Below are positions 1-64,000 of a stretch of DNA of 64,000 bases, piece by piece; positions within the stretch are counted from its first letter, which is position 1; every line of letters starts with the position of its first letter. This DNA is from Parcubacteria group bacterium LiPW_30. Lineage in GTDB: Bacteria; Patescibacteriota; Minisyncoccia; Phycocordibacterales; VMEP01. The stretch lies in contig VMEP01000001.1 in the NCBI GenBank assembly GCA_007375595.1, positions 178,816 to 242,815 on the forward strand, given 5' to 3'. The position numbers and the translations under genes were made by a program. The notes below the pieces were generated by a model, which was not told the origin of the DNA, ran no database searches, and worked only from the letters and a program-made list of their open reading frames with translations.

Positions 1-897
1 TCTGAGTAAACGTCCCAGAAGAAGTTTGATTTAGTTTAAGGGTTGTATTATTAAAGTAACTAGAGTTTGTCCCCCATTCGAACCAGCGGGTAGTGTTTGT
101 GCTACCATTTGGATCAACAAATCCTTGTAGAATTGCAAAAGTGTCACCATTCTGTACCGTCGAATAAGTCATCACAAAAGGTGTTTGCCCTGTATTTTGA
201 TTACAGTTGTAGTTGTTATAACCACAATTGTAATTGTAATTATTAGTTGTAAAAGACTGAGTTCCACCATAAACAACAGCACTACCTGAATTTTGTCCTA
301 CAGCTCGGTAATAATAGGTTGTATTTTGGTTTAAGGAATTATTAACTGAATAGAATGTTGTATTAACTGTACCAACATTTACTTGTGGGGTGGTGTTTCC
401 AAAGGAATTTGATGTTCCCCACTCAAACCAAACGTTTGTCATGACCCCTCCGTTTGAATTAACAGAACCCTGAAATGTTGCTGAGTTACTGGAGACATTT
501 GTTGGGGCGTTAGTTGTTATTGTTGGAGATGATTGATTTTGATTTTGCTGAGAACAAGAAAGAGTTGATGCGCTTTGGGTATTCGCATAAAAAATATTTT
601 GAGGAGTAGAAGAATCCCAGAAAACCAGCTGATACTGATAAGTAGAGTTACATGGAATATCAACTGTCTCTGAAACAATTTGTGTCCCATTAACAGCAGT
701 GCTTCTTGTTGGTGTTACGGAAGTAGAACCACCACCAATACTATATGAGAAATAGTAACCCGCAGTAGTAGCAACGCTTGACGTTATGTCACCGCGAAAA
801 GTAACACTATCTGCCAGAACAGGGCTCGCAAAAACTCCCGTTGCTAAAACAGTGACTGCGACAAAAAATGCTTTTGTTAGTGTTAGTGATTTTTTCA
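1..897 (-). CDS. secreted Asn/Thr/Ser-rich repeat protein, gene 3' end (C-terminus) truncated by window edge; signal peptide MKKSLTLTKAFFVAVTVLATGVFA; repeated WFEWGT(N/S)S motif
   Basis: Manually translated minus-strand frame is open from ATG at 895-897 to position 1. N-terminal hydrophobic signal. Absent from ORF track because there is no stop in window. Low-complexity N/T/S/Q/Y-rich with internal repeats. Confidence 0.55.
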
Positions 898-999
898 TAT
901 AATTGCTTGGTTTTTTATAATATCAATAATCTATCATAAAACATACAAAAAGTCAATGGGTGGAGAAATTATCTAAACTTAAAGATCCTTGTAAGAAAA

Positions 1000-1043
1000 A
1001 ATACATAAAAAGCAAAAAGGGAGGGCGTAAACGTCCTCCCTTG
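1000..1043 (-). terminator. rho-independent terminator downstream of lipoprotein gene 1087..2067
   Basis: GC hairpin agggagggcg-taaa-cgtcctccct followed on minus strand by a T-run. Confidence 0.45.
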
Positions 1044-1086
1044 TTCCAAACAAAGAACTGTTTTCCTCTTGTCGACAAGGACCCTG

Positions 1087-2067
1087 TTACATGGTCCTGC
1101 CACTGAAGGAAGTTTGTGGCAAAGTTCTGCCACTGAATGACGACTGTGGCAAAGTTCTGCCACTAATCGTCGGTACAACTTGCGGAAAGGTGTTGCCACT
1201 AATCGTCGGTCCGGAAACATACGCTTGCGCCGGCTGAACAACGTACGGAGCGCCGATAACAGCACCGCTGTTCCCGATCCATCCGCTAAAGCCGACGTAG
1301 CCACCGCCGCAACCGTCGTAACAACCACTCGCGACCGCAACAGGCCTTTCCGTGATGACTTCCTTCATCACCACGATGCTCTTGCGATACCAGCCAGTTT
1401 CTGGCGCTTTGGTGGGGCCCGCCACGGCGAAAATCCGGTACTCCTTTTCCACGACCTTGTCTTCCTTGCCGGTTGGCAAGTATGCGATCTCTTTGGCGGG
1501 ATTGCCACAGTCATCGCGTGCGTAGATTTTGAGTTTTCCGTCTTTTACATCAAAACGGAACTTGTCGCCGTCTTTTTGGGCAACCCACTGCCATCCATGA
1601 ACAGTGAACATGTGAACGCAGGCATCCTTTTCAATCGGCATAACCTGACGCCCTTCCCCGTCCGCGGCCGGCAATTTTTTCGAATACTTCGCCTTCGGTA
1701 CATAGTACCGATACTCCCCGCTCTCAAGGGCAGCTAAACACTGCACCTTTTTGTCGAAAGTGTCAACCCCAACCCCTTTGGAAGGAACCGGAGAGACAAC
1801 CTTTGACACCAGCTTGTATTCCGTCTTTCTGGGCAATGCCCCCTCGTTTGAGGGAATGCATTCACCAAGGTTGTTTCCCTTGGTGTCTGCGCGACAGTCA
1901 ACAAACTTGATGCGACCAGAGACTGGGGAACGGCCCCCGTCATTCAGAGGAACTGCCAGAACCGTCTTCGTCGAAGGTTCCGTACTCCCCGTTTTGGTCT
2001 CTATCCCAGCGCAAGCCGAAAGGAAGACCGCCATGAACAATGCCAACAGATTCAATTTGCGTGTCAT
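1087..2067 (-). CDS. lipoprotein (signal peptide with LSAC lipobox) carried on GC-rich island; C-terminal tandem repeats FSGRTLPQ(S/T)S x3
   Basis: 326 aa ORF. N-terminus MTRKLNLLALFMAVFLSAC matches the lipoprotein signal/lipobox pattern. Coding DNA is conspicuously GC-rich relative to the window. No family recognised. Confidence 0.6.
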   Translation of the reverse strand: MTRKLNLLALFMAVFLSACAGIETKTGSTEPSTKTVLAVPLNDGGRSPVSGRIKFVDCRADTKGNNLGECIPSNEGALPRKTEYKLVSKVVSPVPSKGVGVDTFDKKVQCLAALESGEYRYYVPKAKYSKKLPAADGEGRQVMPIEKDACVHMFTVHGWQWVAQKDGDKFRFDVKDGKLKIYARDDCGNPAKEIAYLPTGKEDKVVEKEYRIFAVAGPTKAPETGWYRKSIVVMKEVITERPVAVASGCYDGCGGGYVGFSGWIGNSGAVIGAPYVVQPAQAYVSGPTISGNTFPQVVPTISGRTLPQSSFSGRTLPQTSFSGRTM

Positions 2068-2149
2068 GATGACACCTCCTTTTCAATTTTCAATCGGCAA
2101 GATTGCCGAACTGATTTCTAGCGAAAGACTATCATAATTTTCATGTTTT

Positions 2150-2192
2150 GTCAACACAAAAATTAAAAGGGGTACGATTGCTCGTACCCCTT
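2150..2192 (-). terminator. rho-independent terminator after lipoprotein gene 2213..2695
   Basis: Perfect hairpin ggggtacgattgctcgtacccc, followed on minus strand by ttttaattttt. Confidence 0.5.
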
Positions 2193-2212
2193 GTTTTGCC
2201 CACATGGACACC

Positions 2213-2695
2213 CTAGCAAAGGCTAGGGAACATCGACCAAGTGGACTGACAGCCACGCGGTTGTTGACCACGGGAAGGCTGAATTTGCCCTTGATAACCA
2301 GTGGCGCCGGTTGCGCTTGAGCTTCCTGCAACACCGCTATACGGCGCTGCCGCTTGGGCACAAGCTTCTGGCCGACCGCCATTTTCAAGACACGCGGCGA
2401 TGATTTCTGCTGCCGCCAAACGCCTGGCCGCATCAGCCCGGCCGACCGCGGCTCCGATTTCACTCGGAACCCGTGGCTTGTTGATCAACCGACCTTCGTG
2501 ATTCAGAAACATGCCGTTGCCCCCACTTGTCTTTTCGGGGGTACGACACACTTCTTTGCCGCCGACGATATGGCATTCTTGATCAATGATCACTGGCTCG
2601 TAAGACGTCGTTCGTTCAACCTGTTGCTGTTGGGTTGCACACCCGGCGAGAGCGAGTATCGCCATCACCGATAAAAACATTTTCATCTTGGACAT
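2213..2695 (-). CDS. lipoprotein (MSKMKMFLSVMAILALAGC lipobox), GC-rich island gene 2
   Basis: The ORF track extends to 2863 through AT-rich sequence. The internal ATG at 2695 is preceded by GGAG and followed by a classic lipoprotein signal. Cys-rich mature part. No family recognised. Confidence 0.55.
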   Translation of the reverse strand: MSKMKMFLSVMAILALAGCATQQQQVERTTSYEPVIIDQECHIVGGKEVCRTPEKTSGGNGMFLNHEGRLINKPRVPSEIGAAVGRADAARRLAAAEIIAACLENGGRPEACAQAAAPYSGVAGSSSATGATGYQGQIQPSRGQQPRGCQSTWSMFPSLC

Positions 2696-2965
2696 GGCTG
2701 TCTCCTCTGCGAAATAGTTTAGAAAGAAGCTTTTAAATCTGCCTGTATTATTAGCATGATTTAAATAAAAAGTCAAGTTTTTCTTAATATCCGCCCCTAA
2801 AATGCGCGTATAATTTTCTGCTGAAAATTTACTATACTCGCCTCGCCAGGCTCCGTAATGCATTTTAGAGACGGATATTGGTATTTAAAAGAAAAGAATC
2901 TTGTTACCCTTTAGCCTTTGGGCATCACTAATTTAAAAAATTTAGGTTTTCTAAAAAACTAGGAC

Positions 2966-3051
2966 TTTTCCTTTTTAAAAACATTACGGAGCGCTCGGCG
3001 CAAGTATAGAAAAATTCAGCAGAATTTTATCGTGTTTTTAAAAAGGAAAAG
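2966..3051. repeat. 86-bp element with 18-bp terminal inverted repeats CTTTTCCTTTTTAAAAAC flanking two GC hairpins (copy 1 of 2; MITE-like or structured intergenic RNA)
   Basis: Arms at 2966-2983 and 3034-3051 are exact reverse complements. Interior contains acggagcgctcggcgc and the hairpin aaaattcagcagaatttt. A second copy lies at 7416-7502. Confidence 0.6.
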
Positions 3052-3103
3052 TAAAAAATAAACACCCTTTAGTTTAAAGACAAAATAAAGTATTATTTGA
3101 GGA

Positions 3104-4804
3104 ATGCAAGAATTTGATGATAAAAAACAAGACGACCGTTTATCTTTTTTACGAAAGAAAGAAGAGGAGGATCTTATAAAAATACTATCTGACAAATATG
3201 GGATACCTTACATAGACCTCTCTACTGTTTCAATTGAAGGCGATGCTCTTAAAATAATCTCTGAAGAAAAAGCTCGAGCAGCTGAAATTGCACCATTCCA
3301 GTTAATAAACAAAAAGGCCTTTATTGCTGTTCGCTCCCCTGATCGCAATGACACAAAAATAGCTTTGGAGGAAATTTCTTCAAAAGGATATTTCCCAACT
3401 TTATTTATCACCTCAACGGCAAGCCTAGAACGAGTTTGGGGGCGCTATAAAGAAGTTTCTTTTGCTTCTGAGTCAAAATCTGGACTTCTTGATGTTTCTG
3501 CTGAATTTCTAAACGAAGCATTTGAGAAAATAAAAACAATTCCCGACATAACCAATATGGTTAATGATGTTTTAAGCAAAACTGGTGGACACAAAATATC
3601 GGTGATGTTGGAAATTCTTCTTGCGGGATCAGTTGCTGTTGGAGCATCCGATATTCATATAGAACCAGAGGATGAAAATGTTCATATTAGGGCACGTCTT
3701 GATGGTGTTCTTGAAAACCTTCTCACTATAAACTATGAAACCTACAAACTTCTTTCTTCTAGAATTAAACTACTTTCTGGACTAAAACTAAATGTTAAAG
3801 CTTCTGCTCAAGACGGACGATTCAGTATCAAATTAAACGAAAAAGAAATTGAAATACGTTCTTCTGTTATTCCGGGAGCATATGGGGAATCTTTTGTTAT
3901 GCGTGTTTTAAACCCAGAAAATATTGCTGTCCCATTTGAAGAGTTGGGTGTGAATAAATACCTTTTTGAAATTATTGAGAAAGAACTAAAACGCCCTAAT
4001 GGAATTATCTTAACCACCGGACCAACCGGCTCCGGAAAGACAACAACCCTCTATGCTTTTTTGCGTAAAATTTATTCTCCTGGAAACAAGATGATTACCA
4101 TTGAAGATCCGATTGAGTATCACTTAGAAGGAATCACTCAAACTCAAACAAACGAAGAGAAGGGTTATACCTTCTTGGAAGGGTTGAGGTCAGCCTTGCG
4201 CCAAGATCCAGACGTAATAATGGTTGGTGAAATTCGAGACACCGAAACAGCAAAAATTGCTATTAACTCCGCACTAACAGGACACTTAGTTTTTTCAACA
4301 CTACACACAAACACCGCAGCTGGTGCTATTCCAAGACTAATAGACCTAGGGGTTGATGCTAAAATAATCAGCTCTGCTCTTAATGTCTCCCTTGCTCAAC
4401 GTTTAGCTCGCAAACTTTGTTCTTCTTGTAAAAAAGAATCTCCTGCCACAGACGACGAAAAAAGAATTTTAACTGCCGTTGTCGAGAGAATTAAGGAAGA
4501 GAAAAAGGAGTATGCATTAGAACCAATTGAGTCTCTTCTCCCTGTCACGAATCTTTTCCAACCAGTTGGTTGTGAAAAATGTAACAACACTGGGTTTAAG
4601 GGCCGTGTTGGTATTTACGAAGCAATCCTTACGGATGAAAACATAGAAAAAGCTATCACCGAAAACCCAACAGAGAGAGAATTGAAAAAAGCGAGTTTAT
4701 CGCAAAGGATTCTTGATTTACAAGAAGACGCTACTATTAAAATCATACAGGGAATAACCTCACTTTCAGAAGTTAGTCGTGTTGTCGATCTAGAGGAGGT
4801 CTAA
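3104..4804 (+). CDS. pilB: type IV pilus assembly / type II secretion ATPase, GspE/PilB family (stand-alone paralog)
   Basis: 566 aa. Walker A TTGPTGSGKTTTLYAFL, DPDVIMVGEIRD, and C-terminal CxxC...CxxC tetracysteine motif typical of PilB/GspE. N-terminal GspE-N domain. GAGGA RBS upstream. Confidence 0.85.
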   Translation: MQEFDDKKQDDRLSFLRKKEEEDLIKILSDKYGIPYIDLSTVSIEGDALKIISEEKARAAEIAPFQLINKKAFIAVRSPDRNDTKIALEEISSKGYFPTLFITSTASLERVWGRYKEVSFASESKSGLLDVSAEFLNEAFEKIKTIPDITNMVNDVLSKTGGHKISVMLEILLAGSVAVGASDIHIEPEDENVHIRARLDGVLENLLTINYETYKLLSSRIKLLSGLKLNVKASAQDGRFSIKLNEKEIEIRSSVIPGAYGESFVMRVLNPENIAVPFEELGVNKYLFEIIEKELKRPNGIILTTGPTGSGKTTTLYAFLRKIYSPGNKMITIEDPIEYHLEGITQTQTNEEKGYTFLEGLRSALRQDPDVIMVGEIRDTETAKIAINSALTGHLVFSTLHTNTAAGAIPRLIDLGVDAKIISSALNVSLAQRLARKLCSSCKKESPATDDEKRILTAVVERIKEEKKEYALEPIESLLPVTNLFQPVGCEKCNNTGFKGRVGIYEAILTDENIEKAITENPTERELKKASLSQRILDLQEDATIKIIQGITSLSEVSRVVDLEEV

Positions 4805-4829
4805 TTTTTTACCCAAAGTCTTGAAAAAC

Positions 4830-4860
4830 AAAAAAACACCGATAATTCGGTGTTTTTTGG
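4830..4860 (+). terminator. rho-independent terminator after pilB
   Basis: Hairpin acaccgataattcggtgt followed by a T-run. Confidence 0.55.
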
Positions 4861-5081
4861 AGATAAGAGTACAAACCTCTAAGTAATCCTTTCCGCAAAA
4901 GAGTGGAAAGGGAGAGAGTATCTGCAAGGATAGTCTCAGCAAACACGCAAGCGTGCAACCAAAAACGTCCTCCAAACCCCTCCGGCAAGACACTAGGTCT
5001 CATTACTTAGAGATTTCTGCCCTCATCTAGAAAAGTGCTATAATTAGCTACGTTTCAATAAACTATCATAGTTATTAAAAT

Positions 5082-6134
5082 ATGTCAATAGGAAAAAATC
5101 CCAACACAAAAAGTTCCCTAAAAACAGAGACGGGTAACAAGGAAGAGCGAGACGACTCATTTCTAGATCAAACCCTCCGACCTTCACGTTGGGATGAATA
5201 TATTGGCCAACAAAACATCAAAGAAAACCTAAGAATTCTTTTAACCGCAGCAAAAGAACGTAACCATCCACCAGAACATATTCTTTTTTATGGACCTCCA
5301 GGACTTGGGAAGACAACTCTTGCTTATTTAATTGCCAAAGAAACAGGGGCGCAAATTAAAGTGACTTCTGGTCCCGCGATTGAAAAAGTTGGTGACCTTG
5401 CTTCTATTCTTACCAACCTACTTCCTGGTGATATTCTTTTTATCGATGAAATTCATCGTTTAAATAAAACTATCGAAGAAGTTCTCTATCCTGCTATGGA
5501 ATCTGGCTCACTTGATATCATTATTGGCAAAGGACCTTCCGCTCGCACAATCCAACTTGAGCTCCCGGCTTTCACATTAGTCGCCGCAACCACTCGAATT
5601 GCTTTATTGTCTGCCCCACTTCGCTCTCGTTTCTCTGGAGGAACATTTCGCCTCGAGTTTTATAGCGAAGACGAGATTAAAAAAATTATTGACCGCTCGG
5701 CAAATATTTTGGGAACATCACTTGTAAAAGAAGCTTCTCAAGCAATCGCCAAAAGAAGTAGATTTACTCCGCGTATGGCAAATTATTTACTAAAACGCTG
5801 TCGCGACTTTGCCCAAGTCCACAAAAAATCACTTTCGGAAGAGATAGTTAGTGATGCCTTAAAACTTCTTGGAGTAGATGACCTCGGTCTTTCTTTTTCC
5901 GACCGCCAAATACTTAACGTAATTATTGATAAGTTTAGGGGAGGACCTGTTGGCTTAGGGACAATCGCTGCGGCAACTGGTGAGGAAGAAGCAACAATTG
6001 AAGAAGTCATCGAGCCGTATTTAATTCAACTAGGACTTCTTGAGCGTACTACGAGAGGTCGCGTGGCAACGCCCCGTGCCTACGAACATCTTGGTTTTAA
6101 AATGCCATCAGATATACAAGAAAAACTCATCTAG
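5082..6134 (+). CDS. ruvB: Holliday junction branch migration helicase RuvB
   Basis: 350 aa. AAA+ motifs LFYGPPGLGKTTLA and FIDEIHRL. RuvB C-terminal winged helix. Confidence 0.9.
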   Translation: MSIGKNPNTKSSLKTETGNKEERDDSFLDQTLRPSRWDEYIGQQNIKENLRILLTAAKERNHPPEHILFYGPPGLGKTTLAYLIAKETGAQIKVTSGPAIEKVGDLASILTNLLPGDILFIDEIHRLNKTIEEVLYPAMESGSLDIIIGKGPSARTIQLELPAFTLVAATTRIALLSAPLRSRFSGGTFRLEFYSEDEIKKIIDRSANILGTSLVKEASQAIAKRSRFTPRMANYLLKRCRDFAQVHKKSLSEEIVSDALKLLGVDDLGLSFSDRQILNVIIDKFRGGPVGLGTIAAATGEEEATIEEVIEPYLIQLGLLERTTRGRVATPRAYEHLGFKMPSDIQEKLI

Positions 6135-6369
6135 TAGCTTTTAGGTCATAGCTGTTAGCTAATTAGAAAAACCGAGCTCAACCCCAGCCATATTTTTACA
6201 AAATAATTACTGGCGGGGCGCTTCGCCGTATGAGGATTGTCCTATTCGGACACGCACCCCGCGAGACAAAAATTTACCCAGTGGTATAGTGACATTATTA
6301 CAAAATATAACAGTAAAAATATAGCGGGGTGATGATTTTAATAGTCGTTTCACTCCTTAAAAATCAATC

Positions 6370-6900
6370 ATGTCTGGTCACTCAAAATGGTCTCAAATAA
6401 AAAGACAAAAAGGTAGCGAAGACGCAAAACGTAGTAAAGTTTTTGCGAAACTTGCTCGTGCAATATCCCAAGAATCAAAAAGGGTTAAAGGAGATATTAG
6501 CTCCCCTACTCTACGTGTGATGATTGATAAGGCAAAAAAAGAAAACATGCCTAAAGACACAATAGAGCGCGCCGTTAAAAAAGGAACGAGCGCCGATATG
6601 GGAGAATTATTTGAAGTTATGTATGAAGCTTATGGTCCTGGTGGTTCAGCAATACTTATCGAAGGATTAACCGACAGTAAAAACAGAAGCGCTGCTGAAA
6701 TTAAACATTTACTTTCTTTACACGACGCATCGTTTGCCTCACAAGGAGCTGCTGCTTGGGCTTTTAAAAAAGAAGGAGAGGAGTGGGTTCCACAAACAAC
6801 TGTTCCTCTTTCAGACGAGGATGGAAATAAACTTTCTGTCTTAATTGAAGAACTGGAAGAAAGAGATGACGTTCAGGGTGTTTATACTAACGGAAACTAG
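6370..6900 (+). CDS. YebC/PmpR-family DNA-binding regulator (short form)
   Basis: N-terminus MSGHSKWSQIKRQKG is the YebC family signature. Located between ruvB and ruvC, as in many bacteria. Confidence 0.8.
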   Translation: MSGHSKWSQIKRQKGSEDAKRSKVFAKLARAISQESKRVKGDISSPTLRVMIDKAKKENMPKDTIERAVKKGTSADMGELFEVMYEAYGPGGSAILIEGLTDSKNRSAAEIKHLLSLHDASFASQGAAAWAFKKEGEEWVPQTTVPLSDEDGNKLSVLIEELEERDDVQGVYTNGN

Positions 6901-6912
6901 TATTATCTAATT

Positions 6913-7389
6913 ATGCGTATCATCGCGATTGATCCAGGTCTTGAGAGAGTTGGTATCGCCATACTAGACAAAGAGCGGGGTGGTAAAGAAACTCTTGTTT
7001 TTTCGGAATGTTTTAAAACAAAATCTTCTTTAACACTTTCAGAAAGACTCAACTTAATTGGAGTTCATTTAAACGAGATTATTTTGGAATACAAACCAGA
7101 GGCCCTCGCAATTGAATCTCTTTTTTTCACAACCAATCAAAAGACTGCAATGGTGGTATCTCAAGCTCGTGGAGTTATTATTTACGAAGGTGCTAAAAAT
7201 AATCTTCCCATCTATGAATATACCCCCCTTCAGATAAAAGTAGCTGTCACTGGATATGGAAAGGCCACAAAAACACAAGTTGATTCAATGGTTCAAAAAC
7301 TAATAATCATCTCTAAAAAGATAAAATCGGACGACGAAATGGACGCTGTTGCCATAGGCCTAACCTGTTTTGCCTGCATAAGAAGTTAA
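6913..7389 (+). CDS. ruvC: Holliday junction resolvase RuvC
   Basis: 158 aa. MRIIAIDPGLERVGIAILD with catalytic Asp. Sits in the ruvB-yebC-ruvC neighbourhood. Confidence 0.85.
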   Translation: MRIIAIDPGLERVGIAILDKERGGKETLVFSECFKTKSSLTLSERLNLIGVHLNEIILEYKPEALAIESLFFTTNQKTAMVVSQARGVIIYEGAKNNLPIYEYTPLQIKVAVTGYGKATKTQVDSMVQKLIIISKKIKSDDEMDAVAIGLTCFACIRS

Positions 7390-7415
7390 ACGAGGGTGGT
7401 CAAAATCAAACACGT

Positions 7416-7502
7416 CTTTTCTTTTAAAAAACCTTACGGAGCGCGACGAGCGCGAGTAGAGAAAAACCCAGCAGGGTTCTATCGTGTTTTTTAAAAGAAA
7501 AG
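7416..7502. repeat. second copy of the TIR-flanked GC-hairpin element (arms CTTTTCTTTTAAAAAAC)
   Basis: Same architecture as 2966-3051. Contains ttacggagcgcgacgagcgcgag and a variant hairpin aaacccagcagggtt carrying compensatory changes relative to aaattcagcagaattt. Confidence 0.55.
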
Positions 7503-7645
7503 ATAAAAGACGCCTTATCCACACTTTTTAACTAAAAACATTGCGCTTTTTTTTGTTTTTGATACAACAGTGGGAGTTAGGGGTTTAAATTGAAAAATAT
7601 TGTTTAATTAAATGTGTATTTTATAAATTAAGTTTTTAACTTTAT

Positions 7646-7798
7646 ATGGATGACGAAATGAAGGAACCATTGTCCGAAGAAGCCCTAGATGGCATTTTGG
7701 GAGATGATCTCTTAGGAGATGACGGTCTACCAGATGACCTAGATGCTGATGACCTCGGCAGTGCTCCAATCAGCGAAGAAGACGAAGAAGTTTGGTAG
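7646..7798 (+). CDS. small (50 aa) extremely acidic protein MDDEMKEPLSEEALDGILGDDLLGDDGLPDDLDADDLGSAPISEEDEEVW
   Basis: ATG at 7646, TAG at 7796-7798, followed immediately by a strong terminator. Too short for the ORF track. Composition D/E/L-rich with DDL repeats. Confidence 0.35.
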   Translation: MDDEMKEPLSEEALDGILGDDLLGDDGLPDDLDADDLGSAPISEEDEEVW

Positions 7799-7800
7799 AA

Positions 7801-7829
7801 AAAAGCGGGACAATGTGTCCCGCTTTTTT
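7801..7829. terminator. bidirectional rho-independent terminator between acidic small ORF (+) and tyrS (-)
   Basis: Hairpin agcgggaca-atgt-gtcccgct with flanking A-run and T-run. Confidence 0.55.
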
Positions 7830-9026
7830 CTATTTAATACCGATCTTTATAAATCTTCTTTTACCAACTCGAAGTGTTACCGGGTTTGAAATCTTAAAAT
7901 AAGGATCTGTTATTTTTTCTTCCGTATCCATGTTTAAAACAGCTGACTCTAAGACCAATCTCTTCCATTCATTTTTTGAAGAAATAATTTTTTCTTTAAG
8001 TAACACTTCAACCAAAAGTTCTCCTTTATTAACCGCGACAGAAACTGCATCCTCTGAAACTCCACCCTTCTGGAAGGTCTTAATAAAATCATCTTCAGCT
8101 TCTTTTGCCTTTTTTGCTCCATGATAAAGAGAAACAATTTCTCTGCCGAGCCTCATTTTCGCGTCACGTGGATTTTCACCACTATCAATTGATTCCTTAA
8201 TGCTATTTATTTCCTCATCAGAAAGTCTGGTGCAAAGCGTGAAGTATTTCAAAATTAAATCATCTCGCACCGCCATAACCTTTCCATACATGTCATTTGG
8301 TTCATCTAAAAGATTTATGACGTTTCCCCAAGAAGAAGACATTTTTCTCCCATCTGTTCCCTCTAACATCTGGCAATTCATTATGTCTTGTTCTTCCTGT
8401 CCATAATGTTTTTGAATTGTGCGCCCAGCTTTTAAATTAAACAGTTGATCAAAACCACCAAGCTCAACATCGGCTTTTACAGCAACAGAGTCATATCCCT
8501 GCATCAAAGGGTAAAGAAATTCTCTTAGTGAAATTTCTTCACCTTTTTCAATACGATCAGCGAAATTCCTACGATGCGACATTTGTTGCAATGAAAAACA
8601 CTCTGCCAACTCAGCCACATCGTTAAAATTCAACTTTCTTAGCCATTTCGAATTAAAATGAAACTCTGCTTTTCTTAAATCTAAAACTTTTCCAACCTGA
8701 GCTCTATAATTTTTTAAATTATCTTTTACCTTCTTCGCAGTAAGCATTGGCCTCTTTTCCAATTTGTCTGATGGATCTCCCACTAATGCCGTAAAATCTC
8801 CAACGATAAAAACAACCTTATGCCCAAGATCTTGAAATTCTCGAAGTTTCCATAAAACAATTGCTCTCCCTATGTGTAAAAAAGGAGATGTTGGATCAAA
8901 CCCAAGTTTTACCCTAAGTTGTTTTCCAGAACGAAGCTTTTTTTCTAATGATTCCTTAACAAATACTTCCTCAACTGCATGGCTAAGTAGGTGCTTGATT
9001 TTTTCCTCATCAACGCTAACTTTCAT
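7830..9026 (-). CDS. tyrS: tyrosyl-tRNA synthetase (class I; C-terminal S4-like domain)
   Basis: GFDPTSPFLHIGR (HIGH region), GDFTALVGDPS, YPLMQGYD, GGFDQ and KMSSS motifs. C-terminal LRVGKRRFIKI S4-like tail. Length 398 aa fits TyrS rather than TrpS. Confidence 0.8.
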   Translation of the reverse strand: MKVSVDEEKIKHLLSHAVEEVFVKESLEKKLRSGKQLRVKLGFDPTSPFLHIGRAIVLWKLREFQDLGHKVVFIVGDFTALVGDPSDKLEKRPMLTAKKVKDNLKNYRAQVGKVLDLRKAEFHFNSKWLRKLNFNDVAELAECFSLQQMSHRRNFADRIEKGEEISLREFLYPLMQGYDSVAVKADVELGGFDQLFNLKAGRTIQKHYGQEEQDIMNCQMLEGTDGRKMSSSWGNVINLLDEPNDMYGKVMAVRDDLILKYFTLCTRLSDEEINSIKESIDSGENPRDAKMRLGREIVSLYHGAKKAKEAEDDFIKTFQKGGVSEDAVSVAVNKGELLVEVLLKEKIISSKNEWKRLVLESAVLNMDTEEKITDPYFKISNPVTLRVGKRRFIKIGIK

Positions 9027-9084
9027 ATCGAAAACTTTATCACAAAACCCTTTATTTGTCTTACTGTAAAGGATTTCACATGGT

Positions 9085-11619
9085 ATGCTTAATTTTATGA
9101 AAAGACTCCGTCATCTCTATAAAATAGCCCGTAAACACACAATGAGAAGTTCATTAATTGTGCTGTTTGTTATCGGCGGACTACTGTTTTTGTGGCTTTC
9201 TCAATTCCGCCTCCCAGACTTTAATTCCTTCGAAGAAAGGAAGGTCTCAAATTCAACCAAAATATATGACAGGACTGGCAAAGTTCTTCTTTACGACGTT
9301 CATCAAGGAGTTCGCAGAACGTCGGTTCCTTGGAGCGAAATTAGTGTATATGCCAAAAACGCAACCGTTGCAATTGAAGACTCCGAGTTCTACCAACACC
9401 ATGGAATTAAACCAACAGCTATTGTTAGGGCCGTTTTAGTAAATATTTTTTCTGGGAGCTATTCACAAGGGGGCTCTACGATAACCCAACAAGTTGTAAA
9501 GAACGCCATACTTACCCAAGACAAAAGCATTTCTCGTAAAATAAAAGAGTGGGTCTTATCTTTAAAATTAGAAAGGTCTATGAGCAAAGAAGGTATTCTC
9601 TCTATCTATCTAAATGAAACCCCTTACGGTGGAAATATTTACGGCATTGAAGAGGCAAGTAAATTATATTTCGGAGTAAGCGCAAAGGATTTAACACTGG
9701 CGCAAGCAACATATCTTGCCGCTCTCCCACAGGCTCCAACTTTTTATTCTCCATACGGAAACAATAGAGAAAAACTAGAGAATAGAAAAAATTATGTTTT
9801 GAAAAGAATGTTGGATTTAGGTTTTATAAACCAAGAAGAACATGACAAAGCAAAAAGTGAGGCTGTTGTTTTCCTTCCAAACACAAGCAACAACGCAAAA
9901 GCTATGCACTTTGTTTTTTTTGTTAGAGAGTATTTAGAACAAAAATACGGCCTTGATGCCCTAGAGTCTGGTGGTTTAAAAATAATCACAACGCTTGATT
10001 ATGATCTCCAAAATAAAGCTGAGGAAATTGTTAAAAAAACAGCCCTCTTAAACACGGAAAAATTTAATGCAACCAACGCAAGCTTAGTAGCAATTGACCC
10101 AAAGACAGGGCAAATTCTTGTGATGGTTGGGTCTCGTGATTATTTTGATAAACAAATAGACGGTAATTTTAATATTGCAATCGCCGAAAGACAGCCGGGT
10201 TCTTCTTTTAAACCATTCGTTTATGCAACAGCCTTTATGAAGGGGTACACACCAGATACAATGCTTTTTGATGTAAAAACGGAGTTCCAGACAACTTGTA
10301 CCGCAGAAGGCAACCCTCTTCCGGGAACAAAAGCTGAGGATTGTTATCAGCCAGAAAATTTTGATGGTAAATATTTTGGACCAATGACTATTCGAAATGC
10401 GCTAGCTCAATCAAGAAACGTACCAGCAGTCAAAGCTCTCTATCTTGCGGGAATTCAAGACTCAATTAACACGGCGAGAGTAATGGGAATAAAAAGTCTC
10501 GTTAACGACTCTAGTCGCTATGGACTTACTCTTGTTTTGGGAGGTGGTGAGGTTTCCCTACTTGATATGACAAGCGGTTATTCTGTTTTTGCAAACGGTG
10601 GTATTAGAAATCCATACCAAAGCATTCTTAAAATAGAAGATGCTCAAGGGAAAGTACTCGAGGAATTCAAAGAAAATGGAAGTACGGTAATACCAAAAGA
10701 TATCGCGCTTCAAATCTCAGACATTCTCTCTGATAATAAAGCTCGAGCTCCAGAGTTTGGAGAACACTCTGCGCTATACGTAGAAGGACACGGCGACGTG
10801 GCATCTAAAACAGGTACTACAAACGATTATCGTGACGCTTGGATACTTGGGTATACACCATCACTTGCCGTTGGAGCATGGGCTGGAAACAACGACAATA
10901 GCCCTATGCAAAAAAAGATTGCTGGTTTTATTATTGCACCGATGTGGCATGAATTTATGATGTACGCTCTTGCTTCATCAACCCCAGAACAATTTGAAAA
11001 ACCAAAACCAATTGATTCATCTCTGAAACCAACCCTGCGTGGTGTTTGGCAAGGTGGCGAAGTTTTTGTGATTGATAAAATTTCTGGAAAATTAGCTACC
11101 GAATACACACCAAACGAAACTAAAGAGGAACGAGTTGTAAAAAACCTTCATTCCATTCTTTATTGGGTTTCAAAAAATAACCCAAAAGGAGATGCTCCAG
11201 AAAACCCAGCGGATGATCCTCAGTTTAGATTATGGGAACCAGCTGTTTTAAAATGGGCCCTAAATAACCCAAATCTAGTCACTGGTTACGATAAATCATC
11301 AATTCCAAAAGACTATGACAATGTTCACACTAAAGAAAATATGCCGGTTGTTAAAATAACAGAACCAACAACCCTAAAAACCTATAAGGCCGGAGAAAAA
11401 ATAAAACCAGAAATACAAGTTTCTTCAAGATATAACATTACACGGGTAGATTATTTCTTAAATAACTCTTTCCTTGGCAGTTCTTCGGGTTTTTCAGGTT
11501 TTTCTTTTACCCCACAAGTATCTGATATGAATCCAGAAAATAACACCTTCCGAGTAACTGTTTATGATTCTGTTTACAACAAAACTTCCGCTTCTCAATC
11601 AATAATTATTGATTTTTAG
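9085..11619 (+). CDS. class A penicillin-binding protein (bifunctional glycosyltransferase GT51 + transpeptidase), PBP1A family
   Basis: N-terminal TM anchor. GT51 motifs EDSEFYQHHG and GGSTITQQ. Transpeptidase motifs SSFK (SxxK) and KTGTT. 844 aa with a C-terminal extension. Confidence 0.85.
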   Translation: MLNFMKRLRHLYKIARKHTMRSSLIVLFVIGGLLFLWLSQFRLPDFNSFEERKVSNSTKIYDRTGKVLLYDVHQGVRRTSVPWSEISVYAKNATVAIEDSEFYQHHGIKPTAIVRAVLVNIFSGSYSQGGSTITQQVVKNAILTQDKSISRKIKEWVLSLKLERSMSKEGILSIYLNETPYGGNIYGIEEASKLYFGVSAKDLTLAQATYLAALPQAPTFYSPYGNNREKLENRKNYVLKRMLDLGFINQEEHDKAKSEAVVFLPNTSNNAKAMHFVFFVREYLEQKYGLDALESGGLKIITTLDYDLQNKAEEIVKKTALLNTEKFNATNASLVAIDPKTGQILVMVGSRDYFDKQIDGNFNIAIAERQPGSSFKPFVYATAFMKGYTPDTMLFDVKTEFQTTCTAEGNPLPGTKAEDCYQPENFDGKYFGPMTIRNALAQSRNVPAVKALYLAGIQDSINTARVMGIKSLVNDSSRYGLTLVLGGGEVSLLDMTSGYSVFANGGIRNPYQSILKIEDAQGKVLEEFKENGSTVIPKDIALQISDILSDNKARAPEFGEHSALYVEGHGDVASKTGTTNDYRDAWILGYTPSLAVGAWAGNNDNSPMQKKIAGFIIAPMWHEFMMYALASSTPEQFEKPKPIDSSLKPTLRGVWQGGEVFVIDKISGKLATEYTPNETKEERVVKNLHSILYWVSKNNPKGDAPENPADDPQFRLWEPAVLKWALNNPNLVTGYDKSSIPKDYDNVHTKENMPVVKITEPTTLKTYKAGEKIKPEIQVSSRYNITRVDYFLNNSFLGSSSGFSGFSFTPQVSDMNPENNTFRVTVYDSVYNKTSASQSIIIDF

Positions 11620-11879
11620 TTTATTTCTTTAATTAAATCTGACGTTATTTCGTCTTTAATTAATTTTAATATTCCCTCTTTTTTAATGTAAATAATACTT
11701 TTCTCCTTTGAATTACAAGAGATGGTGACTGTTTTTTTATTTATTTTTATACTTTTTTTATCTAAAACAACACCTGTTTCTTTTTTTACCACTTCAATTA
11801 TTACATCGAGAATGGCCTCTTTTTCTAAAATTGTTTTTTTTATTTTATCAAAAAGTGACCCAAGGTTATTTAAATTCAT
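11616..11879 (-). CDS. small Lys/Ile-rich protein immediately downstream of dnaN; possibly a DUF721 (DciA-like) family member
   Basis: 87 aa ORF abutting the dnaN stop. Position matches the conserved dnaA-dnaN-(small DUF721) synteny. No motif confirmation. Confidence 0.4.
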   Translation of the reverse strand: MNLNNLGSLFDKIKKTILEKEAILDVIIEVVKKETGVVLDKKSIKINKKTVTISCNSKEKSIIYIKKEGILKLIKDEITSDLIKEIN

Positions 11880-11880
11880 T

Positions 11881-12981
11881 TTATCTATTCATTGGCATCA
11901 CAAGGTAAAGAAAGGAACTATCTGAAACATTCTTAATAATTAAAGGTTTTGAGTTTCCATTAAACTGTAATACTAAACTGTCCTGTGTGATGGATTGAAA
12001 ACAATCAAAAATATATCTATAGTTAAAATTAACTTCCACTTCTTCCCCTGAAATAGCCGCTTCAATATTCGTATCTGTTTCACCAACATCTTGATTTTTT
12101 GTTTTTATTTTTAATTGTTTTGTTTTTGGCGATACTAAAAAAGAAACTTGGTTAAATTTATCAAGAAAAGTGTTACTTAATTTAAAAGCGTTAACGATAT
12201 CTTGTTTTAAAACAACAGCCTCTGTTTTTTGTTCCTTGGGAATTATTTGTTGGTAGTCAGGAAAAACACCGTCTATTAATCTAGATGTTATATAAACACC
12301 ATCAAAAGAAATTGATATTTGGTTTTTTGTTGTTTTAATTAAAAGTAAACCATCTGTATTTTCTGTTATTTTTACTATTTCTGTAATGTTTTTAAACGGA
12401 ATAATAACGCCATTAAAATCACTAATGGTTTTTGTTTTTATTCTCTTTTCAGCTAAACGGAATGAATCTGTTGAAACAAAAATTAATTCATTATTGTTTT
12501 GATAAATATAAACACTCGCTATTTCCGGTTTTATTTCTGTTGTGGCAGAACTATAAAAAACATATTTTACACCTTGGTTGAAAATTTTTGATTCTATTTC
12601 AAAAGACACCCCAGTTGTAATTGTTGGTATTGTTGGAAAATCATTATATGGATAACATTTTATTACTGTTTTATTATTTTTTGTTGTAACTACTATATTT
12701 TCATTTACTTCCTCTAGTAAAACATTCTTTTCATTCTGTATTCCTGATAAAAAATTATTTAAAACACTTCCTTTAATAGCTAATATTCCTTCTTTTTCTA
12801 TTTTTGCTGGGATTTCGATTTCTACACCTAAATCGAGATTTGTTGCTCTTATTTTTAAAGTCTTTCCATTTGCTATCAAAAGGACACAACTTAAAACATT
12901 TAAAGTTAAATTTTTACCAGTAATTTTCTCTGCAATAGAAATTGCATTTTTAATTTTTTCAACTAAGCATTCTACTTTCAT
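11881..12981 (-). CDS. dnaN: DNA polymerase III beta sliding clamp
   Basis: 366 aa with three-domain clamp architecture. Immediately downstream of dnaA. Confidence 0.85.
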   Translation of the reverse strand: MKVECLVEKIKNAISIAEKITGKNLTLNVLSCVLLIANGKTLKIRATNLDLGVEIEIPAKIEKEGILAIKGSVLNNFLSGIQNEKNVLLEEVNENIVVTTKNNKTVIKCYPYNDFPTIPTITTGVSFEIESKIFNQGVKYVFYSSATTEIKPEIASVYIYQNNNELIFVSTDSFRLAEKRIKTKTISDFNGVIIPFKNITEIVKITENTDGLLLIKTTKNQISISFDGVYITSRLIDGVFPDYQQIIPKEQKTEAVVLKQDIVNAFKLSNTFLDKFNQVSFLVSPKTKQLKIKTKNQDVGETDTNIEAAISGEEVEVNFNYRYIFDCFQSITQDSLVLQFNGNSKPLIIKNVSDSSFLYLVMPMNR

Positions 12982-13218
12982 AGTATTAGTATTTATTTAA
13001 AAGAATATGATTATTATAATGAGCCTGTTGATATGTGGAAAAGTTTAAAAAACCTATATTAAATAATGATGTAATATTTTTTTTAAACATACTTAATAAG
13101 TTAATAAGTGAATAATTATAAATAATAACTTCTTGGGTTTTTAATGAAATATTATTTTTTGTGTTTTTTATTAACTTCATATTATTTACTTATCAACAGT
13201 TTTTCCTTAAGTTAAAAA
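12982..13218. promoter_or_regulatory. AT-rich dnaA-dnaN intergenic region with DnaA-box-like 9-mers (candidate oriC segment)
   Basis: Very AT-rich 237 bp. TTATCAACA (8/9 to TTATCCACA) near 13187-13195 and atgtggaaa near 13035. Conserved position of oriC between dnaA and dnaN. Confidence 0.35.
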
Positions 13219-14568
13219 TTAAAATAATGCTTTGATTTGTTCTAATTCTTGTAGTAAAGAATTGTCTGTTTTTATTTCTTTTTTTATTTTTTCACAAGAA
13301 TGGATAACAGTTGTGTGATCACGGCCACCCATTTTTTGTCCAATAGAAGGATAAGAAATATCAAACTCTTCTCTTAAGATGTACATAGCTACTTGTCTTG
13401 GTTTAACAACATCTTTTCTCCTGGTTTTTTCATAAACACTAGCCTCTTCAATGTTATAAAAATCAGCAATTATCTTAACAACATCTTTTACAGCCATATT
13501 TTTCTTAGGTTTTATGTTGTTTTTTAAGAGATTTTTTATTTCATACAAGGAAAGATCTTTGTTTTTTAGTTTTGTGTGGCAAATAACAAGGTTTAAAGCC
13601 CCTTCAAGCTCTCTAATGTTTCCTTGAATAAGCGAAGCAATATACTGCATTACTTCTTCTGGTGGGTAAAAATTATTTTCTTTCGCTTTTGCCGACAAAA
13701 TTGAGAGCCTAGATTCATACTCTGGTTGGCCGACATCAACTGTCATGCCAGCTCCAAAACGCGACTTCAAGCGTTCTTCTAGGTTTGGGATAAAGTTTGG
13801 GTGCACATCTGAGGAAAAAATAATTTGTTTGTTGTTGTCGTAAAAGGCGTTAAAAAGGTGGAATAATTCCTCTTGGGTTTTATCTTTGTTTGATAAAAAC
13901 TGAACATCATCAACAATAAGAACATCATATTTTCTATATCTTTCTTTAAAGGCAGGTATTTTATTTGCCTGCATTGAAGTAACAAAATCAACTGAAAATT
14001 TTTCAGATGTTGTGTAAAAAACCTTACGATTGTTATGTTTTGTTTTTAAAGTGTTCCCTACTGATTGAATAAGGTGTGTTTTTCCTAAACCAGTGCGACC
14101 ATAAATAAAAAGAGGGTTATAGGCCATTCCTGGTTTTTCAAGTACTGCTTGTGCAGCGCTGTAAGCAAGTTCATTAAAAGAACCAATAACAAAAGAATCA
14201 AAAGTGTAACGAGGGTTTAAGTTATCTTCTTTGTTTATGTATAAATCTGCCAAAGGAAGCTCGCGAAGAAGTGGAGATTTTGAAAGATCGGCAATTACAG
14301 TTTTTGGTTTTTCGCCAATATTTTTTACAACAACGTACTCGACCCCTCTAACGAATTCAGAGGTATCACGCATCTTTTGTAAAATAAATTTGTGATACTT
14401 GTTAAATATCCAATCTTTAACAAACTCGTTAGGAACCCCAACAAAGACAATACCCCCCTCTTCTTTTACAATGTCTGTGTTTTTAAACCATGTACTAAAA
14501 TTTGCTTTTGAAACATGAAGCTCTACTTCAAGAAGTGTATTTGTCCAAAGGTTTTTTAAGTCGAGCAT
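13219..14568 (-). CDS. dnaA: chromosomal replication initiator DnaA
   Basis: 449 aa. AAA+ Walker A GRTGLGKTHL, Walker B VDDVQFL, and C-terminal DNA-binding signature MGGRDHTTVIHSCEKI. Confidence 0.9.
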   Translation of the reverse strand: MLDLKNLWTNTLLEVELHVSKANFSTWFKNTDIVKEEGGIVFVGVPNEFVKDWIFNKYHKFILQKMRDTSEFVRGVEYVVVKNIGEKPKTVIADLSKSPLLRELPLADLYINKEDNLNPRYTFDSFVIGSFNELAYSAAQAVLEKPGMAYNPLFIYGRTGLGKTHLIQSVGNTLKTKHNNRKVFYTTSEKFSVDFVTSMQANKIPAFKERYRKYDVLIVDDVQFLSNKDKTQEELFHLFNAFYDNNKQIIFSSDVHPNFIPNLEERLKSRFGAGMTVDVGQPEYESRLSILSAKAKENNFYPPEEVMQYIASLIQGNIRELEGALNLVICHTKLKNKDLSLYEIKNLLKNNIKPKKNMAVKDVVKIIADFYNIEEASVYEKTRRKDVVKPRQVAMYILREEFDISYPSIGQKMGGRDHTTVIHSCEKIKKEIKTDNSLLQELEQIKALF

Positions 14569-14722
14569 AAAAGAGATGTTTGTTTGGAGTATTATAATGG
14601 GTAAAACTAAAAATGGAACGTGACAAAAAAATGCTTTTATGTTAATAAGGTGTGAACAAGTTGGTGATTCTAAAACTAGAACACATTTGTTTTGTCTTTA
14701 GTGTTAATCTATAATCAATCTT
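14569..14722. promoter_or_regulatory. dnaA upstream region / divergent rpmH promoter region with DnaA-box-like tgtgaacaa
   Basis: Intergenic region between divergent dnaA and rpmH, a common oriC/regulatory location. One 7/9 DnaA-box-like sequence. Confidence 0.25.
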
Positions 14723-14860
14723 ATGTCACAAACATATCAACCTAAAAAGAGAAAAAGAGCTAAAGCTCACGGTTTTTTAGCTAGAACAGCAACAAAAGGT
14801 GGAAAGAAGGTAATAAAACGAAGGGCTCAAAAAGGAAGAAAGAAACTTACTACCGTCTAA
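14723..14860 (+). CDS. rpmH: 50S ribosomal protein L34
   Basis: [45 protein letters not shown]. Absent from ORF track because it is below 60 aa. Precedes rnpA as usual. Confidence 0.85.
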
Positions 14861-14870
14861 AAACAAAAAA

Positions 14871-15218
14871 ATGCTCGCCAAAAAAAGGAGAGTAAAAACG
14901 AAAGAGTTTAATTTGGCTTTTTCTAGTGCTGGAGCAAAAAACTATACATCCCCCTTTTTTTCACTAAAGGTTGTTTCTAGTGGAGAAATAAACGACGAAA
15001 CAACGTTTTCCTCTGTGGTTTCAAAAAAGATTGCAAATACTGCTGTTTTAAGGAATAAAACAAGGCGCAGGATGTATGAAATAGTAAAAAAAATATTACC
15101 AGAAGTTAAAAATGGTTATATTTGTTTGATTTTTGTAAAGAAAGAAGCAATAAAAGCTGATTTTTCAGTACTTAAGGAAAATTTCAGCCAGTTAGTAAAA
15201 AAAGCCGGGATTGTATGA
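14871..15218 (+). CDS. rnpA: RNase P protein component
   Basis: 115 aa basic protein in the rpmH-rnpA-yidD-yidC synteny. Confidence 0.8.
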   Translation: MLAKKRRVKTKEFNLAFSSAGAKNYTSPFFSLKVVSSGEINDETTFSSVVSKKIANTAVLRNKTRRRMYEIVKKILPEVKNGYICLIFVKKEAIKADFSVLKENFSQLVKKAGIV

Positions 15219-15463
15219 AAAAAGCCTTTGTTTACATAATTCGTCTATATCAAAGGTATCTATCTCCCGACCAGGGGGTATTTTCTTTTTTTGTAAGACA
15301 ACCAACTTGTGTTTTTTACCCTACTTGCTCGGAGTACTGTATTTCTGCGGTAGAAAAATATGGAGTTTTATGTGGTTTTTGGCTTTTTTTGAAAAGAATA
15401 GTGCGCTGTCGCCCTGGATCCGAATTCAAAATAGACCCAGTTCCAGAGGATGTTGCTAAATAA
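15215..15463 (+). CDS. yidD: membrane protein insertion efficiency factor YidD
   Basis: Conserved YPTCSEY and GFWLxLKRIxRCxP motifs. Confidence 0.85.
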   Translation: MKKAFVYIIRLYQRYLSPDQGVFSFFVRQPTCVFYPTCSEYCISAVEKYGVLCGFWLFLKRIVRCRPGSEFKIDPVPEDVAK

Positions 15464-15488
15464 GACACATTGGTCGTAGAATAGGAGT

Positions 15489-16229
15489 ATGTCTTACTTG
15501 TGGGAAACTTTAATTCATCAGCCGTTATATAACGGCCTTGTTTTTTTAATCAATATTATTCCTGGTGGAAATGTTGCAGTTGCGATTATTATCCTCACAC
15601 TGGTTGTTAAACTTGCTATTTTTCCTTTAACAAAAAAATCTATTAGGACTCAAGTTTTAATGCGCAAGCTTGAACCAGAACTTGTTTTAATAAAAAATAA
15701 AGTAAAAAATAAAGAAGACCAAGCTCGCCAGACAATGGAGCTTTATAAAAAGCATAATGTTAATCCTTTTTCTAGTTGTTTGATTGCCATCATCCAGGTT
15801 TTTATAGCAATCGGTCTTTACAATGTTTTATCGGCCGGAATTGTTTTAGAACAAGATTCCCTATATTCTTTTGTTGTTTTTCCAGAAATAATAAATTCTT
15901 TATTTTTAGGAATAATTGATACCCACACACCGAGCTATCTTCTCGCCTTCTTTGCAGCTATCTCACAGTACTTCTTGGCTGCGCTTTTACCTGCTCCACA
16001 AAAAAAAGAAGGGAAAGAAGCTCCTACTTTTCAAGAAGATTTGGCTAGGAATATGCACATGCAAATGAAGTATGTTTTACCTTTTGTTATTCTCGTTATA
16101 GCGGTTACTTTTCCAGCGGCAATTTCTCTTTATTGGGTTGTGAGTAACCTCTTTTCTATCGGACAAGAAATTGTTATAAGGAAAGGATTAGAGAAGTACG
16201 ATATGAAGAACCCACAGGTTGTTTCTTAA
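15489..16229 (+). CDS. yidC: membrane protein insertase YidC (short Oxa1-like form)
   Basis: 246 aa polytopic protein. Synteny after yidD. Confidence 0.8.
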   Translation: MSYLWETLIHQPLYNGLVFLINIIPGGNVAVAIIILTLVVKLAIFPLTKKSIRTQVLMRKLEPELVLIKNKVKNKEDQARQTMELYKKHNVNPFSSCLIAIIQVFIAIGLYNVLSAGIVLEQDSLYSFVVFPEIINSLFLGIIDTHTPSYLLAFFAAISQYFLAALLPAPQKKEGKEAPTFQEDLARNMHMQMKYVLPFVILVIAVTFPAAISLYWVVSNLFSIGQEIVIRKGLEKYDMKNPQVVS

Positions 16230-16238
16230 AATACAAAA

Positions 16239-16727
16239 ATGAAACCAGAGGATGTAAAAAAAATAATAGAGGAAGTTCTCAATAAACTTACAACTTCTTT
16301 TGAGGAGATAGAAATAAATAAAATGGAAGATGGATCTTATGTTTTTTCAATTAAAACAAAAGAAACAGATTTTATTGTTGGAAAGGATGGAACTTCCCTT
16401 TTGTCGCTAAACCATCTTGTCAAAAGAATTTTTGATCAGAAATTAAATAAAACACAAACTGAAGCACCTTTCTCTTTTGTTGTTGATGTTAATGGTTATC
16501 AACAAAAAAAGATTGATGAAATAAAAAATAAAGCAAAAATGATGGTTGAAAGAGCTCGTTTTTTTAAATCAAACGTTGAGCTTGAGCCGATGTCTTCATA
16601 CGAAAGAATGATTGTTCATAATTTTTTAAAAACAATTCCAGACATAGATACTGAGTCTATTGGGACAGGAGGAGAAAGAAGGGTTGTTGTTAAGTATAAA
16701 GAGGCACCCGGTATAGCATCTCTGTAA
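16239..16727 (+). CDS. jag: Jag/KhpB-like RNA-binding protein (KH + R3H domains)
   Basis: C-terminal R3H signature ERMIVHNFLK. Located after yidC. Confidence 0.7.
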   Translation: MKPEDVKKIIEEVLNKLTTSFEEIEINKMEDGSYVFSIKTKETDFIVGKDGTSLLSLNHLVKRIFDQKLNKTQTEAPFSFVVDVNGYQQKKIDEIKNKAKMMVERARFFKSNVELEPMSSYERMIVHNFLKTIPDIDTESIGTGGERRVVVKYKEAPGIASL

Positions 16728-16744
16728 GCCATTTTTAGCTCTAT

Positions 16745-18010
16745 CTAGAGGGATAAAAGCCAGAGTGAGTTGTCTGTCTTATTCAAAAAAACCAAAGTAT
16801 CACCGTTTTGGTTTATTTGCATAAGTGTCGCATCTATTTGTTCCCTTGAGATTTCGCGTAGGTTTATAAGTTGGTCAGTGGCGCCCGATTCCGTGTCTAT
16901 TTTCCAAATAGTATCAGAGAAATTAATTAATCCTTGATACCAAGAATCAGGATAACCGTCGGCAGTTCTGGGGGTAGATTCTGGAACAGCGCAATAAACA
17001 TCAATATTGTTTGAGTACCAGACACATTTTTCAGAAAGTGTTGCTAACCCAAAGGAGTATGAAGCTTTTGTTTTTTTAATAAGAATAGACAAGGGTGATC
17101 CATATTCGGTATTCTCTGAGAAAAGAACTCTACTTCCATCCGGTGAGGTTAATGTTGTGAGTCCGTATTTTCCCCCAAGAATTTTTGTTAGAGATGAATT
17201 TTTTGTGGTTATTGAGTAATCAAAACCAAAAACAAAAGAAGAAGGTTTAGTGTTAAGTGAAATTAAGTCGGTTGTTACCCATTGAGGGAGCCATTCAGTG
17301 AAAGATGACTGGAATATTTGTGATTTTTTCGTACCATCAAATAATGAAATAGTTCCAACAGATAGTCCTCCGTAATTAGATAAAGTGAAAATTTTTAACT
17401 TATCAGGAGAAACTGCTATTTGTTCTATATCTTCATCTAAGAAAGATCCAACAAGAATCCCCTCATCTGTACTGGTTGCTTTAGGTGAAATTTTTCCAGA
17501 AAATGTTTGAATGGAATCGCTATCTTCTTTTTGGTATCTAAGCAAAACCTGTTCTCCTTTGTCCGAAAAAATAGCTTCATGTATTTGTGGAATGGTTGTA
17601 TTGCTTACCCTTTTTTTCTCAAGACTAGCTGTGTTTACTTCTTGAATGTGACCATTCCCTTTTTCTACATAACGGACAATAGTTGAACTCCCTTTTTCAA
17701 AAACAATAAACCCGGCTACAGGAGTGTCGGATATCTTTGAGAGCTTGACCTTCCTTTGTTCGTTTTGGTTTTGGTTATTTGTTGTTTGTGATGAGTCACC
17801 CGTGCCTGTTGTGTCTCCCCCTCCGCTTGTTGGCTGTTTTTCAAAAATACCAAAAGGGAAAAATCCGTCGTTGGTGCTGGTTTCTCCATTATTTGATTTT
17901 TGGGTTAGAAAAAACCAACCTGCTCCTGCAAAGGCGACCAAAATCAAGGAAAGAATTATTGCGAGTGTTGTTTTTGTGGGCATTTTATTTAAGGTGTTCT
18001 TACGTGCCAA
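16745..18010 (-). CDS. membrane-anchored (N-terminal TM) extracellular protein; last gene of T4SS-like operon
   Basis: 421 aa. N-terminal hydrophobic anchor then Gly/Thr-rich linker. Overlaps the upstream gene by about 20 nt (operonic). Confidence 0.5.
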   Translation of the reverse strand: MARKNTLNKMPTKTTLAIILSLILVAFAGAGWFFLTQKSNNGETSTNDGFFPFGIFEKQPTSGGGDTTGTGDSSQTTNNQNQNEQRKVKLSKISDTPVAGFIVFEKGSSTIVRYVEKGNGHIQEVNTASLEKKRVSNTTIPQIHEAIFSDKGEQVLLRYQKEDSDSIQTFSGKISPKATSTDEGILVGSFLDEDIEQIAVSPDKLKIFTLSNYGGLSVGTISLFDGTKKSQIFQSSFTEWLPQWVTTDLISLNTKPSSFVFGFDYSITTKNSSLTKILGGKYGLTTLTSPDGSRVLFSENTEYGSPLSILIKKTKASYSFGLATLSEKCVWYSNNIDVYCAVPESTPRTADGYPDSWYQGLINFSDTIWKIDTESGATDQLINLREISREQIDATLMQINQNGDTLVFLNKTDNSLWLLSL

Positions 18011-18870
18011 TGAGCATCATTTTCGTTGTAGAAAGAGCCACCAAATAGAATACATGTTTCCCCTATTTTTGAACAAGTATTTGAGTTTGCTCTGGTACTA
18101 GTCTCCACCCCTTTTTTTATTATATATTCTGATATTTTTACTCCAGAACTATTTTTCCCAATATCAACAACAGGACGACCTTGTCCATGTGTTTTGTGTT
18201 TCCACCACTCGGTTCCGCCACTTATGACGATTTTGCAATCACCACCACAGGCCTTTTTTAAAGTAGAGAGAAAAGAGATTGTTGATGTTGGAAGTAATCC
18301 CACATTTGTACAATTATTTTGACCATATGATTGGCATGGAGGATTATTAATCTCAATATTAGCGGCCTTAAGTAGGGCTCTAACCCTATCCTCGTCTTTT
18401 AAAATAGCCTCTAGTTGTTCTTTGTTTTCAGCTTTAACAAAAGGAGTAGAAACAGCTCCTGTGGTGACTCCGCTTGTCGGTGCGCCAGCAGGAGGTTTAA
18501 TAATATCCAGTTTGAGACTGACGATGTCTGGATTTATTGTGTATAGAAAAACGTAAATACCGAGCGCAAGAATTAGGCCTAGTATCGCTCCTTCAATTTT
18601 TGATTTAGCGTCTCCTATTTTAAACGGAGACTCGCTTGCCATATATTGAATTCCACCAATAACAATCTGGATAACCGCAAGCCCAGCAGCCACCCCAATA
18701 CCAATTTTAAAAACAAGATTAAGATAGTCAGAAAAAGGCTTACCGCCGGTCGTATTGTATGTACCGTTATAAACGCTCGGTTCAAGTAAGGTATATTCTG
18801 TTTGAGCAAAAACAAAAGGAGGTAAAGTAAAAAAAGTTAGCAGTAGTGTGGTTAAAAAGAAATTTTTCAT
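17989..18870 (-). CDS. VirB2/TrbC-like pilin domain (signal peptide + two TM helices) fused to a Cys-containing C-terminal domain
   Basis: Signal peptide then two hydrophobic helices separated by a short charged loop, the topology of T4SS pilins. Extra ~170 aa C-terminal domain of unknown family. Confidence 0.4.
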   Translation of the reverse strand: MKNFFLTTLLLTFFTLPPFVFAQTEYTLLEPSVYNGTYNTTGGKPFSDYLNLVFKIGIGVAAGLAVIQIVIGGIQYMASESPFKIGDAKSKIEGAILGLILALGIYVFLYTINPDIVSLKLDIIKPPAGAPTSGVTTGAVSTPFVKAENKEQLEAILKDEDRVRALLKAANIEINNPPCQSYGQNNCTNVGLLPTSTISFLSTLKKACGGDCKIVISGGTEWWKHKTHGQGRPVVDIGKNSSGVKISEYIIKKGVETSTRANSNTCSKIGETCILFGGSFYNENDAHWHVRTP

Positions 18871-18871
18871 T

Positions 18872-19873
18872 TTATCTTCCTTTAAAGTTTAACATAAGGT
18901 TATTAGTTGCCGAGAGCAAGATTTTAGATGGACTTGTTACTTCAAGAGAGACGTTTGCTTCTCCTCCGACTCCTGTTTGTTGTCTAACAACTAAAATATT
19001 TGGATTTTTACTGTTCGTCGCTACAGGGCTACCATTAAGAGACCAAGTATATTGTATTTTACTGCTGGTTTTGTCTCTTGGAGAAATAAAATATGGTTCT
19101 GCAACTAAAGAAAGTTCTTCGTTCGAAAGATTTATAGAATTAAATAGGGACTTATTGTATAAAACTCCCAATATTGGGTTTTTTTCGTAAAATAAAATTT
19201 TTGGATCAACAATTCTAATAATGACCCCTCCTTTCCCTATTTTTACATCAGAAGTATTTCTTGTTTCTACCCCAATCGACTCCTCTCTTTTAAGATAGTC
19301 ATTTTTAAGAGATAACGTTGAAGCCCCTCTTCCAGAAAGAGAGCCGAGTATTTCGCCGTTACGACTCCATTTGTACGAAAGCTCGCTAGTTTTATAAGCG
19401 ACACCGTTACTTTTAAAAACACTAGGGACAATCGTGACTTTTATCGAAGACTCTGAGGTCGGCAAGGCTTTTCCTTTATAAAACGGCGGGGTGTAGATGT
19501 CGGTTGCTTCCCAAAGAATATCAACCTCTGATGGGTTTATGGTTGCGGTATCGCTCAAGAAGGTGTTTCCAAGAGTTGCAGTGGCAACTACGGTTGTTTT
19601 CTCGCCAACACCCTTTGTTTTGAAGGTGATTGATTTTTGTCCAACATTGGAAGAAAACTTTTTTCCATCCAAAGACCAAGAAATGCTTGCGATATCTAAA
19701 TTAACAGAAGGGCTAGAAACAGAGGCTGTAACTTCTTCATAAGCACCAGGTATTTCAGGTGAAATCTTAATAAAGAGGACGCTGTTGGTTTGTGCTTCGG
19801 CAATAATAAAAAACGAAAACAAAAAGATAGGGATTATTGCTTTTATGAAGTTGAGAGAATAGTTATTTTTCAC
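18872..19873 (-). CDS. secreted protein (signal peptide), unknown function, T4SS-like operon
   Basis: 333 aa, N-terminal signal. Gap to the downstream operon gene is 1 nt. Confidence 0.5.
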   Translation of the reverse strand: MKNNYSLNFIKAIIPIFLFSFFIIAEAQTNSVLFIKISPEIPGAYEEVTASVSSPSVNLDIASISWSLDGKKFSSNVGQKSITFKTKGVGEKTTVVATATLGNTFLSDTATINPSEVDILWEATDIYTPPFYKGKALPTSESSIKVTIVPSVFKSNGVAYKTSELSYKWSRNGEILGSLSGRGASTLSLKNDYLKREESIGVETRNTSDVKIGKGGVIIRIVDPKILFYEKNPILGVLYNKSLFNSINLSNEELSLVAEPYFISPRDKTSSKIQYTWSLNGSPVATNSKNPNILVVRQQTGVGGEANVSLEVTSPSKILLSATNNLMLNFKGR

Positions 19874-19938
19874 AAAAAACGCATTAAAGCTTGTTACTTA
19901 TTATAACCAAAAATCCCTTGCTAACCAAACAAAACAGG

Positions 19939-21771
19939 TTAGTTTGCGTTAGTTTGTTCCTCGACGGTACCAAGCTCTGCTTTGGCTTTTTTAATAGCGA
20001 GCACTTGTGATGGGTCGGAGGTGATTATTTGATCTTCCGTGTAGGAAGCGACAATTTTTAAAGCCACGTGTTTTAGTCCGGCGAAAAAGATACCCTCCCC
20101 TATACCAGACTCAAGAAGAAGGTATTTTTCTTCATCTGTTAGATTGAAGGTCTTTTGAACCACGTCAATAGAAGAAGGAGACTGCTTTAAGAGAAGCTGG
20201 ATAGAAGAGTTCGTGATAATAGGAAGACCATAGGGAGATTTAAGGAAATCGCCAACGTCCTGGGTAATTGTGGCAAGTCCTAAATAGTATTTACGTCCAC
20301 GTTTTGCAATACTGAAAAGAAAAGAGGCGGTATCTTCAGACTTCATCATCCACCAAGCCTCATCAACAACCAGGAGGCGTTTTTTGAGGTTTTTACGAAC
20401 GGCGTTCCAGATATAGTGGGTGACAATATACATCGCGACAGGCTTCAATTCATCTTCCATGTCACGGACAGAAAAGACCACGAACTTTTTGTTGATATCA
20501 ACATTGGTTGGTTTGTTTATAAAACCAGACCAAGTTCCTTTGGTGTATTTTGAGAGTTTTTGAAGAAGCTCTCCGCTTCCTTCCATTCCAGCGAGCACCA
20601 TTTCAAAGTCAGAAAGTAATGGAGGCTCAATCATTGAAAAATCTGAATCAGCGGTAATATCTTTCAGTGCGTATGTTTCAGTAATTGCGCGGTCTATAAG
20701 GGAGTCTTCTCCTGGTGAAAGACCACCGAGCATAATACGAAACAAACCAACAAGATTTACGATATTTGAACGTAAAACATCAGCCGCAGACTCGTCCTCT
20801 CTTGGAATAGGAAGATCAAATGGATTTATGTGATTTTCTGAAGTTAGGGAAATATTGAAATAACGCCCACCTGTTGCCTCGGCTAGATATTCATACTCCC
20901 TTTCTGGGTCTATTACGATAACTTCCGTATCAAACATTAAAGTACGAATTATTTCTAGTTTTGTGGTATACGATTTTCCAGAACCTGATTTAGCAAAAAT
21001 AATTGAATTGTAGTTTTCAAGTGAATAGCGATCAAAAAGAACAAGACTCGAATTGTGGCGGTTTATTCCATATAAAATTCCACGATCAGAAGTGAGGTCA
21101 AAAGAAACGAAGGGGAAAAGAGAAGAAAGAGGAGAAGAATTTAATTTAGAGTGAACACCTAATTCGTCTGAGGCTATTGGAATAACGCTTTTAAAACCTT
21201 GTTCTTGTTGGAAAAGAGCTGGTTTAACATAAACAAGTTTTGATTCAAGAATAGATTTTATTTCCGTCTCTGTTTTATCAAGCTCTGCCTCGGTGGCGCC
21301 ATAGATAGTGAGATAAAGACCAACGTCGAATATTTTTTCTTGCGCTTGCTGTAAGGAGTCGCGTAAGGCTTCTAGGTCTTGATATGCAGTATCAAGCATA
21401 GGGTCACGAACCATGCCTTTTTCTTCTCTCATGTGAATTTGGCTCTGAACTTCAGCAACCTTTTTTTGAAAAGTATGAAGAATTTTTGCCGTTTCAATCG
21501 GGTGAATGAAGATGGAAACATCAAAGACCTTGTCTAGGTTTATGATTGGAGAAAACCAGTTGTCAGCGAGTACTCTTGGGTAGGAAATAACAAAAAAGGT
21601 TCGTGCTATCTTATCCCCAAGATTTAATGCCCTTGGTTCTATTTTTAAGGCGGATGGGGCGATAATGTCGCGAAGCTCAAGTGTTGCTGCTTGGTATATT
21701 TCCTGAGGAAGAATCGGAGTAATTTCCTCCTCTTTTTCCTTATCTCCAGTTATGAAATCAAATATTCCCAT
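19939..21771 (-). CDS. VirB4/TrbE/TraC-family conjugative-type ATPase
   Basis: Walker A AKSGSGKSYTTK, Walker B LLVVDEAWWMM (the DEAW hallmark of VirB4 family). N-terminal region resembles the VirB4 N-domain. Confidence 0.65.
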   Translation of the reverse strand: MGIFDFITGDKEKEEEITPILPQEIYQAATLELRDIIAPSALKIEPRALNLGDKIARTFFVISYPRVLADNWFSPIINLDKVFDVSIFIHPIETAKILHTFQKKVAEVQSQIHMREEKGMVRDPMLDTAYQDLEALRDSLQQAQEKIFDVGLYLTIYGATEAELDKTETEIKSILESKLVYVKPALFQQEQGFKSVIPIASDELGVHSKLNSSPLSSLFPFVSFDLTSDRGILYGINRHNSSLVLFDRYSLENYNSIIFAKSGSGKSYTTKLEIIRTLMFDTEVIVIDPEREYEYLAEATGGRYFNISLTSENHINPFDLPIPREDESAADVLRSNIVNLVGLFRIMLGGLSPGEDSLIDRAITETYALKDITADSDFSMIEPPLLSDFEMVLAGMEGSGELLQKLSKYTKGTWSGFINKPTNVDINKKFVVFSVRDMEDELKPVAMYIVTHYIWNAVRKNLKKRLLVVDEAWWMMKSEDTASFLFSIAKRGRKYYLGLATITQDVGDFLKSPYGLPIITNSSIQLLLKQSPSSIDVVQKTFNLTDEEKYLLLESGIGEGIFFAGLKHVALKIVASYTEDQIITSDPSQVLAIKKAKAELGTVEEQTNAN

Positions 21772-21776
21772 AATGA

Positions 21777-22439
21777 TTATTGATTGAGCTTTATAGCTTT
21801 TTCTGTTTCCCCTGGGTTAAAAATTTTATAAAAAACCTCAATAACCTCTTCTGTTCCAAGTTGGACGGCCCTAACCCCAAAGCGGGATAAGCCTTGTGCG
21901 ACAACAGAAACACGTTGGTCGAGCTGAGAACGACTTTCTTCAAAAAGTTCTGATTCTGCGATTCTTGATTCCGCGGTAGGTTCTTTCTTGCTATCCATCC
22001 CAGGAATAGGGGGAAGTGAAAAACCACTACTGCCTTTTCCACCAAGAGACGGTGCGCTATACGGAACAACGATAAAGAAATTTTTAGTCATAATATTTCT
22101 TGTTTCCGCTAGATTCTTTATAAAATCGATGTATTCACGAGTCTGTATTTTAAGGAGGTCTTCTAGTTGTTCTTTCATTCTATCCTCAAGCATTGTTATG
22201 TATGGCTTGATATCTAATTTTCGAGATTGAATAAATATCTGAATTGAAAAATCTAAAGAATTTAGAAATCCTTGAAATTGAAGAATTGTAGCGGTTTGTT
22301 CGTCTTCCGATTTTAAAGAGAGGTTTAAGGAAGAAGTCATAACAAGAGCTCTTAAAGAGCCATCTTTTAAAATAACAACTCCATCACGCACTTCTTTGAT
22401 GGGAACAAAATCCTGAGCTGCTTTTGATTGAATGGCCAT
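21777..22439 (-). CDS. hypothetical protein of T4SS-like operon
   Basis: 220 aa. 5-nt gap to the VirB4-like gene. Confidence 0.5.
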   Translation of the reverse strand: MAIQSKAAQDFVPIKEVRDGVVILKDGSLRALVMTSSLNLSLKSEDEQTATILQFQGFLNSLDFSIQIFIQSRKLDIKPYITMLEDRMKEQLEDLLKIQTREYIDFIKNLAETRNIMTKNFFIVVPYSAPSLGGKGSSGFSLPPIPGMDSKKEPTAESRIAESELFEESRSQLDQRVSVVAQGLSRFGVRAVQLGTEEVIEVFYKIFNPGETEKAIKLNQ

Positions 22440-22498
22440 TGTTTATTTTGAATCAGTATAGCAAATTTGAACCAAAACACGTGTTTACAATAATGTTT

Positions 22499-22939
22499 TT
22501 ACTCCTCTTTGCTTGTGTTTAGAACATCGAGCCCCCAAGAAAGGTCCTTTAGTTTACTGTCAGATAGTTTTGGTACTAAAGAATTTTCTGAAGATTCTTT
22601 AGTGGCCTTTTTTGTTATCTCCATTGGGCGATTTTCTTTTTTCCAAATATATAATTTTTCTCCAAAATAATAACGAAAAGCTGCCTCAACACTGTTAATA
22701 AAAGGTTTCTCGTTTATTTTGTAGAAAGCTAGAGCAAAAGCTAGAGCTATTACTGGTATCACAAAAAACAAGGTTATTACTAGAGGAAGAAAGGCATCTA
22801 AAATTTTATATACAACAAAAGCCATACCAGCTCCACCGGCTAAATAAACGAACTGTTTAAAAGTAAAAGGACCAAAAATTTTATCTTCTACTTCTATGAA
22901 TTGAGGAACACGAAATTGCATCTTTTTATTATAACGCAT
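22499..22939 (-). CDS. PrgI/VirB3-like small membrane protein (two TM helices)
   Basis: 146 aa. N-terminal FRVPQFIEVEDKIFGPFTFKQF followed by two TM helices, resembling Gram-positive PrgI/VirB3-type proteins. Located upstream of VirB4-like. Confidence 0.45.
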   Translation of the reverse strand: MRYNKKMQFRVPQFIEVEDKIFGPFTFKQFVYLAGGAGMAFVVYKILDAFLPLVITLFFVIPVIALAFALAFYKINEKPFINSVEAAFRYYFGEKLYIWKKENRPMEITKKATKESSENSLVPKLSDSKLKDLSWGLDVLNTSKEE

Positions 22940-22962
22940 TCCTCATATAGAGCGAGAGAAAA

Positions 22963-23703
22963 TTAAACCTGCTCTCTGTAGGGGTCTAGCTGATAGGTAC
23001 TCTCTTTTTTAGGGATAGCAAAGTCGTTAGTTAGTTTTTCGGCGACAATGTTTTTAACTACGGGTGTTTCTTGTATTATTTTTTCTGATCCCTCTTTTCC
23101 ACTTTCAAGCTCAACTTTTATGTCTGGTTGATTGATTTGCAAGACTTCTTTTTTAGGAGGTAAACTTCTCTCCTCTGCTTTTGTTGGAGTTTCAATGTCT
23201 TTTAAGACTGTTTCTCTATTTAGGTTTTCACCCGCTTCGGTAGCTAGTTGTTCATTGTCAACAATCTCTATTCCACTTTCCCTAAGTATTGTTTTATCAA
23301 TTGGTTCTAGGGTTATTTGTACACCACTTTCTTGTGGCAGAGAATTTTCAGAAATATTGCTATGTTTTATTTCAACCATCTCGTCTGTGTTGTGAATTTT
23401 CTTTAGTGATTCACGAATTGAGTCAAAAATCTGTTCGTTGATATCGTGAACGATTAATTCCGCTACATCTTTTGTTACATTGAGTTTTGATTGAATAATT
23501 TCAGAAAAATCATTAGGTTTTGTAAGACCAAACATAACTAAATTTGTTTCATCAACTAAGATTGAGAGCTTGTCTATATGAAGGGAATATTTTGCTCCAA
23601 TATTTCTTATTTTTGAGCCAGTATCAAACCCAAAAAGAACACCTTTAACATCCTCAGGGAGAGATTCAAGCATTTGTTCTAATTGTTGGTTGGTGTAATC
23701 CAT
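22963..23703 (-). CDS. acidic hypothetical protein of T4SS-like operon
   Basis: 246 aa, operonic spacing. Confidence 0.5.
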   Translation of the reverse strand: MDYTNQQLEQMLESLPEDVKGVLFGFDTGSKIRNIGAKYSLHIDKLSILVDETNLVMFGLTKPNDFSEIIQSKLNVTKDVAELIVHDINEQIFDSIRESLKKIHNTDEMVEIKHSNISENSLPQESGVQITLEPIDKTILRESGIEIVDNEQLATEAGENLNRETVLKDIETPTKAEERSLPPKKEVLQINQPDIKVELESGKEGSEKIIQETPVVKNIVAEKLTNDFAIPKKESTYQLDPYREQV

Positions 23704-23726
23704 AGGAAGACTTAGTTTACCTTAAT

Positions 23727-25949
23727 TTACTTCTTTTTTTCGCTACCACCGTCGTCTTTTTTCTTGCTTTCCCTGTCTCTTATTAGATCAAGTTTGTTTA
23801 TATAGTTTTGGAGTGTTCGCGCGTTTGTTTTTGCCATCTCTCTTTCAAGGATTAATTTTGCACGGGCATCTTTGTCTGCCCCCTTGCCAAGGTCTTCAAG
23901 TTCTACGCTTATAGTAGCGGCTTGTTTTGTAAAATTATCAATGGCGTCTTTTACTGAGCCATGGCTACCCATTAATTCTTTTATGGTTTCTTCTAGACCC
24001 GCAATTTCTCTATCAGCTTTGTATTTCTGGTCTATTTCTTTTTCTGCCTTTTTGGTTCCACCGGTATCTCCTATTTTAAGGCTTTGTGGAATAATCTCAC
24101 CTTTTCCAGTTTTTAGTTGGTCAAAATATTCTTTTTGTCTTTCTTGGGTTGTAGTTCTTTGTTTGTCTACCTCGGCTACCTTAAGTTTTTCTGCTCTTAG
24201 TTTATTTACTTCCTCAGAACTTTTACCTGCTTTTTCCGCATCTGTTAAGTCGATACTGTTAATTTCTTTGGTGGTTAGTTTGACCTTCTTAGCTTCAAGA
24301 AGTTTTGCCATCTCAACTCTTTCTTTTCCTAACGCTTCCTCTCCTCGTTTAAGATCTCCCCTGTAGCCATCCTTTAGATTTTCTGGTTTTTTGCCTAAGT
24401 CTAATTTAACGTCAGCAATTCCGGCGAGTTTTGATGCCATACCACCAACAAGAGGTATTTCTCCGGCGGCGCGAACATCAAAACTTGATTTAGCAACACC
24501 TTCGGTCGTCTGTAGTGCGAGGCGACCAACCTTGCTATTTGACGCCCAACCCTTGAAGTTTTCACTTCCCGCAAGTGCGGCAGCCCCTCGTCCGAGTATT
24601 TGTTTTCCAGCAAAACCACCAACACCGCCCACCACAGCCCCAGCTACTGTCATCAACCCGCTAGTTATTGTTCCACTAAGACCATCACATTTTGCGACCT
24701 TGTAAGACGCAATAAGAAAGAAACACACAAGGAAATAACTGAAAATAACAGTTACGCTAGTTGGGGATAAGTCACCGGTGGCTGTCATTCCAGAAAGGGC
24801 ATCGTTTATCCCTTTTCCAGACTTAACAACATTAACAGAAGAAAGAATTTGTAAAGAAACCCAAATGAGCAGAAAGTAGATCGGCGCAGAGAGCGAGTTG
24901 CAAATAAGCTCTTTCCACCATTTGTCAGTGTACTCTTTCAGTTTAGGTAAAATACTACCCAGAAACATAATTGGAGAAAAAGGAAGAAGAAAAATAAGAA
25001 CAGCAGTTCTTGCTATAAAAAGAAATGACGCTTGGAGAAAGATGAAAAACATAATAAAAACCATGACGGCTGTCGCCCACATTTGTGTAGTAACACCCCA
25101 TGCTGTTCCAGCGACTTCTTTTCCAGAGAACATTGTTTCTGCGTCAAATTTCTCCATAAATGCCCCACTAATGCCCACTGCCCCATTGTTTGTTATGGAA
25201 GAATAAAATTGAACAGCGACGATATTTGAGGTGTCGATAATTACTTTCGTAAAAAATAAACTAAAATTAACAAGGAGTGCCGCGAGAATAAGTGTTGGTA
25301 TGAATTTTTTTGCATCGCCTATCTGGAGAATATTTGTAATAGAAACCCAGAGCAACATAAATATAAAAAGAATATTTCCCAAATCTCGGATGGTGCTCCA
25401 GGCGATATTGATTCCATTATTAGATTGCCCAATAAGGGTACCCATTTCAAAGAGACTGAATTTTACTGCAAAATCAAATATTTGCCCGGCAAAACTAACT
25501 AGGAAGGTAAGAATTGTCAAAATAGCGTAACCAAAACCACGGGCGATACAAGCACCCCAGTTTTTAAAAAAACCATTAAGACTAGAACAAGATGCTGTTT
25601 CTTCTAGTGGATCAAAAGCAGAGGGAGGAAGTGTTTTTGCTGTTTCTGCTTGAACACAATTAAGATATTTACCAGAGTTTACGTCTTTAAGATAGGCACA
25701 GGCTTCCTCCGGGGTCATTGAAGTATTTAATGTTGCACCAGAATCCAGAGCTTTTGTTTGGTTATTTCTGTTTTCAATGTCAGTAGGAAGAATACAAGCA
25801 CCACCGTCTGGGTCATCCACAAAAGGTGCTTCGCAAGTCTGCGCACTTACAGTGTTTTCGATAAACAGTGGAAGTAAAAGAAATAGTGAAAAACTAAAGA
25901 AGAGTATTACTGAAAAATTTATTAGTTTTTTAAAAGAAAAAGATATCAT
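23727..25949 (-). CDS. VirB6/TrbL-like polytopic membrane protein with N-terminal secreted Cys-containing domain and C-terminal K/E-rich coiled-coil tail
   Basis: Signal peptide, about 6 predicted TM helices in the middle, charged C-terminal tail. Architecture resembles VirB6-type channel subunits. Confidence 0.4.
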   Translation of the reverse strand: MISFSFKKLINFSVILFFSFSLFLLLPLFIENTVSAQTCEAPFVDDPDGGACILPTDIENRNNQTKALDSGATLNTSMTPEEACAYLKDVNSGKYLNCVQAETAKTLPPSAFDPLEETASCSSLNGFFKNWGACIARGFGYAILTILTFLVSFAGQIFDFAVKFSLFEMGTLIGQSNNGINIAWSTIRDLGNILFIFMLLWVSITNILQIGDAKKFIPTLILAALLVNFSLFFTKVIIDTSNIVAVQFYSSITNNGAVGISGAFMEKFDAETMFSGKEVAGTAWGVTTQMWATAVMVFIMFFIFLQASFLFIARTAVLIFLLPFSPIMFLGSILPKLKEYTDKWWKELICNSLSAPIYFLLIWVSLQILSSVNVVKSGKGINDALSGMTATGDLSPTSVTVIFSYFLVCFFLIASYKVAKCDGLSGTITSGLMTVAGAVVGGVGGFAGKQILGRGAAALAGSENFKGWASNSKVGRLALQTTEGVAKSSFDVRAAGEIPLVGGMASKLAGIADVKLDLGKKPENLKDGYRGDLKRGEEALGKERVEMAKLLEAKKVKLTTKEINSIDLTDAEKAGKSSEEVNKLRAEKLKVAEVDKQRTTTQERQKEYFDQLKTGKGEIIPQSLKIGDTGGTKKAEKEIDQKYKADREIAGLEETIKELMGSHGSVKDAIDNFTKQAATISVELEDLGKGADKDARAKLILEREMAKTNARTLQNYINKLDLIRDRESKKKDDGGSEKKK

Positions 25950-25953
25950 GCTT

Positions 25954-28146
25954 TTAGTATGTTTGTGGAAGGTTTTGTTTTTTTCTCTCTTCTTCCGCTA
26001 AAATTTCTTTATGCTCCGCTTCACAAGAGGTAATCATGCTTTTTGTTGTGTCACGAATCGTTCTTGCTTGGGACAATTGAGAGGAAGCGTTTGTCACCAC
26101 GTCAGAACTAGGGATTCTCCCTGAGGTCGAGATATTTATTAATTCGCCGGCTGCGGATTGGTAATCAACATCTTTTTTAGCAACAGCATCTTTAAGGGTA
26201 TATAGATCAATCATTGTTCTTGCTGCTGTTTCAATTTCGCTATCTAGGCTTGTTATTGCTTGGTTGTATAAAGTTGCTCTGTCGAAAAGAGAAGCTACCC
26301 CAGAGTTTGATTGATTTGCAAGGTTGCTTGGACAGTAAGTTACAGGCCCTAGTTTTATTAGAGAATCGGTTGCTACGGCTGCTTCGGAGGTAACGTTGCG
26401 GAGTTCGTCTATGATGGTGACATAAGCAATTAATGAGTTTGCTGTTTTTTCTATGCTATTAACAACATCGTTTGAAGAATTTATTTCTTGGTTTGAGATT
26501 TCTCTTGCCGTGGCGTTATTGTCGGTAGTATCCCAGAAAGACGAGTTTGAATCTGTGAGATAGTTTTGGAGTGCTAAGTCTGCCGTAGAAATTGTTTCGT
26601 TTGAGTCTGCTCCGATGTTGCCAGCGTTTCTTTCTGGGGCTGTTGCGGCAGAGCGAAGTTTTTCTTCGATAACTGATGCCGGAGTAATAACTTTATATTT
26701 TCGACAAGCCCCAGAGGTGGCGTCTACTTCCACACACTCTTCTATTGGCGAAACACCATTAACTAGTTTGTTTTTTGCCTCCTCTGATTTTTTGTCTTGA
26801 TCTTCCTGATAAATTCTTTCTGTGGCAACAAGGTACCCAAATCTGTTGTTTGATTCAATTTGGGTTAAGTTGTTCCAGCCTTTCCATCCACCAGCGGAGA
26901 AATCACCATTGCGAAATTTTGCAGCATTCGCTGAACCAATAATACTTGGGAGGCTGTCATTTAAGGCGCTTGCACTATTTGTAGTATTTTTTGCCTGTTC
27001 ACTGCTTACGATATTTTTTATTGCTTCATTTTTATAAGGAGAATTGCTCTTTGATAAGTCAGAGAGGAAAAGTTTTGTTTGGTTTTGTGTTTGCTTAAGC
27101 AAGTAATCATTCATGTTCGTGACATAAAGAGGGTTACCATTATTCCCTGTGTTTAACCAGTTGCGGATATTGTTTTCCATCTTAGCTCTTGTTATTAAAG
27201 AGCTCGTGTAAGAAAGTCTGTTTAGGCAAGTTTCTTTTGTTTTAAGAATACTCGTGTCTTGCTGAAGAGTGTTTATTTGTTTAACAATTGTTTGAGGGTC
27301 TGTTGGAACGGGGCCACTGCCTCCTATTAAAGAAAGTATTGAACCAACCCCAGGAATAGCACTAGCGCCACTAAACATAGAGCCTAATTCTCCTGCTGTA
27401 TATCCAGCAGACATTCCGCCGAGAGTATTTCCAAGACTAACCAAGCTACCAGAACCAATAGTTCCACCTAAATCTATGAGAACATTGGAAACGGCGTTTG
27501 TTGCACCAGAAAGTAGATCGCTTGATAAAGCGCTCGTTACTAATTTATCTGCTCCGCCAACAATAGCGCTTGTTCCAGATTGAATTGCACCACTAATACC
27601 ACCCGCTGAACTATCCGCTCCACTTACAGCTTGGTTAATTCCTTGGTTTATAGCGCTTGTTGCTCCGGTTACTGCGGTATTGGCGGCTTTATCTACGATA
27701 GAACCAACAGCACTTCCAACACTATTCCCTATTTGGCCACCACCGAGGGCGCCACTTATAGCACCAGAGGCGGAAGAACCAAGCCCACTTATTCCTGCCC
27801 CACTAATGAGTTGTTGTCCAAGAGAAGAAAGAGTGTTACCGATTGCTCCGCCGAGCGCGGTACACCCAGAGTTTCCCAGTGTTTCAGCCATAGATTCGTT
27901 GGAGGAGTTTAGACTTTTTCTTGTATCGAGAGCCTGGGTTTCTGAATCCCTGTTATCTATATCAGACGGAAGAATACAAGAACCTGGACTTGTTGGGTCA
28001 TCAACGAAACCGTCTGTACAGCCGTCAACTTCTTGAGCCTTGGCGTTGTTTGTATTAAAAAATGACGGCGAGAGAATAATCAGAGAAACAAGAATCACCG
28101 AAATTATTTTTTTTACCATATTCCTTTTAGCAGAAAATAGAACCAT
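25954..28146 (-). CDS. large secreted Gly/Ser/Ala-rich repeat protein; N-terminal domain paralogous to that of 23727..25949
   Basis: Signal peptide. Shared motif FVDDP..G.CILP.DI.NR...T.ALD with the downstream gene. Long GxxGxxS low-complexity region. Confidence 0.5.
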   Translation of the reverse strand: MVLFSAKRNMVKKIISVILVSLIILSPSFFNTNNAKAQEVDGCTDGFVDDPTSPGSCILPSDIDNRDSETQALDTRKSLNSSNESMAETLGNSGCTALGGAIGNTLSSLGQQLISGAGISGLGSSASGAISGALGGGQIGNSVGSAVGSIVDKAANTAVTGATSAINQGINQAVSGADSSAGGISGAIQSGTSAIVGGADKLVTSALSSDLLSGATNAVSNVLIDLGGTIGSGSLVSLGNTLGGMSAGYTAGELGSMFSGASAIPGVGSILSLIGGSGPVPTDPQTIVKQINTLQQDTSILKTKETCLNRLSYTSSLITRAKMENNIRNWLNTGNNGNPLYVTNMNDYLLKQTQNQTKLFLSDLSKSNSPYKNEAIKNIVSSEQAKNTTNSASALNDSLPSIIGSANAAKFRNGDFSAGGWKGWNNLTQIESNNRFGYLVATERIYQEDQDKKSEEAKNKLVNGVSPIEECVEVDATSGACRKYKVITPASVIEEKLRSAATAPERNAGNIGADSNETISTADLALQNYLTDSNSSFWDTTDNNATAREISNQEINSSNDVVNSIEKTANSLIAYVTIIDELRNVTSEAAVATDSLIKLGPVTYCPSNLANQSNSGVASLFDRATLYNQAITSLDSEIETAARTMIDLYTLKDAVAKKDVDYQSAAGELINISTSGRIPSSDVVTNASSQLSQARTIRDTTKSMITSCEAEHKEILAEEERKKQNLPQTY

Positions 28147-28151
28147 AGTTT

Positions 28152-29093
28152 TTACGGCTTTGTACTGTTAAGTATAACACCACTTTTAAAATATATCTCT
28201 AGTGTTTTGGCTGTTTCTATTATTTTATTACTAAAGGAAAGGTACTGATTGATTCCTTGCATGGAAAGAAGAGGATCTTCAAAAATTTTTCCAGCTATTT
28301 TTAGAGAGTCGGCGGTTCCTTTGTAACTGTTTATTAAATCAAGGTGAATTGTGGCAATTTTATCTGGCACCGGGATCTTTAATGTCTCTTTGGTGATGTT
28401 GGTGTAGGCGTCTATATAAGGAATAAGCTTTTTAGGTAGTGTTTTGTCCCCTGTTTCAAGAGCGGTTGAAATGAGCGGAAGCTCTTGGCCAAGATTATAT
28501 TTTGAGTATTTTTGAATCACCGCCCCGAGAGTTTTCCCATACGCCAAAATTTCTGCGTCGCTAGCATTTTTTAAGACTGAAATATCGTTCATTGTATATG
28601 AGGGAGATATTTTTTCTTGTTTTACGTTTGAATATATGGTTTCTGTGGCATTTTTTATGGATTGAGCACTTAATTGTCCAGTATTTTTAAGAGCAGAAAC
28701 AGCAACGAAAAACTGTTGTCCAAATTGATCAGTTGTATTTATGTTTTCTTTAGTTGGTACCTTGCTGTCATTTTGCTTACGAACTTCAATTGAATCCGTT
28801 ATTCCATTATCGTTTGAGTCTTGTTTTTCAGGATCCGTCCCGTAAAGCGCCTCTTCCCAGTCTTTTAAACCGTCCTTATCGCTGTCTTTGTTTATTAAAT
28901 CAGCAACAGAAGAAGAATCAGCTCCCCCGTTGATTACTAAAACACTTTGTTCCTCCTCTGTCGTGTTTATAATCGGCGATTTATTGTCTTCGTATCTTGA
29001 AAAAAGCGATAAGACAATAATGCTTATACCTAAAATAGACGCCCCGACTAATTTTTTGTTCTGAAAAAAGCTACGCACTAATTGAGAATTCAT
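28152..29093 (-). CDS. N-terminally TM-anchored protein with DxDxDG calcium-binding-like motif; first gene of T4SS-like operon
   Basis: 313 aa. DSDKDGLKDWEEALYGTDPEKQDSNDNGITD resembles thrombospondin type-3/dockerin-like Ca-binding repeats. Confidence 0.5.
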   Translation of the reverse strand: MNSQLVRSFFQNKKLVGASILGISIIVLSLFSRYEDNKSPIINTTEEEQSVLVINGGADSSSVADLINKDSDKDGLKDWEEALYGTDPEKQDSNDNGITDSIEVRKQNDSKVPTKENINTTDQFGQQFFVAVSALKNTGQLSAQSIKNATETIYSNVKQEKISPSYTMNDISVLKNASDAEILAYGKTLGAVIQKYSKYNLGQELPLISTALETGDKTLPKKLIPYIDAYTNITKETLKIPVPDKIATIHLDLINSYKGTADSLKIAGKIFEDPLLSMQGINQYLSFSNKIIETAKTLEIYFKSGVILNSTKP

Positions 29094-29231
29094 ATATTAC
29101 TTAATTATAGCAAGGAAATTATAGTTTTTTTATAAATTTATAGATTTGTGTGGATATGTTTTGCTTTTTCAAAGTTTTTTTGTTCTGAAAGAAAAAAAGA
29201 CAATAATCTTTTCGGTTGCTATAATGATTTT

Positions 29232-29570
29232 ATGAAAAAAATAGTACTCCTTTTGTTTGTCACAGGAATAATGTTTTCACTCGCTTCTCCTTTGTCGGTT
29301 AATGCCGCTTCTGTTTTTGGTGGAAAAATTAAAGCGATTATTCCATGTACTTGTTCGCCTGGAATGGGGATAATCGTTGGGCCCCCAAAACCAGCAATCC
29401 TTCTATTTGTCCCCGGCTTGTCCCGGTTATTTAGTAATGGGCGACTATTTTCAGGGTCATGGACCCTAGGAGACTACTCTTCTGGTGGTGTTTGTATGCA
29501 GATTGCTGGGAAAACCTGTGCTCCATATCCACCAATACAAGGAACAATCATTAAGATTGGAACATCCTAA
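29232..29570 (+). CDS. small secreted Cys-containing protein
   Basis: Internal ATG of ORF 29148..29570 gives MKKIVLLLFVTGIMFSLASPLSVNA, a signal peptide. Confidence 0.45.
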   Translation: MKKIVLLLFVTGIMFSLASPLSVNAASVFGGKIKAIIPCTCSPGMGIIVGPPKPAILLFVPGLSRLFSNGRLFSGSWTLGDYSSGGVCMQIAGKTCAPYPPIQGTIIKIGTS

Positions 29571-29583
29571 TTCTTGGTAGTTT

Positions 29584-30366
29584 TTACAAATCCTTTGCAA
29601 GAAGTAAGAAGGTCTCAGGAGAGAGATCTTCCGCTCTTGTGTTTGTGTCTAACCTTAGTTTTGTGAATGCTTTTGAAATATTTTCCTTTTTTGCCACACT
29701 GGTTAAGTTACTAGAAATTTTTTTACGCTTACTGCTAAATCCTGCTTTTAGTATTTCAAAAAATTTTCGCTCCCCGCTTTTATCTTTAAACGGGGATTTT
29801 ATATTTTCAATTGCGAGCACTGCTGAATCAACATTCGGTCTTGGAAAAAAACTTCCCGCCGAAACACGGCGCACAATTTTTGGAGTACCGTACGTTTTTA
29901 CTGAGAGAGATAAAACACTTTCTTTTTTGTCGCGCGCAATTACTCTTTCAGCAACTTCCTTTTGAACCATGAAGATGATTGTTTTTGGGCGTGGCCCTGT
30001 TTCGAGAAAAAGTCTGAATAATAGTCCTGTTAAGTTGTATGGAATGTTCGCGATTAGTTTATAATCACCCTCTTTTATTTTATGTGTAGCGAAATCAAAA
30101 TTTAAAATATCCCCAGAAATTAAAATTAATTTTCCATTTTTTATTTCATCCGCAAATTTTTCTGAAAGAAATAAAAAGAGTTCGTGGTCTTTTTCAACAG
30201 CAATAACATTTTTCGCATATTTAATTAAAAATTCGGTGAGTATTCCTTTACCAGGACCAACCTCAAGAACAACGTCTTTTTTTGAAATATCTCCCGATAG
30301 GGCAATATTCTCTGCGATTTTTTTATCGGTCAGGAAATTCTGACCAAGTGATTTTTTTGGTTTCAC
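29584..30366 (-). CDS. rsmA: 16S rRNA (adenine1518/1519-N6)-dimethyltransferase RsmA/KsgA
   Basis: LGQNFL and VLEVGPGKG SAM-binding motifs. Confidence 0.85.
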   Translation of the reverse strand: MKPKKSLGQNFLTDKKIAENIALSGDISKKDVVLEVGPGKGILTEFLIKYAKNVIAVEKDHELFLFLSEKFADEIKNGKLILISGDILNFDFATHKIKEGDYKLIANIPYNLTGLLFRLFLETGPRPKTIIFMVQKEVAERVIARDKKESVLSLSVKTYGTPKIVRRVSAGSFFPRPNVDSAVLAIENIKSPFKDKSGERKFFEILKAGFSSKRKKISSNLTSVAKKENISKAFTKLRLDTNTRAEDLSPETFLLLAKDL

Positions 30367-30367
30367 G

Positions 30368-32380
30368 TTAATCTAAGTATATTACTTTTCCGACTGATTC
30401 ACTCCTCTCTGTTTGTTCAAGGAGTGTTGGGTCGATATCGTAGATAAACTCAGAAGGAGTTTCGACTTGGCGAGAGCCAAAAATGGTACGAACGGTCGCA
30501 AATGTTAGAAAAACTTTTTTGCGGGCGCGAGTAATGGCCACATAAAATAAACGACGCTCCTCCTCAGAATCTTCCTCGGTTGTTGTTGGAAGATTAACTC
30601 TTGCGTGTGGGAATAATCCTTGTTCGAGGCCGACAATAAAAACATAATCAAACTCTAAGCCTTTTGAAGCATGGGCGGTCATTAAACGAACACCGTCTTT
30701 GTTTTTTTTCTGATCCATAGAATCTTGGTCGCTCGCAAGGGCAGCATCTGATAGTAATTTCTCCACTCCTTCGTCGGGCTCAAAAATATCGTATTTTGTA
30801 GCAAGAGAAGCAAGTTCCATCATGTTTTCAAGGCGCTCCAAATCTTCTTCGCCACCTTCTTCTTTGAAGAATTTTTCTAAACCAGTTTCTTTAATTACAA
30901 AGCGCACCAACTCAGAAGTTTTCATTGTCTCTGATGAATTTTTTATCTTTTCGAGAAGCGCCCAAAAAATTGAGATGCGCTCCCTCATTTTTGGTGGCAG
31001 TGAATCTTCTTTGCCAGAAAAGATTTTTGCGATAGTTGCATCCCCTACTCCACGCGGTGGAACATTAATAACACGTTTAATATCGGAAAGTCCGGCCGGG
31101 TTTCTTCCGGCACGAATATATGCGAGTACATCTTTAACTTCTTTTCTCTCAAAAAATTTCACACCCAAAACTCGATGTGGAACATTAAGAGAAAGAAACC
31201 CTTCCTCAAGAGCACGAGATTGATAATTTGCGCGGTATAAAACGGCGATTTCGTTTGATGGTACCCCTCTCTCAATTAGCTCGGCTGATTTTGAGGCAAT
31301 GAAACGAGCTTCGTCGGCTTCATCATATGCTTCGAAGACGGAAATTTTCTCACCCTCAACATTTTTTGTAAAAAGATTTTTTTCTTTACGGATTTTATTT
31401 TTCTTAATGATATCATTTGCCGCCTGGAGAATGTTTTGAGTTGAACGATAATTTTCTTCAAGGAGAACAACCTTTGCTCCGGGATAATCATGTTCAAAAT
31501 TTAAAATGTTTCGTAAGTTTGCTCCGCGCCAACCATAAATATTTTGATCACTATCACCGACAACACAAACATTCTTTTCTTTTTTTGCCAAGAGGTGTGA
31601 TAGTTCGTATTGGGCGGTGTTTGTATCTTGATACTCGTCAATATGAATATATTTCCAAGTGTCGTGATATTTTTTTAGAACATCTTGGTTTTCTCTTAAA
31701 AGAATTGTGGTTCTGGTAACAAGGTCATCAAAGTCAAAAGCATTTTCTTCTTTTAAAAGGGTTTCATATTTTCTCCAAACAGAAGAAAGTATTTTTGGAA
31801 AATAACCTTCCGCCGTTTCGGCGTATTCGTCTGCCGAAACAACATTTCCTTTGTGCCTTGAAATGGCCCAACGTAGTCGCGCCGGATCAAATTGTTTTGG
31901 ATCCAAATCTAGACTTTTGATGGCATTCCTAACAAGAGAGACGGTTTCCTGTTCATCTAATATAGAAAAGCGGGCGGTGCGACCGACGTGTGAGGCATTT
32001 TCCCGCAATATCTTTACTCCTAAGGAATGGAAGGTTGCAACAAGTGGGCCATCTTTTAGTCCGAAATCAGCAACCGAGCGTCTAGTAGAAAGAAGGGCGG
32101 AAACACGCTGCCCCATCTCCGCCGCCGCCTTGTTTGTGAAAGTAATAGCCAAAATTGAACTCGGGGTTACCCCGCTCTCTACTAAGTGAAGGATTCTGTG
32201 GGTTATGGTTTTTGTTTTCCCAGCCCCGGCCCCCGCGATAATCAAGAGAGGACCAGTCGTTTGAGCGACAGCTTCTTGTTGCTGTGGATTTAAGTCGTTT
32301 TTTGAAGAAGACATGGATGGAACTATAACATCAAGCCATCCATTAAAGAAAAAATTGTTAAATTTCTTAAAAAATACCAC
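30368..32380 (-). CDS. pcrA: ATP-dependent DNA helicase, UvrD/PcrA/Rep family
   Basis: Walker A GAGAGKTKT, DEYQDTN motif, C-terminal UvrD helicase domains. Confidence 0.85.
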   Translation of the reverse strand: MVFFKKFNNFFFNGWLDVIVPSMSSSKNDLNPQQQEAVAQTTGPLLIIAGAGAGKTKTITHRILHLVESGVTPSSILAITFTNKAAAEMGQRVSALLSTRRSVADFGLKDGPLVATFHSLGVKILRENASHVGRTARFSILDEQETVSLVRNAIKSLDLDPKQFDPARLRWAISRHKGNVVSADEYAETAEGYFPKILSSVWRKYETLLKEENAFDFDDLVTRTTILLRENQDVLKKYHDTWKYIHIDEYQDTNTAQYELSHLLAKKEKNVCVVGDSDQNIYGWRGANLRNILNFEHDYPGAKVVLLEENYRSTQNILQAANDIIKKNKIRKEKNLFTKNVEGEKISVFEAYDEADEARFIASKSAELIERGVPSNEIAVLYRANYQSRALEEGFLSLNVPHRVLGVKFFERKEVKDVLAYIRAGRNPAGLSDIKRVINVPPRGVGDATIAKIFSGKEDSLPPKMRERISIFWALLEKIKNSSETMKTSELVRFVIKETGLEKFFKEEGGEEDLERLENMMELASLATKYDIFEPDEGVEKLLSDAALASDQDSMDQKKNKDGVRLMTAHASKGLEFDYVFIVGLEQGLFPHARVNLPTTTEEDSEEERRLFYVAITRARKKVFLTFATVRTIFGSRQVETPSEFIYDIDPTLLEQTERSESVGKVIYLD

Positions 32381-32722
32381 TACGTGATTTTCAAAAAGGC
32401 TTTTTAGGTTGTCCCAAAGATATCCCCACCTTCATTGACTTCCTTCTCCATGAGGGATACCATTTTAAGTGAAGGGGGAATATCCCCTTCGAAATAGAAA
32501 AATGGCTCTGCTAGGCCATTTTTAGCCCTTTTAGGGCCTTAAGATAGTAAAATTGCTTGTTTTTCAACGGTTTTACCCACTCGGGTCATACAGGGAAAGG
32601 GCAATTTTTAAAATAGGCTTATCGAACATAAAGAAAAAGACCCTGGTTGTGCTAATCAGGCGAAAAACCCCTTATTTTTAGGGCTTCTCTCAAAGAGGCT
32701 TGTACTCCTATTTATAGGTGTT

Positions 32723-33715
32723 TTGTTAGTATATTCGTCACCTTCCACGGCTTCTGCGGGAGTTTTTTCTAAAATAGGAGATTTTTTCTCAAAGAACGAC
32801 TCAATACAAGAAGGAGGTAATTCCCAGAACTTGGCAATCTTAGAAGCATCATCAGGACCGTCCTGGCAAAAACTCCCTTCTGGCGGTGGGGATATTACTA
32901 TTGTTGGAGGCGTGGCCCTTCTTCCAGACGCTGGTCCTTCTGGAACACAAGTTGAGGTTAACGAAAAACCATCATCAGCTTCCGGTCAGGTTAGTACCTA
33001 TATTGTTAGACAAGGCGATACCATTTCAAGTATTGCCAAAATGTTTGATGTTAGTGCTGGCACAATTTTAAGTGCCAATGATTTAAAAAGAGGAGACACT
33101 TTGTCTGTTGGACAGAAACTCATAATCCTACCTATTTCTGGTGTTCAATACACAGTGAAAAAAGGAGACACGATTTCCTCTGTTGCTAAGAAGTATAAAG
33201 TTGATGTTGGTGAAATTGTTGGTTTCAACGGCTTCTCTTCAAGTGAAGAAGACCTCACTATTGGCGAGGTAATAATTATTCCTTTTGCCGAGGTTGAAGA
33301 AAAGAGTACGACACAAACCAAAAAAACTACCAGCAAGGCCCATGGTACGAGCGGCCCAGACTATAGCGGTTATTACATGAGACCAGTCCAATACGAACTC
33401 GGAAGAAAATCTCAAGGATTACATGGATACAATGGCGTTGATATTGCGGGAGCAGTAGGAACTCCGATTGTTGCCGCAGCTTCAGGTGAAGTTATTGTTT
33501 CAAAACAAGGTGGATGGAATGGAGGATATGGTTCATATATTGTTATTTCTCACGACAACGGAACACAGACTCTTTACGGTCACTTAAGCGGTGTTGTAGC
33601 AAAAGAAGGTTGGCATGTAAGTAAGGGGCAACTTATTGGCTACATGGGCTCAACTGGACGCTCAACTGGCTCACACTTACACTTTGAGGTTCGTGGGGCT
33701 AAAAACCCATTCTAA
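32723..33715 (+). CDS. peptidoglycan endopeptidase with two LysM domains and C-terminal M23 peptidase domain
   Basis: Two LysM repeats (YIVRQGDTISSIA, YTVKKGDTISSVA). M23 motifs HxxxD-like and HLHFEV. Confidence 0.85.
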   Translation: MLVYSSPSTASAGVFSKIGDFFSKNDSIQEGGNSQNLAILEASSGPSWQKLPSGGGDITIVGGVALLPDAGPSGTQVEVNEKPSSASGQVSTYIVRQGDTISSIAKMFDVSAGTILSANDLKRGDTLSVGQKLIILPISGVQYTVKKGDTISSVAKKYKVDVGEIVGFNGFSSSEEDLTIGEVIIIPFAEVEEKSTTQTKKTTSKAHGTSGPDYSGYYMRPVQYELGRKSQGLHGYNGVDIAGAVGTPIVAAASGEVIVSKQGGWNGGYGSYIVISHDNGTQTLYGHLSGVVAKEGWHVSKGQLIGYMGSTGRSTGSHLHFEVRGAKNPF

Positions 33716-33829
33716 GGGTTTCGCCCGAACGCGAAGTGTTTTAGAACTAAAAACCCATTTTAAAGGAAGGATGACGGGTAAGGAAGATTGCCCAAAAATA
33801 TAATTTGCGATCTAGATAATCGACCAAAC

Positions 33830-33860
33830 AAAAAATCCGCAATTTCAGGCGGATTTTTTG
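33830..33860. terminator. bidirectional terminator between M23 peptidase (+) and comM (-)
   Basis: aaaaaatccgcaatttcaggcggattttttg: hairpin with A-run and T-run flanks. Confidence 0.5.
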
Positions 33861-33864
33861 TTTA

Positions 33865-35430
33865 CTAAGTGCGAGATAAAAATGATTCCCTTGGGCGATA
33901 GTGGATAGCTTCTAGGATATGTTTATCTAAAATTTCGTCACTTTCATCTAGGTCGGCGATTGTTCGGGCAAGTTTAATTGTTTTGTGATAAGCGCGCGCT
34001 GAAAAATTAAAATGTTCTGCGCTTTGGCGTAAAATTTTTTCTGCATTATCCGTGATACGAGACATTTCTATTATGTCTTTTGCTTTCATGTCGGTGTTTA
34101 GCTTTCCTTTTTTATTGAAAATCAAAAAACGTTCTTTTTGTCGAGCACGAGCACGAGTAACACGGGCGCGGATATTTTCACTTTTCTCCCCATCACTTTC
34201 ACCGGAAAGTTTTTGGTAATCAATCGTTCCAACTTCAATCCACATGTCTACACGGTCAACAATCGGTCCTGATAACTTTCTTTCGTAGCGAGCGATGGCA
34301 GAAGCAGTGCAGGTGCATTGTTGTTTTTTATTACCACGATTGCCACAAGGACAAGGGTTTAGTGCGGCGACCAAAATAAAAGATGCTGGAAAAAGAGCAA
34401 AGCCACGAGAGCGAGAAATATTTACCACACGGTCTTCAAGTGGCTGTCGGAGCGATTCCAAAACACGAGTTTCAAATTCCGGGAATTCATCTAGAAACAA
34501 AACTCCACGATGTGCGAGGGTTGCTTCTCCTGGTTTAGGAATAGCCCCTCCTCCAATAACGGAAACGTAAGAAGCGGTGTGGTGTGGAGAGCGAAACGGC
34601 GGTGTGGTGATAATTGTTTCCTTTAATATCCCGGCTGCAGAATGGATGCCAGTGACTTCGAGCATTTCTTCTTCGCTTAAATTTGGGAGAAGCCCGCGGA
34701 ATCCTTTAGCGAGCATTGTCTTTCCGGTTCCGGGTGGTCCGTAAAGAGCAATATTGTGCCCACCAGAAGCGGCTATTTCTAAACCACGTTTTCCTGTTTC
34801 TTGTCCACGAATTTCTGAAAGATCTAAATCTACCTCAGAAAATGATTGAGAAATTTCTGTTGGTTCAGAAATTTTTATAACATTTTGCTCTTCTTGGGGA
34901 TTTTTTTCTTTGTTATAAGAAAGGTGACTTATTAACTGTTTTAATGTTTTAACTGGGAAAATTTTTATTCCTCTAATGAGAGCTGCTTCATTTGCATTTT
35001 CTTCTGGAACATAAAGTTCTTCAAAACCTTTTTGTTTTGCTTCTTCTGCAATAAGTAAAGTTCCCCGCACTGGCATGACTCTACCATCAAGAGAAAGTTC
35101 TCCGACAAATAATTTTTTATTTGTATCAAAAGAAATATCTTCTGAGGCAAGGGCGTAAGCAAGTGCAATTGGGACATCAAAAACAGGACCTTCTTTTTTC
35201 ATATCAGCAGGAGCAAGGGAAACGACTACTTTCTCGTTTTTACTTTTCGGTGGTTTGAGTCCTGAATTTTTAATCGCGGCGCTAACTCGGTCGCGAGATT
35301 CCTCGACTGCTTTATCCGGGAGTCCGACAATTGAAAACGAAAAGAGGCCACGAGAAATGTCGGCCTCTACGTTAACCACGTGTGCTTTTAGGAATTGTAT
35401 TTGAGCTCCATAAACACGCGCGAAATTCAT
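33865..35430 (-). CDS. comM: Mg-chelatase-like AAA+ protein YifB/ComM
   Basis: 521 aa. N-terminal Lon-like domain, AAA+ Walker A GPPGTGKT, C-terminal ChlI domain. Confidence 0.85.
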   Translation of the reverse strand: MNFARVYGAQIQFLKAHVVNVEADISRGLFSFSIVGLPDKAVEESRDRVSAAIKNSGLKPPKSKNEKVVVSLAPADMKKEGPVFDVPIALAYALASEDISFDTNKKLFVGELSLDGRVMPVRGTLLIAEEAKQKGFEELYVPEENANEAALIRGIKIFPVKTLKQLISHLSYNKEKNPQEEQNVIKISEPTEISQSFSEVDLDLSEIRGQETGKRGLEIAASGGHNIALYGPPGTGKTMLAKGFRGLLPNLSEEEMLEVTGIHSAAGILKETIITTPPFRSPHHTASYVSVIGGGAIPKPGEATLAHRGVLFLDEFPEFETRVLESLRQPLEDRVVNISRSRGFALFPASFILVAALNPCPCGNRGNKKQQCTCTASAIARYERKLSGPIVDRVDMWIEVGTIDYQKLSGESDGEKSENIRARVTRARARQKERFLIFNKKGKLNTDMKAKDIIEMSRITDNAEKILRQSAEHFNFSARAYHKTIKLARTIADLDESDEILDKHILEAIHYRPRESFLSRT

Positions 35431-35445
35431 AATTTTGGTGACGGA

Positions 35446-35802
35446 CTATAAGTGCTCCATGCAGGTTGTTGCTGCTGCATTTGCATCAAGTCTTTTTTCT
35501 TCTATTTCTTTTCCACAAACAGAACAAATACCGTATCCATTATTTTTTGTTCGAAGAATGGCGGCGTCGACTTCATTCAATCTTTTTTCTAGTTCTGATT
35601 GAGTGGCGGTGACCTCTTCAAAGTCTTCCATTAAATCAGCCATTTCGTTTTTATCAGAAACGCTTGCATCCATTACAGAAGGAACTGGTTCCCAGTCTTT
35701 TGGATTACTTGGGTTCTTTCTTCCGAGTGACTGCATCTCTTCTTCGAGAAGCTTTTTTTCTTCGGTTAATTTCTGTATGTATTTTTCGTAATTTTTTTCC
35801 AT
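35446..35802 (-). CDS. dksA: DksA/TraR-family C4 zinc-finger protein
   Basis: C-terminal CxxC...C zinc-finger signature (CSVCGKEIEEKRLDANAAATTCMEHL) plus N-terminal coiled coil. The ORF track start at 35847 is GTG inside a hairpin, so ATG at 35802 is preferred. Confidence 0.65.
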   Translation of the reverse strand: MEKNYEKYIQKLTEEKKLLEEEMQSLGRKNPSNPKDWEPVPSVMDASVSDKNEMADLMEDFEEVTATQSELEKRLNEVDAAILRTKNNGYGICSVCGKEIEEKRLDANAAATTCMEHL

Positions 35803-35926
35803 ATTTTTATTACGACGAGCGAGGATCGCATGAGTGAGTATTTTCACTCATGACGTTCGAGTCGACGTCGTATCAAAAGGTTAATACCTTTTATTTTATC
35901 ACAATCCTCCATTTTTTGAACACCAA

Positions 35927-36919
35927 CTATATTTGTGATTTTGGAACAGAGAGTCTAGTGATTAGCTCGCTTAAGGTCGCCTCGTTTGTTGTGACGATTA
36001 TTGTTTTCTTGTCTTTGAAGTAATAAAGAAGGAGGGGCTGATTCGCGTTATCGGTTAGCATTCGGACATCTTTGTTTTTTACAACAGCATCAACAAAGTC
36101 TTTTTCATAAAGATTGGATTTACCATTTGGGGCAATGCCAAAAAGTGGAAGAATTTCTTCTGCCATATCATTTTCCCAAGAATACATTCCTGCCACTGCA
36201 TTTTCATAGAAGTTTGTTTTAAGTATTAAGAATGGTTGGTTCCCATTAAAGGAATGAATCCCAAATAAGAAAGAAGTATCAAGGGAGCGAAGAAGAGTTG
36301 AGGGAATTCTTGATTCAAGTAAAGAAAATAGTCGTTCAGTATTTAGGATTTCAGGTTGAGATAAATAATCTTTTGTTTCTGTAAAATATATATTGACTAG
36401 TGTGTCTAGGCGAGGAGTTAAGTTTTTAACAACAGTTGTACTTTTTTTCCAGATGTTCTCGCGGTTATTTCCTGTTATATCAATAGCAACATCTTGTTCT
36501 GTTAAGATAAAAGTTTTTATACGTGGAACAGTATTTGGGTCTTCTCCCGTGGTATTCAGTGTTTTAACAAAAAAGAAGGTGGCAAGTAAAACACCGGCGA
36601 TTAGTAGAATAACGCTTAAAGAAATCAAGACGATGTTTTTTGAAGAACGGGGAGAGAGTTCTCTAAACTGGACATCACGCTTCCCTTGCTCTGCAATAAC
36701 CATCCTTACAAGAGAAGTTTTATTTTCTTGAACAGATCTTGCTGCGTCAGTTTGATAAGTTCTAATAGACGATATTTTTGGTGGAACACTGACCTTAGGT
36801 TCTTCTTTAGCCGGGGAATCATTCAGGGAAGTTTGCTGAACAGGCTCCACACCCAAGCCTATTTCTTCTTTTGGCCCTTGATTTTGTGGGGTAGTCTCAT
36901 CCATTAACATATTATACAC
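35927..36919 (-). CDS. bitopic membrane protein, unknown function
   Basis: 330 aa with a single central TM helix (IVLISLSVILLIAGVLLATFFFV). Confidence 0.45.
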   Translation of the reverse strand: MYNMLMDETTPQNQGPKEEIGLGVEPVQQTSLNDSPAKEEPKVSVPPKISSIRTYQTDAARSVQENKTSLVRMVIAEQGKRDVQFRELSPRSSKNIVLISLSVILLIAGVLLATFFFVKTLNTTGEDPNTVPRIKTFILTEQDVAIDITGNNRENIWKKSTTVVKNLTPRLDTLVNIYFTETKDYLSQPEILNTERLFSLLESRIPSTLLRSLDTSFLFGIHSFNGNQPFLILKTNFYENAVAGMYSWENDMAEEILPLFGIAPNGKSNLYEKDFVDAVVKNKDVRMLTDNANQPLLLYYFKDKKTIIVTTNEATLSELITRLSVPKSQI

Positions 36920-36969
36920 GCGCGCAAGAGTTGTATGCTCTTCTTTTGTGGAGAATATTAAGTTTTCGC

Positions 36970-39120
36970 TTAAGCGCTAGTTTTCGGAATTGTTGGCTCC
37001 TCCGGCTTTATCCCTTTTCTTGTGGCAAACTCAGGATCAACATCTTTGATAGAAAGATTGATGCGGTGCTTTTCGTCAATTTCTTTGATGATGACTTCTA
37101 CCTTTTCTCCAATGGACAAAACATCTGTTACGCGATTAATGTGAAACGGAGCTATCTGTGAAACGTGGACAAGTCCATCGGTACGAGGTCCAATTTCAAC
37201 AAAAGCGCCGAAGTCCATAATACGAGCGACGGTGCCAGTAAATTTTTCTCCAACTTTATATTCCCTAGTTAGTTCTTTTATTTTTTCTAATGCTTTTTCA
37301 GCACTACCATTTTTACCAACAATCAAAACTCCACCAGTTTCGTCGATATCAATATGTTCTGCTCCCGTTGCATCTTTGATGCCATTTATTGTTTTTCCAC
37401 CAGGTCCGATAATAAGTCCAATCTGGTCTTCCTTAACTTTATGGCGCAAAACTTTTGGTGCCGAAGCTGAGAGCATTGGACGAGGTGCTGGTATGGCCTC
37501 TTTTATTTTTTCTATAATTTTTAATCGGGCATTTTTTGCGTCAACGAGAGCTTCTTTCAAAACCAAAAGAGGAATACCACCCACTTTAATATCTAGCTGA
37601 ATTGCTGTGATTCCGAGTTCAGTTCCAGCAACCTTGAAATCCATATCACCATAGTGGTCTTCTGGTCCTTGGATGTCCGTTAGAATTTTATAATTTTTTT
37701 CACCCTCCATCATTACCCCCATCGCGATTCCGGCGACAGGTCTTTTGATTGGCACACCACCATCCGTCAAAGCAAGGGTTGAACCACAAACAGAAGCCAT
37801 TGAAGTTGAGCCATTTGAAGCCATCGATTCAGAAACAATACGAATTGTATAAGGGAATTCTTCTTGGCTAGGCAAAACAGCAAGTAGGGCTTTTTCCGCA
37901 AGTGCGCCATGTCCGATTTCTCGGCGATTTATATTTCCAACTTTTTTTATTTCCCCAGATGAAAACGGTGGAAAATTATAATGATGCATGTAGCGTTTTT
38001 CCGTCTTGATTTCAATACCATCAATTGTTTGTGATTCGCCCGGTCCCGCGAGAGTTAAGGCAGAAAGAACGTGGGTTCCACCGCGATAAAAAATTCCAGT
38101 GCCATGAAGAACAGGAGAAATTCCTCCAGCTTGAGCAAAGAGTGAGCGCACCTCTTTAAAATCTCTCCCATCTGGACGCCTGTTGTTTTTTATAGCTTCT
38201 TGGTGAATAAAATCATCCATCGCCTTTTCAAAATACGAAAGAGCGAGAGAACTTTTTTCTTCTGGTAATTCTTCTTTAACAACACTCATCCAATTTTCTA
38301 GAATTCCATTGATAACTTTCCCCCCAGCTCCCCCACTTAGGATTTCGTTGAATCTACTAGAAATTTTTTCGGCAAAAATATTTTTTGCCACATCGCTGAT
38401 TTCTTCTTTCTCAATCGTATTTTTTTTCTTACCTATTTCTTTAACAATACTTTCTTGAAATTCTTGTAATTTTTTAAGTTCTGGTAAGGATTTTTCTAGC
38501 GCATCCGCAATAATGTCTTCCGGCATTTCTTCCCCGGAAGCTTCTATCATGTTTATTTTTCCATCGCGTCCACAAATAACGAGCTCAAGCTCGGCGTCAT
38601 CATGGCGACGAAAATCATAATCAGGATTTATTTCTGGGGCATCGGATTTAGAATGTTTTGTTAGACGAATTGCGGACACTGGTCCGTTCCAAGGAATGTC
38701 TGAAGTTGCAAGAGCAAGAGAGGCGGCATTAATTGCTAAAATATCAGGATCATCTTTATCAATCGCGAGGACAGTGATAATAACCTGTATTTCGTTTCTG
38801 ATATGGTCGTCAAAAAGTGGACGAATTGTGCGGTCAATAATTCTTCCAGAAAGAATTGCTTCGTCAGATGGTTTTCCTTCACGCCGAACAAACCTACTTC
38901 CCAAAATTTGGCCGGCAGCATAAAAGCGTTCTTCGTAATCAACCGTGAGTGGAAAAAAATCTATGTTGTCGCGTTTTTCTTTTGAGATTACCGCGGTCGC
39001 AAGAACAATAGTTTTTCCATAGGAGACGATAACTGAACCATTCGCTTGTTCGGTTAGGTCAGAAAAAGTTGCGGTTAGTGTTTTTCCTCCGATTTCACAC
39101 GAGAAATTTTTCTTTTGCAT
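36970..39120 (-). CDS. pnp: polyribonucleotide nucleotidyltransferase (PNPase)
   Basis: 716 aa. Two RNase PH domains, KH and S1 domains. Downstream of rpsO. Confidence 0.9.
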   Translation of the reverse strand: MQKKNFSCEIGGKTLTATFSDLTEQANGSVIVSYGKTIVLATAVISKEKRDNIDFFPLTVDYEERFYAAGQILGSRFVRREGKPSDEAILSGRIIDRTIRPLFDDHIRNEIQVIITVLAIDKDDPDILAINAASLALATSDIPWNGPVSAIRLTKHSKSDAPEINPDYDFRRHDDAELELVICGRDGKINMIEASGEEMPEDIIADALEKSLPELKKLQEFQESIVKEIGKKKNTIEKEEISDVAKNIFAEKISSRFNEILSGGAGGKVINGILENWMSVVKEELPEEKSSLALSYFEKAMDDFIHQEAIKNNRRPDGRDFKEVRSLFAQAGGISPVLHGTGIFYRGGTHVLSALTLAGPGESQTIDGIEIKTEKRYMHHYNFPPFSSGEIKKVGNINRREIGHGALAEKALLAVLPSQEEFPYTIRIVSESMASNGSTSMASVCGSTLALTDGGVPIKRPVAGIAMGVMMEGEKNYKILTDIQGPEDHYGDMDFKVAGTELGITAIQLDIKVGGIPLLVLKEALVDAKNARLKIIEKIKEAIPAPRPMLSASAPKVLRHKVKEDQIGLIIGPGGKTINGIKDATGAEHIDIDETGGVLIVGKNGSAEKALEKIKELTREYKVGEKFTGTVARIMDFGAFVEIGPRTDGLVHVSQIAPFHINRVTDVLSIGEKVEVIIKEIDEKHRINLSIKDVDPEFATRKGIKPEEPTIPKTSA

Positions 39121-39283
39121 TTTGTTTTAAACCCGCCGAATTTCAGGATTGAAAGTTTTATAAACGCTTTCAACTCTGCGTATCCGGCGACTTTTATTAA
39201 TGATAAGTTTCTTTAAGTTTCGCACGGAAACAATGTCTTTTCAATGCAAACAAAAATGAGACCAGTTTGGTCTCATTTTTGTT

Positions 39284-39826
39284 CTAATTTTTTTCTGAAT
39301 CCCCTTTTTTCCCACGCCTTGGCATTATGAGGAATTTTTTTGGATCGTTTGAAAGATCAATAAAGTCGTCGGCGACAGCACGAAGGCTACTTGAGGCTGA
39401 TTTACCAAAGGCGATAACTTCAACCTGTACTCCAACGTTTAGTTTTAGATATTCAACTAAAGGACAAAAATCGCCATCTCCAGAAACAATAACAACAGCA
39501 TCAAGCTTTGGTGCTAGCCTCATGGCATCAACCGCAAGCCCAACATCCCAATCTGCTTTTTTAGCGCCTCCCCAAAAAATTTGAAGATCTTTAACTTTTG
39601 TTTCTATTCCAACCTTCCCTAATGCTTCAAAAAAGCCTTTTTCATCATCCCCTTCTGTTTTTATGACGTATGCAATAGCTCGGACGAGTTGTCGTACCCC
39701 GACAGCTTCTTTCATTATTGCTCCAAAATTTACCTTTGCGTGATAGAGATTGCGCGCACTGTGATAAAGGTTTTGCGTATCAATAAAAACACCAACTCTT
39801 TGGTCTTTATGTTTTATGACGGACAT
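39284..39826 (-). CDS. NYN-domain (LabA/YacP-like) putative RNase
   Basis: VGVFIDTQNLYHS...VIVSGDGDFCPLVEYLK is the NYN/PIN-like signature. Confidence 0.7.
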   Translation of the reverse strand: MSVIKHKDQRVGVFIDTQNLYHSARNLYHAKVNFGAIMKEAVGVRQLVRAIAYVIKTEGDDEKGFFEALGKVGIETKVKDLQIFWGGAKKADWDVGLAVDAMRLAPKLDAVVIVSGDGDFCPLVEYLKLNVGVQVEVIAFGKSASSSLRAVADDFIDLSNDPKKFLIMPRRGKKGDSEKN

Positions 39827-39900
39827 ATATAAAATTTAAATCTTAAAGGAACCTATTTTATTAAAAATGAAATTACCCATCTATTAAGACGGGCTATTTC

Positions 39901-40164
39901 CTACTTTAGAGCTAATTTTTTAACGATAGAATCGTATCGTTTTTTGCTTTTTTTCTCCAAATACTTTAAATGTGTTCGGCGATCAGCAACAATTTGAATA
40001 AGCCCACGGCGAGAGTGGTTATCTTTCTGGTTTTTCTTTAAATGGGTAGCCAAATCAGTGATTCTTTTGGTCAAAATGGCAATTTGGACCTCTGCAGAAC
40101 CAGTATCCTTGTCGTGAACCTGTGCCTTTGACATGATTTCAGCCTTTTTCTTCTTCGTTATCAT
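39901..40164 (-). CDS. rpsO: 30S ribosomal protein S15
   Basis: 87 aa. HxxDxxSRRGL and LKYL motifs. rpsO-pnp synteny. Confidence 0.85.
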   Translation of the reverse strand: MITKKKKAEIMSKAQVHDKDTGSAEVQIAILTKRITDLATHLKKNQKDNHSRRGLIQIVADRRTHLKYLEKKSKKRYDSIVKKLALK

Positions 40165-40234
40165 GTCGCAAACTATAACAAAAAACCCTTATTTTTGCAA
40201 GGCCTGCACTAAAAACAACGTTTTTAAGTCTTTT

Positions 40235-40429
40235 TTAGTGGAGGTTGTTAAAAGAGGCGTCCTTTTTTAGCTTTTTTAGGGCTTCGTTGAGTTTCTTCTC
40301 CTCTTCGGCTGTTAATTCATGTGTTTCTGGGTATTGTTCAGCTTTTTTTTCAAAAAGATCCTCGCGCCCCAAAAGAGAAGCATCGCCGTGCACCTCATTG
40401 TCGTCCATTGGTAGTGATTCTAGTCCCAT
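40235..40429 (-). CDS. small acidic hypothetical protein
   Basis: 64 aa ORF only; no support beyond the ORF. Confidence 0.25.
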   Translation of the reverse strand: MGLESLPMDDNEVHGDASLLGREDLFEKKAEQYPETHELTAEEEKKLNEALKKLKKDASFNNLH

Positions 40430-40494
40430 ATTTGTATATTCATATAACTATATCATAAAAAAATAAATGGTATGACTATAAAATAAACTTTTAT

Positions 40495-40670
40495 TGCCGA
40501 CGTAGAGCGAGTGAAGTGAGAAAGTAATCTTTCTCACTTCCGAGCCGAGGAGAGCAATACAAGGGATTAAAATACCGCGCGGCTTGCCGCGCCAAAGCGT
40601 GAGCGAAGCGAACGCGCTTTGGGTGCAGAGTTTGCCCTGCGGTATGATACCTTTTATTTAAGTTTGACTT
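40495..40670. repeat. GC-rich structured intergenic element (multiple nested hairpins) upstream of xerC/D-like gene
   Basis: Hairpins gtgagaaagtaatctttctcac, gcgcggcttgccgcgc and aaagcg..cgcttt. Long-range ataccgc...gcggtat. Shares motifs with 42845-43000. Confidence 0.4.
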
Positions 40671-40731
40671 GGAAAATCATTAAAATAGAGCGTGTTTATA
40701 TGTTTGTCATGGTAAAATATTTTACGACATC

Positions 40732-41655
40732 ATGACTCAAGATCTAAAGAGTTTAAAACAACAATTTCTTGAATATATTGAAATTGAACGTGGAAGAAGC
40801 TTAAAAACTGTTCGTAATTACGATGCTTATCTCGAGCGTTTTCTTACTCAAACAAACGCTAAATATCCAAAAGATATAACTGATGATTCCATAAGGGAAT
40901 TTCGTCTTTGGTTGAATAGACAAGAAGGTCGTCGCGAGCGTGGAATGAGTGCGGGAACGTTAAAAAAGAAAACCCAAAACTATTATTTGATTGCTTTACG
41001 TATTTTTCTTAAATATTTAATGAAAAGAGGTATCGAAGCTCTTTCCCCTGATCGTATTGAGCTTGCAAAGGTGGCAGAGAGGTCCCTTGATCTTATTTCT
41101 TTAGATGAATTAGAGCGATTACTTAAAGCTCCTGATGGCGAGGATTTAAAAAGCTTACGAGATAAGGCTATTTTAGAATTACTTTTCTCAACAGGGCTTC
41201 GTGTTTCGGAACTTTGCTCTCTTCCTCGTGATATTGATCTTCGCAAAGATGAATTTTCGGTACGAGGAAAAGGAGAAAAAGTACGGGTTGTCTTTCTTTC
41301 CGATTCAGCAAAAGAAGCAATTAAAAAATATTTAGCAAAGCGAGGAGATATGGAGGATGTTCTTTTTATTGGAACAGGAAGCGTTGGAAAAAAGAAAGGA
41401 GAAATAACACACCTAACGACCCGTTCGGTTGAAAGAATCGTTGCGCAATATGCAATTAAGGCCGGTATCTCAAAAAAAGTAACCCCACACGTTATCAGAC
41501 ACTCATTTGCCACAGACCTACTTGGTAATGGGGCAGATATTCGTTCTGTTCAAATGATGCTTGGGCATGCCAGTATTTCAACCACACAGATTTACACGCA
41601 CGTAACTGACAAGGCTCTCAGAGAAATACATAAGAAGTTCCACTCTAAAAAATAG
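40732..41655 (+). CDS. tyrosine recombinase, XerC/XerD family
   Basis: RHSFATDLLxxGADIRxVQxMLGHASISTTQIYTHV catalytic C-terminal signature including the Tyr. Confidence 0.8.
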   Translation: MTQDLKSLKQQFLEYIEIERGRSLKTVRNYDAYLERFLTQTNAKYPKDITDDSIREFRLWLNRQEGRRERGMSAGTLKKKTQNYYLIALRIFLKYLMKRGIEALSPDRIELAKVAERSLDLISLDELERLLKAPDGEDLKSLRDKAILELLFSTGLRVSELCSLPRDIDLRKDEFSVRGKGEKVRVVFLSDSAKEAIKKYLAKRGDMEDVLFIGTGSVGKKKGEITHLTTRSVERIVAQYAIKAGISKKVTPHVIRHSFATDLLGNGADIRSVQMMLGHASISTTQIYTHVTDKALREIHKKFHSKK

Positions 41656-41698
41656 GAATGTTTATGCGAAAAACAGAAAAGACGCCGTTTGGCGTCTT

Positions 41699-42016
41699 TT
41701 AGTCTGGAAATCCCGCATACCACTCAACCGAACCATCAGGTTTTAGGTTGAGAGATACGAAGACTTCCTCCCTCCCGTATTCCGGGAAGTTTTTTTCCAC
41801 ATAATCGATGATGTCAATAAGGGGAACACAGAGTGATATTTTTTTGTACGCACTACCAATGAAAAGCTTTTCCCCGTTTGTACAAACTCCCCAGTTGCCA
41901 TAGTGACAACCTTCCCCATCTCTCTCCATTTTTCCGATTAAACGCCCGACACTATAAATAGAACCATTGGGAAGCATAATACTAACCTCCTTTTTTGTAA
42001 TTTCTACATCTATCAT
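41699..42016 (-). CDS. hypothetical protein
   Basis: 105 aa ORF between xerC/D-like and xth; no recognisable motif. Confidence 0.4.
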   Translation of the reverse strand: MIDVEITKKEVSIMLPNGSIYSVGRLIGKMERDGEGCHYGNWGVCTNGEKLFIGSAYKKISLCVPLIDIIDYVEKNFPEYGREEVFVSLNLKPDGSVEWYAGFPD

Positions 42017-42033
42017 ATGCTAAAATAGAAAAA

Positions 42034-42807
42034 ATGAAAATAATCTCTTGGAATGTTAATGGTTTGCGGGCCGTGCATCGCAAGGACTTGCTTCTCCCTT
42101 TTATAAAGAAAGAAAAGCCAGATATTTTGTGTTTACAGGAAACTAAAGCTGAGGAAGTGCAATTACCAGAAGAAATAAAAAATATCCCTGGTTATTTTGG
42201 TTATTTCTCTCACTCAAAAGGACGGAAAGGATATAGTGGAGTTGGTATTTATACAAAAATAGCACCAGAAAAAATTGAAGAAGGAATGGGGATTAAAAAA
42301 TTTGATGATGAAGGAAGACTTCTAATTTTACACTTTAAAAATTTTGTACTTCTAAATGTTTATTTTCCAAACGGCGGAGGTGAACCTCATCGATTGAAAT
42401 ATAAACTAGATTTCTATGAAGAATTTTTAAAACATATCGAAAAATTAAAAAAGAAAAATAAAGAAATTATTTTTTGTGGAGATGTTAATGTTGCACATGA
42501 AGCAATAGATATTGCGAGACCGAAGGAAAATGAGAACCAGATTGGGTTTTTACCAGAAGAGCGCGCATGGATTGACGAATATATTGCGCATGGATATATA
42601 GATATTTTTCGTTATTTTAATCCGGAAAAACAAAATGCTTATACTTGGTGGGACATGAAAACTCGCGCGCGCGATAGGAATGTTGGGTGGAGAATAGATT
42701 ATTTTTTCGCTTCGCGCAGTTTGTTAAAAAAAATCACAGGAACAAAAATTCTTTCAGATGTTTTAGGCTCAGATCATTGCCCGATTACACTAACGTTGAG
42801 TGATTAA
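42034..42807 (+). CDS. xth: exodeoxyribonuclease III (AP endonuclease)
   Basis: MKIISWNVNGLRA..., an EEP-family AP-endonuclease signature; 257 aa. Confidence 0.85.
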   Translation: MKIISWNVNGLRAVHRKDLLLPFIKKEKPDILCLQETKAEEVQLPEEIKNIPGYFGYFSHSKGRKGYSGVGIYTKIAPEKIEEGMGIKKFDDEGRLLILHFKNFVLLNVYFPNGGGEPHRLKYKLDFYEEFLKHIEKLKKKNKEIIFCGDVNVAHEAIDIARPKENENQIGFLPEERAWIDEYIAHGYIDIFRYFNPEKQNAYTWWDMKTRARDRNVGWRIDYFFASRSLLKKITGTKILSDVLGSDHCPITLTLSD

Positions 42808-42844
42808 ATAAATAAAGGACACTTATGTTAATTAGTGTCCTTTA

Positions 42845-43000
42845 TTTATTTCGGCTAGCGAGGAGCGCGTGGACGAGTACTCTCGTACACAGCGTCCGAG
42901 CGAAGACGAAATACAGGTCTAATACTTCACCGCTTACAGTAATAAATCGCAGGCAAGGCGAGATAATACCCTGTCGGCTTGCCGTGAGAAACCTTTATTT
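42845..43000. repeat. GC-rich structured element related to 40495-40670; overlaps 3' end of cca
   Basis: Shares cgaggagcgcgtggacgag (the window-wide GGAGCGCG motif), ccgagcgaag and ataccctgtcggcttgccgtg with the other element. Confidence 0.35.
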
Positions 43001-44464
43001 TACCCAATGCTTTTTTCTTATCTCAGAGACTTCTTTTGATTCCTCCTCTTCTTTTTTAGCTTTTCCTTCCTCTCCCAACTTCTTTAGCTCTTCAATTGAG
43101 AGTTTTATCAGCTCAACTGAACGTTTTTCTAGATATTCAGTCGTATTTCTTTCTGGTTCATCAAGTACTTCCTCAAGTAGGGCATGTAAAACATAACCTA
43201 TTTTAGGGCCTGGAGTTTCATGTGTAACTTCCATAATACGTTTCCCGTCTATTTTTAACATAGCAACCGATATCGGCGCACGCATTGCTTCTTCAATCAT
43301 AGACTCATATTTTCTAAGCCGATACGGGGTCTCTTTTGGTCTTCCCATGCCGATACGGTCGCAGGCGCGAAGTTTCATTAAATCCCAAACATGTTCTGGC
43401 CCAACGTTTTTTACGATACGCCTTACTGCCGATAAGGTTATTTTGTCTACATCTGAGAAAAATAAATGGTAACGCACTAACTTTGAAACAACATCTACGA
43501 TTTCTCGTGGAAAACGCATTCTTTCAAGAATTTTTTTTGTTACACGTGAACCAACGACATCATGTCCATAGAAGGTGTAATCTTTCTTTTCGTCAGACCA
43601 ACGACGTGTTTCAGGCTTAGAAACATCATGAAATAGAGCAGAAAGTCTCACGTGTAACGGCCATTCACGATCTGCTGAGTGTTGCAACGCCCTTAGGTTA
43701 TGCTCCCAAACGTCATAGATATGGTCACCATTCTGTTTAACATTAATCCCCGCTTCTGTTTCAGGTGAAACATATTTAAGAATACCAAGCCGATTAGCTA
43801 AAACTATTCCAATCATTGGGTTTGGAGACATAATCAATTTAATGAATTCATCACGAATACGCTCCTGAGCAATTTTACCGAGGTTTTTAACGTTATTTTC
43901 CAAGGCTTTTTCGGTCTCATTGTTAATCATGAAACCTAATTCAGTAGCTAGTCTGATAGCTCTGAGGACACGAAGGGCATCTTCTGCAAATCTTTCTTCT
44001 GGATTACCAACAGCCCTGATAACTTTGTCCTTTATATCTTTTTGTCCGTTATACGGATCAACAATTTGTCCTTTAGTAATATCATAGGCGATTGCGTTTA
44101 TAGTGAAGTCTCGTCGCTTTAAATCATCTTCTAGGTTTTTACTAAAAACAACTGAATCTGGTCTGCGGTAGTCGCTATATTTTCCCTCAATTCGATATGG
44201 GGTTATTTCAACCACCTTTAAAGATTCATCTTCAGTATTTTCGTTCACAACACCAACTGTTCCATATTCATTTTCATAAAATGTTTTTGGAAAGATTTTG
44301 ATAATATCTTCCGGTCTTGCATTAGTTGTGAAATCCCAGTCTTTTGGTTTTCTTCCCGCCAACACATCACGAACACAACCTCCAACTAGATATGCTTCAA
44401 AACCAGCTTTTTCCAAAGATTCGCTTATGGCGCCTATGTTTTCTGGAATATTTTCCGGTTTCAT
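42995..44464 (-). CDS. cca: CCA-adding tRNA nucleotidyltransferase with HD domain
   Basis: GGCVRDxLLG...DxD polymerase-beta head motif plus HD domain. Adjacent to tRNA genes that do not encode CCA. Confidence 0.8.
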   Translation of the reverse strand: MKPENIPENIGAISESLEKAGFEAYLVGGCVRDVLAGRKPKDWDFTTNARPEDIIKIFPKTFYENEYGTVGVVNENTEDESLKVVEITPYRIEGKYSDYRRPDSVVFSKNLEDDLKRRDFTINAIAYDITKGQIVDPYNGQKDIKDKVIRAVGNPEERFAEDALRVLRAIRLATELGFMINNETEKALENNVKNLGKIAQERIRDEFIKLIMSPNPMIGIVLANRLGILKYVSPETEAGINVKQNGDHIYDVWEHNLRALQHSADREWPLHVRLSALFHDVSKPETRRWSDEKKDYTFYGHDVVGSRVTKKILERMRFPREIVDVVSKLVRYHLFFSDVDKITLSAVRRIVKNVGPEHVWDLMKLRACDRIGMGRPKETPYRLRKYESMIEEAMRAPISVAMLKIDGKRIMEVTHETPGPKIGYVLHALLEEVLDEPERNTTEYLEKRSVELIKLSIEELKKLGEEGKAKKEEEESKEVSEIRKKHWVK

Positions 44465-44528
44465 TGTTTAAAAATTTTACTCCAGGTTTTGATATTTTCC
44501 TAATTTTCCTTATGATGTATGGGATTAA

Positions 44529-44600
44529 GCCCCCGTAGTGAAATGGATATCACGACAGTCTTCGAAACTGTTATTCCAGGTTCGAATCCTGGCAGGGGCA
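44529..44600 (+). tRNA. tRNA-Arg (anticodon UCG); CCA not encoded; one C-A mismatch in acceptor stem
   Basis: Manual cloverleaf: acceptor GCCCCCG/CAGGGGC, D-stem GTGA/TCAC, anticodon stem ACAGT/ACTGT with loop CTTCGAA, T-arm CCAGG-TTCGAAT-CCTGG. Confidence 0.7.
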
Positions 44601-44608
44601 TATGAATA

Positions 44609-44725
44609 TGCCCCTGCCAGGATTCGAAAGCCGGAGCGCGACGGTGCGAGGCGGGGCTGCGCAAAAATTCAGCAGAATTTTATGCGTAGCCGAATCACTT
44701 TGTTTATAAGTCGTGACCGAATCCT
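44609..44725 (+). repeat. tRNA-tail element copy 1: 20-nt exact antisense of tRNA-Arg 3' end + conserved core AGCCGGAGCGCGACGGTGCGAGGCGGG + aaaattcagcagaatttt hairpin + cgtgaccgaatcc
   Basis: Sequence 44609-44628 is the exact reverse complement of tRNA positions 44581-44600 (8-nt spacer). Core shared with three other copies. Confidence 0.7.
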
Positions 44726-44775
44726 TGTTTTATTTGAACTTATCTTAATCTCTGTTAAAATACGTCGATAAAAAT

Positions 44776-44846
44776 GCGGGTATGGTTTAGTGGTAGAACA
44801 CGTCCTTGCCAAGGATGAGACGGGAGTTCGATTCTCCCTACCCGCA
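44776..44846 (+). tRNA. tRNA-Gly (anticodon GCC)
   Basis: GCGGGTA acceptor, anticodon loop CTTGCCAAG, T-arm GGGAGTTCGATTCTCCC, discriminator A. CCA not encoded. Confidence 0.85.
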
Positions 44847-44850
44847 CAAA

Positions 44851-44890
44851 ATTAAAATAACCCGTCTTTAAGACGGGTTATTTTAATTTT
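44851..44890 (+). terminator. rho-independent terminator after tRNA-Gly(GCC)
   Basis: aacccgtctttaagacgggtt hairpin followed by a T-rich run. Confidence 0.55.
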
Positions 44891-44891
44891 T

Positions 44892-45010
44892 GCAGAGGGA
44901 GAATCGAAAGCCGGAGCGCGACGGTGCGAGGCGGGCTTAATTGCGATAAGTGAAACAATTGAGAGACGGAGGCTGACGAGCCGAGTTGGGGTCGCTAATA
45001 TTACGGACAA
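44892..45010 (+). repeat. tRNA-tail element copy 2 (13-nt antisense of tRNA-Gly(GCC) T-arm + core + ~100 nt identical to copy 4; right end degenerate)
   Basis: gcagagggagaatcgaa then agccggagcgcgacggtgcgaggcgggcttaattgcgataagtgaaacaattgagagacggaggctgacgagccgagttggggtcgc, identical to 47340-47438. Confidence 0.65.
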
Positions 45011-45252
45011 TTTTTCACATAAATGAGCATATTTTGTAAAGAGTAATCTTATAAAAATAAGGCTAAAATAGGTCAAAAGTGGGGATAAGTCGGGGGACAA
45101 TGTTAATAAGAGACACTAAAATTGTCCAAGAAAAAGACCTTTAAATGCTCTAAAACGGCTTTAAATAAGGATATATTGTCTTTTTCCACAGAAACTGTTT
45201 ATAAAGTTTCACGTGAAACTAAAAAGGTGTTTATTTTGGTATATAATCATAT

Positions 45253-45672
45253 TTGATGGATTCAAAAGTATTGAAAAATAAGGAGAGGCAACAGGTTGGT
45301 AGACTTGGGGAAGATATTGCTTGTCGCTTTTTAGAAGAAAAAGGTTTCAGTGTTATTGATAGAAATTACAGAAAGTTTATTGGAGAAATAGACATTATTG
45401 CCAAAAAGGACAAAATTTTATACTTTGTTGAAGTAAAAACTGTTTCTCGTGAAAACTTCAAAGAAGGTGAAAGTGGGCCAACTTCTCAGTATAGGGCTGA
45501 GGATAATATTCATCCACAAAAGTTAAAGCGCTTAAGCAGAGCAATTAACTCCTATCTTTCAGAAAAAGTGGGAAATGTTGATTATGTTTGGCAATGCGAT
45601 GCGATTATTGTTAATTTATTCACTGCTAACAAGATTGCAAAAGTTAAATATTTAGAAAATATTTTTGCGTAA
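45253..45672 (+). CDS. YraN-family (UPF0102) putative endonuclease
   Basis: GEDIACRFLEEKGFSVIDRNYR...GEIDIIA...FVEVKTV matches the UPF0102 restriction-endonuclease-like fold signature. Confidence 0.7.
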   Translation: MMDSKVLKNKERQQVGRLGEDIACRFLEEKGFSVIDRNYRKFIGEIDIIAKKDKILYFVEVKTVSRENFKEGESGPTSQYRAEDNIHPQKLKRLSRAINSYLSEKVGNVDYVWQCDAIIVNLFTANKIAKVKYLENIFA

Positions 45673-45729
45673 TTTTTTGTTTTTTGTGATAGGATTGATA
45701 AATTGTCGGATTGGAGGGGTTTGTTTTTA

Positions 45730-45800
45730 CGGGGTGTAGTATAGAGGTAGTACGTCTGCTTTGGGAGCAGATAGCCCGAGTTCGATTCTCGGCACCCCGA
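45730..45800 (+). tRNA. tRNA-Pro (anticodon UGG)
   Basis: Acceptor CGGGGTG/CACCCCG, anticodon stem TCTGC/GCAGA with loop TTTGGGA (G37), T-arm CCGAG-TTCGATT-CTCGG. Confidence 0.8.
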
Positions 45801-45848
45801 ATGTAGCGAAGCATAGTGAGGGTTGAGCGAATGAACTGCTTCATTCGC

Positions 45849-45956
45849 GTCCGGAATCGAAAGCCGGAGCATGTCGCTCTGCGACAGCGAGGCGGGGTCG
45901 CGAGTACTTATGAGCAAAGCGAATTGGTAACTCGTGACCGATTCTCGGCACCCCGA
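45849..45956 (+). repeat. tRNA-tail element copy 3 (antisense T-arm of tRNA-Pro + variant core + exact 17-nt sense copy of tRNA-Pro 3' end)
   Basis: gtccggaatcgaaagccggagc...gaggcggggtcgcg...cgtgaccgATTCTCGGCACCCCGA; the last 17 nt equal tRNA positions 45784-45800. Confidence 0.65.
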
Positions 45957-45973
45957 CAATGTAACTAAAGTTT

Positions 45974-47128
45974 TTAATTTGTCTCACTGATCAATAAGAA
46001 CATTAGTGGGATAGATAGATTTTCACGAAAATCTTTTTGAATCAAATCCAAGTCTTGTGAAATAAATTCATTTAAGTTTTTTCCGGTTTCATTCTCTATT
46101 TTTCTATTAATATGACCAGGTGTAATAGCAAATAATTCTCTGGTGTTTGTTTCTTTTGTTTCTGTGCTTGTTGTAATAATTCCTTCAAGTTTCCCAGTTG
46201 AACGATTGACCACCGCTCCACCAGAAGATCCTTGCTGAGAAAGAATGTTTCCTTCAATTGAAATAATGTCTAGTAAAGCACCATCATGGAAGTTATATAA
46301 TTCTTTAATAACACCGATACTTGAGGTAAGAAAAAGATTTGTTTGAATTGTTACACCGCCTAAAAACCCAGCAGGGTAAGCAGAAATTAAGACAGGAAGG
46401 CCACGCAATACATTTTCTGGGTCTATGTTTGGCTCGAGATAGGGGAAGGTGAGTGGTAATTGTTTTCCGTCTGTTGTCCCAACAACACGAAGAAGGGCGA
46501 AATCGTCTTCACCTGTGCCAGTTGGCTTTTCTTGTTTGATAACTTTTGAATTTTCGGTTACCCATTTTTTTGAGACATAGATAGGTTCAATCAAAAAAGC
46601 TGGTGAAGCAGGGGAGCCTTGTCTTGCGATACAGGTTATATAATTTTTTACTCCGTAATCACGAAGTAGGAAGTATTGTCCAATGTGGGCATTTGTTAGA
46701 ATAACTCCTTTATCGCTAATAAAGACCCCACTTCCCGATAATGGCTTGAAATCGCCACCATTTTGAGTGGTACAAAGGATATTAACAATAGTACTGCGGG
46801 TTAGTGCATTCAGTGGTTCAAGAGGGAGAATTTCAAGCGTAATGGTGCGTGGGCTTGTGGAGGCGATAGCGATTGGTTCTGTTTTACTTACAGTTGTTGT
46901 TTTTAGATTTTTTGGGGTCGTTGTTGCGGTTTTTTTAAGTGAGTTTATGGTCGTTGTTCCTTTTTCTATTGATGATGTAATTTTGGGAGAATTGTTTTCG
47001 GTTTTTATTATATTAAGTGGTGTTGTTTGTATTTCTTTTTGAGTGTTGTGTATAGGGAATACCGAAAAAACCCCGGCGATGATGCCAATTATGGTGTTTT
47101 TTAAAATAATTCCTAAGGTTTCAAGCAT
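45974..47128 (-). CDS. membrane-anchored trypsin-like (S1) serine protease
   Basis: Catalytic triad contexts TNAHI (His), DFALLRV (Asp), GSSGGAV (Ser). N-terminal TM helix. No PDZ domain recognised. Confidence 0.7.
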   Translation of the reverse strand: MLETLGIILKNTIIGIIAGVFSVFPIHNTQKEIQTTPLNIIKTENNSPKITSSIEKGTTTINSLKKTATTTPKNLKTTTVSKTEPIAIASTSPRTITLEILPLEPLNALTRSTIVNILCTTQNGGDFKPLSGSGVFISDKGVILTNAHIGQYFLLRDYGVKNYITCIARQGSPASPAFLIEPIYVSKKWVTENSKVIKQEKPTGTGEDDFALLRVVGTTDGKQLPLTFPYLEPNIDPENVLRGLPVLISAYPAGFLGGVTIQTNLFLTSSIGVIKELYNFHDGALLDIISIEGNILSQQGSSGGAVVNRSTGKLEGIITTSTETKETNTRELFAITPGHINRKIENETGKNLNEFISQDLDLIQKDFRENLSIPLMFLLISETN

Positions 47129-47223
47129 TGATTTGTTGCTTCGTGATAAGTTTACTAAATATTACCTTATCTGATAATATGTCGGATACATAGTTTGCCA
47201 CTAAAGTGAGCATACTCGGGCAA

Positions 47224-47294
47224 GCGGGATTAGTTAAATGGTATAACTCCAGTTTTCCAAACTGGTGTCGGGAGTTCGATTCTCCCATCCCGCA
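47224..47294 (+). tRNA. tRNA-Gly (anticodon UCC)
   Basis: Acceptor GCGGGAT/ATCCCGC, anticodon stem CCAGT/ACTGG with loop TTTCCAA, T-arm GGGAG-TTCGATT-CTCCC. Confidence 0.85.
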
Positions 47295-47331
47295 CTGAAT
47301 TTTAACAAAACTAACTAAGGTTAGTTTTGTT

Positions 47332-47474
47332 GCGGGATGGGAGAATCGAAAGCCGGAGCGCGACGGTGCGAGGCGGGCTTAATTGCGATAAGTGAAACAA
47401 TTGAGAGACGGAGGCTGACGAGCCGAGTTGGGGTCGCCGAAGCAAATTATCCGTGACCGATTCCCATCCCGCAC
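47332..47474 (+). repeat. tRNA-tail element copy 4 (19-nt exact antisense of tRNA-Gly(UCC) 3' end + core + body shared with copy 2 + near-exact sense copy of tRNA 3' end)
   Basis: gcgggatgggagaatcgaa is the reverse complement of ttcgattctcccatcccgc. Right end cgtgaccgattcccatcccgcac. Confidence 0.7.
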
Positions 47475-47484
47475 AAAAAAATAA

Positions 47485-47516
47485 AAAACCGCATTCATGC
47501 GGTCTTTTATTTTTAG
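47485..47516 (-). terminator. rho-independent terminator of hup
   Basis: accgca-ttca-tgcggt hairpin followed on minus strand by a T-run. Confidence 0.5.
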
Positions 47517-47529
47517 AGATGAGTGAATG

Positions 47530-47802
47530 TTACTTCACTGCGTCTTTCAAACCCTTGCCTGCGCGGAACTTAGGAACGTTCATTGCTGGTACGTTTACTG
47601 GTTCGCCAGTGCGAGGATTTCGGGCGGTTCTTGCTGCGCGTTTCTTTACAACGAATGTTCCGAAACCTGCAACAGAGACCTCATCACCTTTCTTTAGTGA
47701 TTTTACGATCGAGTCAAACACTGTCTCAACAGCTTGTTCTGCAGAAACTTTTGTTCCGCCTAACACTGCATGGACTGCGTCGACGATTGCTGCTTTATTC
47801 AT
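47530..47802 (-). CDS. hup: DNA-binding protein HU
   Basis: 90 aa. GFGTF and RNPRTGE arm motifs. Confidence 0.9.
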   Translation of the reverse strand: MNKAAIVDAVHAVLGGTKVSAEQAVETVFDSIVKSLKKGDEVSVAGFGTFVVKKRAARTARNPRTGEPVNVPAMNVPKFRAGKGLKDAVK

Positions 47803-48066
47803 TTTTTTAAGTAGCTACTTAAACGATTAATAATGCTCGACCGAGTTTTATTATGGTCATACACGCGTATGAACCGCCTTAAGACCACGCAAACATTATA
47901 TATCAGGCCGTTTTTTAGGCAACAGCAATAAAGCAACAAAAGGTTATTGGTTGAAAAATGGGGAAGAAAAAATTGAAAAAGGGGAACAATTGGGGTGATA
48001 TTCTACAACAAAAAAACTAGGAGTGCTCCTAGTTTTTTTGTTGTAGAATATAGGTTTTTTGACTTT

Positions 48067-49596
48067 TTATCTTGCGTATTCAATAACACGAGATTCGCGG
48101 ATGACATTTATCTTTATTTCACCTGGGTATTTCAATTCTTTCTCAACACGAAGGGCAATTTCTTGCGCCATCTTCTTGGCTTCAAGGTCGCTAACTTTTT
48201 CAGGGTAAACAAAAATACGAACTTCTCTTCCAGCTTGAAGTGCGTAAGTTTTTTCAACGCCTTCAAAAGAATTTGCTATAGCCTCAAGATCACCCAATCT
48301 CTTTAGGTAGTTTTCTGCGGTATCGCGACGTGCTCCAGGGCGACCACCAGAAATTGCATCGGCCGTTTGAACAATTATTGATTCAATTGTTTCGTAAGGG
48401 TACTCATCATGATGTGATTGCATTGCTTGAATAATACGAACATCAGCGCCGTACTTCTGAAGGATGCGCCTGCCGATATCAACATGAGTTCCTTGCACTT
48501 CATGGTCGACGGCCTTACCAATATCATGCAAAAGAGCTCCGGCTTTAGCGATTGTGACGTCACCGCCCAATTCTTCTGCAAGCATTCCGGAAATATGTGC
48601 CATTTCTAGTGAGTGCTGAAGAACATTTTGTCCGTAACTTGTGCGGAAATATAATCTTCCTAAAATCGCGATGATTCGTGGGTCAACATTAAACAATCCG
48701 CATTCGTAAACAGCTTGTTCTCCTTTTTCTTTAATTATTTTATGGATTTCATTTTTTGCTTTTTCAACCATCTCTTCAATTTTTACTGGCTGAATGCGAC
48801 CATCAAGAATTAAGTTCTCGAGCGCGACTCGGGCAATTTGCCTGCGAACAGGATCGAAAGAGGAAATTATGATGTAACCAGGAGTATCGTCGACAATAAG
48901 CTCGACTCCAGCAGCGCGCTCAAATGCCCGAATATTTCTTCCTTCTTTTCCGATAATTTTCCCCTTAACTTCGTCCGATGGAATTGTGACGTTTGTCGTC
49001 ATTATTTCAGCAGCAGTTGAGGAAGCAAGGCGTTGTATTGACGTGGCTAAAATATCCTTTGCCTTACGATCAAGACGCTCGGCATTGGCTGTTTCTAGTT
49101 TTTGCATGCGGATAAGCATGTCTTCCTCGTACCTTTTTTCTAGGGTAGCAAAAAGTTCCGCCCGCGCTTCTTCTTCCGTAAGCTTTGTTACGCGCTCAAG
49201 TTCACTTTGGTGCTTTAACAAAATTTCTTCAGTTTCTTCTTTAACCTTTGCGACTTCTTCGATTTTGTTTTTTAAACTCTCTGCCTCCTTACTAATATCA
49301 ACTTGGCGTTGATCAAGAAGACTCTCTTTGTTAATGAGGCGTTCTTCTGTCTTTTTAAATTCTGCATCGTGCTTTTTCTCTTCTTCGCGGAGCTCCTCCA
49401 TTCTTGTCTCCGCCTTTTTTACCGCTTCGTTTACGATTTTACCGGCCTCTTCTTTGGCCTGGAGAGTCATCTGCTTGATTTGAAGCTCCATGGACCCCTT
49501 TTTCCCCAAAAGGACGAGCCAGCGCAAAATATAACCGATTGCGATACCCGCTACACCAGCTACGGCGACTAGCGCCAAAACTATCTTAAGACTCAT
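48067..49596 (-). CDS. rny: ribonuclease Y (TM anchor + KH + HD domains)
   Basis: N-terminal TM, long coiled coil, KH (GKIIGKEGRNIR), HD domain (HSLEMAHISG...LLHDIGK). Confidence 0.85.
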   Translation of the reverse strand: MSLKIVLALVAVAGVAGIAIGYILRWLVLLGKKGSMELQIKQMTLQAKEEAGKIVNEAVKKAETRMEELREEEKKHDAEFKKTEERLINKESLLDQRQVDISKEAESLKNKIEEVAKVKEETEEILLKHQSELERVTKLTEEEARAELFATLEKRYEEDMLIRMQKLETANAERLDRKAKDILATSIQRLASSTAAEIMTTNVTIPSDEVKGKIIGKEGRNIRAFERAAGVELIVDDTPGYIIISSFDPVRRQIARVALENLILDGRIQPVKIEEMVEKAKNEIHKIIKEKGEQAVYECGLFNVDPRIIAILGRLYFRTSYGQNVLQHSLEMAHISGMLAEELGGDVTIAKAGALLHDIGKAVDHEVQGTHVDIGRRILQKYGADVRIIQAMQSHHDEYPYETIESIIVQTADAISGGRPGARRDTAENYLKRLGDLEAIANSFEGVEKTYALQAGREVRIFVYPEKVSDLEAKKMAQEIALRVEKELKYPGEIKINVIRESRVIEYAR

Positions 49597-49761
49597 AAGC
49601 GATCAGGAATCGCTCGCAAAAACGTTGCAATTATTAGGTTTTTTGACTATTACTTAGTGTGTTTTCCAGAATGTAATTCATACAGAGGCTAAAACCGAAC
49701 GTTTGTTTCAAGTGATTCATTTTAATTTATTAAGTGAACAAATCTATTCTATCATTGTCAA

Positions 49762-49804
49762 TAGTAAAAGTAAAAATGGCCATTTCTGGCCATTTTTACT
49801 TTTA
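49762..49804 (-). terminator. rho-independent terminator of clpP
   Basis: Extended palindrome gtaaaaatggccatttctggccatttttac with T-runs. Confidence 0.5.
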
Positions 49805-50398
49805 CTATTTTCCGTTACTGATGCGAGTTTTGATAATATCGTCGATTAATCCGTATTTTTTAGCTTCTTCTGCCGACATGTAGTAGTCACGATCGACATC
49901 TTTCTCGATTTGGGAAATTGGTTGCCCTGTGTTTTTAGAGAGAATTTTATTAAGAGAGTCTTTTGTTTTTAAAATATGCTTTGCGGAGATGGCAATGTCT
50001 GATGCTTGTCCTTCTGTGCCACCCATTGGTTGGTGAATCATAACCTCGGCGTTTGGAAGTACAAAACGCTTTCCTTTTGCGCCAGCGGAGAGAAGCACTG
50101 CGCCCATTGAGGCGGCAATACCAACACAAATAGTTGAAACGTCTGGCTTGATGAAATTCATAGTGTCCAAAATAGCAAGTCCTGCTGTGACATGTCCTCC
50201 GGGAGAATTAATGTAGAGGGAAATATCTTTTTTAGGATCTTCGTTTTCAAGAAAGATTAATTGGGCAATGACTATGTTTGCTGTGTGGTCATCAATTGGT
50301 CCGCCTAAGAAAATAATACGGTCACGTAAAAGACGCGAATAGATGTCGTATGCGCGTTCCCCATATTGCGATTTCTCGATAACTGTTGGTATTAACAT
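49805..50398 (-). CDS. clpP: ATP-dependent Clp protease proteolytic subunit
   Basis: 197 aa. Catalytic Ser context GIAASMGA, His and Asp conserved. [11 protein letters not shown] signature. Confidence 0.9.
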
Positions 50399-50500
50399 AT
50401 AATTAAATTTATTTAGCTTACGGCCTTTAAAGTTAGATTATAGCAGAACTAAAAAACTGGCAAACTTAGCAATATTTACAAATAGGTATATTAATTTATA

Positions 50501-51205
50501 GTGAGCGCCATGAGATTACATAGATTTTTTGTAGAACAAGAAATAGGGGACAAAAAAACCCTTGAAATAAAGGAAGAGAGGATTTTGTACCAATGGAGAA
50601 ATGTTTTACGTTTCTCTCCTCTAGATAAGGTTATTTTGTTTGATGGAAAGGGTAGTGATTTTTTGTGTGAAATTAATATTCTTACAAAAAACGAAGCAAA
50701 GCTTTCCGTATTAGAAAAAATGAAGGGGATTATCTCAGAGAGAAAGATCACACTCTTTGTTTCTTTAATTAAGCGGGAAAATTTTGAACTTGTACTTGAG
50801 AAGGCGACAGAGCTTGGTGTGTCGCATATCGTCCCTGTTGTTGCCGAGAGGAGTGAAAAGAAATCTTTTAATTACGAAAGAAGCGCTAAGATTATAGTTG
50901 AAGCAAGTGAACAGTCTGGGAGAGCTGACATTCCGGTTCTTAGCGAAGAAGTAAAACCGGAAGAAGCTGTCAATAAGTACAAAAAAGAATTAAATCTTTT
51001 TGCTTTTGATCCAACTGGTTCGGATTTGTACAAAACAATAGTTAAAAACGACAATCTCGGATTGTTTATTGGCCCTGAAGGTGGGTTCACACTAAAAGAG
51101 CTAGATTTTTTTAAGGAAAATGAAATTCCAGTCGTAAAATTATGTGAACAGATTCTTCGGGCAGAAACAGCAAGTATTGTTGCTATTTCTTTAATTACGT
51201 TTTAG
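50501..51205 (+). CDS. rsmE: 16S rRNA (uracil1498-N3)-methyltransferase RsmE
   Basis: MRLHRFFV N-terminus (PUA-like) and C-terminal SPOUT domain (GPEGGF). Confidence 0.8.
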   Translation: MSAMRLHRFFVEQEIGDKKTLEIKEERILYQWRNVLRFSPLDKVILFDGKGSDFLCEINILTKNEAKLSVLEKMKGIISERKITLFVSLIKRENFELVLEKATELGVSHIVPVVAERSEKKSFNYERSAKIIVEASEQSGRADIPVLSEEVKPEEAVNKYKKELNLFAFDPTGSDLYKTIVKNDNLGLFIGPEGGFTLKELDFFKENEIPVVKLCEQILRAETASIVAISLITF

Positions 51206-51207
51206 TT

Positions 51208-52242
51208 TTACTTTTGTGCTTCTAAAAACTCAATAACCTTTTGGTTAGACATAATTCCCTCAAGGTACACTTCTGCTCGCTCACGATCGGCGCCAATATT
51301 GTGCTCAAGTAAGTGTTTCAATTCTTTCTCAAGTTCTTCTTTGGGAACTTCTATTTTTTCCGTACGAGCGATTTCAGCGAGGATGAGTTCTGTTTTTACA
51401 CGTTTTTCAGCATCTTTAGCCCAGTCTTTTTTGATATCTTCTTCTGTTTTCTTAACGTTTTTGAGGTATTCATCGAATTTTAGCCCGAGTTTTTCGACAT
51501 CATATTGTAGACGGGTAAGCATTTTTCTCTGTTCTTCCTCAACAAGAATTATTGGAATCTCCACTTCTGTTTTTTCGGCAATAGCATCTAGAATTGCAAC
51601 TCGCATTTTCTCTTTATGGGCCTGCTCTTTTTCAAACTTAATGTTTTCTTTTAGTTTTTCCTTAAAGTCTGCAACATTTTCAAATTTACCAAGTGTTTTT
51701 ACGAACTCATCGTTTAGTTCTGGTAACAATGGTTCCACGGCTTCTTCTCCGTCTTTTAACTCAACTTTAGGGGCGCGTGCTTTCTGAATCTCTTTTATGG
51801 TGTCTTCAATTTCTTTTTCATCCACAACAACAGCCTCATCTTTTGAGAGTTCTTTTTTGGCGATTGATTTGTAATTCGCAAGCTTAACTTCTGGAAATAC
51901 AGCTGTTTTTAGTTTAAAGGAAAGGGGATTTCCTTTTGCAATTTTTGTTATAGATACTTCAGGGCGTCCAATTGGGTCAATTTTATTTTCAGTAATTATT
52001 TTTGGGTAAGCATCTCGTATGGCGAATTCAGCCATTTCTTCTAGGATAGCCATTTCCCCGAGCTTTTGAGTAAGGATTTCTTCTGAAGCCTTTCCTTTTC
52101 TAAACCCCGGTATTTCAACCTGTTCTGCTAAATGCACAACAGCTTTTTTTCTAAATGATTCAAAAACATCGGCAGTTATTTCTGCCTCAATTTCAATTTC
52201 TGAATTTTTAAGTTTATTTATTGTTGCTTTCATAGCGAGCAT
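51208..52242 (-). CDS. tig: trigger factor (ribosome-binding and C-terminal chaperone domains; PPIase domain apparently absent)
   Basis: N-terminal GFRKGK ribosome-binding signature. 344 aa versus ~430 typical. Near clpP as in the tig-clpP cluster. Confidence 0.75.
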   Translation of the reverse strand: MLAMKATINKLKNSEIEIEAEITADVFESFRKKAVVHLAEQVEIPGFRKGKASEEILTQKLGEMAILEEMAEFAIRDAYPKIITENKIDPIGRPEVSITKIAKGNPLSFKLKTAVFPEVKLANYKSIAKKELSKDEAVVVDEKEIEDTIKEIQKARAPKVELKDGEEAVEPLLPELNDEFVKTLGKFENVADFKEKLKENIKFEKEQAHKEKMRVAILDAIAEKTEVEIPIILVEEEQRKMLTRLQYDVEKLGLKFDEYLKNVKKTEEDIKKDWAKDAEKRVKTELILAEIARTEKIEVPKEELEKELKHLLEHNIGADRERAEVYLEGIMSNQKVIEFLEAQK

Positions 52243-52269
52243 CCTACCCGAAAAAGGTATCTAAAGTCA

Positions 52270-52300
52270 AAACAAAAACCCGCTTAATGCGGGTTTTTGT
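52270..52300. terminator. bidirectional terminator (tig / downstream gene)
   Basis: aaaaacccgcttaatgcgggttttt. Confidence 0.5.
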
Positions 52301-52320
52301 GAGCTGCTCGAAGAGTCTTT

Positions 52321-52623
52321 TTATTGAAGTAACTCGCTTTCGATGTTTTTTACATCAGCATCTGTTGCTGTTGATGAGTCAACGGCCCCCAAATCGGCCT
52401 CAATCTGAGCGAGGTCGTTTGTTACTGGAACCTGCGCGGTGTTTTCCTGGGTGGTTGGCACAACATCGCTAGATTGCCAAACATAATATCCTCCAACCGC
52501 AAGAACTAACACAATAATAATAATTGCGATTACTCCACCAACTCCACCTTTTTCTTCCACCGGAGAAGGTGTCGGAGTAGAACTTACTTGATTTACTGAA
52601 TTTATGTCGTTTATTGGTTCCAT
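52321..52623 (-). CDS. small single-TM protein
   Basis: 100 aa ORF with a central hydrophobic helix GVIAIIIIVLVLAVGGYYVW. Confidence 0.4.
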   Translation of the reverse strand: MEPINDINSVNQVSSTPTPSPVEEKGGVGGVIAIIIIVLVLAVGGYYVWQSSDVVPTTQENTAQVPVTNDLAQIEADLGAVDSSTATDADVKNIESELLQ

Positions 52624-52656
52624 ATTTTTCTATTTTATGTTAATAAATTTATTTTT

Positions 52657-53628
52657 TTACTGTGTTGTTGAGGTTGCTGTAGTTGTTGCAGTCACAGTGG
52701 TTGGTGTTTGTGTTGCAACTTTTTTAACTTCTGGAATCACTTTTCCGCTCAATTCTTTGCGTGCTTCTTCAATTGCGTCGCTTGCCTCGTCCGCCGATTT
52801 CTTTATTTGCTCTGTAATAGATTTAACATTTTCTTTGGTCACGGTACCAGAAAGTGATTCTACTAATGTCTTTGTCGCTGTTACTTTTTGCGTAGCTATA
52901 TCAATTTTTGCTTGAGCCAAAGAAAGGGCTACTTTTGCGCTTGAGGTATCTAGCCCTTTGTTTTCAAAGTTAATTAGAACACGCTCAATGTTTGAAACAG
53001 ATTTGTTTAGAGATTCTATTCTTGAAGTTAGGTTGTTTGCCCTTAATCCAAAATAGTTTTTACTAAGACCTATTTTTTGTTCTTTAATCTTTTCGTTAAC
53101 TTCTCTTCTTATTGATGTTGATGAAGCAATGTTTAGTTGTTCACGAAGGTTTTTGACTTGAGAAAAATCTTCCTTTGCTTGTTCGCGTGCTTTTTCAAAG
53201 GCTTCTTTCGCTTGTTCAACTGCCTTCTTCTGTGTTTCGCGTGCTTCTTCTAGGGCCTTTTTCCTATTCTCGCGGATTTTTTCCATCTCTTCCCTTAGTA
53301 ATTGAGATGAAGTTGCGTTTGTTATTGTAGGAATAAAGTTTTTTCTGGCATCTTTCGCTTCTTCGCGTGCTTTTTCCTGGATGTTCTTCATATCTTCCCT
53401 TTTCTTTTCGGCAGCATCCTTGGCTGCTTCTCTATTTTTTTCTTGTAGGTCTTTCAGCTCCTCCCTTTTTTTCTCCGCGGCCGTCTTTGCTTCCTCTCTT
53501 GCTTCTTTTATTGCCTGACTACTTTCAATAGAGGTCGTTGTGACGGGGGCCGTGGTTGTTTCTTCTGCGATTGCATTAGAGACAAAAATTAAACTGAGCA
53601 CAATTAATGGAATGATTTTTTTATTCAT
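52657..53628 (-). CDS. secreted K/E/A-rich coiled-coil repeat protein
   Basis: Signal peptide then repeated EKKREELKDLQEK / EKAREEAKDARK heptad-like repeats. Confidence 0.5.
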   Translation of the reverse strand: MNKKIIPLIVLSLIFVSNAIAEETTTAPVTTTSIESSQAIKEAREEAKTAAEKKREELKDLQEKNREAAKDAAEKKREDMKNIQEKAREEAKDARKNFIPTITNATSSQLLREEMEKIRENRKKALEEARETQKKAVEQAKEAFEKAREQAKEDFSQVKNLREQLNIASSTSIRREVNEKIKEQKIGLSKNYFGLRANNLTSRIESLNKSVSNIERVLINFENKGLDTSSAKVALSLAQAKIDIATQKVTATKTLVESLSGTVTKENVKSITEQIKKSADEASDAIEEARKELSGKVIPEVKKVATQTPTTVTATTTATSTTQ

Positions 53629-53751
53629 AAAAATTTAAATATTAATAATAACCAAAACGAAATGTTTGTTTCGATATTATAGCAAAAAAAGAGCAATCTT
53701 AATGATGCTCTTTTCCTGTGGAAAACTTTAAGCGCTTAATAGTAAGGAGAT

Positions 53752-54282
53752 TTAGGAGTTTTTGTTGTATTTTTCTTGGTACAAAGCAACTGAACGTTCA
53801 AAGTCTTTCATTGCTTCTTCTTTTTCTTGCCAATCACCAACAGTAACTTTTTTATTTTGAAGTTCCTTGTAAACAGCAAAAAAATGTTTTATTTCATCAA
53901 GAAGATGAGGTTCAATATCATGAATATTGGTAGTGTTGTTAAATCGGGGATCATCTGCTGGAACCGCTAATAGTTTTGCATCGTCGTCTCCGCCATCGTT
54001 CATTGGGAGAACTCCGATTGGTCTCGATTTTACGAGACACCCTGGAATAAATGCTTCGTGGGCGAGAACTAAGACATCAAGTGGGTCTCCGTCATCCCAG
54101 AGTGTGTTAGGTACAAATCCGTAGTTTGCGGGATAATGCATTGGAGAATAAAGAACACGGTCAAACTTAATGAGACCAGTTTCTTTATCCAATTCATACT
54201 TAACACGGGAGAGTTTTGGGATTTCGATGACCACATTCATGTGTTCTTTTGTCCCAGGTTTTACGTCATGCCAAATGTTCAT
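53752..54282 (-). CDS. ppa: inorganic pyrophosphatase (family I)
   Basis: DGDPLDVLV signature, 176 aa. Confidence 0.9.
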   Translation of the reverse strand: MNIWHDVKPGTKEHMNVVIEIPKLSRVKYELDKETGLIKFDRVLYSPMHYPANYGFVPNTLWDDGDPLDVLVLAHEAFIPGCLVKSRPIGVLPMNDGGDDDAKLLAVPADDPRFNNTTNIHDIEPHLLDEIKHFFAVYKELQNKKVTVGDWQEKEEAMKDFERSVALYQEKYNKNS

Positions 54283-54304
54283 TTTTTTGTTTTTATTTAT
54301 CTAC

Positions 54305-55537
54305 CTACTCAGTAGTCTCTTTTGTTAAATTTTCACCAACCTCAATCTCTTCTGGGGCACCGAATTCAGCTTTAGCGTCTTCTGTCATTTCGATAACGTC
54401 GCCGTCTGTTTTAAGGATTTCTTCCCCTTTAGGACTGACGATGTCTATTCTCCACCCAGTTAGTTTGTTGGCGAGGCGAACATTTTGGCCACCTTTACCA
54501 ATTGCAAGAGATAATTGGTCTTCTGAAACCTCAACACGAGCCTGTCTTTCTGTTTCATCAATAAGGACACTAGTTACTCTTGCTGGAGATAGTGCATCAG
54601 CAACAAAGCGCTTTGGATCCTCTGACCACTCAATAATATCTATTTTTTCACCGGATAGTTCTTGGATAACAGTTGAGACGCGAACTCCGCGTTGTCCGAC
54701 ACAGGCTCCGATTGGGTCAACATGCTGATCTGTAGAAGAAACAGCAATCTTTGAGCGAGAACCAGCTTCGCGGGCAACGGCTTTGATCAAAACAACGCCA
54801 TTTGCGATTTCTGGTGACTCTAACTTAAAGAGTTCTTCTATAAAACGAGGATGAGTACGAGATAATTTTATGTTTATACCGCGTGGGGTTTCTTCGACAG
54901 CATACAAATATGCGCGAATACGTTCACCGCGACGATAGAATTCACCAGGGATTTGCTCCTCCATTGGCAAAATAGCTGTTGTGCGTCCGAGATCTAGAAA
55001 CGCGTTTCCACGCTCCATTCTCTGAACGATTCCAGAGATGATTGTTCCTTGTTTGTCCGAGTATTCTTCTAGAACAGAGAATTTCTCAGCCTCTCTAATG
55101 CGCTGAATGATAACTTGCTTAGCGCTTTGGGCGGCGATTCGTCCATAATCATCTTTTGTTTCAAGTGGGAAAACTATTTCTTCGCCTAAAACAGCATCCT
55201 TTTTGATTTTTTTAGCATCTGCAAGAAAGATGTGGTGCTCTGGATTATAGCGCTCGCGGATGTCTTCAGCGTCTTTTAGTCTTTCTTCTTCTGAGGCGTC
55301 TTCTGGAATAGGATCTTTAACAGTTGTTTCGTCTGCGATTATTTTTACCTGGAGAAAATCAGTTGCTCCAGTATCTAGGTCAAAACGAGCACGAACAATC
55401 TGTCCTTTTTTACCGTAGTCACGGCGATAGGCGGCAGCGAGGGCTTGTTCAATAGCATCTATTATTTTCTCTCTTGGAATCTTACGCTCCTCTTCCAGTT
55501 GTTCAAGGGCGGATTTTAAAACTTTTAGGTCCATCAT
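54305..55537 (-). CDS. nusA: transcription termination/antitermination factor NusA
   Basis: N-terminal domain, S1, two KH domains (GxxG motifs). ORF track start at 55603 is non-ATG; the ATGATG at 55537/55534 gives the canonical MMDLKVLKSALEQL N-terminus. Confidence 0.8.
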   Translation of the reverse strand: MMDLKVLKSALEQLEEERKIPREKIIDAIEQALAAAYRRDYGKKGQIVRARFDLDTGATDFLQVKIIADETTVKDPIPEDASEEERLKDAEDIRERYNPEHHIFLADAKKIKKDAVLGEEIVFPLETKDDYGRIAAQSAKQVIIQRIREAEKFSVLEEYSDKQGTIISGIVQRMERGNAFLDLGRTTAILPMEEQIPGEFYRRGERIRAYLYAVEETPRGINIKLSRTHPRFIEELFKLESPEIANGVVLIKAVAREAGSRSKIAVSSTDQHVDPIGACVGQRGVRVSTVIQELSGEKIDIIEWSEDPKRFVADALSPARVTSVLIDETERQARVEVSEDQLSLAIGKGGQNVRLANKLTGWRIDIVSPKGEEILKTDGDVIEMTEDAKAEFGAPEEIEVGENLTKETTE

Positions 55538-55690
55538 GTTGATAATTCTTAAATTTTTTGATAAAAAAATGCCCGTTTTTGACGGACTTGTTACTTGCCC
55601 CATGATACCAGGATTTTCAAAAAAAGCAAGTAGGTTGTATAATCTGCCACAGTTTTAAGTAAGACCACTTTTTAGTTAGACGGAGGACAG

Positions 55691-56044
55691 ATGGGAAAGT
55701 TCTTTTGTTTTTTTATAGGGCTACTTGCGACAGCTTCTTCGTTTGCTTTGCCGCCCTGGACTGGTGTTGAGGGGCCAGACGGTAATGTCGGCAAAATACC
55801 GTTTTCCACTAAACCAAGCACAGCCATAGTTTCTCTTGGTGAGTGGGACTGTGTTTTAAGGAGGGACGGAGAGGGTAAAATTAGGATGTTTTGTGTCCAT
55901 GCCACAGAGGGTACGAGAGAGTTTGTTGGCAGGGAGTATTTGATTAACCGATGTCCGGATAGTCCCGCATACATAAAATGGAAGAACGGCAACACGATTG
56001 ATCCGGAATACTTCCTTTACTTGTACAAGGAAAAATGTAGGTAA
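55691..56044 (+). CDS. small secreted Cys-containing protein
   Basis: Signal peptide MGKFFCFFIGLLATASSFA. 117 aa. Confidence 0.45.
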   Translation: MGKFFCFFIGLLATASSFALPPWTGVEGPDGNVGKIPFSTKPSTAIVSLGEWDCVLRRDGEGKIRMFCVHATEGTREFVGREYLINRCPDSPAYIKWKNGNTIDPEYFLYLYKEKCR

Positions 56045-56191
56045 ATTGACCCCGAGATTACAATTCCTTTTGGAATTGATTCGGGGTTTATTTTTTTGGC
56101 TAACATCAAATATAAAAAGAAATTTTGTGATTTAACAATAAGACACACACATTTTTATTAAATCCTGTTATAATTTAATTAACAGACTCCA

Positions 56192-57943
56192 ATGATCCTT
56201 GATGAGACACAATTAAAAAAGTTTATTCTAGATTCAGGCCTTGTTTCGCGTGGGGACATGGAGACTATCGAGAAAAAAAATAAGAAAAAAAATCAAACAC
56301 TTAGTGAAATACTTTTGTCTGAAGGAAAAATTTCAGAAAATGATTTAAAGAGAACAGAAGCCTATCTTCTTGGAATACCATACATAAGTTTGAAGGGAGA
56401 GAAAATCGAATTTTCGGTTCTTTCTTTAATTCCAGAACCGATTGCAAGACATCACAACATTGTTTCCTATAGAAAAACAGCAACTGAACTTGAGGTTGCA
56501 ATGCTTGATGCTGACGACTTAGAGGCAATTGAATTTATTAAGAAAAAAACCGGTCTCAAGATTCTACCCCGTCTAACAGACACAGACTCTATTAAAGGAG
56601 TGCTTTTGCAATATCAAAAAAGCCTTAAGGCTGAATTTGATGACATCATCCAAAAAGAAGCAAGTTCGCTTAAGCTTGTAGCGGAAGACGGTGGAGAAGA
56701 AATATCAGAGAAGGAATTAAAAAAACTTGCCGAGGATTTACCCGTTGTGCGTATTGTGGACACGCTTTTGAACCACGCGATTATTCAAGATGCTTCAGAC
56801 ATACACATAGAACCACAAGACGGACAGCTTTTAGTTAGATATCGCGTTGATGGAATTTTACGAGACGCTATGGTTTTACCAAAAACGGCTGGCCCTGGAA
56901 TTGTTGCGCGCATAAAAGTTCTTTCAAACTTAAAGTTAGACGAAAAACGTCTTCCTCAGGATGGAAGATTTAAAATAAATTTAAGTGATCAAAATGTTTC
57001 TTTTCGTGTTTCAACTCTACCGACGTATTTTGGAGAAAAAACCGTTATGCGTCTTTTGAAAGAATCGGTTTCTGGTTTCACTCTTGAAGGATTGGGTTTT
57101 CATGGGGAAGGGCTTGAGCGAGTTCATTCATCAACAAGACAAACAGTTGGAATGATTTTGGCAACCGGCCCGACTGGTTCTGGAAAAACCACAACTCTTT
57201 ATACAATTTTGGATATTGTTAATACTCCAGATGTAAACATTTCAACAATCGAAGATCCTATTGAATACCAAATGAAACGCATTAACCAAACGCAAGTTAA
57301 GCCGGAAATTGGTCTTACTTTTGCAAACGGTTTACGCTCTCTCGTTCGTCAGGATCCAGATATTATTATGGTTGGTGAAATTCGCGATAATGAAACAGCC
57401 TCCCTTGCAATTAACGCCGCCTTAACTGGACACCTTGTACTTTCAACTCTTCATACAAACTCTGCGGCGGGGGCCATCCCACGTTTACTTGAAATGGGAG
57501 CAGAGCCGTTTCTTTTAACATCAACTCTTGATATTGTTTTGGCCCAACGCCTGGTCCGAAGACTTTGTAATCAAAAAGAAAAATATGTTCTTTCTGATTT
57601 GGAATTACGCAATTTAGGTAAGCTTGTTGATCTTGAGCGTATGCTTAAGTTTTTGCGCGAAGAAAAAATTGTTGGGCCAAAAGACGGGTGGGATAAAATT
57701 CCATTTTATAAACCAATGAAGTCGGCAGAATGTGAAGAAGGATATAAGGGTCGAATTGGAATACACGAAGTTCTTAAGGTAACACCAACAATAAAAGAAC
57801 TTATTTTAAAGGGTGCGACTTCGGATGAAGTAGAAGCTCAGGCAAAAAAAGAAGGAATGATGACGATGCTTGAAGACGGAATATTTTTTGCCGCCCAAGG
57901 CGTTACAACAATAGAGGAGGTCTTGCGTGTGGTTTCAGAATAA
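56192..57943 (+). CDS. pilB: type IV pilus assembly ATPase PilB (GspE family), in pilus operon
   Basis: Walker A ATGPTGSGKTTTLY, DPDIIMVGEIRD, tetracysteine motif. Followed by pilC and pilins. Confidence 0.85.
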   Translation: MILDETQLKKFILDSGLVSRGDMETIEKKNKKKNQTLSEILLSEGKISENDLKRTEAYLLGIPYISLKGEKIEFSVLSLIPEPIARHHNIVSYRKTATELEVAMLDADDLEAIEFIKKKTGLKILPRLTDTDSIKGVLLQYQKSLKAEFDDIIQKEASSLKLVAEDGGEEISEKELKKLAEDLPVVRIVDTLLNHAIIQDASDIHIEPQDGQLLVRYRVDGILRDAMVLPKTAGPGIVARIKVLSNLKLDEKRLPQDGRFKINLSDQNVSFRVSTLPTYFGEKTVMRLLKESVSGFTLEGLGFHGEGLERVHSSTRQTVGMILATGPTGSGKTTTLYTILDIVNTPDVNISTIEDPIEYQMKRINQTQVKPEIGLTFANGLRSLVRQDPDIIMVGEIRDNETASLAINAALTGHLVLSTLHTNSAAGAIPRLLEMGAEPFLLTSTLDIVLAQRLVRRLCNQKEKYVLSDLELRNLGKLVDLERMLKFLREEKIVGPKDGWDKIPFYKPMKSAECEEGYKGRIGIHEVLKVTPTIKELILKGATSDEVEAQAKKEGMMTMLEDGIFFAAQGVTTIEEVLRVVSE

Positions 57944-59162
57944 CAAAATGAGATTTTTTTATAAAGCAAAAACCGAAATTGGGATTATCGAGAGCGGTTA
58001 TTTGGAAGTGTCCGACCAAACTGAACTTGAAAACATTCTTCGTGAAAAAAAACAGACGCTAGTTTTTTTTAAGGAAGAAAAAAAGTTAGCATTTTTCGAC
58101 GTTACCGCGATTAACAATATGTTTGTGTGGGTAAAACTTCACGACAAAATTATTTTTACAAGAAATCTTTCAGTAATGCTTTCCGCTGGACTTCCGCTTT
58201 CTCGATCACTTAGTATTTTAGAGAAACAAACAAAAAATTTTAAATTCAAAATAGCCTTGGCTAGTTTGATTGAGGATATAAACGCCGGGATGGGATTAAG
58301 TGATGGGATGAAAAAATTTCCAGCGATTTTTTCAAACCTTTTCGTCTCAATGGTTAAGGCTGGCGAAGAGTCTGGTAGTTTGCCACAATCTTTACGCGCG
58401 GTAGGGGAGCAGCTTGAGCGTACGTATACCATAAATAGGAAAGTGAGGGGGGCGCTCACTTATCCAGCGATAATTTTGTCGGCAGTTTTTGGAATCGGTA
58501 TTTTAATGCTTATTTATGTTGTGCCAACACTAACAAAAACATTTGCCGATTTACATGTTGAGTTGCCAACAAGTACAAAATTCATAATCAATACAAGTTC
58601 TTTCCTCGTTAACCACACTGCCCTTGTTATAATTGGATTGATATTTTTTGTTTTTCTATCTTATCTTGGAATAAAAACACAAAGAGGGCAGGTATTTATT
58701 AGTTTTGTTTCGATGCATTTTCCTGTAATTAGTAAAATTGTTCAGGAATTTAATTCAGCACGCGCCACAAGAACGCTTTCCGCTCTTTTTACTGCCGGTG
58801 TTCCTGTTCAGCATGCGATTTCAATTTCCGCCGATGTTATGCAAAACGTTTACTTTAAAAAAGTTCTTATTGAGGCAGGGGAAAAAATAGAAAAAGGCTC
58901 GACACTATCTTCTGTTTTTAAAGATCATTCAGACTTATATCCCGTTATTGTCGGTGAGATGATTGAAGTTGGAGAGGAGACAGGGAAGCTTGCAGAAATG
59001 TTGATGAATATTGCCGTTTTTTACGAAGAAGAAGTTGAGGCTGCGACAAAAGACCTCTCTACTATAATTGAACCACTTCTTATGATTGTGATTGGCGCGG
59101 CGGTCGGATTTTTCGCGGTATCAATGATTTCTCCAATGTATTCTGTTATGTCGGGAATTTAA
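57927..59162 (+). CDS. pilC: type IV pilus platform protein PilC (GspF family)
   Basis: Two GspF repeats, three TM segments. Overlaps the pilB stop. Confidence 0.85.
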   Translation: MWFQNNKMRFFYKAKTEIGIIESGYLEVSDQTELENILREKKQTLVFFKEEKKLAFFDVTAINNMFVWVKLHDKIIFTRNLSVMLSAGLPLSRSLSILEKQTKNFKFKIALASLIEDINAGMGLSDGMKKFPAIFSNLFVSMVKAGEESGSLPQSLRAVGEQLERTYTINRKVRGALTYPAIILSAVFGIGILMLIYVVPTLTKTFADLHVELPTSTKFIINTSSFLVNHTALVIIGLIFFVFLSYLGIKTQRGQVFISFVSMHFPVISKIVQEFNSARATRTLSALFTAGVPVQHAISISADVMQNVYFKKVLIEAGEKIEKGSTLSSVFKDHSDLYPVIVGEMIEVGEETGKLAEMLMNIAVFYEEEVEAATKDLSTIIEPLLMIVIGAAVGFFAVSMISPMYSVMSGI

Positions 59163-59204
59163 AGTGTGTGGTTAAGGCAAGGGTTGTACTTTTAATTTAC
59201 CAAG

Positions 59205-59705
59205 ATGAAAATATTTACAATACAAAAAAATAAGAAGAGCATGTTGAATATAAAGCAAGGTTTTACTTTAATCGAGCTTCTTGTTGTTATCGCCATAATG
59301 GCGCTTCTTGGGAGTATTTTGTGGGGTGGTCTATCTAGTTACCGAGATGTGCAGGCACTTGAAAGCGCGACAGACGTTGTTGTTGCAACATTGGGGGAGG
59401 CGCGTTCGCGGGCTACTTCCTCTGTTGGAAATAAACAATACGGCGTGCATTTCACAGAAAATAGTGTGACTCAATTCGAAGGAACTCAATATGTGAGCTC
59501 AAGCCCAAGTAATATTGTGACAAATTTAAATGGAGCAGTTTCGCTGTCGTTTGGTGGACTTACGGCATCATCAAGTGAAATTGTTTTTGAAAAATTTTCT
59601 GGAAGAGGGAGCGCCTCTGGCCAGGTAGTAATATTTTTACGAGGAAATCCCGCAAAGAATTTCACGGTTGTTATGGAACCAACCGGTATCGCGTATCGCA
59701 AATAA
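59205..59705 (+). CDS. type IV pilin (prepilin leader ...KQG|FTLIELLVVIAI); true start may be the internal Met at about 59241
   Basis: Class III signal peptide with Gly-1, Phe+1, Glu+5. Confidence 0.7.
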   Translation: MKIFTIQKNKKSMLNIKQGFTLIELLVVIAIMALLGSILWGGLSSYRDVQALESATDVVVATLGEARSRATSSVGNKQYGVHFTENSVTQFEGTQYVSSSPSNIVTNLNGAVSLSFGGLTASSSEIVFEKFSGRGSASGQVVIFLRGNPAKNFTVVMEPTGIAYRK

Positions 59706-59709
59706 TTAA

Positions 59710-60204
59710 ATGATGAAAAATTTAAAAAAAACATGTCACGACAAAAATGGCTTCGGTTTGATTGAAGTGGTGATTGGGGTCGCCATAATCTCTATATCGT
59801 TGTTTGCAATCATGTCTTCGGCGAGAGGAGCGGTTGATTTAAACCGTCGCGCCATTTCTGAAATAAAAGGAAAGTTAATTTTAGAAGAAGGAAGTGAAGT
59901 AGTCCGTTTTATGAGAGACAGTGCCTGGAGCAACGTAAGTTCTCTCTCGACATCAACAACTTATTATTTAGCAACCACAACAACTGGGTGGATAGCAACA
60001 ACGACGCAGAACAAAATCGATGGATCTTTCTTGCGCCGGATTGTAGTAAGCGATGTTTTTCGCGGAGCAGGGGATAAAATTTCTGAAAGTGGAGTTTATG
60101 ATAGCGGGACAAAAAAATTCACCATTACTGTTTTCTATGAAGGTCGTTTTGGCACTACTACCAAGCAAACAGTATTTTATTTGAGTGATATTTTTGATAA
60201 CTAA
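59710..60204 (+). CDS. minor pilin / pseudopilin (leader ...KNG|FGLIEVV)
   Basis: Prepilin-type N-terminus with Glu+5. Confidence 0.6.
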   Translation: MMKNLKKTCHDKNGFGLIEVVIGVAIISISLFAIMSSARGAVDLNRRAISEIKGKLILEEGSEVVRFMRDSAWSNVSSLSTSTTYYLATTTTGWIATTTQNKIDGSFLRRIVVSDVFRGAGDKISESGVYDSGTKKFTITVFYEGRFGTTTKQTVFYLSDIFDN

Positions 60205-60214
60205 AATTTCTTTT

Positions 60215-60730
60215 ATGAAAAAAGAAAATAAGAATAAAAATAGTGGTTACACATTAGCAGAGATGCTTGGTTACCTTTTTGCTCTTAGTCTAATTTCAGT
60301 TTTAGTTGTAAATTCACTTCTTACCCTTTCCAAGGCTTTTATTTCAATGAAAACATCCCGTGCTGTTGGTACAAGCGCAGTCGTTTCTTTTGATCAGATG
60401 GTGAAGGAAATTAGAAGCGCAAAGAGCATTGCTCTTTCTAGTGTTTTGAAAACAAACCCCGGAAAACTTGTTTTGACGATGCCCGCAGGTTCACCGACAA
60501 CAACAGTAGAGTTTTCTTTGGGGAATTCAAATTCACTTCATAAATTTGAGAATGGGATAGATCAAGGTGTCTTAACAGCAACAGGGACAGAGGTTTCTCG
60601 CCTTGTTTTTAGAGCTGCAACAACAACAAAAAGTACGGCGGTCTCTATTGAGATGACTATAAAAGATAGTACAGGTAGGACTTCAACAGAAGAGAAGTTT
60701 TTTTCGACAGCAACGATGAGAACCTACTGA
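60215..60730 (+). CDS. minor pilin (leader MKKENKNKNSG|YTLAEML)
   Basis: Prepilin-type N-terminus with Glu+5. ORF track start at 60185 overlaps the previous gene, so the ATG at 60215 is preferred. Confidence 0.55.
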   Translation: MKKENKNKNSGYTLAEMLGYLFALSLISVLVVNSLLTLSKAFISMKTSRAVGTSAVVSFDQMVKEIRSAKSIALSSVLKTNPGKLVLTMPAGSPTTTVEFSLGNSNSLHKFENGIDQGVLTATGTEVSRLVFRAATTTKSTAVSIEMTIKDSTGRTSTEEKFFSTATMRTY

Positions 60731-60749
60731 TTAATGGTAAAATTAAAAA

Positions 60750-62120
60750 ATGAAAAAAAGAGTTAACTTTAACGATCAGGGTGGGCAGGCAGTTCTTACG
60801 GTTGTAGTTTTTCTACTTTCAATCGGAATGTCTATTGTTTATGGAGTTGTTTCCCCAACATTAAAACAATCAGCTGTTGCTGAGAATTTTATACAATCAA
60901 GCCAGAGTTATGCGACTTCAGAATCTGGAATTGAGGATGTTATTTATAGACTAAAGAGAGGAATGCAGGTTGGAGAAACTGAAGTTCTTTCCGTTGCAAA
61001 CTCTATCGCAACAACAACAATTACCCCAGTTGGTAACAATGAAAAATCAATCACTTCTTCTGGCAACAGTTTAAATAGAGTGCGTAACACTAACGCCAAC
61101 CTTGTTACTAAAAATGGAGTTACTTTTACTTACGGAGTACAGGCTGGAAATGGAGGATTTTTTATAGAAAATAATAGTAAGGTTGTTGGAAATATTTATT
61201 CAAACGGGCCTGTTTTTGGTCAAAATCTCAATCTTGTTAAAGGTGATGTTGTTTCCGCTGGTTTTTATGGAATCATCAGTGGTGTTCACGCAACAGGTAC
61301 TGCATATGCTCATATAATTAATAATTCCACGATAGATAAAGATGCTTATTATAGCTCGTCTTTTAACGCAACAGTTCTCGGAACGAGACATCCCGGTAGT
61401 CAAGACCAACCAAGTGTATCTCTTCCGATTCCAGACACTACTATTTCTGCTTGGGAGCAGGAGGCACTTTCTGGTGGCACCATTAGTTACCCATGCCCCT
61501 ACGTTATAACAGGAAATAAAACACTTGGTCCGGTGAAAATTACTTGCAACCTTACTATTTCTGGAAGTGCGATTGTGACGCTTAACGGTCCGGTGTGGGT
61601 TTCTGGTGACATAAGAATTAGGAATAACCCAGTCATTAAGGTTTCATCAGTGCTTGGCTCTAAGAGTGTGGCGGTAATCGCTGATAATCCATATCATCGA
61701 CACCACGATGATTGGCATGACGATAGTAATTATGGAGAGAGTCAGATTTCTATTGAAAATTCGCCGACATTTCAAGGTTCAGGGAATACTGGTTCTTATA
61801 TATTAATGATTTCTCAAAATAACGACGCAGAATTAAGTTACTACAATTGGTGGTCTGATTGGTGGGGAAATGAATGGCATAGCTGGTGGAGTGCGCCAGC
61901 AATTAATGTTGCCAACAGTGCGAATGGGGCAGTTCTTTTTTATGCTGGACACGGGGAAGTGCTACTTGAAGATAACGTTAGTGTAAAAGAAGTGACAGCC
62001 TATAGAGTTCGTTTAAAAAACTCAGCTCAAGTTACTTACGAAACAGGGCTATCCTCACTTCTTTTTTCTAGTGGACCATCTGGCTCGTGGACAGTTAATG
62101 GATGGGGGGAGGCTAGGTAG
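60750..62120 (+). CDS. large (456 aa) pilin-like protein with prepilin-like N-terminal helix and His/Trp-rich C-terminal region; candidate tip-associated minor pilin/adhesin
   Basis: N-terminus NDQGG|QAVLTVVVFLLSIG (no Glu+5). Clusters HRHHDDWHDD and YYNWWSDWWGNEWHSWWS. Confidence 0.5.
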   Translation: MKKRVNFNDQGGQAVLTVVVFLLSIGMSIVYGVVSPTLKQSAVAENFIQSSQSYATSESGIEDVIYRLKRGMQVGETEVLSVANSIATTTITPVGNNEKSITSSGNSLNRVRNTNANLVTKNGVTFTYGVQAGNGGFFIENNSKVVGNIYSNGPVFGQNLNLVKGDVVSAGFYGIISGVHATGTAYAHIINNSTIDKDAYYSSSFNATVLGTRHPGSQDQPSVSLPIPDTTISAWEQEALSGGTISYPCPYVITGNKTLGPVKITCNLTISGSAIVTLNGPVWVSGDIRIRNNPVIKVSSVLGSKSVAVIADNPYHRHHDDWHDDSNYGESQISIENSPTFQGSGNTGSYILMISQNNDAELSYYNWWSDWWGNEWHSWWSAPAINVANSANGAVLFYAGHGEVLLEDNVSVKEVTAYRVRLKNSAQVTYETGLSSLLFSSGPSGSWTVNGWGEAR

Positions 62121-62162
62121 AAATATTTTTGATGAGTAACACCGTGTGTTACAATCAAACAA

Positions 62163-62936
62163 ATGAAAAAGATTGTTATTGGTAATTGGAAGATGAATCC
62201 AGAGAAAGTTGATGAGGCAAAAAAAATTGCTAGCGGAATTGTCAAAGTTTGTAAAAATTTAAAAAAAACAGAAGTTGTTATTTGCCCACCAACACTTTTC
62301 ATCTCAGCGATAGCGGAAACACTACAAAAAACAAAAATCTCTATTGGTGCACAGGATGCTTTTTATGAACCAAAAGGCGCTTACACCGGCTCTGTATCGG
62401 TCGCTATGCTAAAGAGAATCGGGGTTAAATATATTATTTTGGGGCATTCTGAAAGAAGAGAGCTTGGAGAAACAGATGAGCTCGTCAATAAGAAGTTAAA
62501 AGTTTGCTTGAAAAATAAAGTAACACCAGTTGTTTGTGTTGGAGAGAAAGTTCGAGATGCACACGGATATTATCTAGCTTTTATAAAAAAAGAGATTGAA
62601 CATTCATTAGCTGGGGTTAAAAGAAAAGATTTGAAGGATGTGGTTATTGCCTATGAGCCAGTGTGGGCGGTTGGGAGTAAGGCGCTTAAGGCAATTGAAG
62701 CGAGCGACCTTTCGGAAATGGTGATTTATATAAAGCGCACACTTACCGATTTGTTTGGGCCTGCTGCCGCGCAATCGGTTAGAATTTTGTATGGTGGTTC
62801 GGTTAATAAAGAAAATGCCGGAGAGTTTTTTAACGGAAGTGGTTTAAGTGGTTTGCTCGTTGGTCGCGATAGTCTTGATGTAAAAAAGTTTGGGGACATA
62901 GTTTTACTTACCGAAGAAGTTGCTTCTATAAAATAA
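62163..62936 (+). CDS. tpiA: triosephosphate isomerase
   Basis: IGNWKMN N-terminus, catalytic AYEPVWAVG and GGSV motifs. Confidence 0.9.
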   Translation: MKKIVIGNWKMNPEKVDEAKKIASGIVKVCKNLKKTEVVICPPTLFISAIAETLQKTKISIGAQDAFYEPKGAYTGSVSVAMLKRIGVKYIILGHSERRELGETDELVNKKLKVCLKNKVTPVVCVGEKVRDAHGYYLAFIKKEIEHSLAGVKRKDLKDVVIAYEPVWAVGSKALKAIEASDLSEMVIYIKRTLTDLFGPAAAQSVRILYGGSVNKENAGEFFNGSGLSGLLVGRDSLDVKKFGDIVLLTEEVASIK

Positions 62937-62940
62937 GGAC

Positions 62941-64000
62941 ATGAAGTTATCGACAATTCCTAAAAACTTAAAGTTAAAAGGACGACGAGTTTTAATTCGC
63001 TTAGATTTGAACGAGCCAATTGAGAACGGAAAGGTTGTTAATGATTTTCGAATAAGAAGAATTATTCCAACTTTACAGTTTTTGGTTAAGAATGGCGCCA
63101 AGATTGTCGTCATTAGTCATCGTGGAGAAAAAGAAGATTCACTAAAACCAATCGCACTTTATTTAAATAAATTTATTAAAGTCGGTTTTGTTCCAGATGT
63201 TTGTGGTAGTGTTGCAAGTGATTCTATAAAAATGATGGCTGACGGAAGTATTATTATTTTAGAAAATCTAAGAAAAGAAAAAGGAGAAGAGAAAAACGGT
63301 CTTAATTTTGCAAAAAAGTTAGCTAAATTTGCTGATATTTATATAAACGAAGCATTTTCCGTTTCTCATAGAAAACACGCTTCTATTGTTTTGCTACCGA
63401 AACTTTTACCTTCATATGCGGGTTTCCTTTTTACTGAGGAAGTCACAGCTCTTTCTCGTGTGATTAAACCAAAGCAACCACTTTTGATGATTATGGGTGG
63501 CGCAAAATCGGAAACTAAATTACCACTTATAAAAAAATATTTACCAAAAGCATCAAGTATTTTTGTTGGTGGAGCGCTTGCAAACAGTTTTTTAAAGGAG
63601 GATGGTTATGAGATAGGAAAATCTCTCGCGGATAAAAATACAAAAGCATTGAGTCCTCTTTTGAAAAACAAAAAAGTATTTTTACCAGTTGATGTCGTGG
63701 TAAGAAACGGGGAAGTTAAGTGGATAGACGAAGTTTTAAAAAGTGAATGCATTGTTGATAATGGACCAGAATCGATTTTTATTTTAGAAAACATGATTGG
63801 AAAAGCAAAGACAGTTATTGTTAACGGCCCACTTGGTATTTATCAAGACGGGTTTGGGGTTGGTACTGAAAAACTTTTAAAGATACTAGCGAAATCAAAT
63901 TGTGATGTGTTTATTGGTGGCGGAGATACTGTTGCTTTAGTTTCTAAATTAAAGCTTGAGAAAAAGTTTTCATTTGTCTCAACGGGTGGTGGAGCGATGC
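62941..64000 (+). CDS. pgk: phosphoglycerate kinase, 3'-truncated by window edge
   Basis: RxDxNxP (RLDLNEP) and ISHRGE motifs. tpiA-pgk adjacency. No stop in window. Confidence 0.85.
   Translation, partial: MKLSTIPKNLKLKGRRVLIRLDLNEPIENGKVVNDFRIRRIIPTLQFLVKNGAKIVVISHRGEKEDSLKPIALYLNKFIKVGFVPDVCGSVASDSIKMMADGSIIILENLRKEKGEEKNGLNFAKKLAKFADIYINEAFSVSHRKHASIVLLPKLLPSYAGFLFTEEVTALSRVIKPKQPLLMIMGGAKSETKLPLIKKYLPKASSIFVGGALANSFLKEDGYEIGKSLADKNTKALSPLLKNKKVFLPVDVVVRNGEVKWIDEVLKSECIVDNGPESIFILENMIGKAKTVIVNGPLGIYQDGFGVGTEKLLKILAKSNCDVFIGGGDTVALVSKLKLEKKFSFVSTGGGAM

Follow-up and report, generated by a model that had tools for sequence, protein, structure and literature searches.

A small non-coding element follows each of four clustered tRNA genes in Parcubacteria group bacterium LiPW_30, and we give about an even chance (probability near 0.5) to the reading that it belongs to a family of mobile insertion elements, small (~100-250 nt), non-coding and non-autonomous, which home to the T-loops of tRNA genes and leave the tRNA intact, through what we infer to be a copying mechanism. 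The element is common in Patescibacteria and Elusimicrobia and matches no described family. Its tRNA-sense strand folds as a conserved three-way junction, insertion is between T-loop positions U55 and C56, and the element is probably copied in from its 3' end.

Four element copies in the window

The window analysed here is a stretch of 64,000 nt (GCA_007375595.1, VMEP01000001.1:178,816-242,815, forward strand). An initial annotation, made from the letters of this stretch, had described four clustered tRNA genes, each followed by an element copy with tRNA-specific ends. All four tRNAs were called as stated (Table 1), none of them encodes CCA (0/4), as had also been claimed, and the observation as a whole is confirmed and extends far beyond the window. 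The near-invariant 27-nt core is exact in three copies (at 44629, 44909 and 47351; chance expectation, 0 matches), and the hairpin that had been noticed in the Pro core measures 16 nt against 8 nt. The right-end motif CGTGACCGAWTC is found at 44712, 45933 and 47452. The second and fourth copies, which had been said to have about 100 nt in common, share 99 identical nt.

Table 1. Coordinates of tRNA genes, element copies and related features in the window
Feature	Position	Strand	Basis
tRNA-Arg(UCG) (gene anticodon TCG)	44529-44600	+	ARAGORN; Rfam tRNA 64.9 bits
Arg copy: cap/loop, 8 nt, tRNA end to 5' arm	44601-44608	+	sequence; inside 23-nt perfect palindrome
Arg copy: 5' (antisense, guide) arm, final G pairs with C56	44609-44626	+	exact reverse complement of 44583-44600
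Arg copy: junction AA(A), P2 (GCC-GGA-GC[GCGACGGU]GC-GA-GGC), GGG junction	44627-44655	+	exact core; CM 83.8 bits; MFE fold
Arg copy: P3 hairpin (GCUGCGCA...UGCGUAGC), bulged A, AGCA loop	44656-44690	+	CM alignment; MFE fold
Arg copy: decayed first right arm CGAAUCAC, then older-copy 3' remnant (..GUCGUGAC), then its right arm CGAAUCCUUG	44691-44727	+	sequence
tRNA-Gly(GCC)	44776-44847	+	ARAGORN; Rfam tRNA
Gly-GCC copy, whole	44848-44995	+	sequence, exact core, CM, repeat analysis
Gly-GCC copy: terminator-like cap hairpin	44848-44890	+	
Gly-GCC copy: 5' arm	44894-44908	+	
Gly-GCC copy: core	44909-44935	+	
Gly-GCC copy: second core module	44936-44995	+	
tRNA-Pro(UGG) (gene anticodon TGG)	45730-45800	+	ARAGORN; Rfam tRNA
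Pro copy ('type B'), whole	45801-45956	+	sequence; CM 54.7 bits; MFE fold
Pro copy: P0 hairpin, AACUGCUU loop	45827-45848	+	
Pro copy: 5' arm	45849-45859	+	
Pro copy: core, 16-nt hairpin	45860-45896	+	
Pro copy: P3	45897-45938	+	
Pro copy: right arm = C56-A73	45939-45956	+	
tRNA-Gly(UCC) (gene anticodon TCC)	47224-47295	+	ARAGORN; Rfam tRNA
Gly-UCC copy (composite), whole	47296-47473	+	sequence, core, right-end motif, CM, MFE fold, repeats
Gly-UCC copy: cap hairpin	47296-47331	+	
Gly-UCC copy: 5' arm	47332-47350	+	
Gly-UCC copy: core 1	47351-47377	+	
Gly-UCC copy: hairpin and core 2	47378-47437	+	
Gly-UCC copy: 3' remnant of older copy	47438-47457	+	
Gly-UCC copy: oldest right arm, 2-nt deletion	47458-47473	+	
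Intrinsic terminator 3' of Gly-UCC right arm (native tRNA flank)	47488-47513	+	terminator scan
'Mini-type' core relative, no tRNA link	7415-7501	+	CM matches 34-45 bits; sequence
Further 'mini-type' copy	2790-2877	-	CM matches 34-45 bits; sequence
Further 'mini-type' copy	2965-3049	+	CM matches 34-45 bits; sequence

The Arg copy is a newer copy stacked over an older remnant. It has two right ends, GUAGC followed by CGAAUCAC at 44686-44698 and GUGAC followed by CGAAUCC at 44713-44724, where the initial annotation had seen one; its exact 20/20 antisense match (44609-44628 against 44581-44600) and right arm of about 9 nt stand. Segment C56-A73 of this tRNA (44583-44600) is both target and repeat unit, and arm and spacer make up a 23-nt perfect palindrome with a centre of 2 nt. 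Longer versions of the stack are found in strains L053 and L122. The Gly-GCC copy has the 13-nt antisense match and the lost right end reported before: the window allele is right-truncated, without the P3 3' strand and right arm, and strains L122 and L053 have an intact element with an 18-nt repeat. In the Pro copy, the spacer of which carries a partial acceptor-antisense, the earlier antisense match of about 11 nt with an indel holds as 11-12 nt with one bulge, and the right end is exact over 18 nt, not 17. The Gly-UCC copy has the claimed 19/19 antisense match (47332-47350) and a 16-nt right arm from which 2 nt are deleted. Compared with strains L125 and L130 it lacks 77 internal nt, and other alleles were seen in L125, L130 and L122. 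The terminator scan, which bears on transcription, places this copy between the tRNA and its native terminator, and the native flank of tRNA-Gly(UCC) is conserved across all strains compared. The 'mini-type' core relatives gave no match to Rfam.

Distribution and linkage to tRNA genes

The core is present in at least 120 species-level genomes, nearly all of them Patescibacteria and Elusimicrobia, and in viral contigs its pattern gave a chance match only. A same-strand tRNA end lies at most 400 nt upstream of 98/128 exact cores (median gap 63 nt; 32 anticodons), and the same arrangement is seen in 114/152 covariance-model matches, so that about 75-77% of copies are tRNA-linked: most core matches, if not every one, lie downstream of a tRNA, a point that the initial annotation had proposed to check. 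Its other proposed check, whether the flanks match the upstream tRNA, came out positive, the sense arm scoring a median of 17 against its own tRNA and 7.2 against other tRNAs, and the antisense arm 11 and 7.3. Copies are carried by 118/233 tRNAs in loci that were picked for having one, and about 15% of the remaining tRNAs in such loci are occupied. The unit between the repeats is only 100-250 nt long in more than 100 genomes. Orthologous copies are kept across diverged genomes, for example at tRNA-Trp(CCA) in L029, L080 and L102.

A conserved three-way junction

The tRNA-sense strand folds as P1 - AAA - P2 - GGG - P3, P1 being the 5' arm paired with C56 onward, taken either from the downstream repeat or from the tRNA itself. 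In the seed alignment 89.5% of cells are paired, compared with 76% in shuffles and at most 44% with slid partners, and compensatory changes occur at 20 pairs; among 69 further distinct sequences 89.7% are paired, 28/33 pairs are compensatory and the G.U wobble is present in 66/69. P3 contains 48 G.U pairs and 0 A.C pairs, and therefore the folding strand is the tRNA-sense strand. MFE folds give P1, P2 and P3 again (z-scores -2.7 to -5.2); folding and a covariance model had both been suggested as checks at the outset. Covariation in the junction is strong. About 35 positions around the junction (G/AAA, GCC-GGA, GA-GGC-GGG, GUCGC/GUGAC) are invariant in the seed, which spans several Patescibacteria lineages; in the broader alignment, to which Elusimicrobia copies also contribute, almost every sequence keeps a G.U wobble 3 bp from the junction. 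Tandem sheared G.A pairs are located at the base of the middle helix.

Insertion between U55 and C56

All exact repeats 10 nt or longer (48/48) begin at C56. Their ends concentrate between N73 and +2 and, tandem units aside, trail off as far as about +40 nt; repeat length ranges from 18 to 57 nt. GUGAC, GUAGC or GUGGC precedes 53/59 downstream repeats of C56 onward, and the repeat boundary is exactly the P3/P1 junction. Insertion takes place between U55 and C56 of the tRNA T-loop. The unit opens with a duplicate of C56..N73(+x) and continues with the cap hairpin, 5' arm, G/AAA, P2, GGG and P3 (..GUGAC); the original C56..N73 comes after it. Because the unit brings its own C56..N73 copy, the upstream tRNA remains complete. 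In many copies tRNA and core are separated by a terminator-like hairpin.

The antisense matches described at first are present in all four window copies, but the two final A's of every match are part of the invariant junction (G-AAA). Antisense arms as long and perfect as those of the window are exceptional, typical arms being 6-10 bp: across 81 copies the uninterrupted antisense match mostly spans no more than 6-10 nt, and in young insertions with a perfect repeat only about 7 nt. The idea that the arms are copied from the target thus holds for the sense arm, which behaves as a target duplication anchored at C56, and not for the antisense arm, which is no fresh copy. Of the cases in which right arm and tRNA are not the same, 76 have the 5' arm paired with the tRNA and 23 with the right arm; closed P1 is therefore not what old copies preserve. 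In 91/96 copies the right-arm helix does not exceed the tRNA helix in length.

Signs of mobility and decay

Among near-identical strains, L122 and L123 have an empty tRNA-Pro site; in L124 and L053 an element with a perfect 30-bp repeat occupies it, and the flanks are otherwise identical. At one and the same tRNA, sister strains carry different element subtypes. Units in tandem were seen in L095, L120, L066 and L007. Every stack has the order arm, 3' fragment with GUGAC at its end, arm, the truncation beginning right at the arm end; this polarity is seen in the Arg and Gly-UCC copies of the window, in the Arg copies of L122 and L053 and in the Gly-UCC copy of L126. Among loci chosen for intact cores, few solo 5'-truncated copies stand beside tRNAs without a full element. 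Some strains have gene islands after tRNA-Gly(UCC), in which neither repeat nor core was found. The comparison of tRNA loci across strains that had been called for thus shows presence and subtype varying at the same tRNA, and the 'tiny mobile or gene-converting element' of the initial annotation is supported by the empty and filled Pro site, the subtype swaps, the stacks and tandems and the 99-nt segment common to two loci.

Coding content and possible partners

No ORF was found in the element, and no protein cluster occurs in more than 13/120 loci. Xer-like recombinases, which are housekeeping genes here, lie nearby in only 3/120 loci. A cca-like gene adjoins the window tRNA cluster and is not a recurrent neighbour of the element in the 120 loci. 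No reverse transcriptase or nuclease partner was found among 20 large window ORFs scanned, and an obvious source of reverse transcriptase is missing because group II introns are reported absent from Patescibacteria (PMC13011429). The element has no Rfam family, ribozyme and intron models do not match it even at E<=1, and no paper containing the core was found in the literature, in agreement with the earlier statement that no element of such architecture is described.

Comparison with known systems

In integron attC and CTXphi attP a hairpin of one strand, with bulged bases, reconstitutes the duplex recombination partner. The element resembles them in its hairpin mimic of a duplex, its bulged bases and the matching order of the product, and differs in being much more conserved, in its RNA-like pairs and in having no associated integrase. 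Like MITEs, it is small, non-coding, multi-copy and flanked by a duplication; unlike theirs, its duplication is of variable length with a fixed start, its specificity for tRNA T-loops as targets is absolute, and it has no conserved terminal inverted repeats, since the P1 arms differ from copy to copy. Target-primed insertion of the SINE/LINE type, including that of site-specific R2, offers a further comparison: the shared features are a non-coding, non-autonomous unit, a precise 3' junction, a target duplication of variable length, 5'-truncated dead copies and a template 3' end homologous to the target. Set against these elements (for the context of R2 see PMC11331408), ours is bacterial, has no known RT partner and no poly(A) or tail repeat, has its duplication anchored at one tRNA position, and has two target-related arms.

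Mobile introns are likewise mobile structured RNAs whose site is recognised by pairing with flanking gene sequence, but the element is 5-10 times smaller, matches no Rfam intron, leaves the tRNA uninterrupted, carries a duplicate of its 3' part and has a guide that pairs downstream of the insertion point. The theta/HDV-like ribozymes 3' of phage tRNAs (PMC10879173) are also small structured RNAs downstream of tRNA genes; the element, in contrast, is a three-way junction in which no nested pseudoknot was found, does not lie directly against the tRNA end, carries arms and repeats derived from the tRNA, and is chromosomal, not viral. Islands and prophages integrated at T-loops, such as mycobacteriophage Ms6 (PMC1762012), share the direct repeat from T-loop to tRNA 3' end, the restoration of the tRNA by an element-borne copy, a target that follows the carried sequence, and tandem integration. 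In Ms6 a 26-bp attP core sets the target, and editing of this core switches between tRNA-Ala genes (PMC1762012). The element differs from such islands in that it is only 100-250 nt long, has no integrase inside or linked nearby, possesses a conserved single-strand fold and a 5' antisense arm, places one core at 32 anticodon types with cognate arms at each, and leaves 5'-truncated remnants.

Possible mechanism of insertion

The element would be transcribed together with the tRNA, and the ends of its RNA could come from tRNA 3'-end processing. P1 would be a duplex folded from a single strand with the same sequence as the target duplex, and because P1 mirrors this duplex, the two arms can pair with both strands of the cognate tRNA gene as a double guide. 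The guide-like RNA suggested earlier would survive within such a homing mechanism only, and not as a trans-acting regulator. The bottom strand would be nicked at U55/C56 and its 3' end would prime copying from the 3' end of the element; a second nick at or after N73 would produce a direct repeat of variable length, aborted copying would leave 5'-truncated copies, and the copying and nicking enzyme would be supplied in trans. After insertion the right arm decays, gene conversion swaps cores between loci, and the inverted repeat with the tRNA end can become perfect, presumably by quasipalindrome template switching, which would give the 20/20 and 19/19 arms of the window. Against this reading, the terminator-like hairpin between tRNA and core would limit co-transcription, and direct-repeat recombination plus deletions could also yield empty sites, tandems and stacks. 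The insertion events are deduced from strain alleles, and RNA and single-stranded DNA intermediates would both fit the sequence. The copying mechanism does not explain how an element comes to have different arms on moving to a new tRNA species.

Alternative explanations

It is possible, if rather unlikely, that the element is mobilised by a tyrosine recombinase acting in trans on a single-stranded or very small circle, the P1 hairpin mimicking the duplex from T-loop to tRNA 3' end; as a variant, it would act like the core attP of a T-loop-targeting integrase. The models are CTXphi attP and integron attC, which are integrated by tyrosine recombinases in trans. Strand exchange at U55/C56 and replication predict tRNA(1-55), arm, cap, antisense arm, core/P3 and original arm, which is the observed order; the T-loop-to-tRNA-end repeat is a classical signature of integrases crossing over in the T-loop, the target switching of Ms6 fits, tandem units are typical of site-specific integration, and the invariant bulged A and G.T wobble could be structural recognition marks, as in attC. 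No reverse transcriptase would be needed, and the Xer-like recombinases are housekeeping genes. Yet no integrase is linked to the element (3/120 loci with a Xer-like gene nearby), viral contigs gave only the chance core match, the junction is conserved far more than attC-type sites, the tandem G.A and frequent G.U pairs are RNA-like, the repeat length varies (18 to 57 nt), and extra, oddly precise deletions would be needed for stacked remnants that are all 5'-truncated exactly at the arm end. Less probable is a tiny intron-like or self-cleaving ribozyme, in which the junction positions the bond 5' of the C paired with the guide G (U55/C56, or C81/C82 at P3/P1) and the 5' arm is an internal guide; with cleavage and ligation at both of these equivalent bonds, the unit would be excised, circularised or reverse-spliced into T-loops, and the duplicated 3' exon would make splicing dispensable. 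The ~35 invariant junction-clustered positions and the near-invariant wobble 3 bp away suit a ribozyme, as do the exact coincidence of the P3/P1 junction with the repeat boundary, the tandem sheared G.A pairs, which recall those of hammerheads, and an 'open' variant, with an arm hairpin before the core, in the second core module and in old copies still pairing with the tRNA. Theta ribozymes provide a precedent 3' of tRNAs (PMC10879173). However, known ribozyme and intron models fail to match even at E<=1, neither an HDV-like double pseudoknot nor a hammerhead core could be fitted by hand, and a reverse transcriptase would still be required to fix insertions in DNA.

A host-beneficial tRNA trailer, whose fold or 5' arm/tRNA pairing controls termination, 3' processing, CCA addition or tRNA quality control, appears improbable, and the initial suggestion of a structured trailer RNA regulating 3' processing or CCA addition finds poor support. 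Such a trailer would account for the co-orientation with, and position directly downstream of, the tRNA (98/128; 114/152), for 5' arm-tRNA complementarity kept after right-arm decay (76 versus 23; 91/96), for the persistence of the orthologous Trp-CCA copies and for the cca-like gene beside the cluster. But occupancy is partial (118/233 in selected loci), presence and subtype at the same tRNA differ between strains, truncated copies are tolerated, cca is not a recurrent neighbour, and a 20-bp antisense to the tRNA 3' strand is expected to hinder tRNA folding. That the copies are inert scars of larger tRNA-integrated islands, spread and homogenised by gene conversion only, is very improbable. 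The repeat of the tRNA 3' part does resemble attL/attR, gene conversion between loci is evident (99-nt identity), and there are gene islands after tRNA-Gly(UCC) in some strains; however, these islands have no repeat and no core, the whole unit measures only 100-250 nt in more than 100 genomes, and the core has almost the same sequence in different phyla, while every helix shows compensatory changes.

Copies in the window

The 64-kb window contains exactly four tRNA genes, which all lie on the + strand, and the 27-nt GC-rich core AGCCGGAGCGCGACGGTGCGAGGCGGG occurs exactly at three positions behind them, where none is expected by chance. The copy behind tRNA-Pro(UGG) has the same core flanks and a longer internal hairpin. 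The initial annotation held that each element is bounded by an antisense and a sense copy of the 3' end of its own tRNA, and all of these matches were found again in the window; the stretch of about 100 nt that it described as common to the two Gly copies is real and amounts to 99 identical nt. In the Arg copy, the antisense arm together with the end of the tRNA makes up a perfect palindrome of 23 nt around a 2-nt centre. When compared with loci and contigs of other genomes, including sister strains (L numbers), the Gly-UCC copy corresponds to the L125 allele minus 77 nt, and the Gly-GCC copy, of which L122 and L053 carry the intact form, is truncated on the right. The gene next to tRNA-Arg that was called cca does belong to that family by its domains, but its adjacency to the element does not recur in other loci.

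Features in the window and in compared loci
Feature	Coordinates	Strand	Basis or remark
Mini-type copy	2790-2877	-	covariance model; not tRNA-linked
Mini-type copy	2965-3049	+	covariance model; not tRNA-linked
Mini-type copy	7415-7501	+	covariance model; not tRNA-linked
dnaN-dnaA pair; TraG-like P-loop ATPase, then two 730-740 aa ORFs without Pfam match	11881-14568 and 19939-28146		
Xer-like tyrosine recombinase	40732-41655	+	Phage_integrase and N-terminal SAM-like domain; 3 kb from tRNA cluster
CCA-adding / poly(A) polymerase family gene	42995-44464	-	PolyA_pol, PolyA_pol_RNAbd, HD; divergent from tRNA-Arg
Four tRNA genes	44529-47295	+	ARAGORN, Rfam
Exact 27-nt cores	44629, 44909, 47351		
Stacked older remnant, Arg copy	44691-44727		also Arg in L122, L053
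Stacked older remnant, Gly-UCC copy	47438-47473		also Gly-UCC in L122, L126
GUGAG-type variant	L004 3977-4129		
Island of small ORFs	L123 1732-about 4000		window orientation; also L124, L127, L129
Palindromic insert	L053 7335-7400		

Family spread and tRNA linkage

A scan of one genome per species with the exact pattern GAAAGCCGGAGC-N(4-30)-GCGAGGCGGG yielded at least 120 species-level loci. Six matches in GC-rich coding DNA (L003, L011, L020, L061, L073, L113) are obvious chance occurrences. These aside, the hosts are Patescibacteria (Saccharibacteria-labelled MAGs, Paceibacterota/Parcubacteria and many named candidate groups) and Elusimicrobia (at least 10), plus a few short contigs binned elsewhere, the host genomes being MAGs, which may be mis-binned and in which repeats may have collapsed during assembly. 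A viral origin was rejected: viral contigs gave one core-pattern match, in a capsid region, which is a chance match with the same sequence as the one in Kaistia.

The expectation that every core lies downstream of a tRNA holds for 98 of 128 exact cores, which have a same-strand tRNA ending at most 400 nt upstream (median gap 63 nt, 32 anticodons); most of the other cores are situated at contig ends. The covariance model that we built found 152 copies, 114 of them tRNA-linked by the same definition. The flanks match the tRNA they stand behind, as the initial annotation had proposed from four copies: scored against the 3' 24 nt of tRNAs, the sequence after the core reaches a median of 17 with its own tRNA versus 7.2 with other tRNAs, and the antisense arm 11 versus 7.3. 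Occupancy is partial (118 of 233 tRNAs in the loci, about 15% of non-index tRNAs), and these figures, like those on conservation, are biased because the loci were selected by the exact core.

Anatomy and fold

Alignment of all copies gives the order tRNA, cap, 5' arm, G/AAA, P2, GGG, P3 and C56 to N73 of the tRNA, with P2 reading GCC-GGA-GC(variable hairpin)GC-GA-GGC and P3 reading GUCGCnnn(variable hairpin)A-nnnGUGAC. The cap is a hairpin kept within subfamilies and often terminator-like. Covariation argues that the element folds into a three-way junction, P1 - AAA - P2 - GGG - P3 - P1'. Of the cells in an alignment of 33 copies without gaps, 89.5% are paired, against 76% in shuffles and at most 44% with slid partners; 20 pairs show compensatory changes and a bulged A is invariant. 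A further 69 distinct sequences, in an alignment that is model-fitted and leans towards the model, are 89.7% paired, with compensatory changes in 28 of 33 pairs (including C-G to A-U at the base of P2) and with the G.U wobble in GUCGC/GUGAC retained in 66 of the 69. Energy minimisation alone recovers the fold of the window copies, with z-scores of -2.7 to -5.2. Since P3 shows 48 G.U pairs and no A.C pairs, it is only the tRNA-sense strand that folds. Beside the junction, Watson-Crick UUCG/CGAA in P1 alternates with predicted tandem sheared G.A (UGAG/CGAA, CGAG/CGAG), which appears to be an RNA-like feature.

Insertion site and turnover

The direct repeat of the tRNA starts at T-loop C56 immediately behind GUGAC in every one of the 48 copies whose exact repeat spans 10 nt or more. 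Near 252 tRNAs, 59 downstream repeats of C56 onward were found, of which 53 are preceded by GUGAC, GUAGC or GUGGC. The repeat usually ends between N73 and +2, in other copies up to about 40 nt beyond the tRNA end and in tandem units (three in L095; also L120, L066 and L007) farther still; the duplication is 18 to 57 nt long. Across the loci, the discriminator is very often followed by the two bases CA, behind both tRNA and repeat, which may be a processing signal; the exact end of the duplication is thereby blurred.

Strain-level contigs, retrieved via the neighbouring HU protein, allow filled and empty sites to be compared. The tRNA-Pro site is empty in L122 and L123, where the site's own flank directly follows the tRNA, and filled in L124 and L053, whose flanks are identical and whose element lies between perfect 30-bp repeats CGATTCTCGGCACCCCGACAATGTAACTAA; the window and L125 carry another element subtype there. 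These empty sites need not be ancestral and could have arisen by loss. At tRNA-Gly(UCC), the element is composite in one group of strains, and a second group carries 'type B', the subtype with the longer core hairpin, with a covarying core; both alleles lie upstream of one old right arm with a 2-nt deletion.

Other inserts occur at these sites. In some strains, islands of 1.5-2 kb, made of small ORFs without Pfam match and without a repeat of the tRNA end, replace the element between tRNA-Gly(UCC) and the HU gene. Another palindromic insert, CCCGCCCGTACCGAACG...CGTTCGGGCGGG, of which the window has no copy, interrupts, in L053, an incomplete second copy of the 5' half of tRNA-Pro and, in L131, adjoins a rearranged element without its tRNA about 250 nt before the HU-side flank.

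Where generations of the element are stacked, the older copy is always a 3' fragment that ends with GUGAC and its arm, and it starts exactly at the end of the newer copy's arm. Copies truncated at the 5' end are found in stacks only. The precise 3' junction, the variable duplication and the 5'-truncated old copies fit synthesis from the 3' end of the element on a nicked target, and simple recombination would fit this pattern less well than target-primed-type synthesis.

The two arms

The perfect Watson-Crick run of the 5' arm, counted from the junction, is usually 6-10 nt long and covers the 3' half of the T-loop and the 3' strand of the T-stem. The median run is 7 in copies with a repeat of 18 nt or more and 9 in those whose repeat has decayed. 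Since young insertions lack longer antisense runs, the 5' arm would be inherited and not made at insertion, and the idea that the arms are copied at insertion is rejected for the 5' arm. The first 6 bp of its pairing are common to nearly all tRNAs, which would make it easier for the element to spread to new tRNAs.

In old copies, decay of the right arm leaves the pairing between the 5' arm and the unchanged tRNA in place (76 versus 23 informative positions); the helix with the tRNA is at least as long as that with the right arm in 91 of 96 copies. By both counts, selection for a closed P1 is unsupported in old copies. The window arms with 20/20 and 19/19 matches sit in old copies with decayed right arms, and their length is probably due to quasipalindrome perfection by template switching. 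Internal segments move between loci by gene conversion, because 99 identical nt stand at two loci and swapped cores are combined with locus-specific left parts at tRNA-Pro.

Known classes and candidate helpers

Rfam 15 contains no match for the element: only tRNA passed, both at E<=1 in 43500-48500 and at gathering thresholds in the whole window and 18 loci. One LOOT RNA, unrelated to the element, passed in L093. The core string was absent from all of about 8 million papers, and keyword searches gave no description of the element.

A linked protein was sought by all-against-all clustering of 2633 ORFs, and no cluster occurs in more than 13 of 120 loci; the top clusters near the element are housekeeping-like as judged by sequence. 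No ORF fits inside the unit, and none of the 20 large window ORFs scanned is a reverse transcriptase or transposase. A LAGLIDADG-like ORF, recognised by sequence motifs, lies near tRNA loci in 9 of 120 loci (e.g., L046_8 in L046) and probably derives from introns of group I, a type common in Patescibacteria.

Mechanism and rival explanations

The element is probably a mobile insertion with a functional single-strand fold. We consider it about an even chance (roughly 0.5) that it is a non-autonomous mobile element that homes to U55/C56 of tRNA genes, keeps the tRNA intact through the duplication of C56-N73 and combines 3'-end copying with a double guide. What the sequences show is the architecture, the anchor at C56, the fold, the strain polymorphism, the polarity of stacking and the absence of a cis-encoded protein. 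In the proposed course of events, the element would be transcribed together with the tRNA (the sole predicted terminator of the Gly-UCC copy lies behind the right arm), its ends would be set by tRNA 3' processing, its arms would pair with the target, and the target would be nicked and then copied onto by a polymerase. The idea that copying begins at the element's 3' end, on a nicked target, and that the pair of arms serves as a double guide to both strands is itself a tentative proposal. SINE-like target-primed retroelements resemble it in the precise 3' junction, the variable duplication and the 5'-truncated copies. Such retroelements also use an RNA intermediate and a reverse transcriptase/endonuclease partner; the 20 window ORFs scanned include no reverse transcriptase. 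A CCA footprint would mark copies derived from mature tRNA; among 45 copies, CCA follows the right copy only in 8, the left only in 2 and both in 2, counts that are unconvincing because of the general CA bias after N73.

A rival route is insertion of a folded single strand or by an integrase. Phage Ms6 gives a precedent for T-loop cores in integrase-type integration (PMC1762012). Islands that integrate into tRNA genes by a tyrosine integrase are, like the element, flanked by a direct repeat of the tRNA 3' segment, but they carry the integrase inside or adjacent, whereas the element is too small to code for one. The Xer-like recombinase of the window is probably a housekeeping enzyme and not a linked partner, since a homologue lies within 8 kb of the element in only 3 of 120 loci. 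Integron attC and CTXphi-type sites are one-strand hairpins with extrahelical bases, recombined by a tyrosine recombinase; a one-strand fold and an invariant bulged A were observed in the element, R/L boxes and a link to a recombinase were not. The PATEs derived from IS200/IS605 have subterminal hairpins and insert 3' of a short motif without target duplication, in contrast to intact copies of the element, which always have a long direct repeat, and this class was rejected. So were MITEs, which need conserved terminal inverted repeats and a duplication of fixed length; the arms of the element depend on the tRNA and its duplication varies.

The element might also be a minimal ribozyme or intron. 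Covariance models of hammerhead, HDV-like (theta), twister, pistol and hatchet ribozymes gave no match in 18 loci and 43500-48500, a negative that is not absolute since such models cover minimal HDV-like folds poorly. Fitting by hand failed as well: the junctions read AAA and GGG, a P1/P1.1/P2 nesting could not be drawn, and the element shows neither the hammerhead core CUGANGA...GAAA nor the nested double pseudoknot of HDV-like ribozymes. Group I introns (at least about 200 nt, with a P3-P9 core) and group II introns (at least about 600 nt, with domains I-VI including D5) interrupt their host gene; here the unit is 100-250 nt, the upstream tRNA is complete and intron models gave no match. Two further rivals are a host function in tRNA maturation, to be set beside partial occupancy and empty tRNA-Pro sites, and inert scars, to be set beside the compensatory changes of the fold.

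We regard it as unlikely, but worth stating, that the element belongs to an undescribed kind of genetic parasite that homes by itself under RNA guidance. A three-way-junction RNA of about 100 nt, whose closing helix copies the target duplex, would invade both strands of the tRNA gene at the T-loop with its arms, and insertion would be made by the RNA itself, as a minimal intron-like ribozyme at U55/C56, or a host enzyme would be recruited and copy the element in. If true, bacteria would have a SINE-like or mini-intron class with a spare 3' exon, by virtue of which the essential host gene would never depend on splicing.

The reading as a non-autonomous element homing to tRNA genes, if confirmed, would add a new class of mobile element and structured RNA in bacteria with the smallest known genomes. 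Such bacteria are thought to be poor in mobile elements. It would also mean that essential tRNA genes can be colonised safely by means of a replacement 3' part. The choice of target seems to be written in two short arms beside an invariant junction; such arm-coded targeting would be a candidate for programmable, site-specific insertion, and the invariant junction is a candidate ribozyme. Through the pseudo-tRNA 3' ends, long palindromes and tandem repeats that they give rise to, the units can mislead the annotation of tRNAs, the assembly and the prediction of att sites in MAGs of Patescibacteria and Elusimicrobia.

Relatives and neighbouring features

Two related forms, neither with a credible Rfam match, imply that the superfamily is broader than the exact core of the scan. 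In the mini-type, a long AU-rich stem, which differs in each copy and contains U.G pairs, encloses UUACGGAGC-hairpin-GCGAGUA and a second hairpin with the loop CAGCAG. Its three window copies have no flanking repeat, tRNA neighbour or Rfam match. The GUGAG-type variant (about 130-160 nt) looks core-less, has the U55/C56 site and the same tRNA 3' repeat (in L004, and in L030 at tRNA-Leu-TAA), opens with GUGAG and contains GACUCG-AAGCC and ..GUACUG..CUGUAAGGUU. A GUGAG...GUACUG...CUGUAAGG module is nested behind GGCGGG in the long variants of L012, L041, L043 and L101. A third insert, at tRNA-Arg(TCT) in L012, has the same kind of repeat. The dnaN-dnaA pair of the window suggests a replication origin nearby. 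The third mini-type copy, which does not differ between five strain contigs, lies 25 nt behind the ruvC stop and could serve as a terminator.
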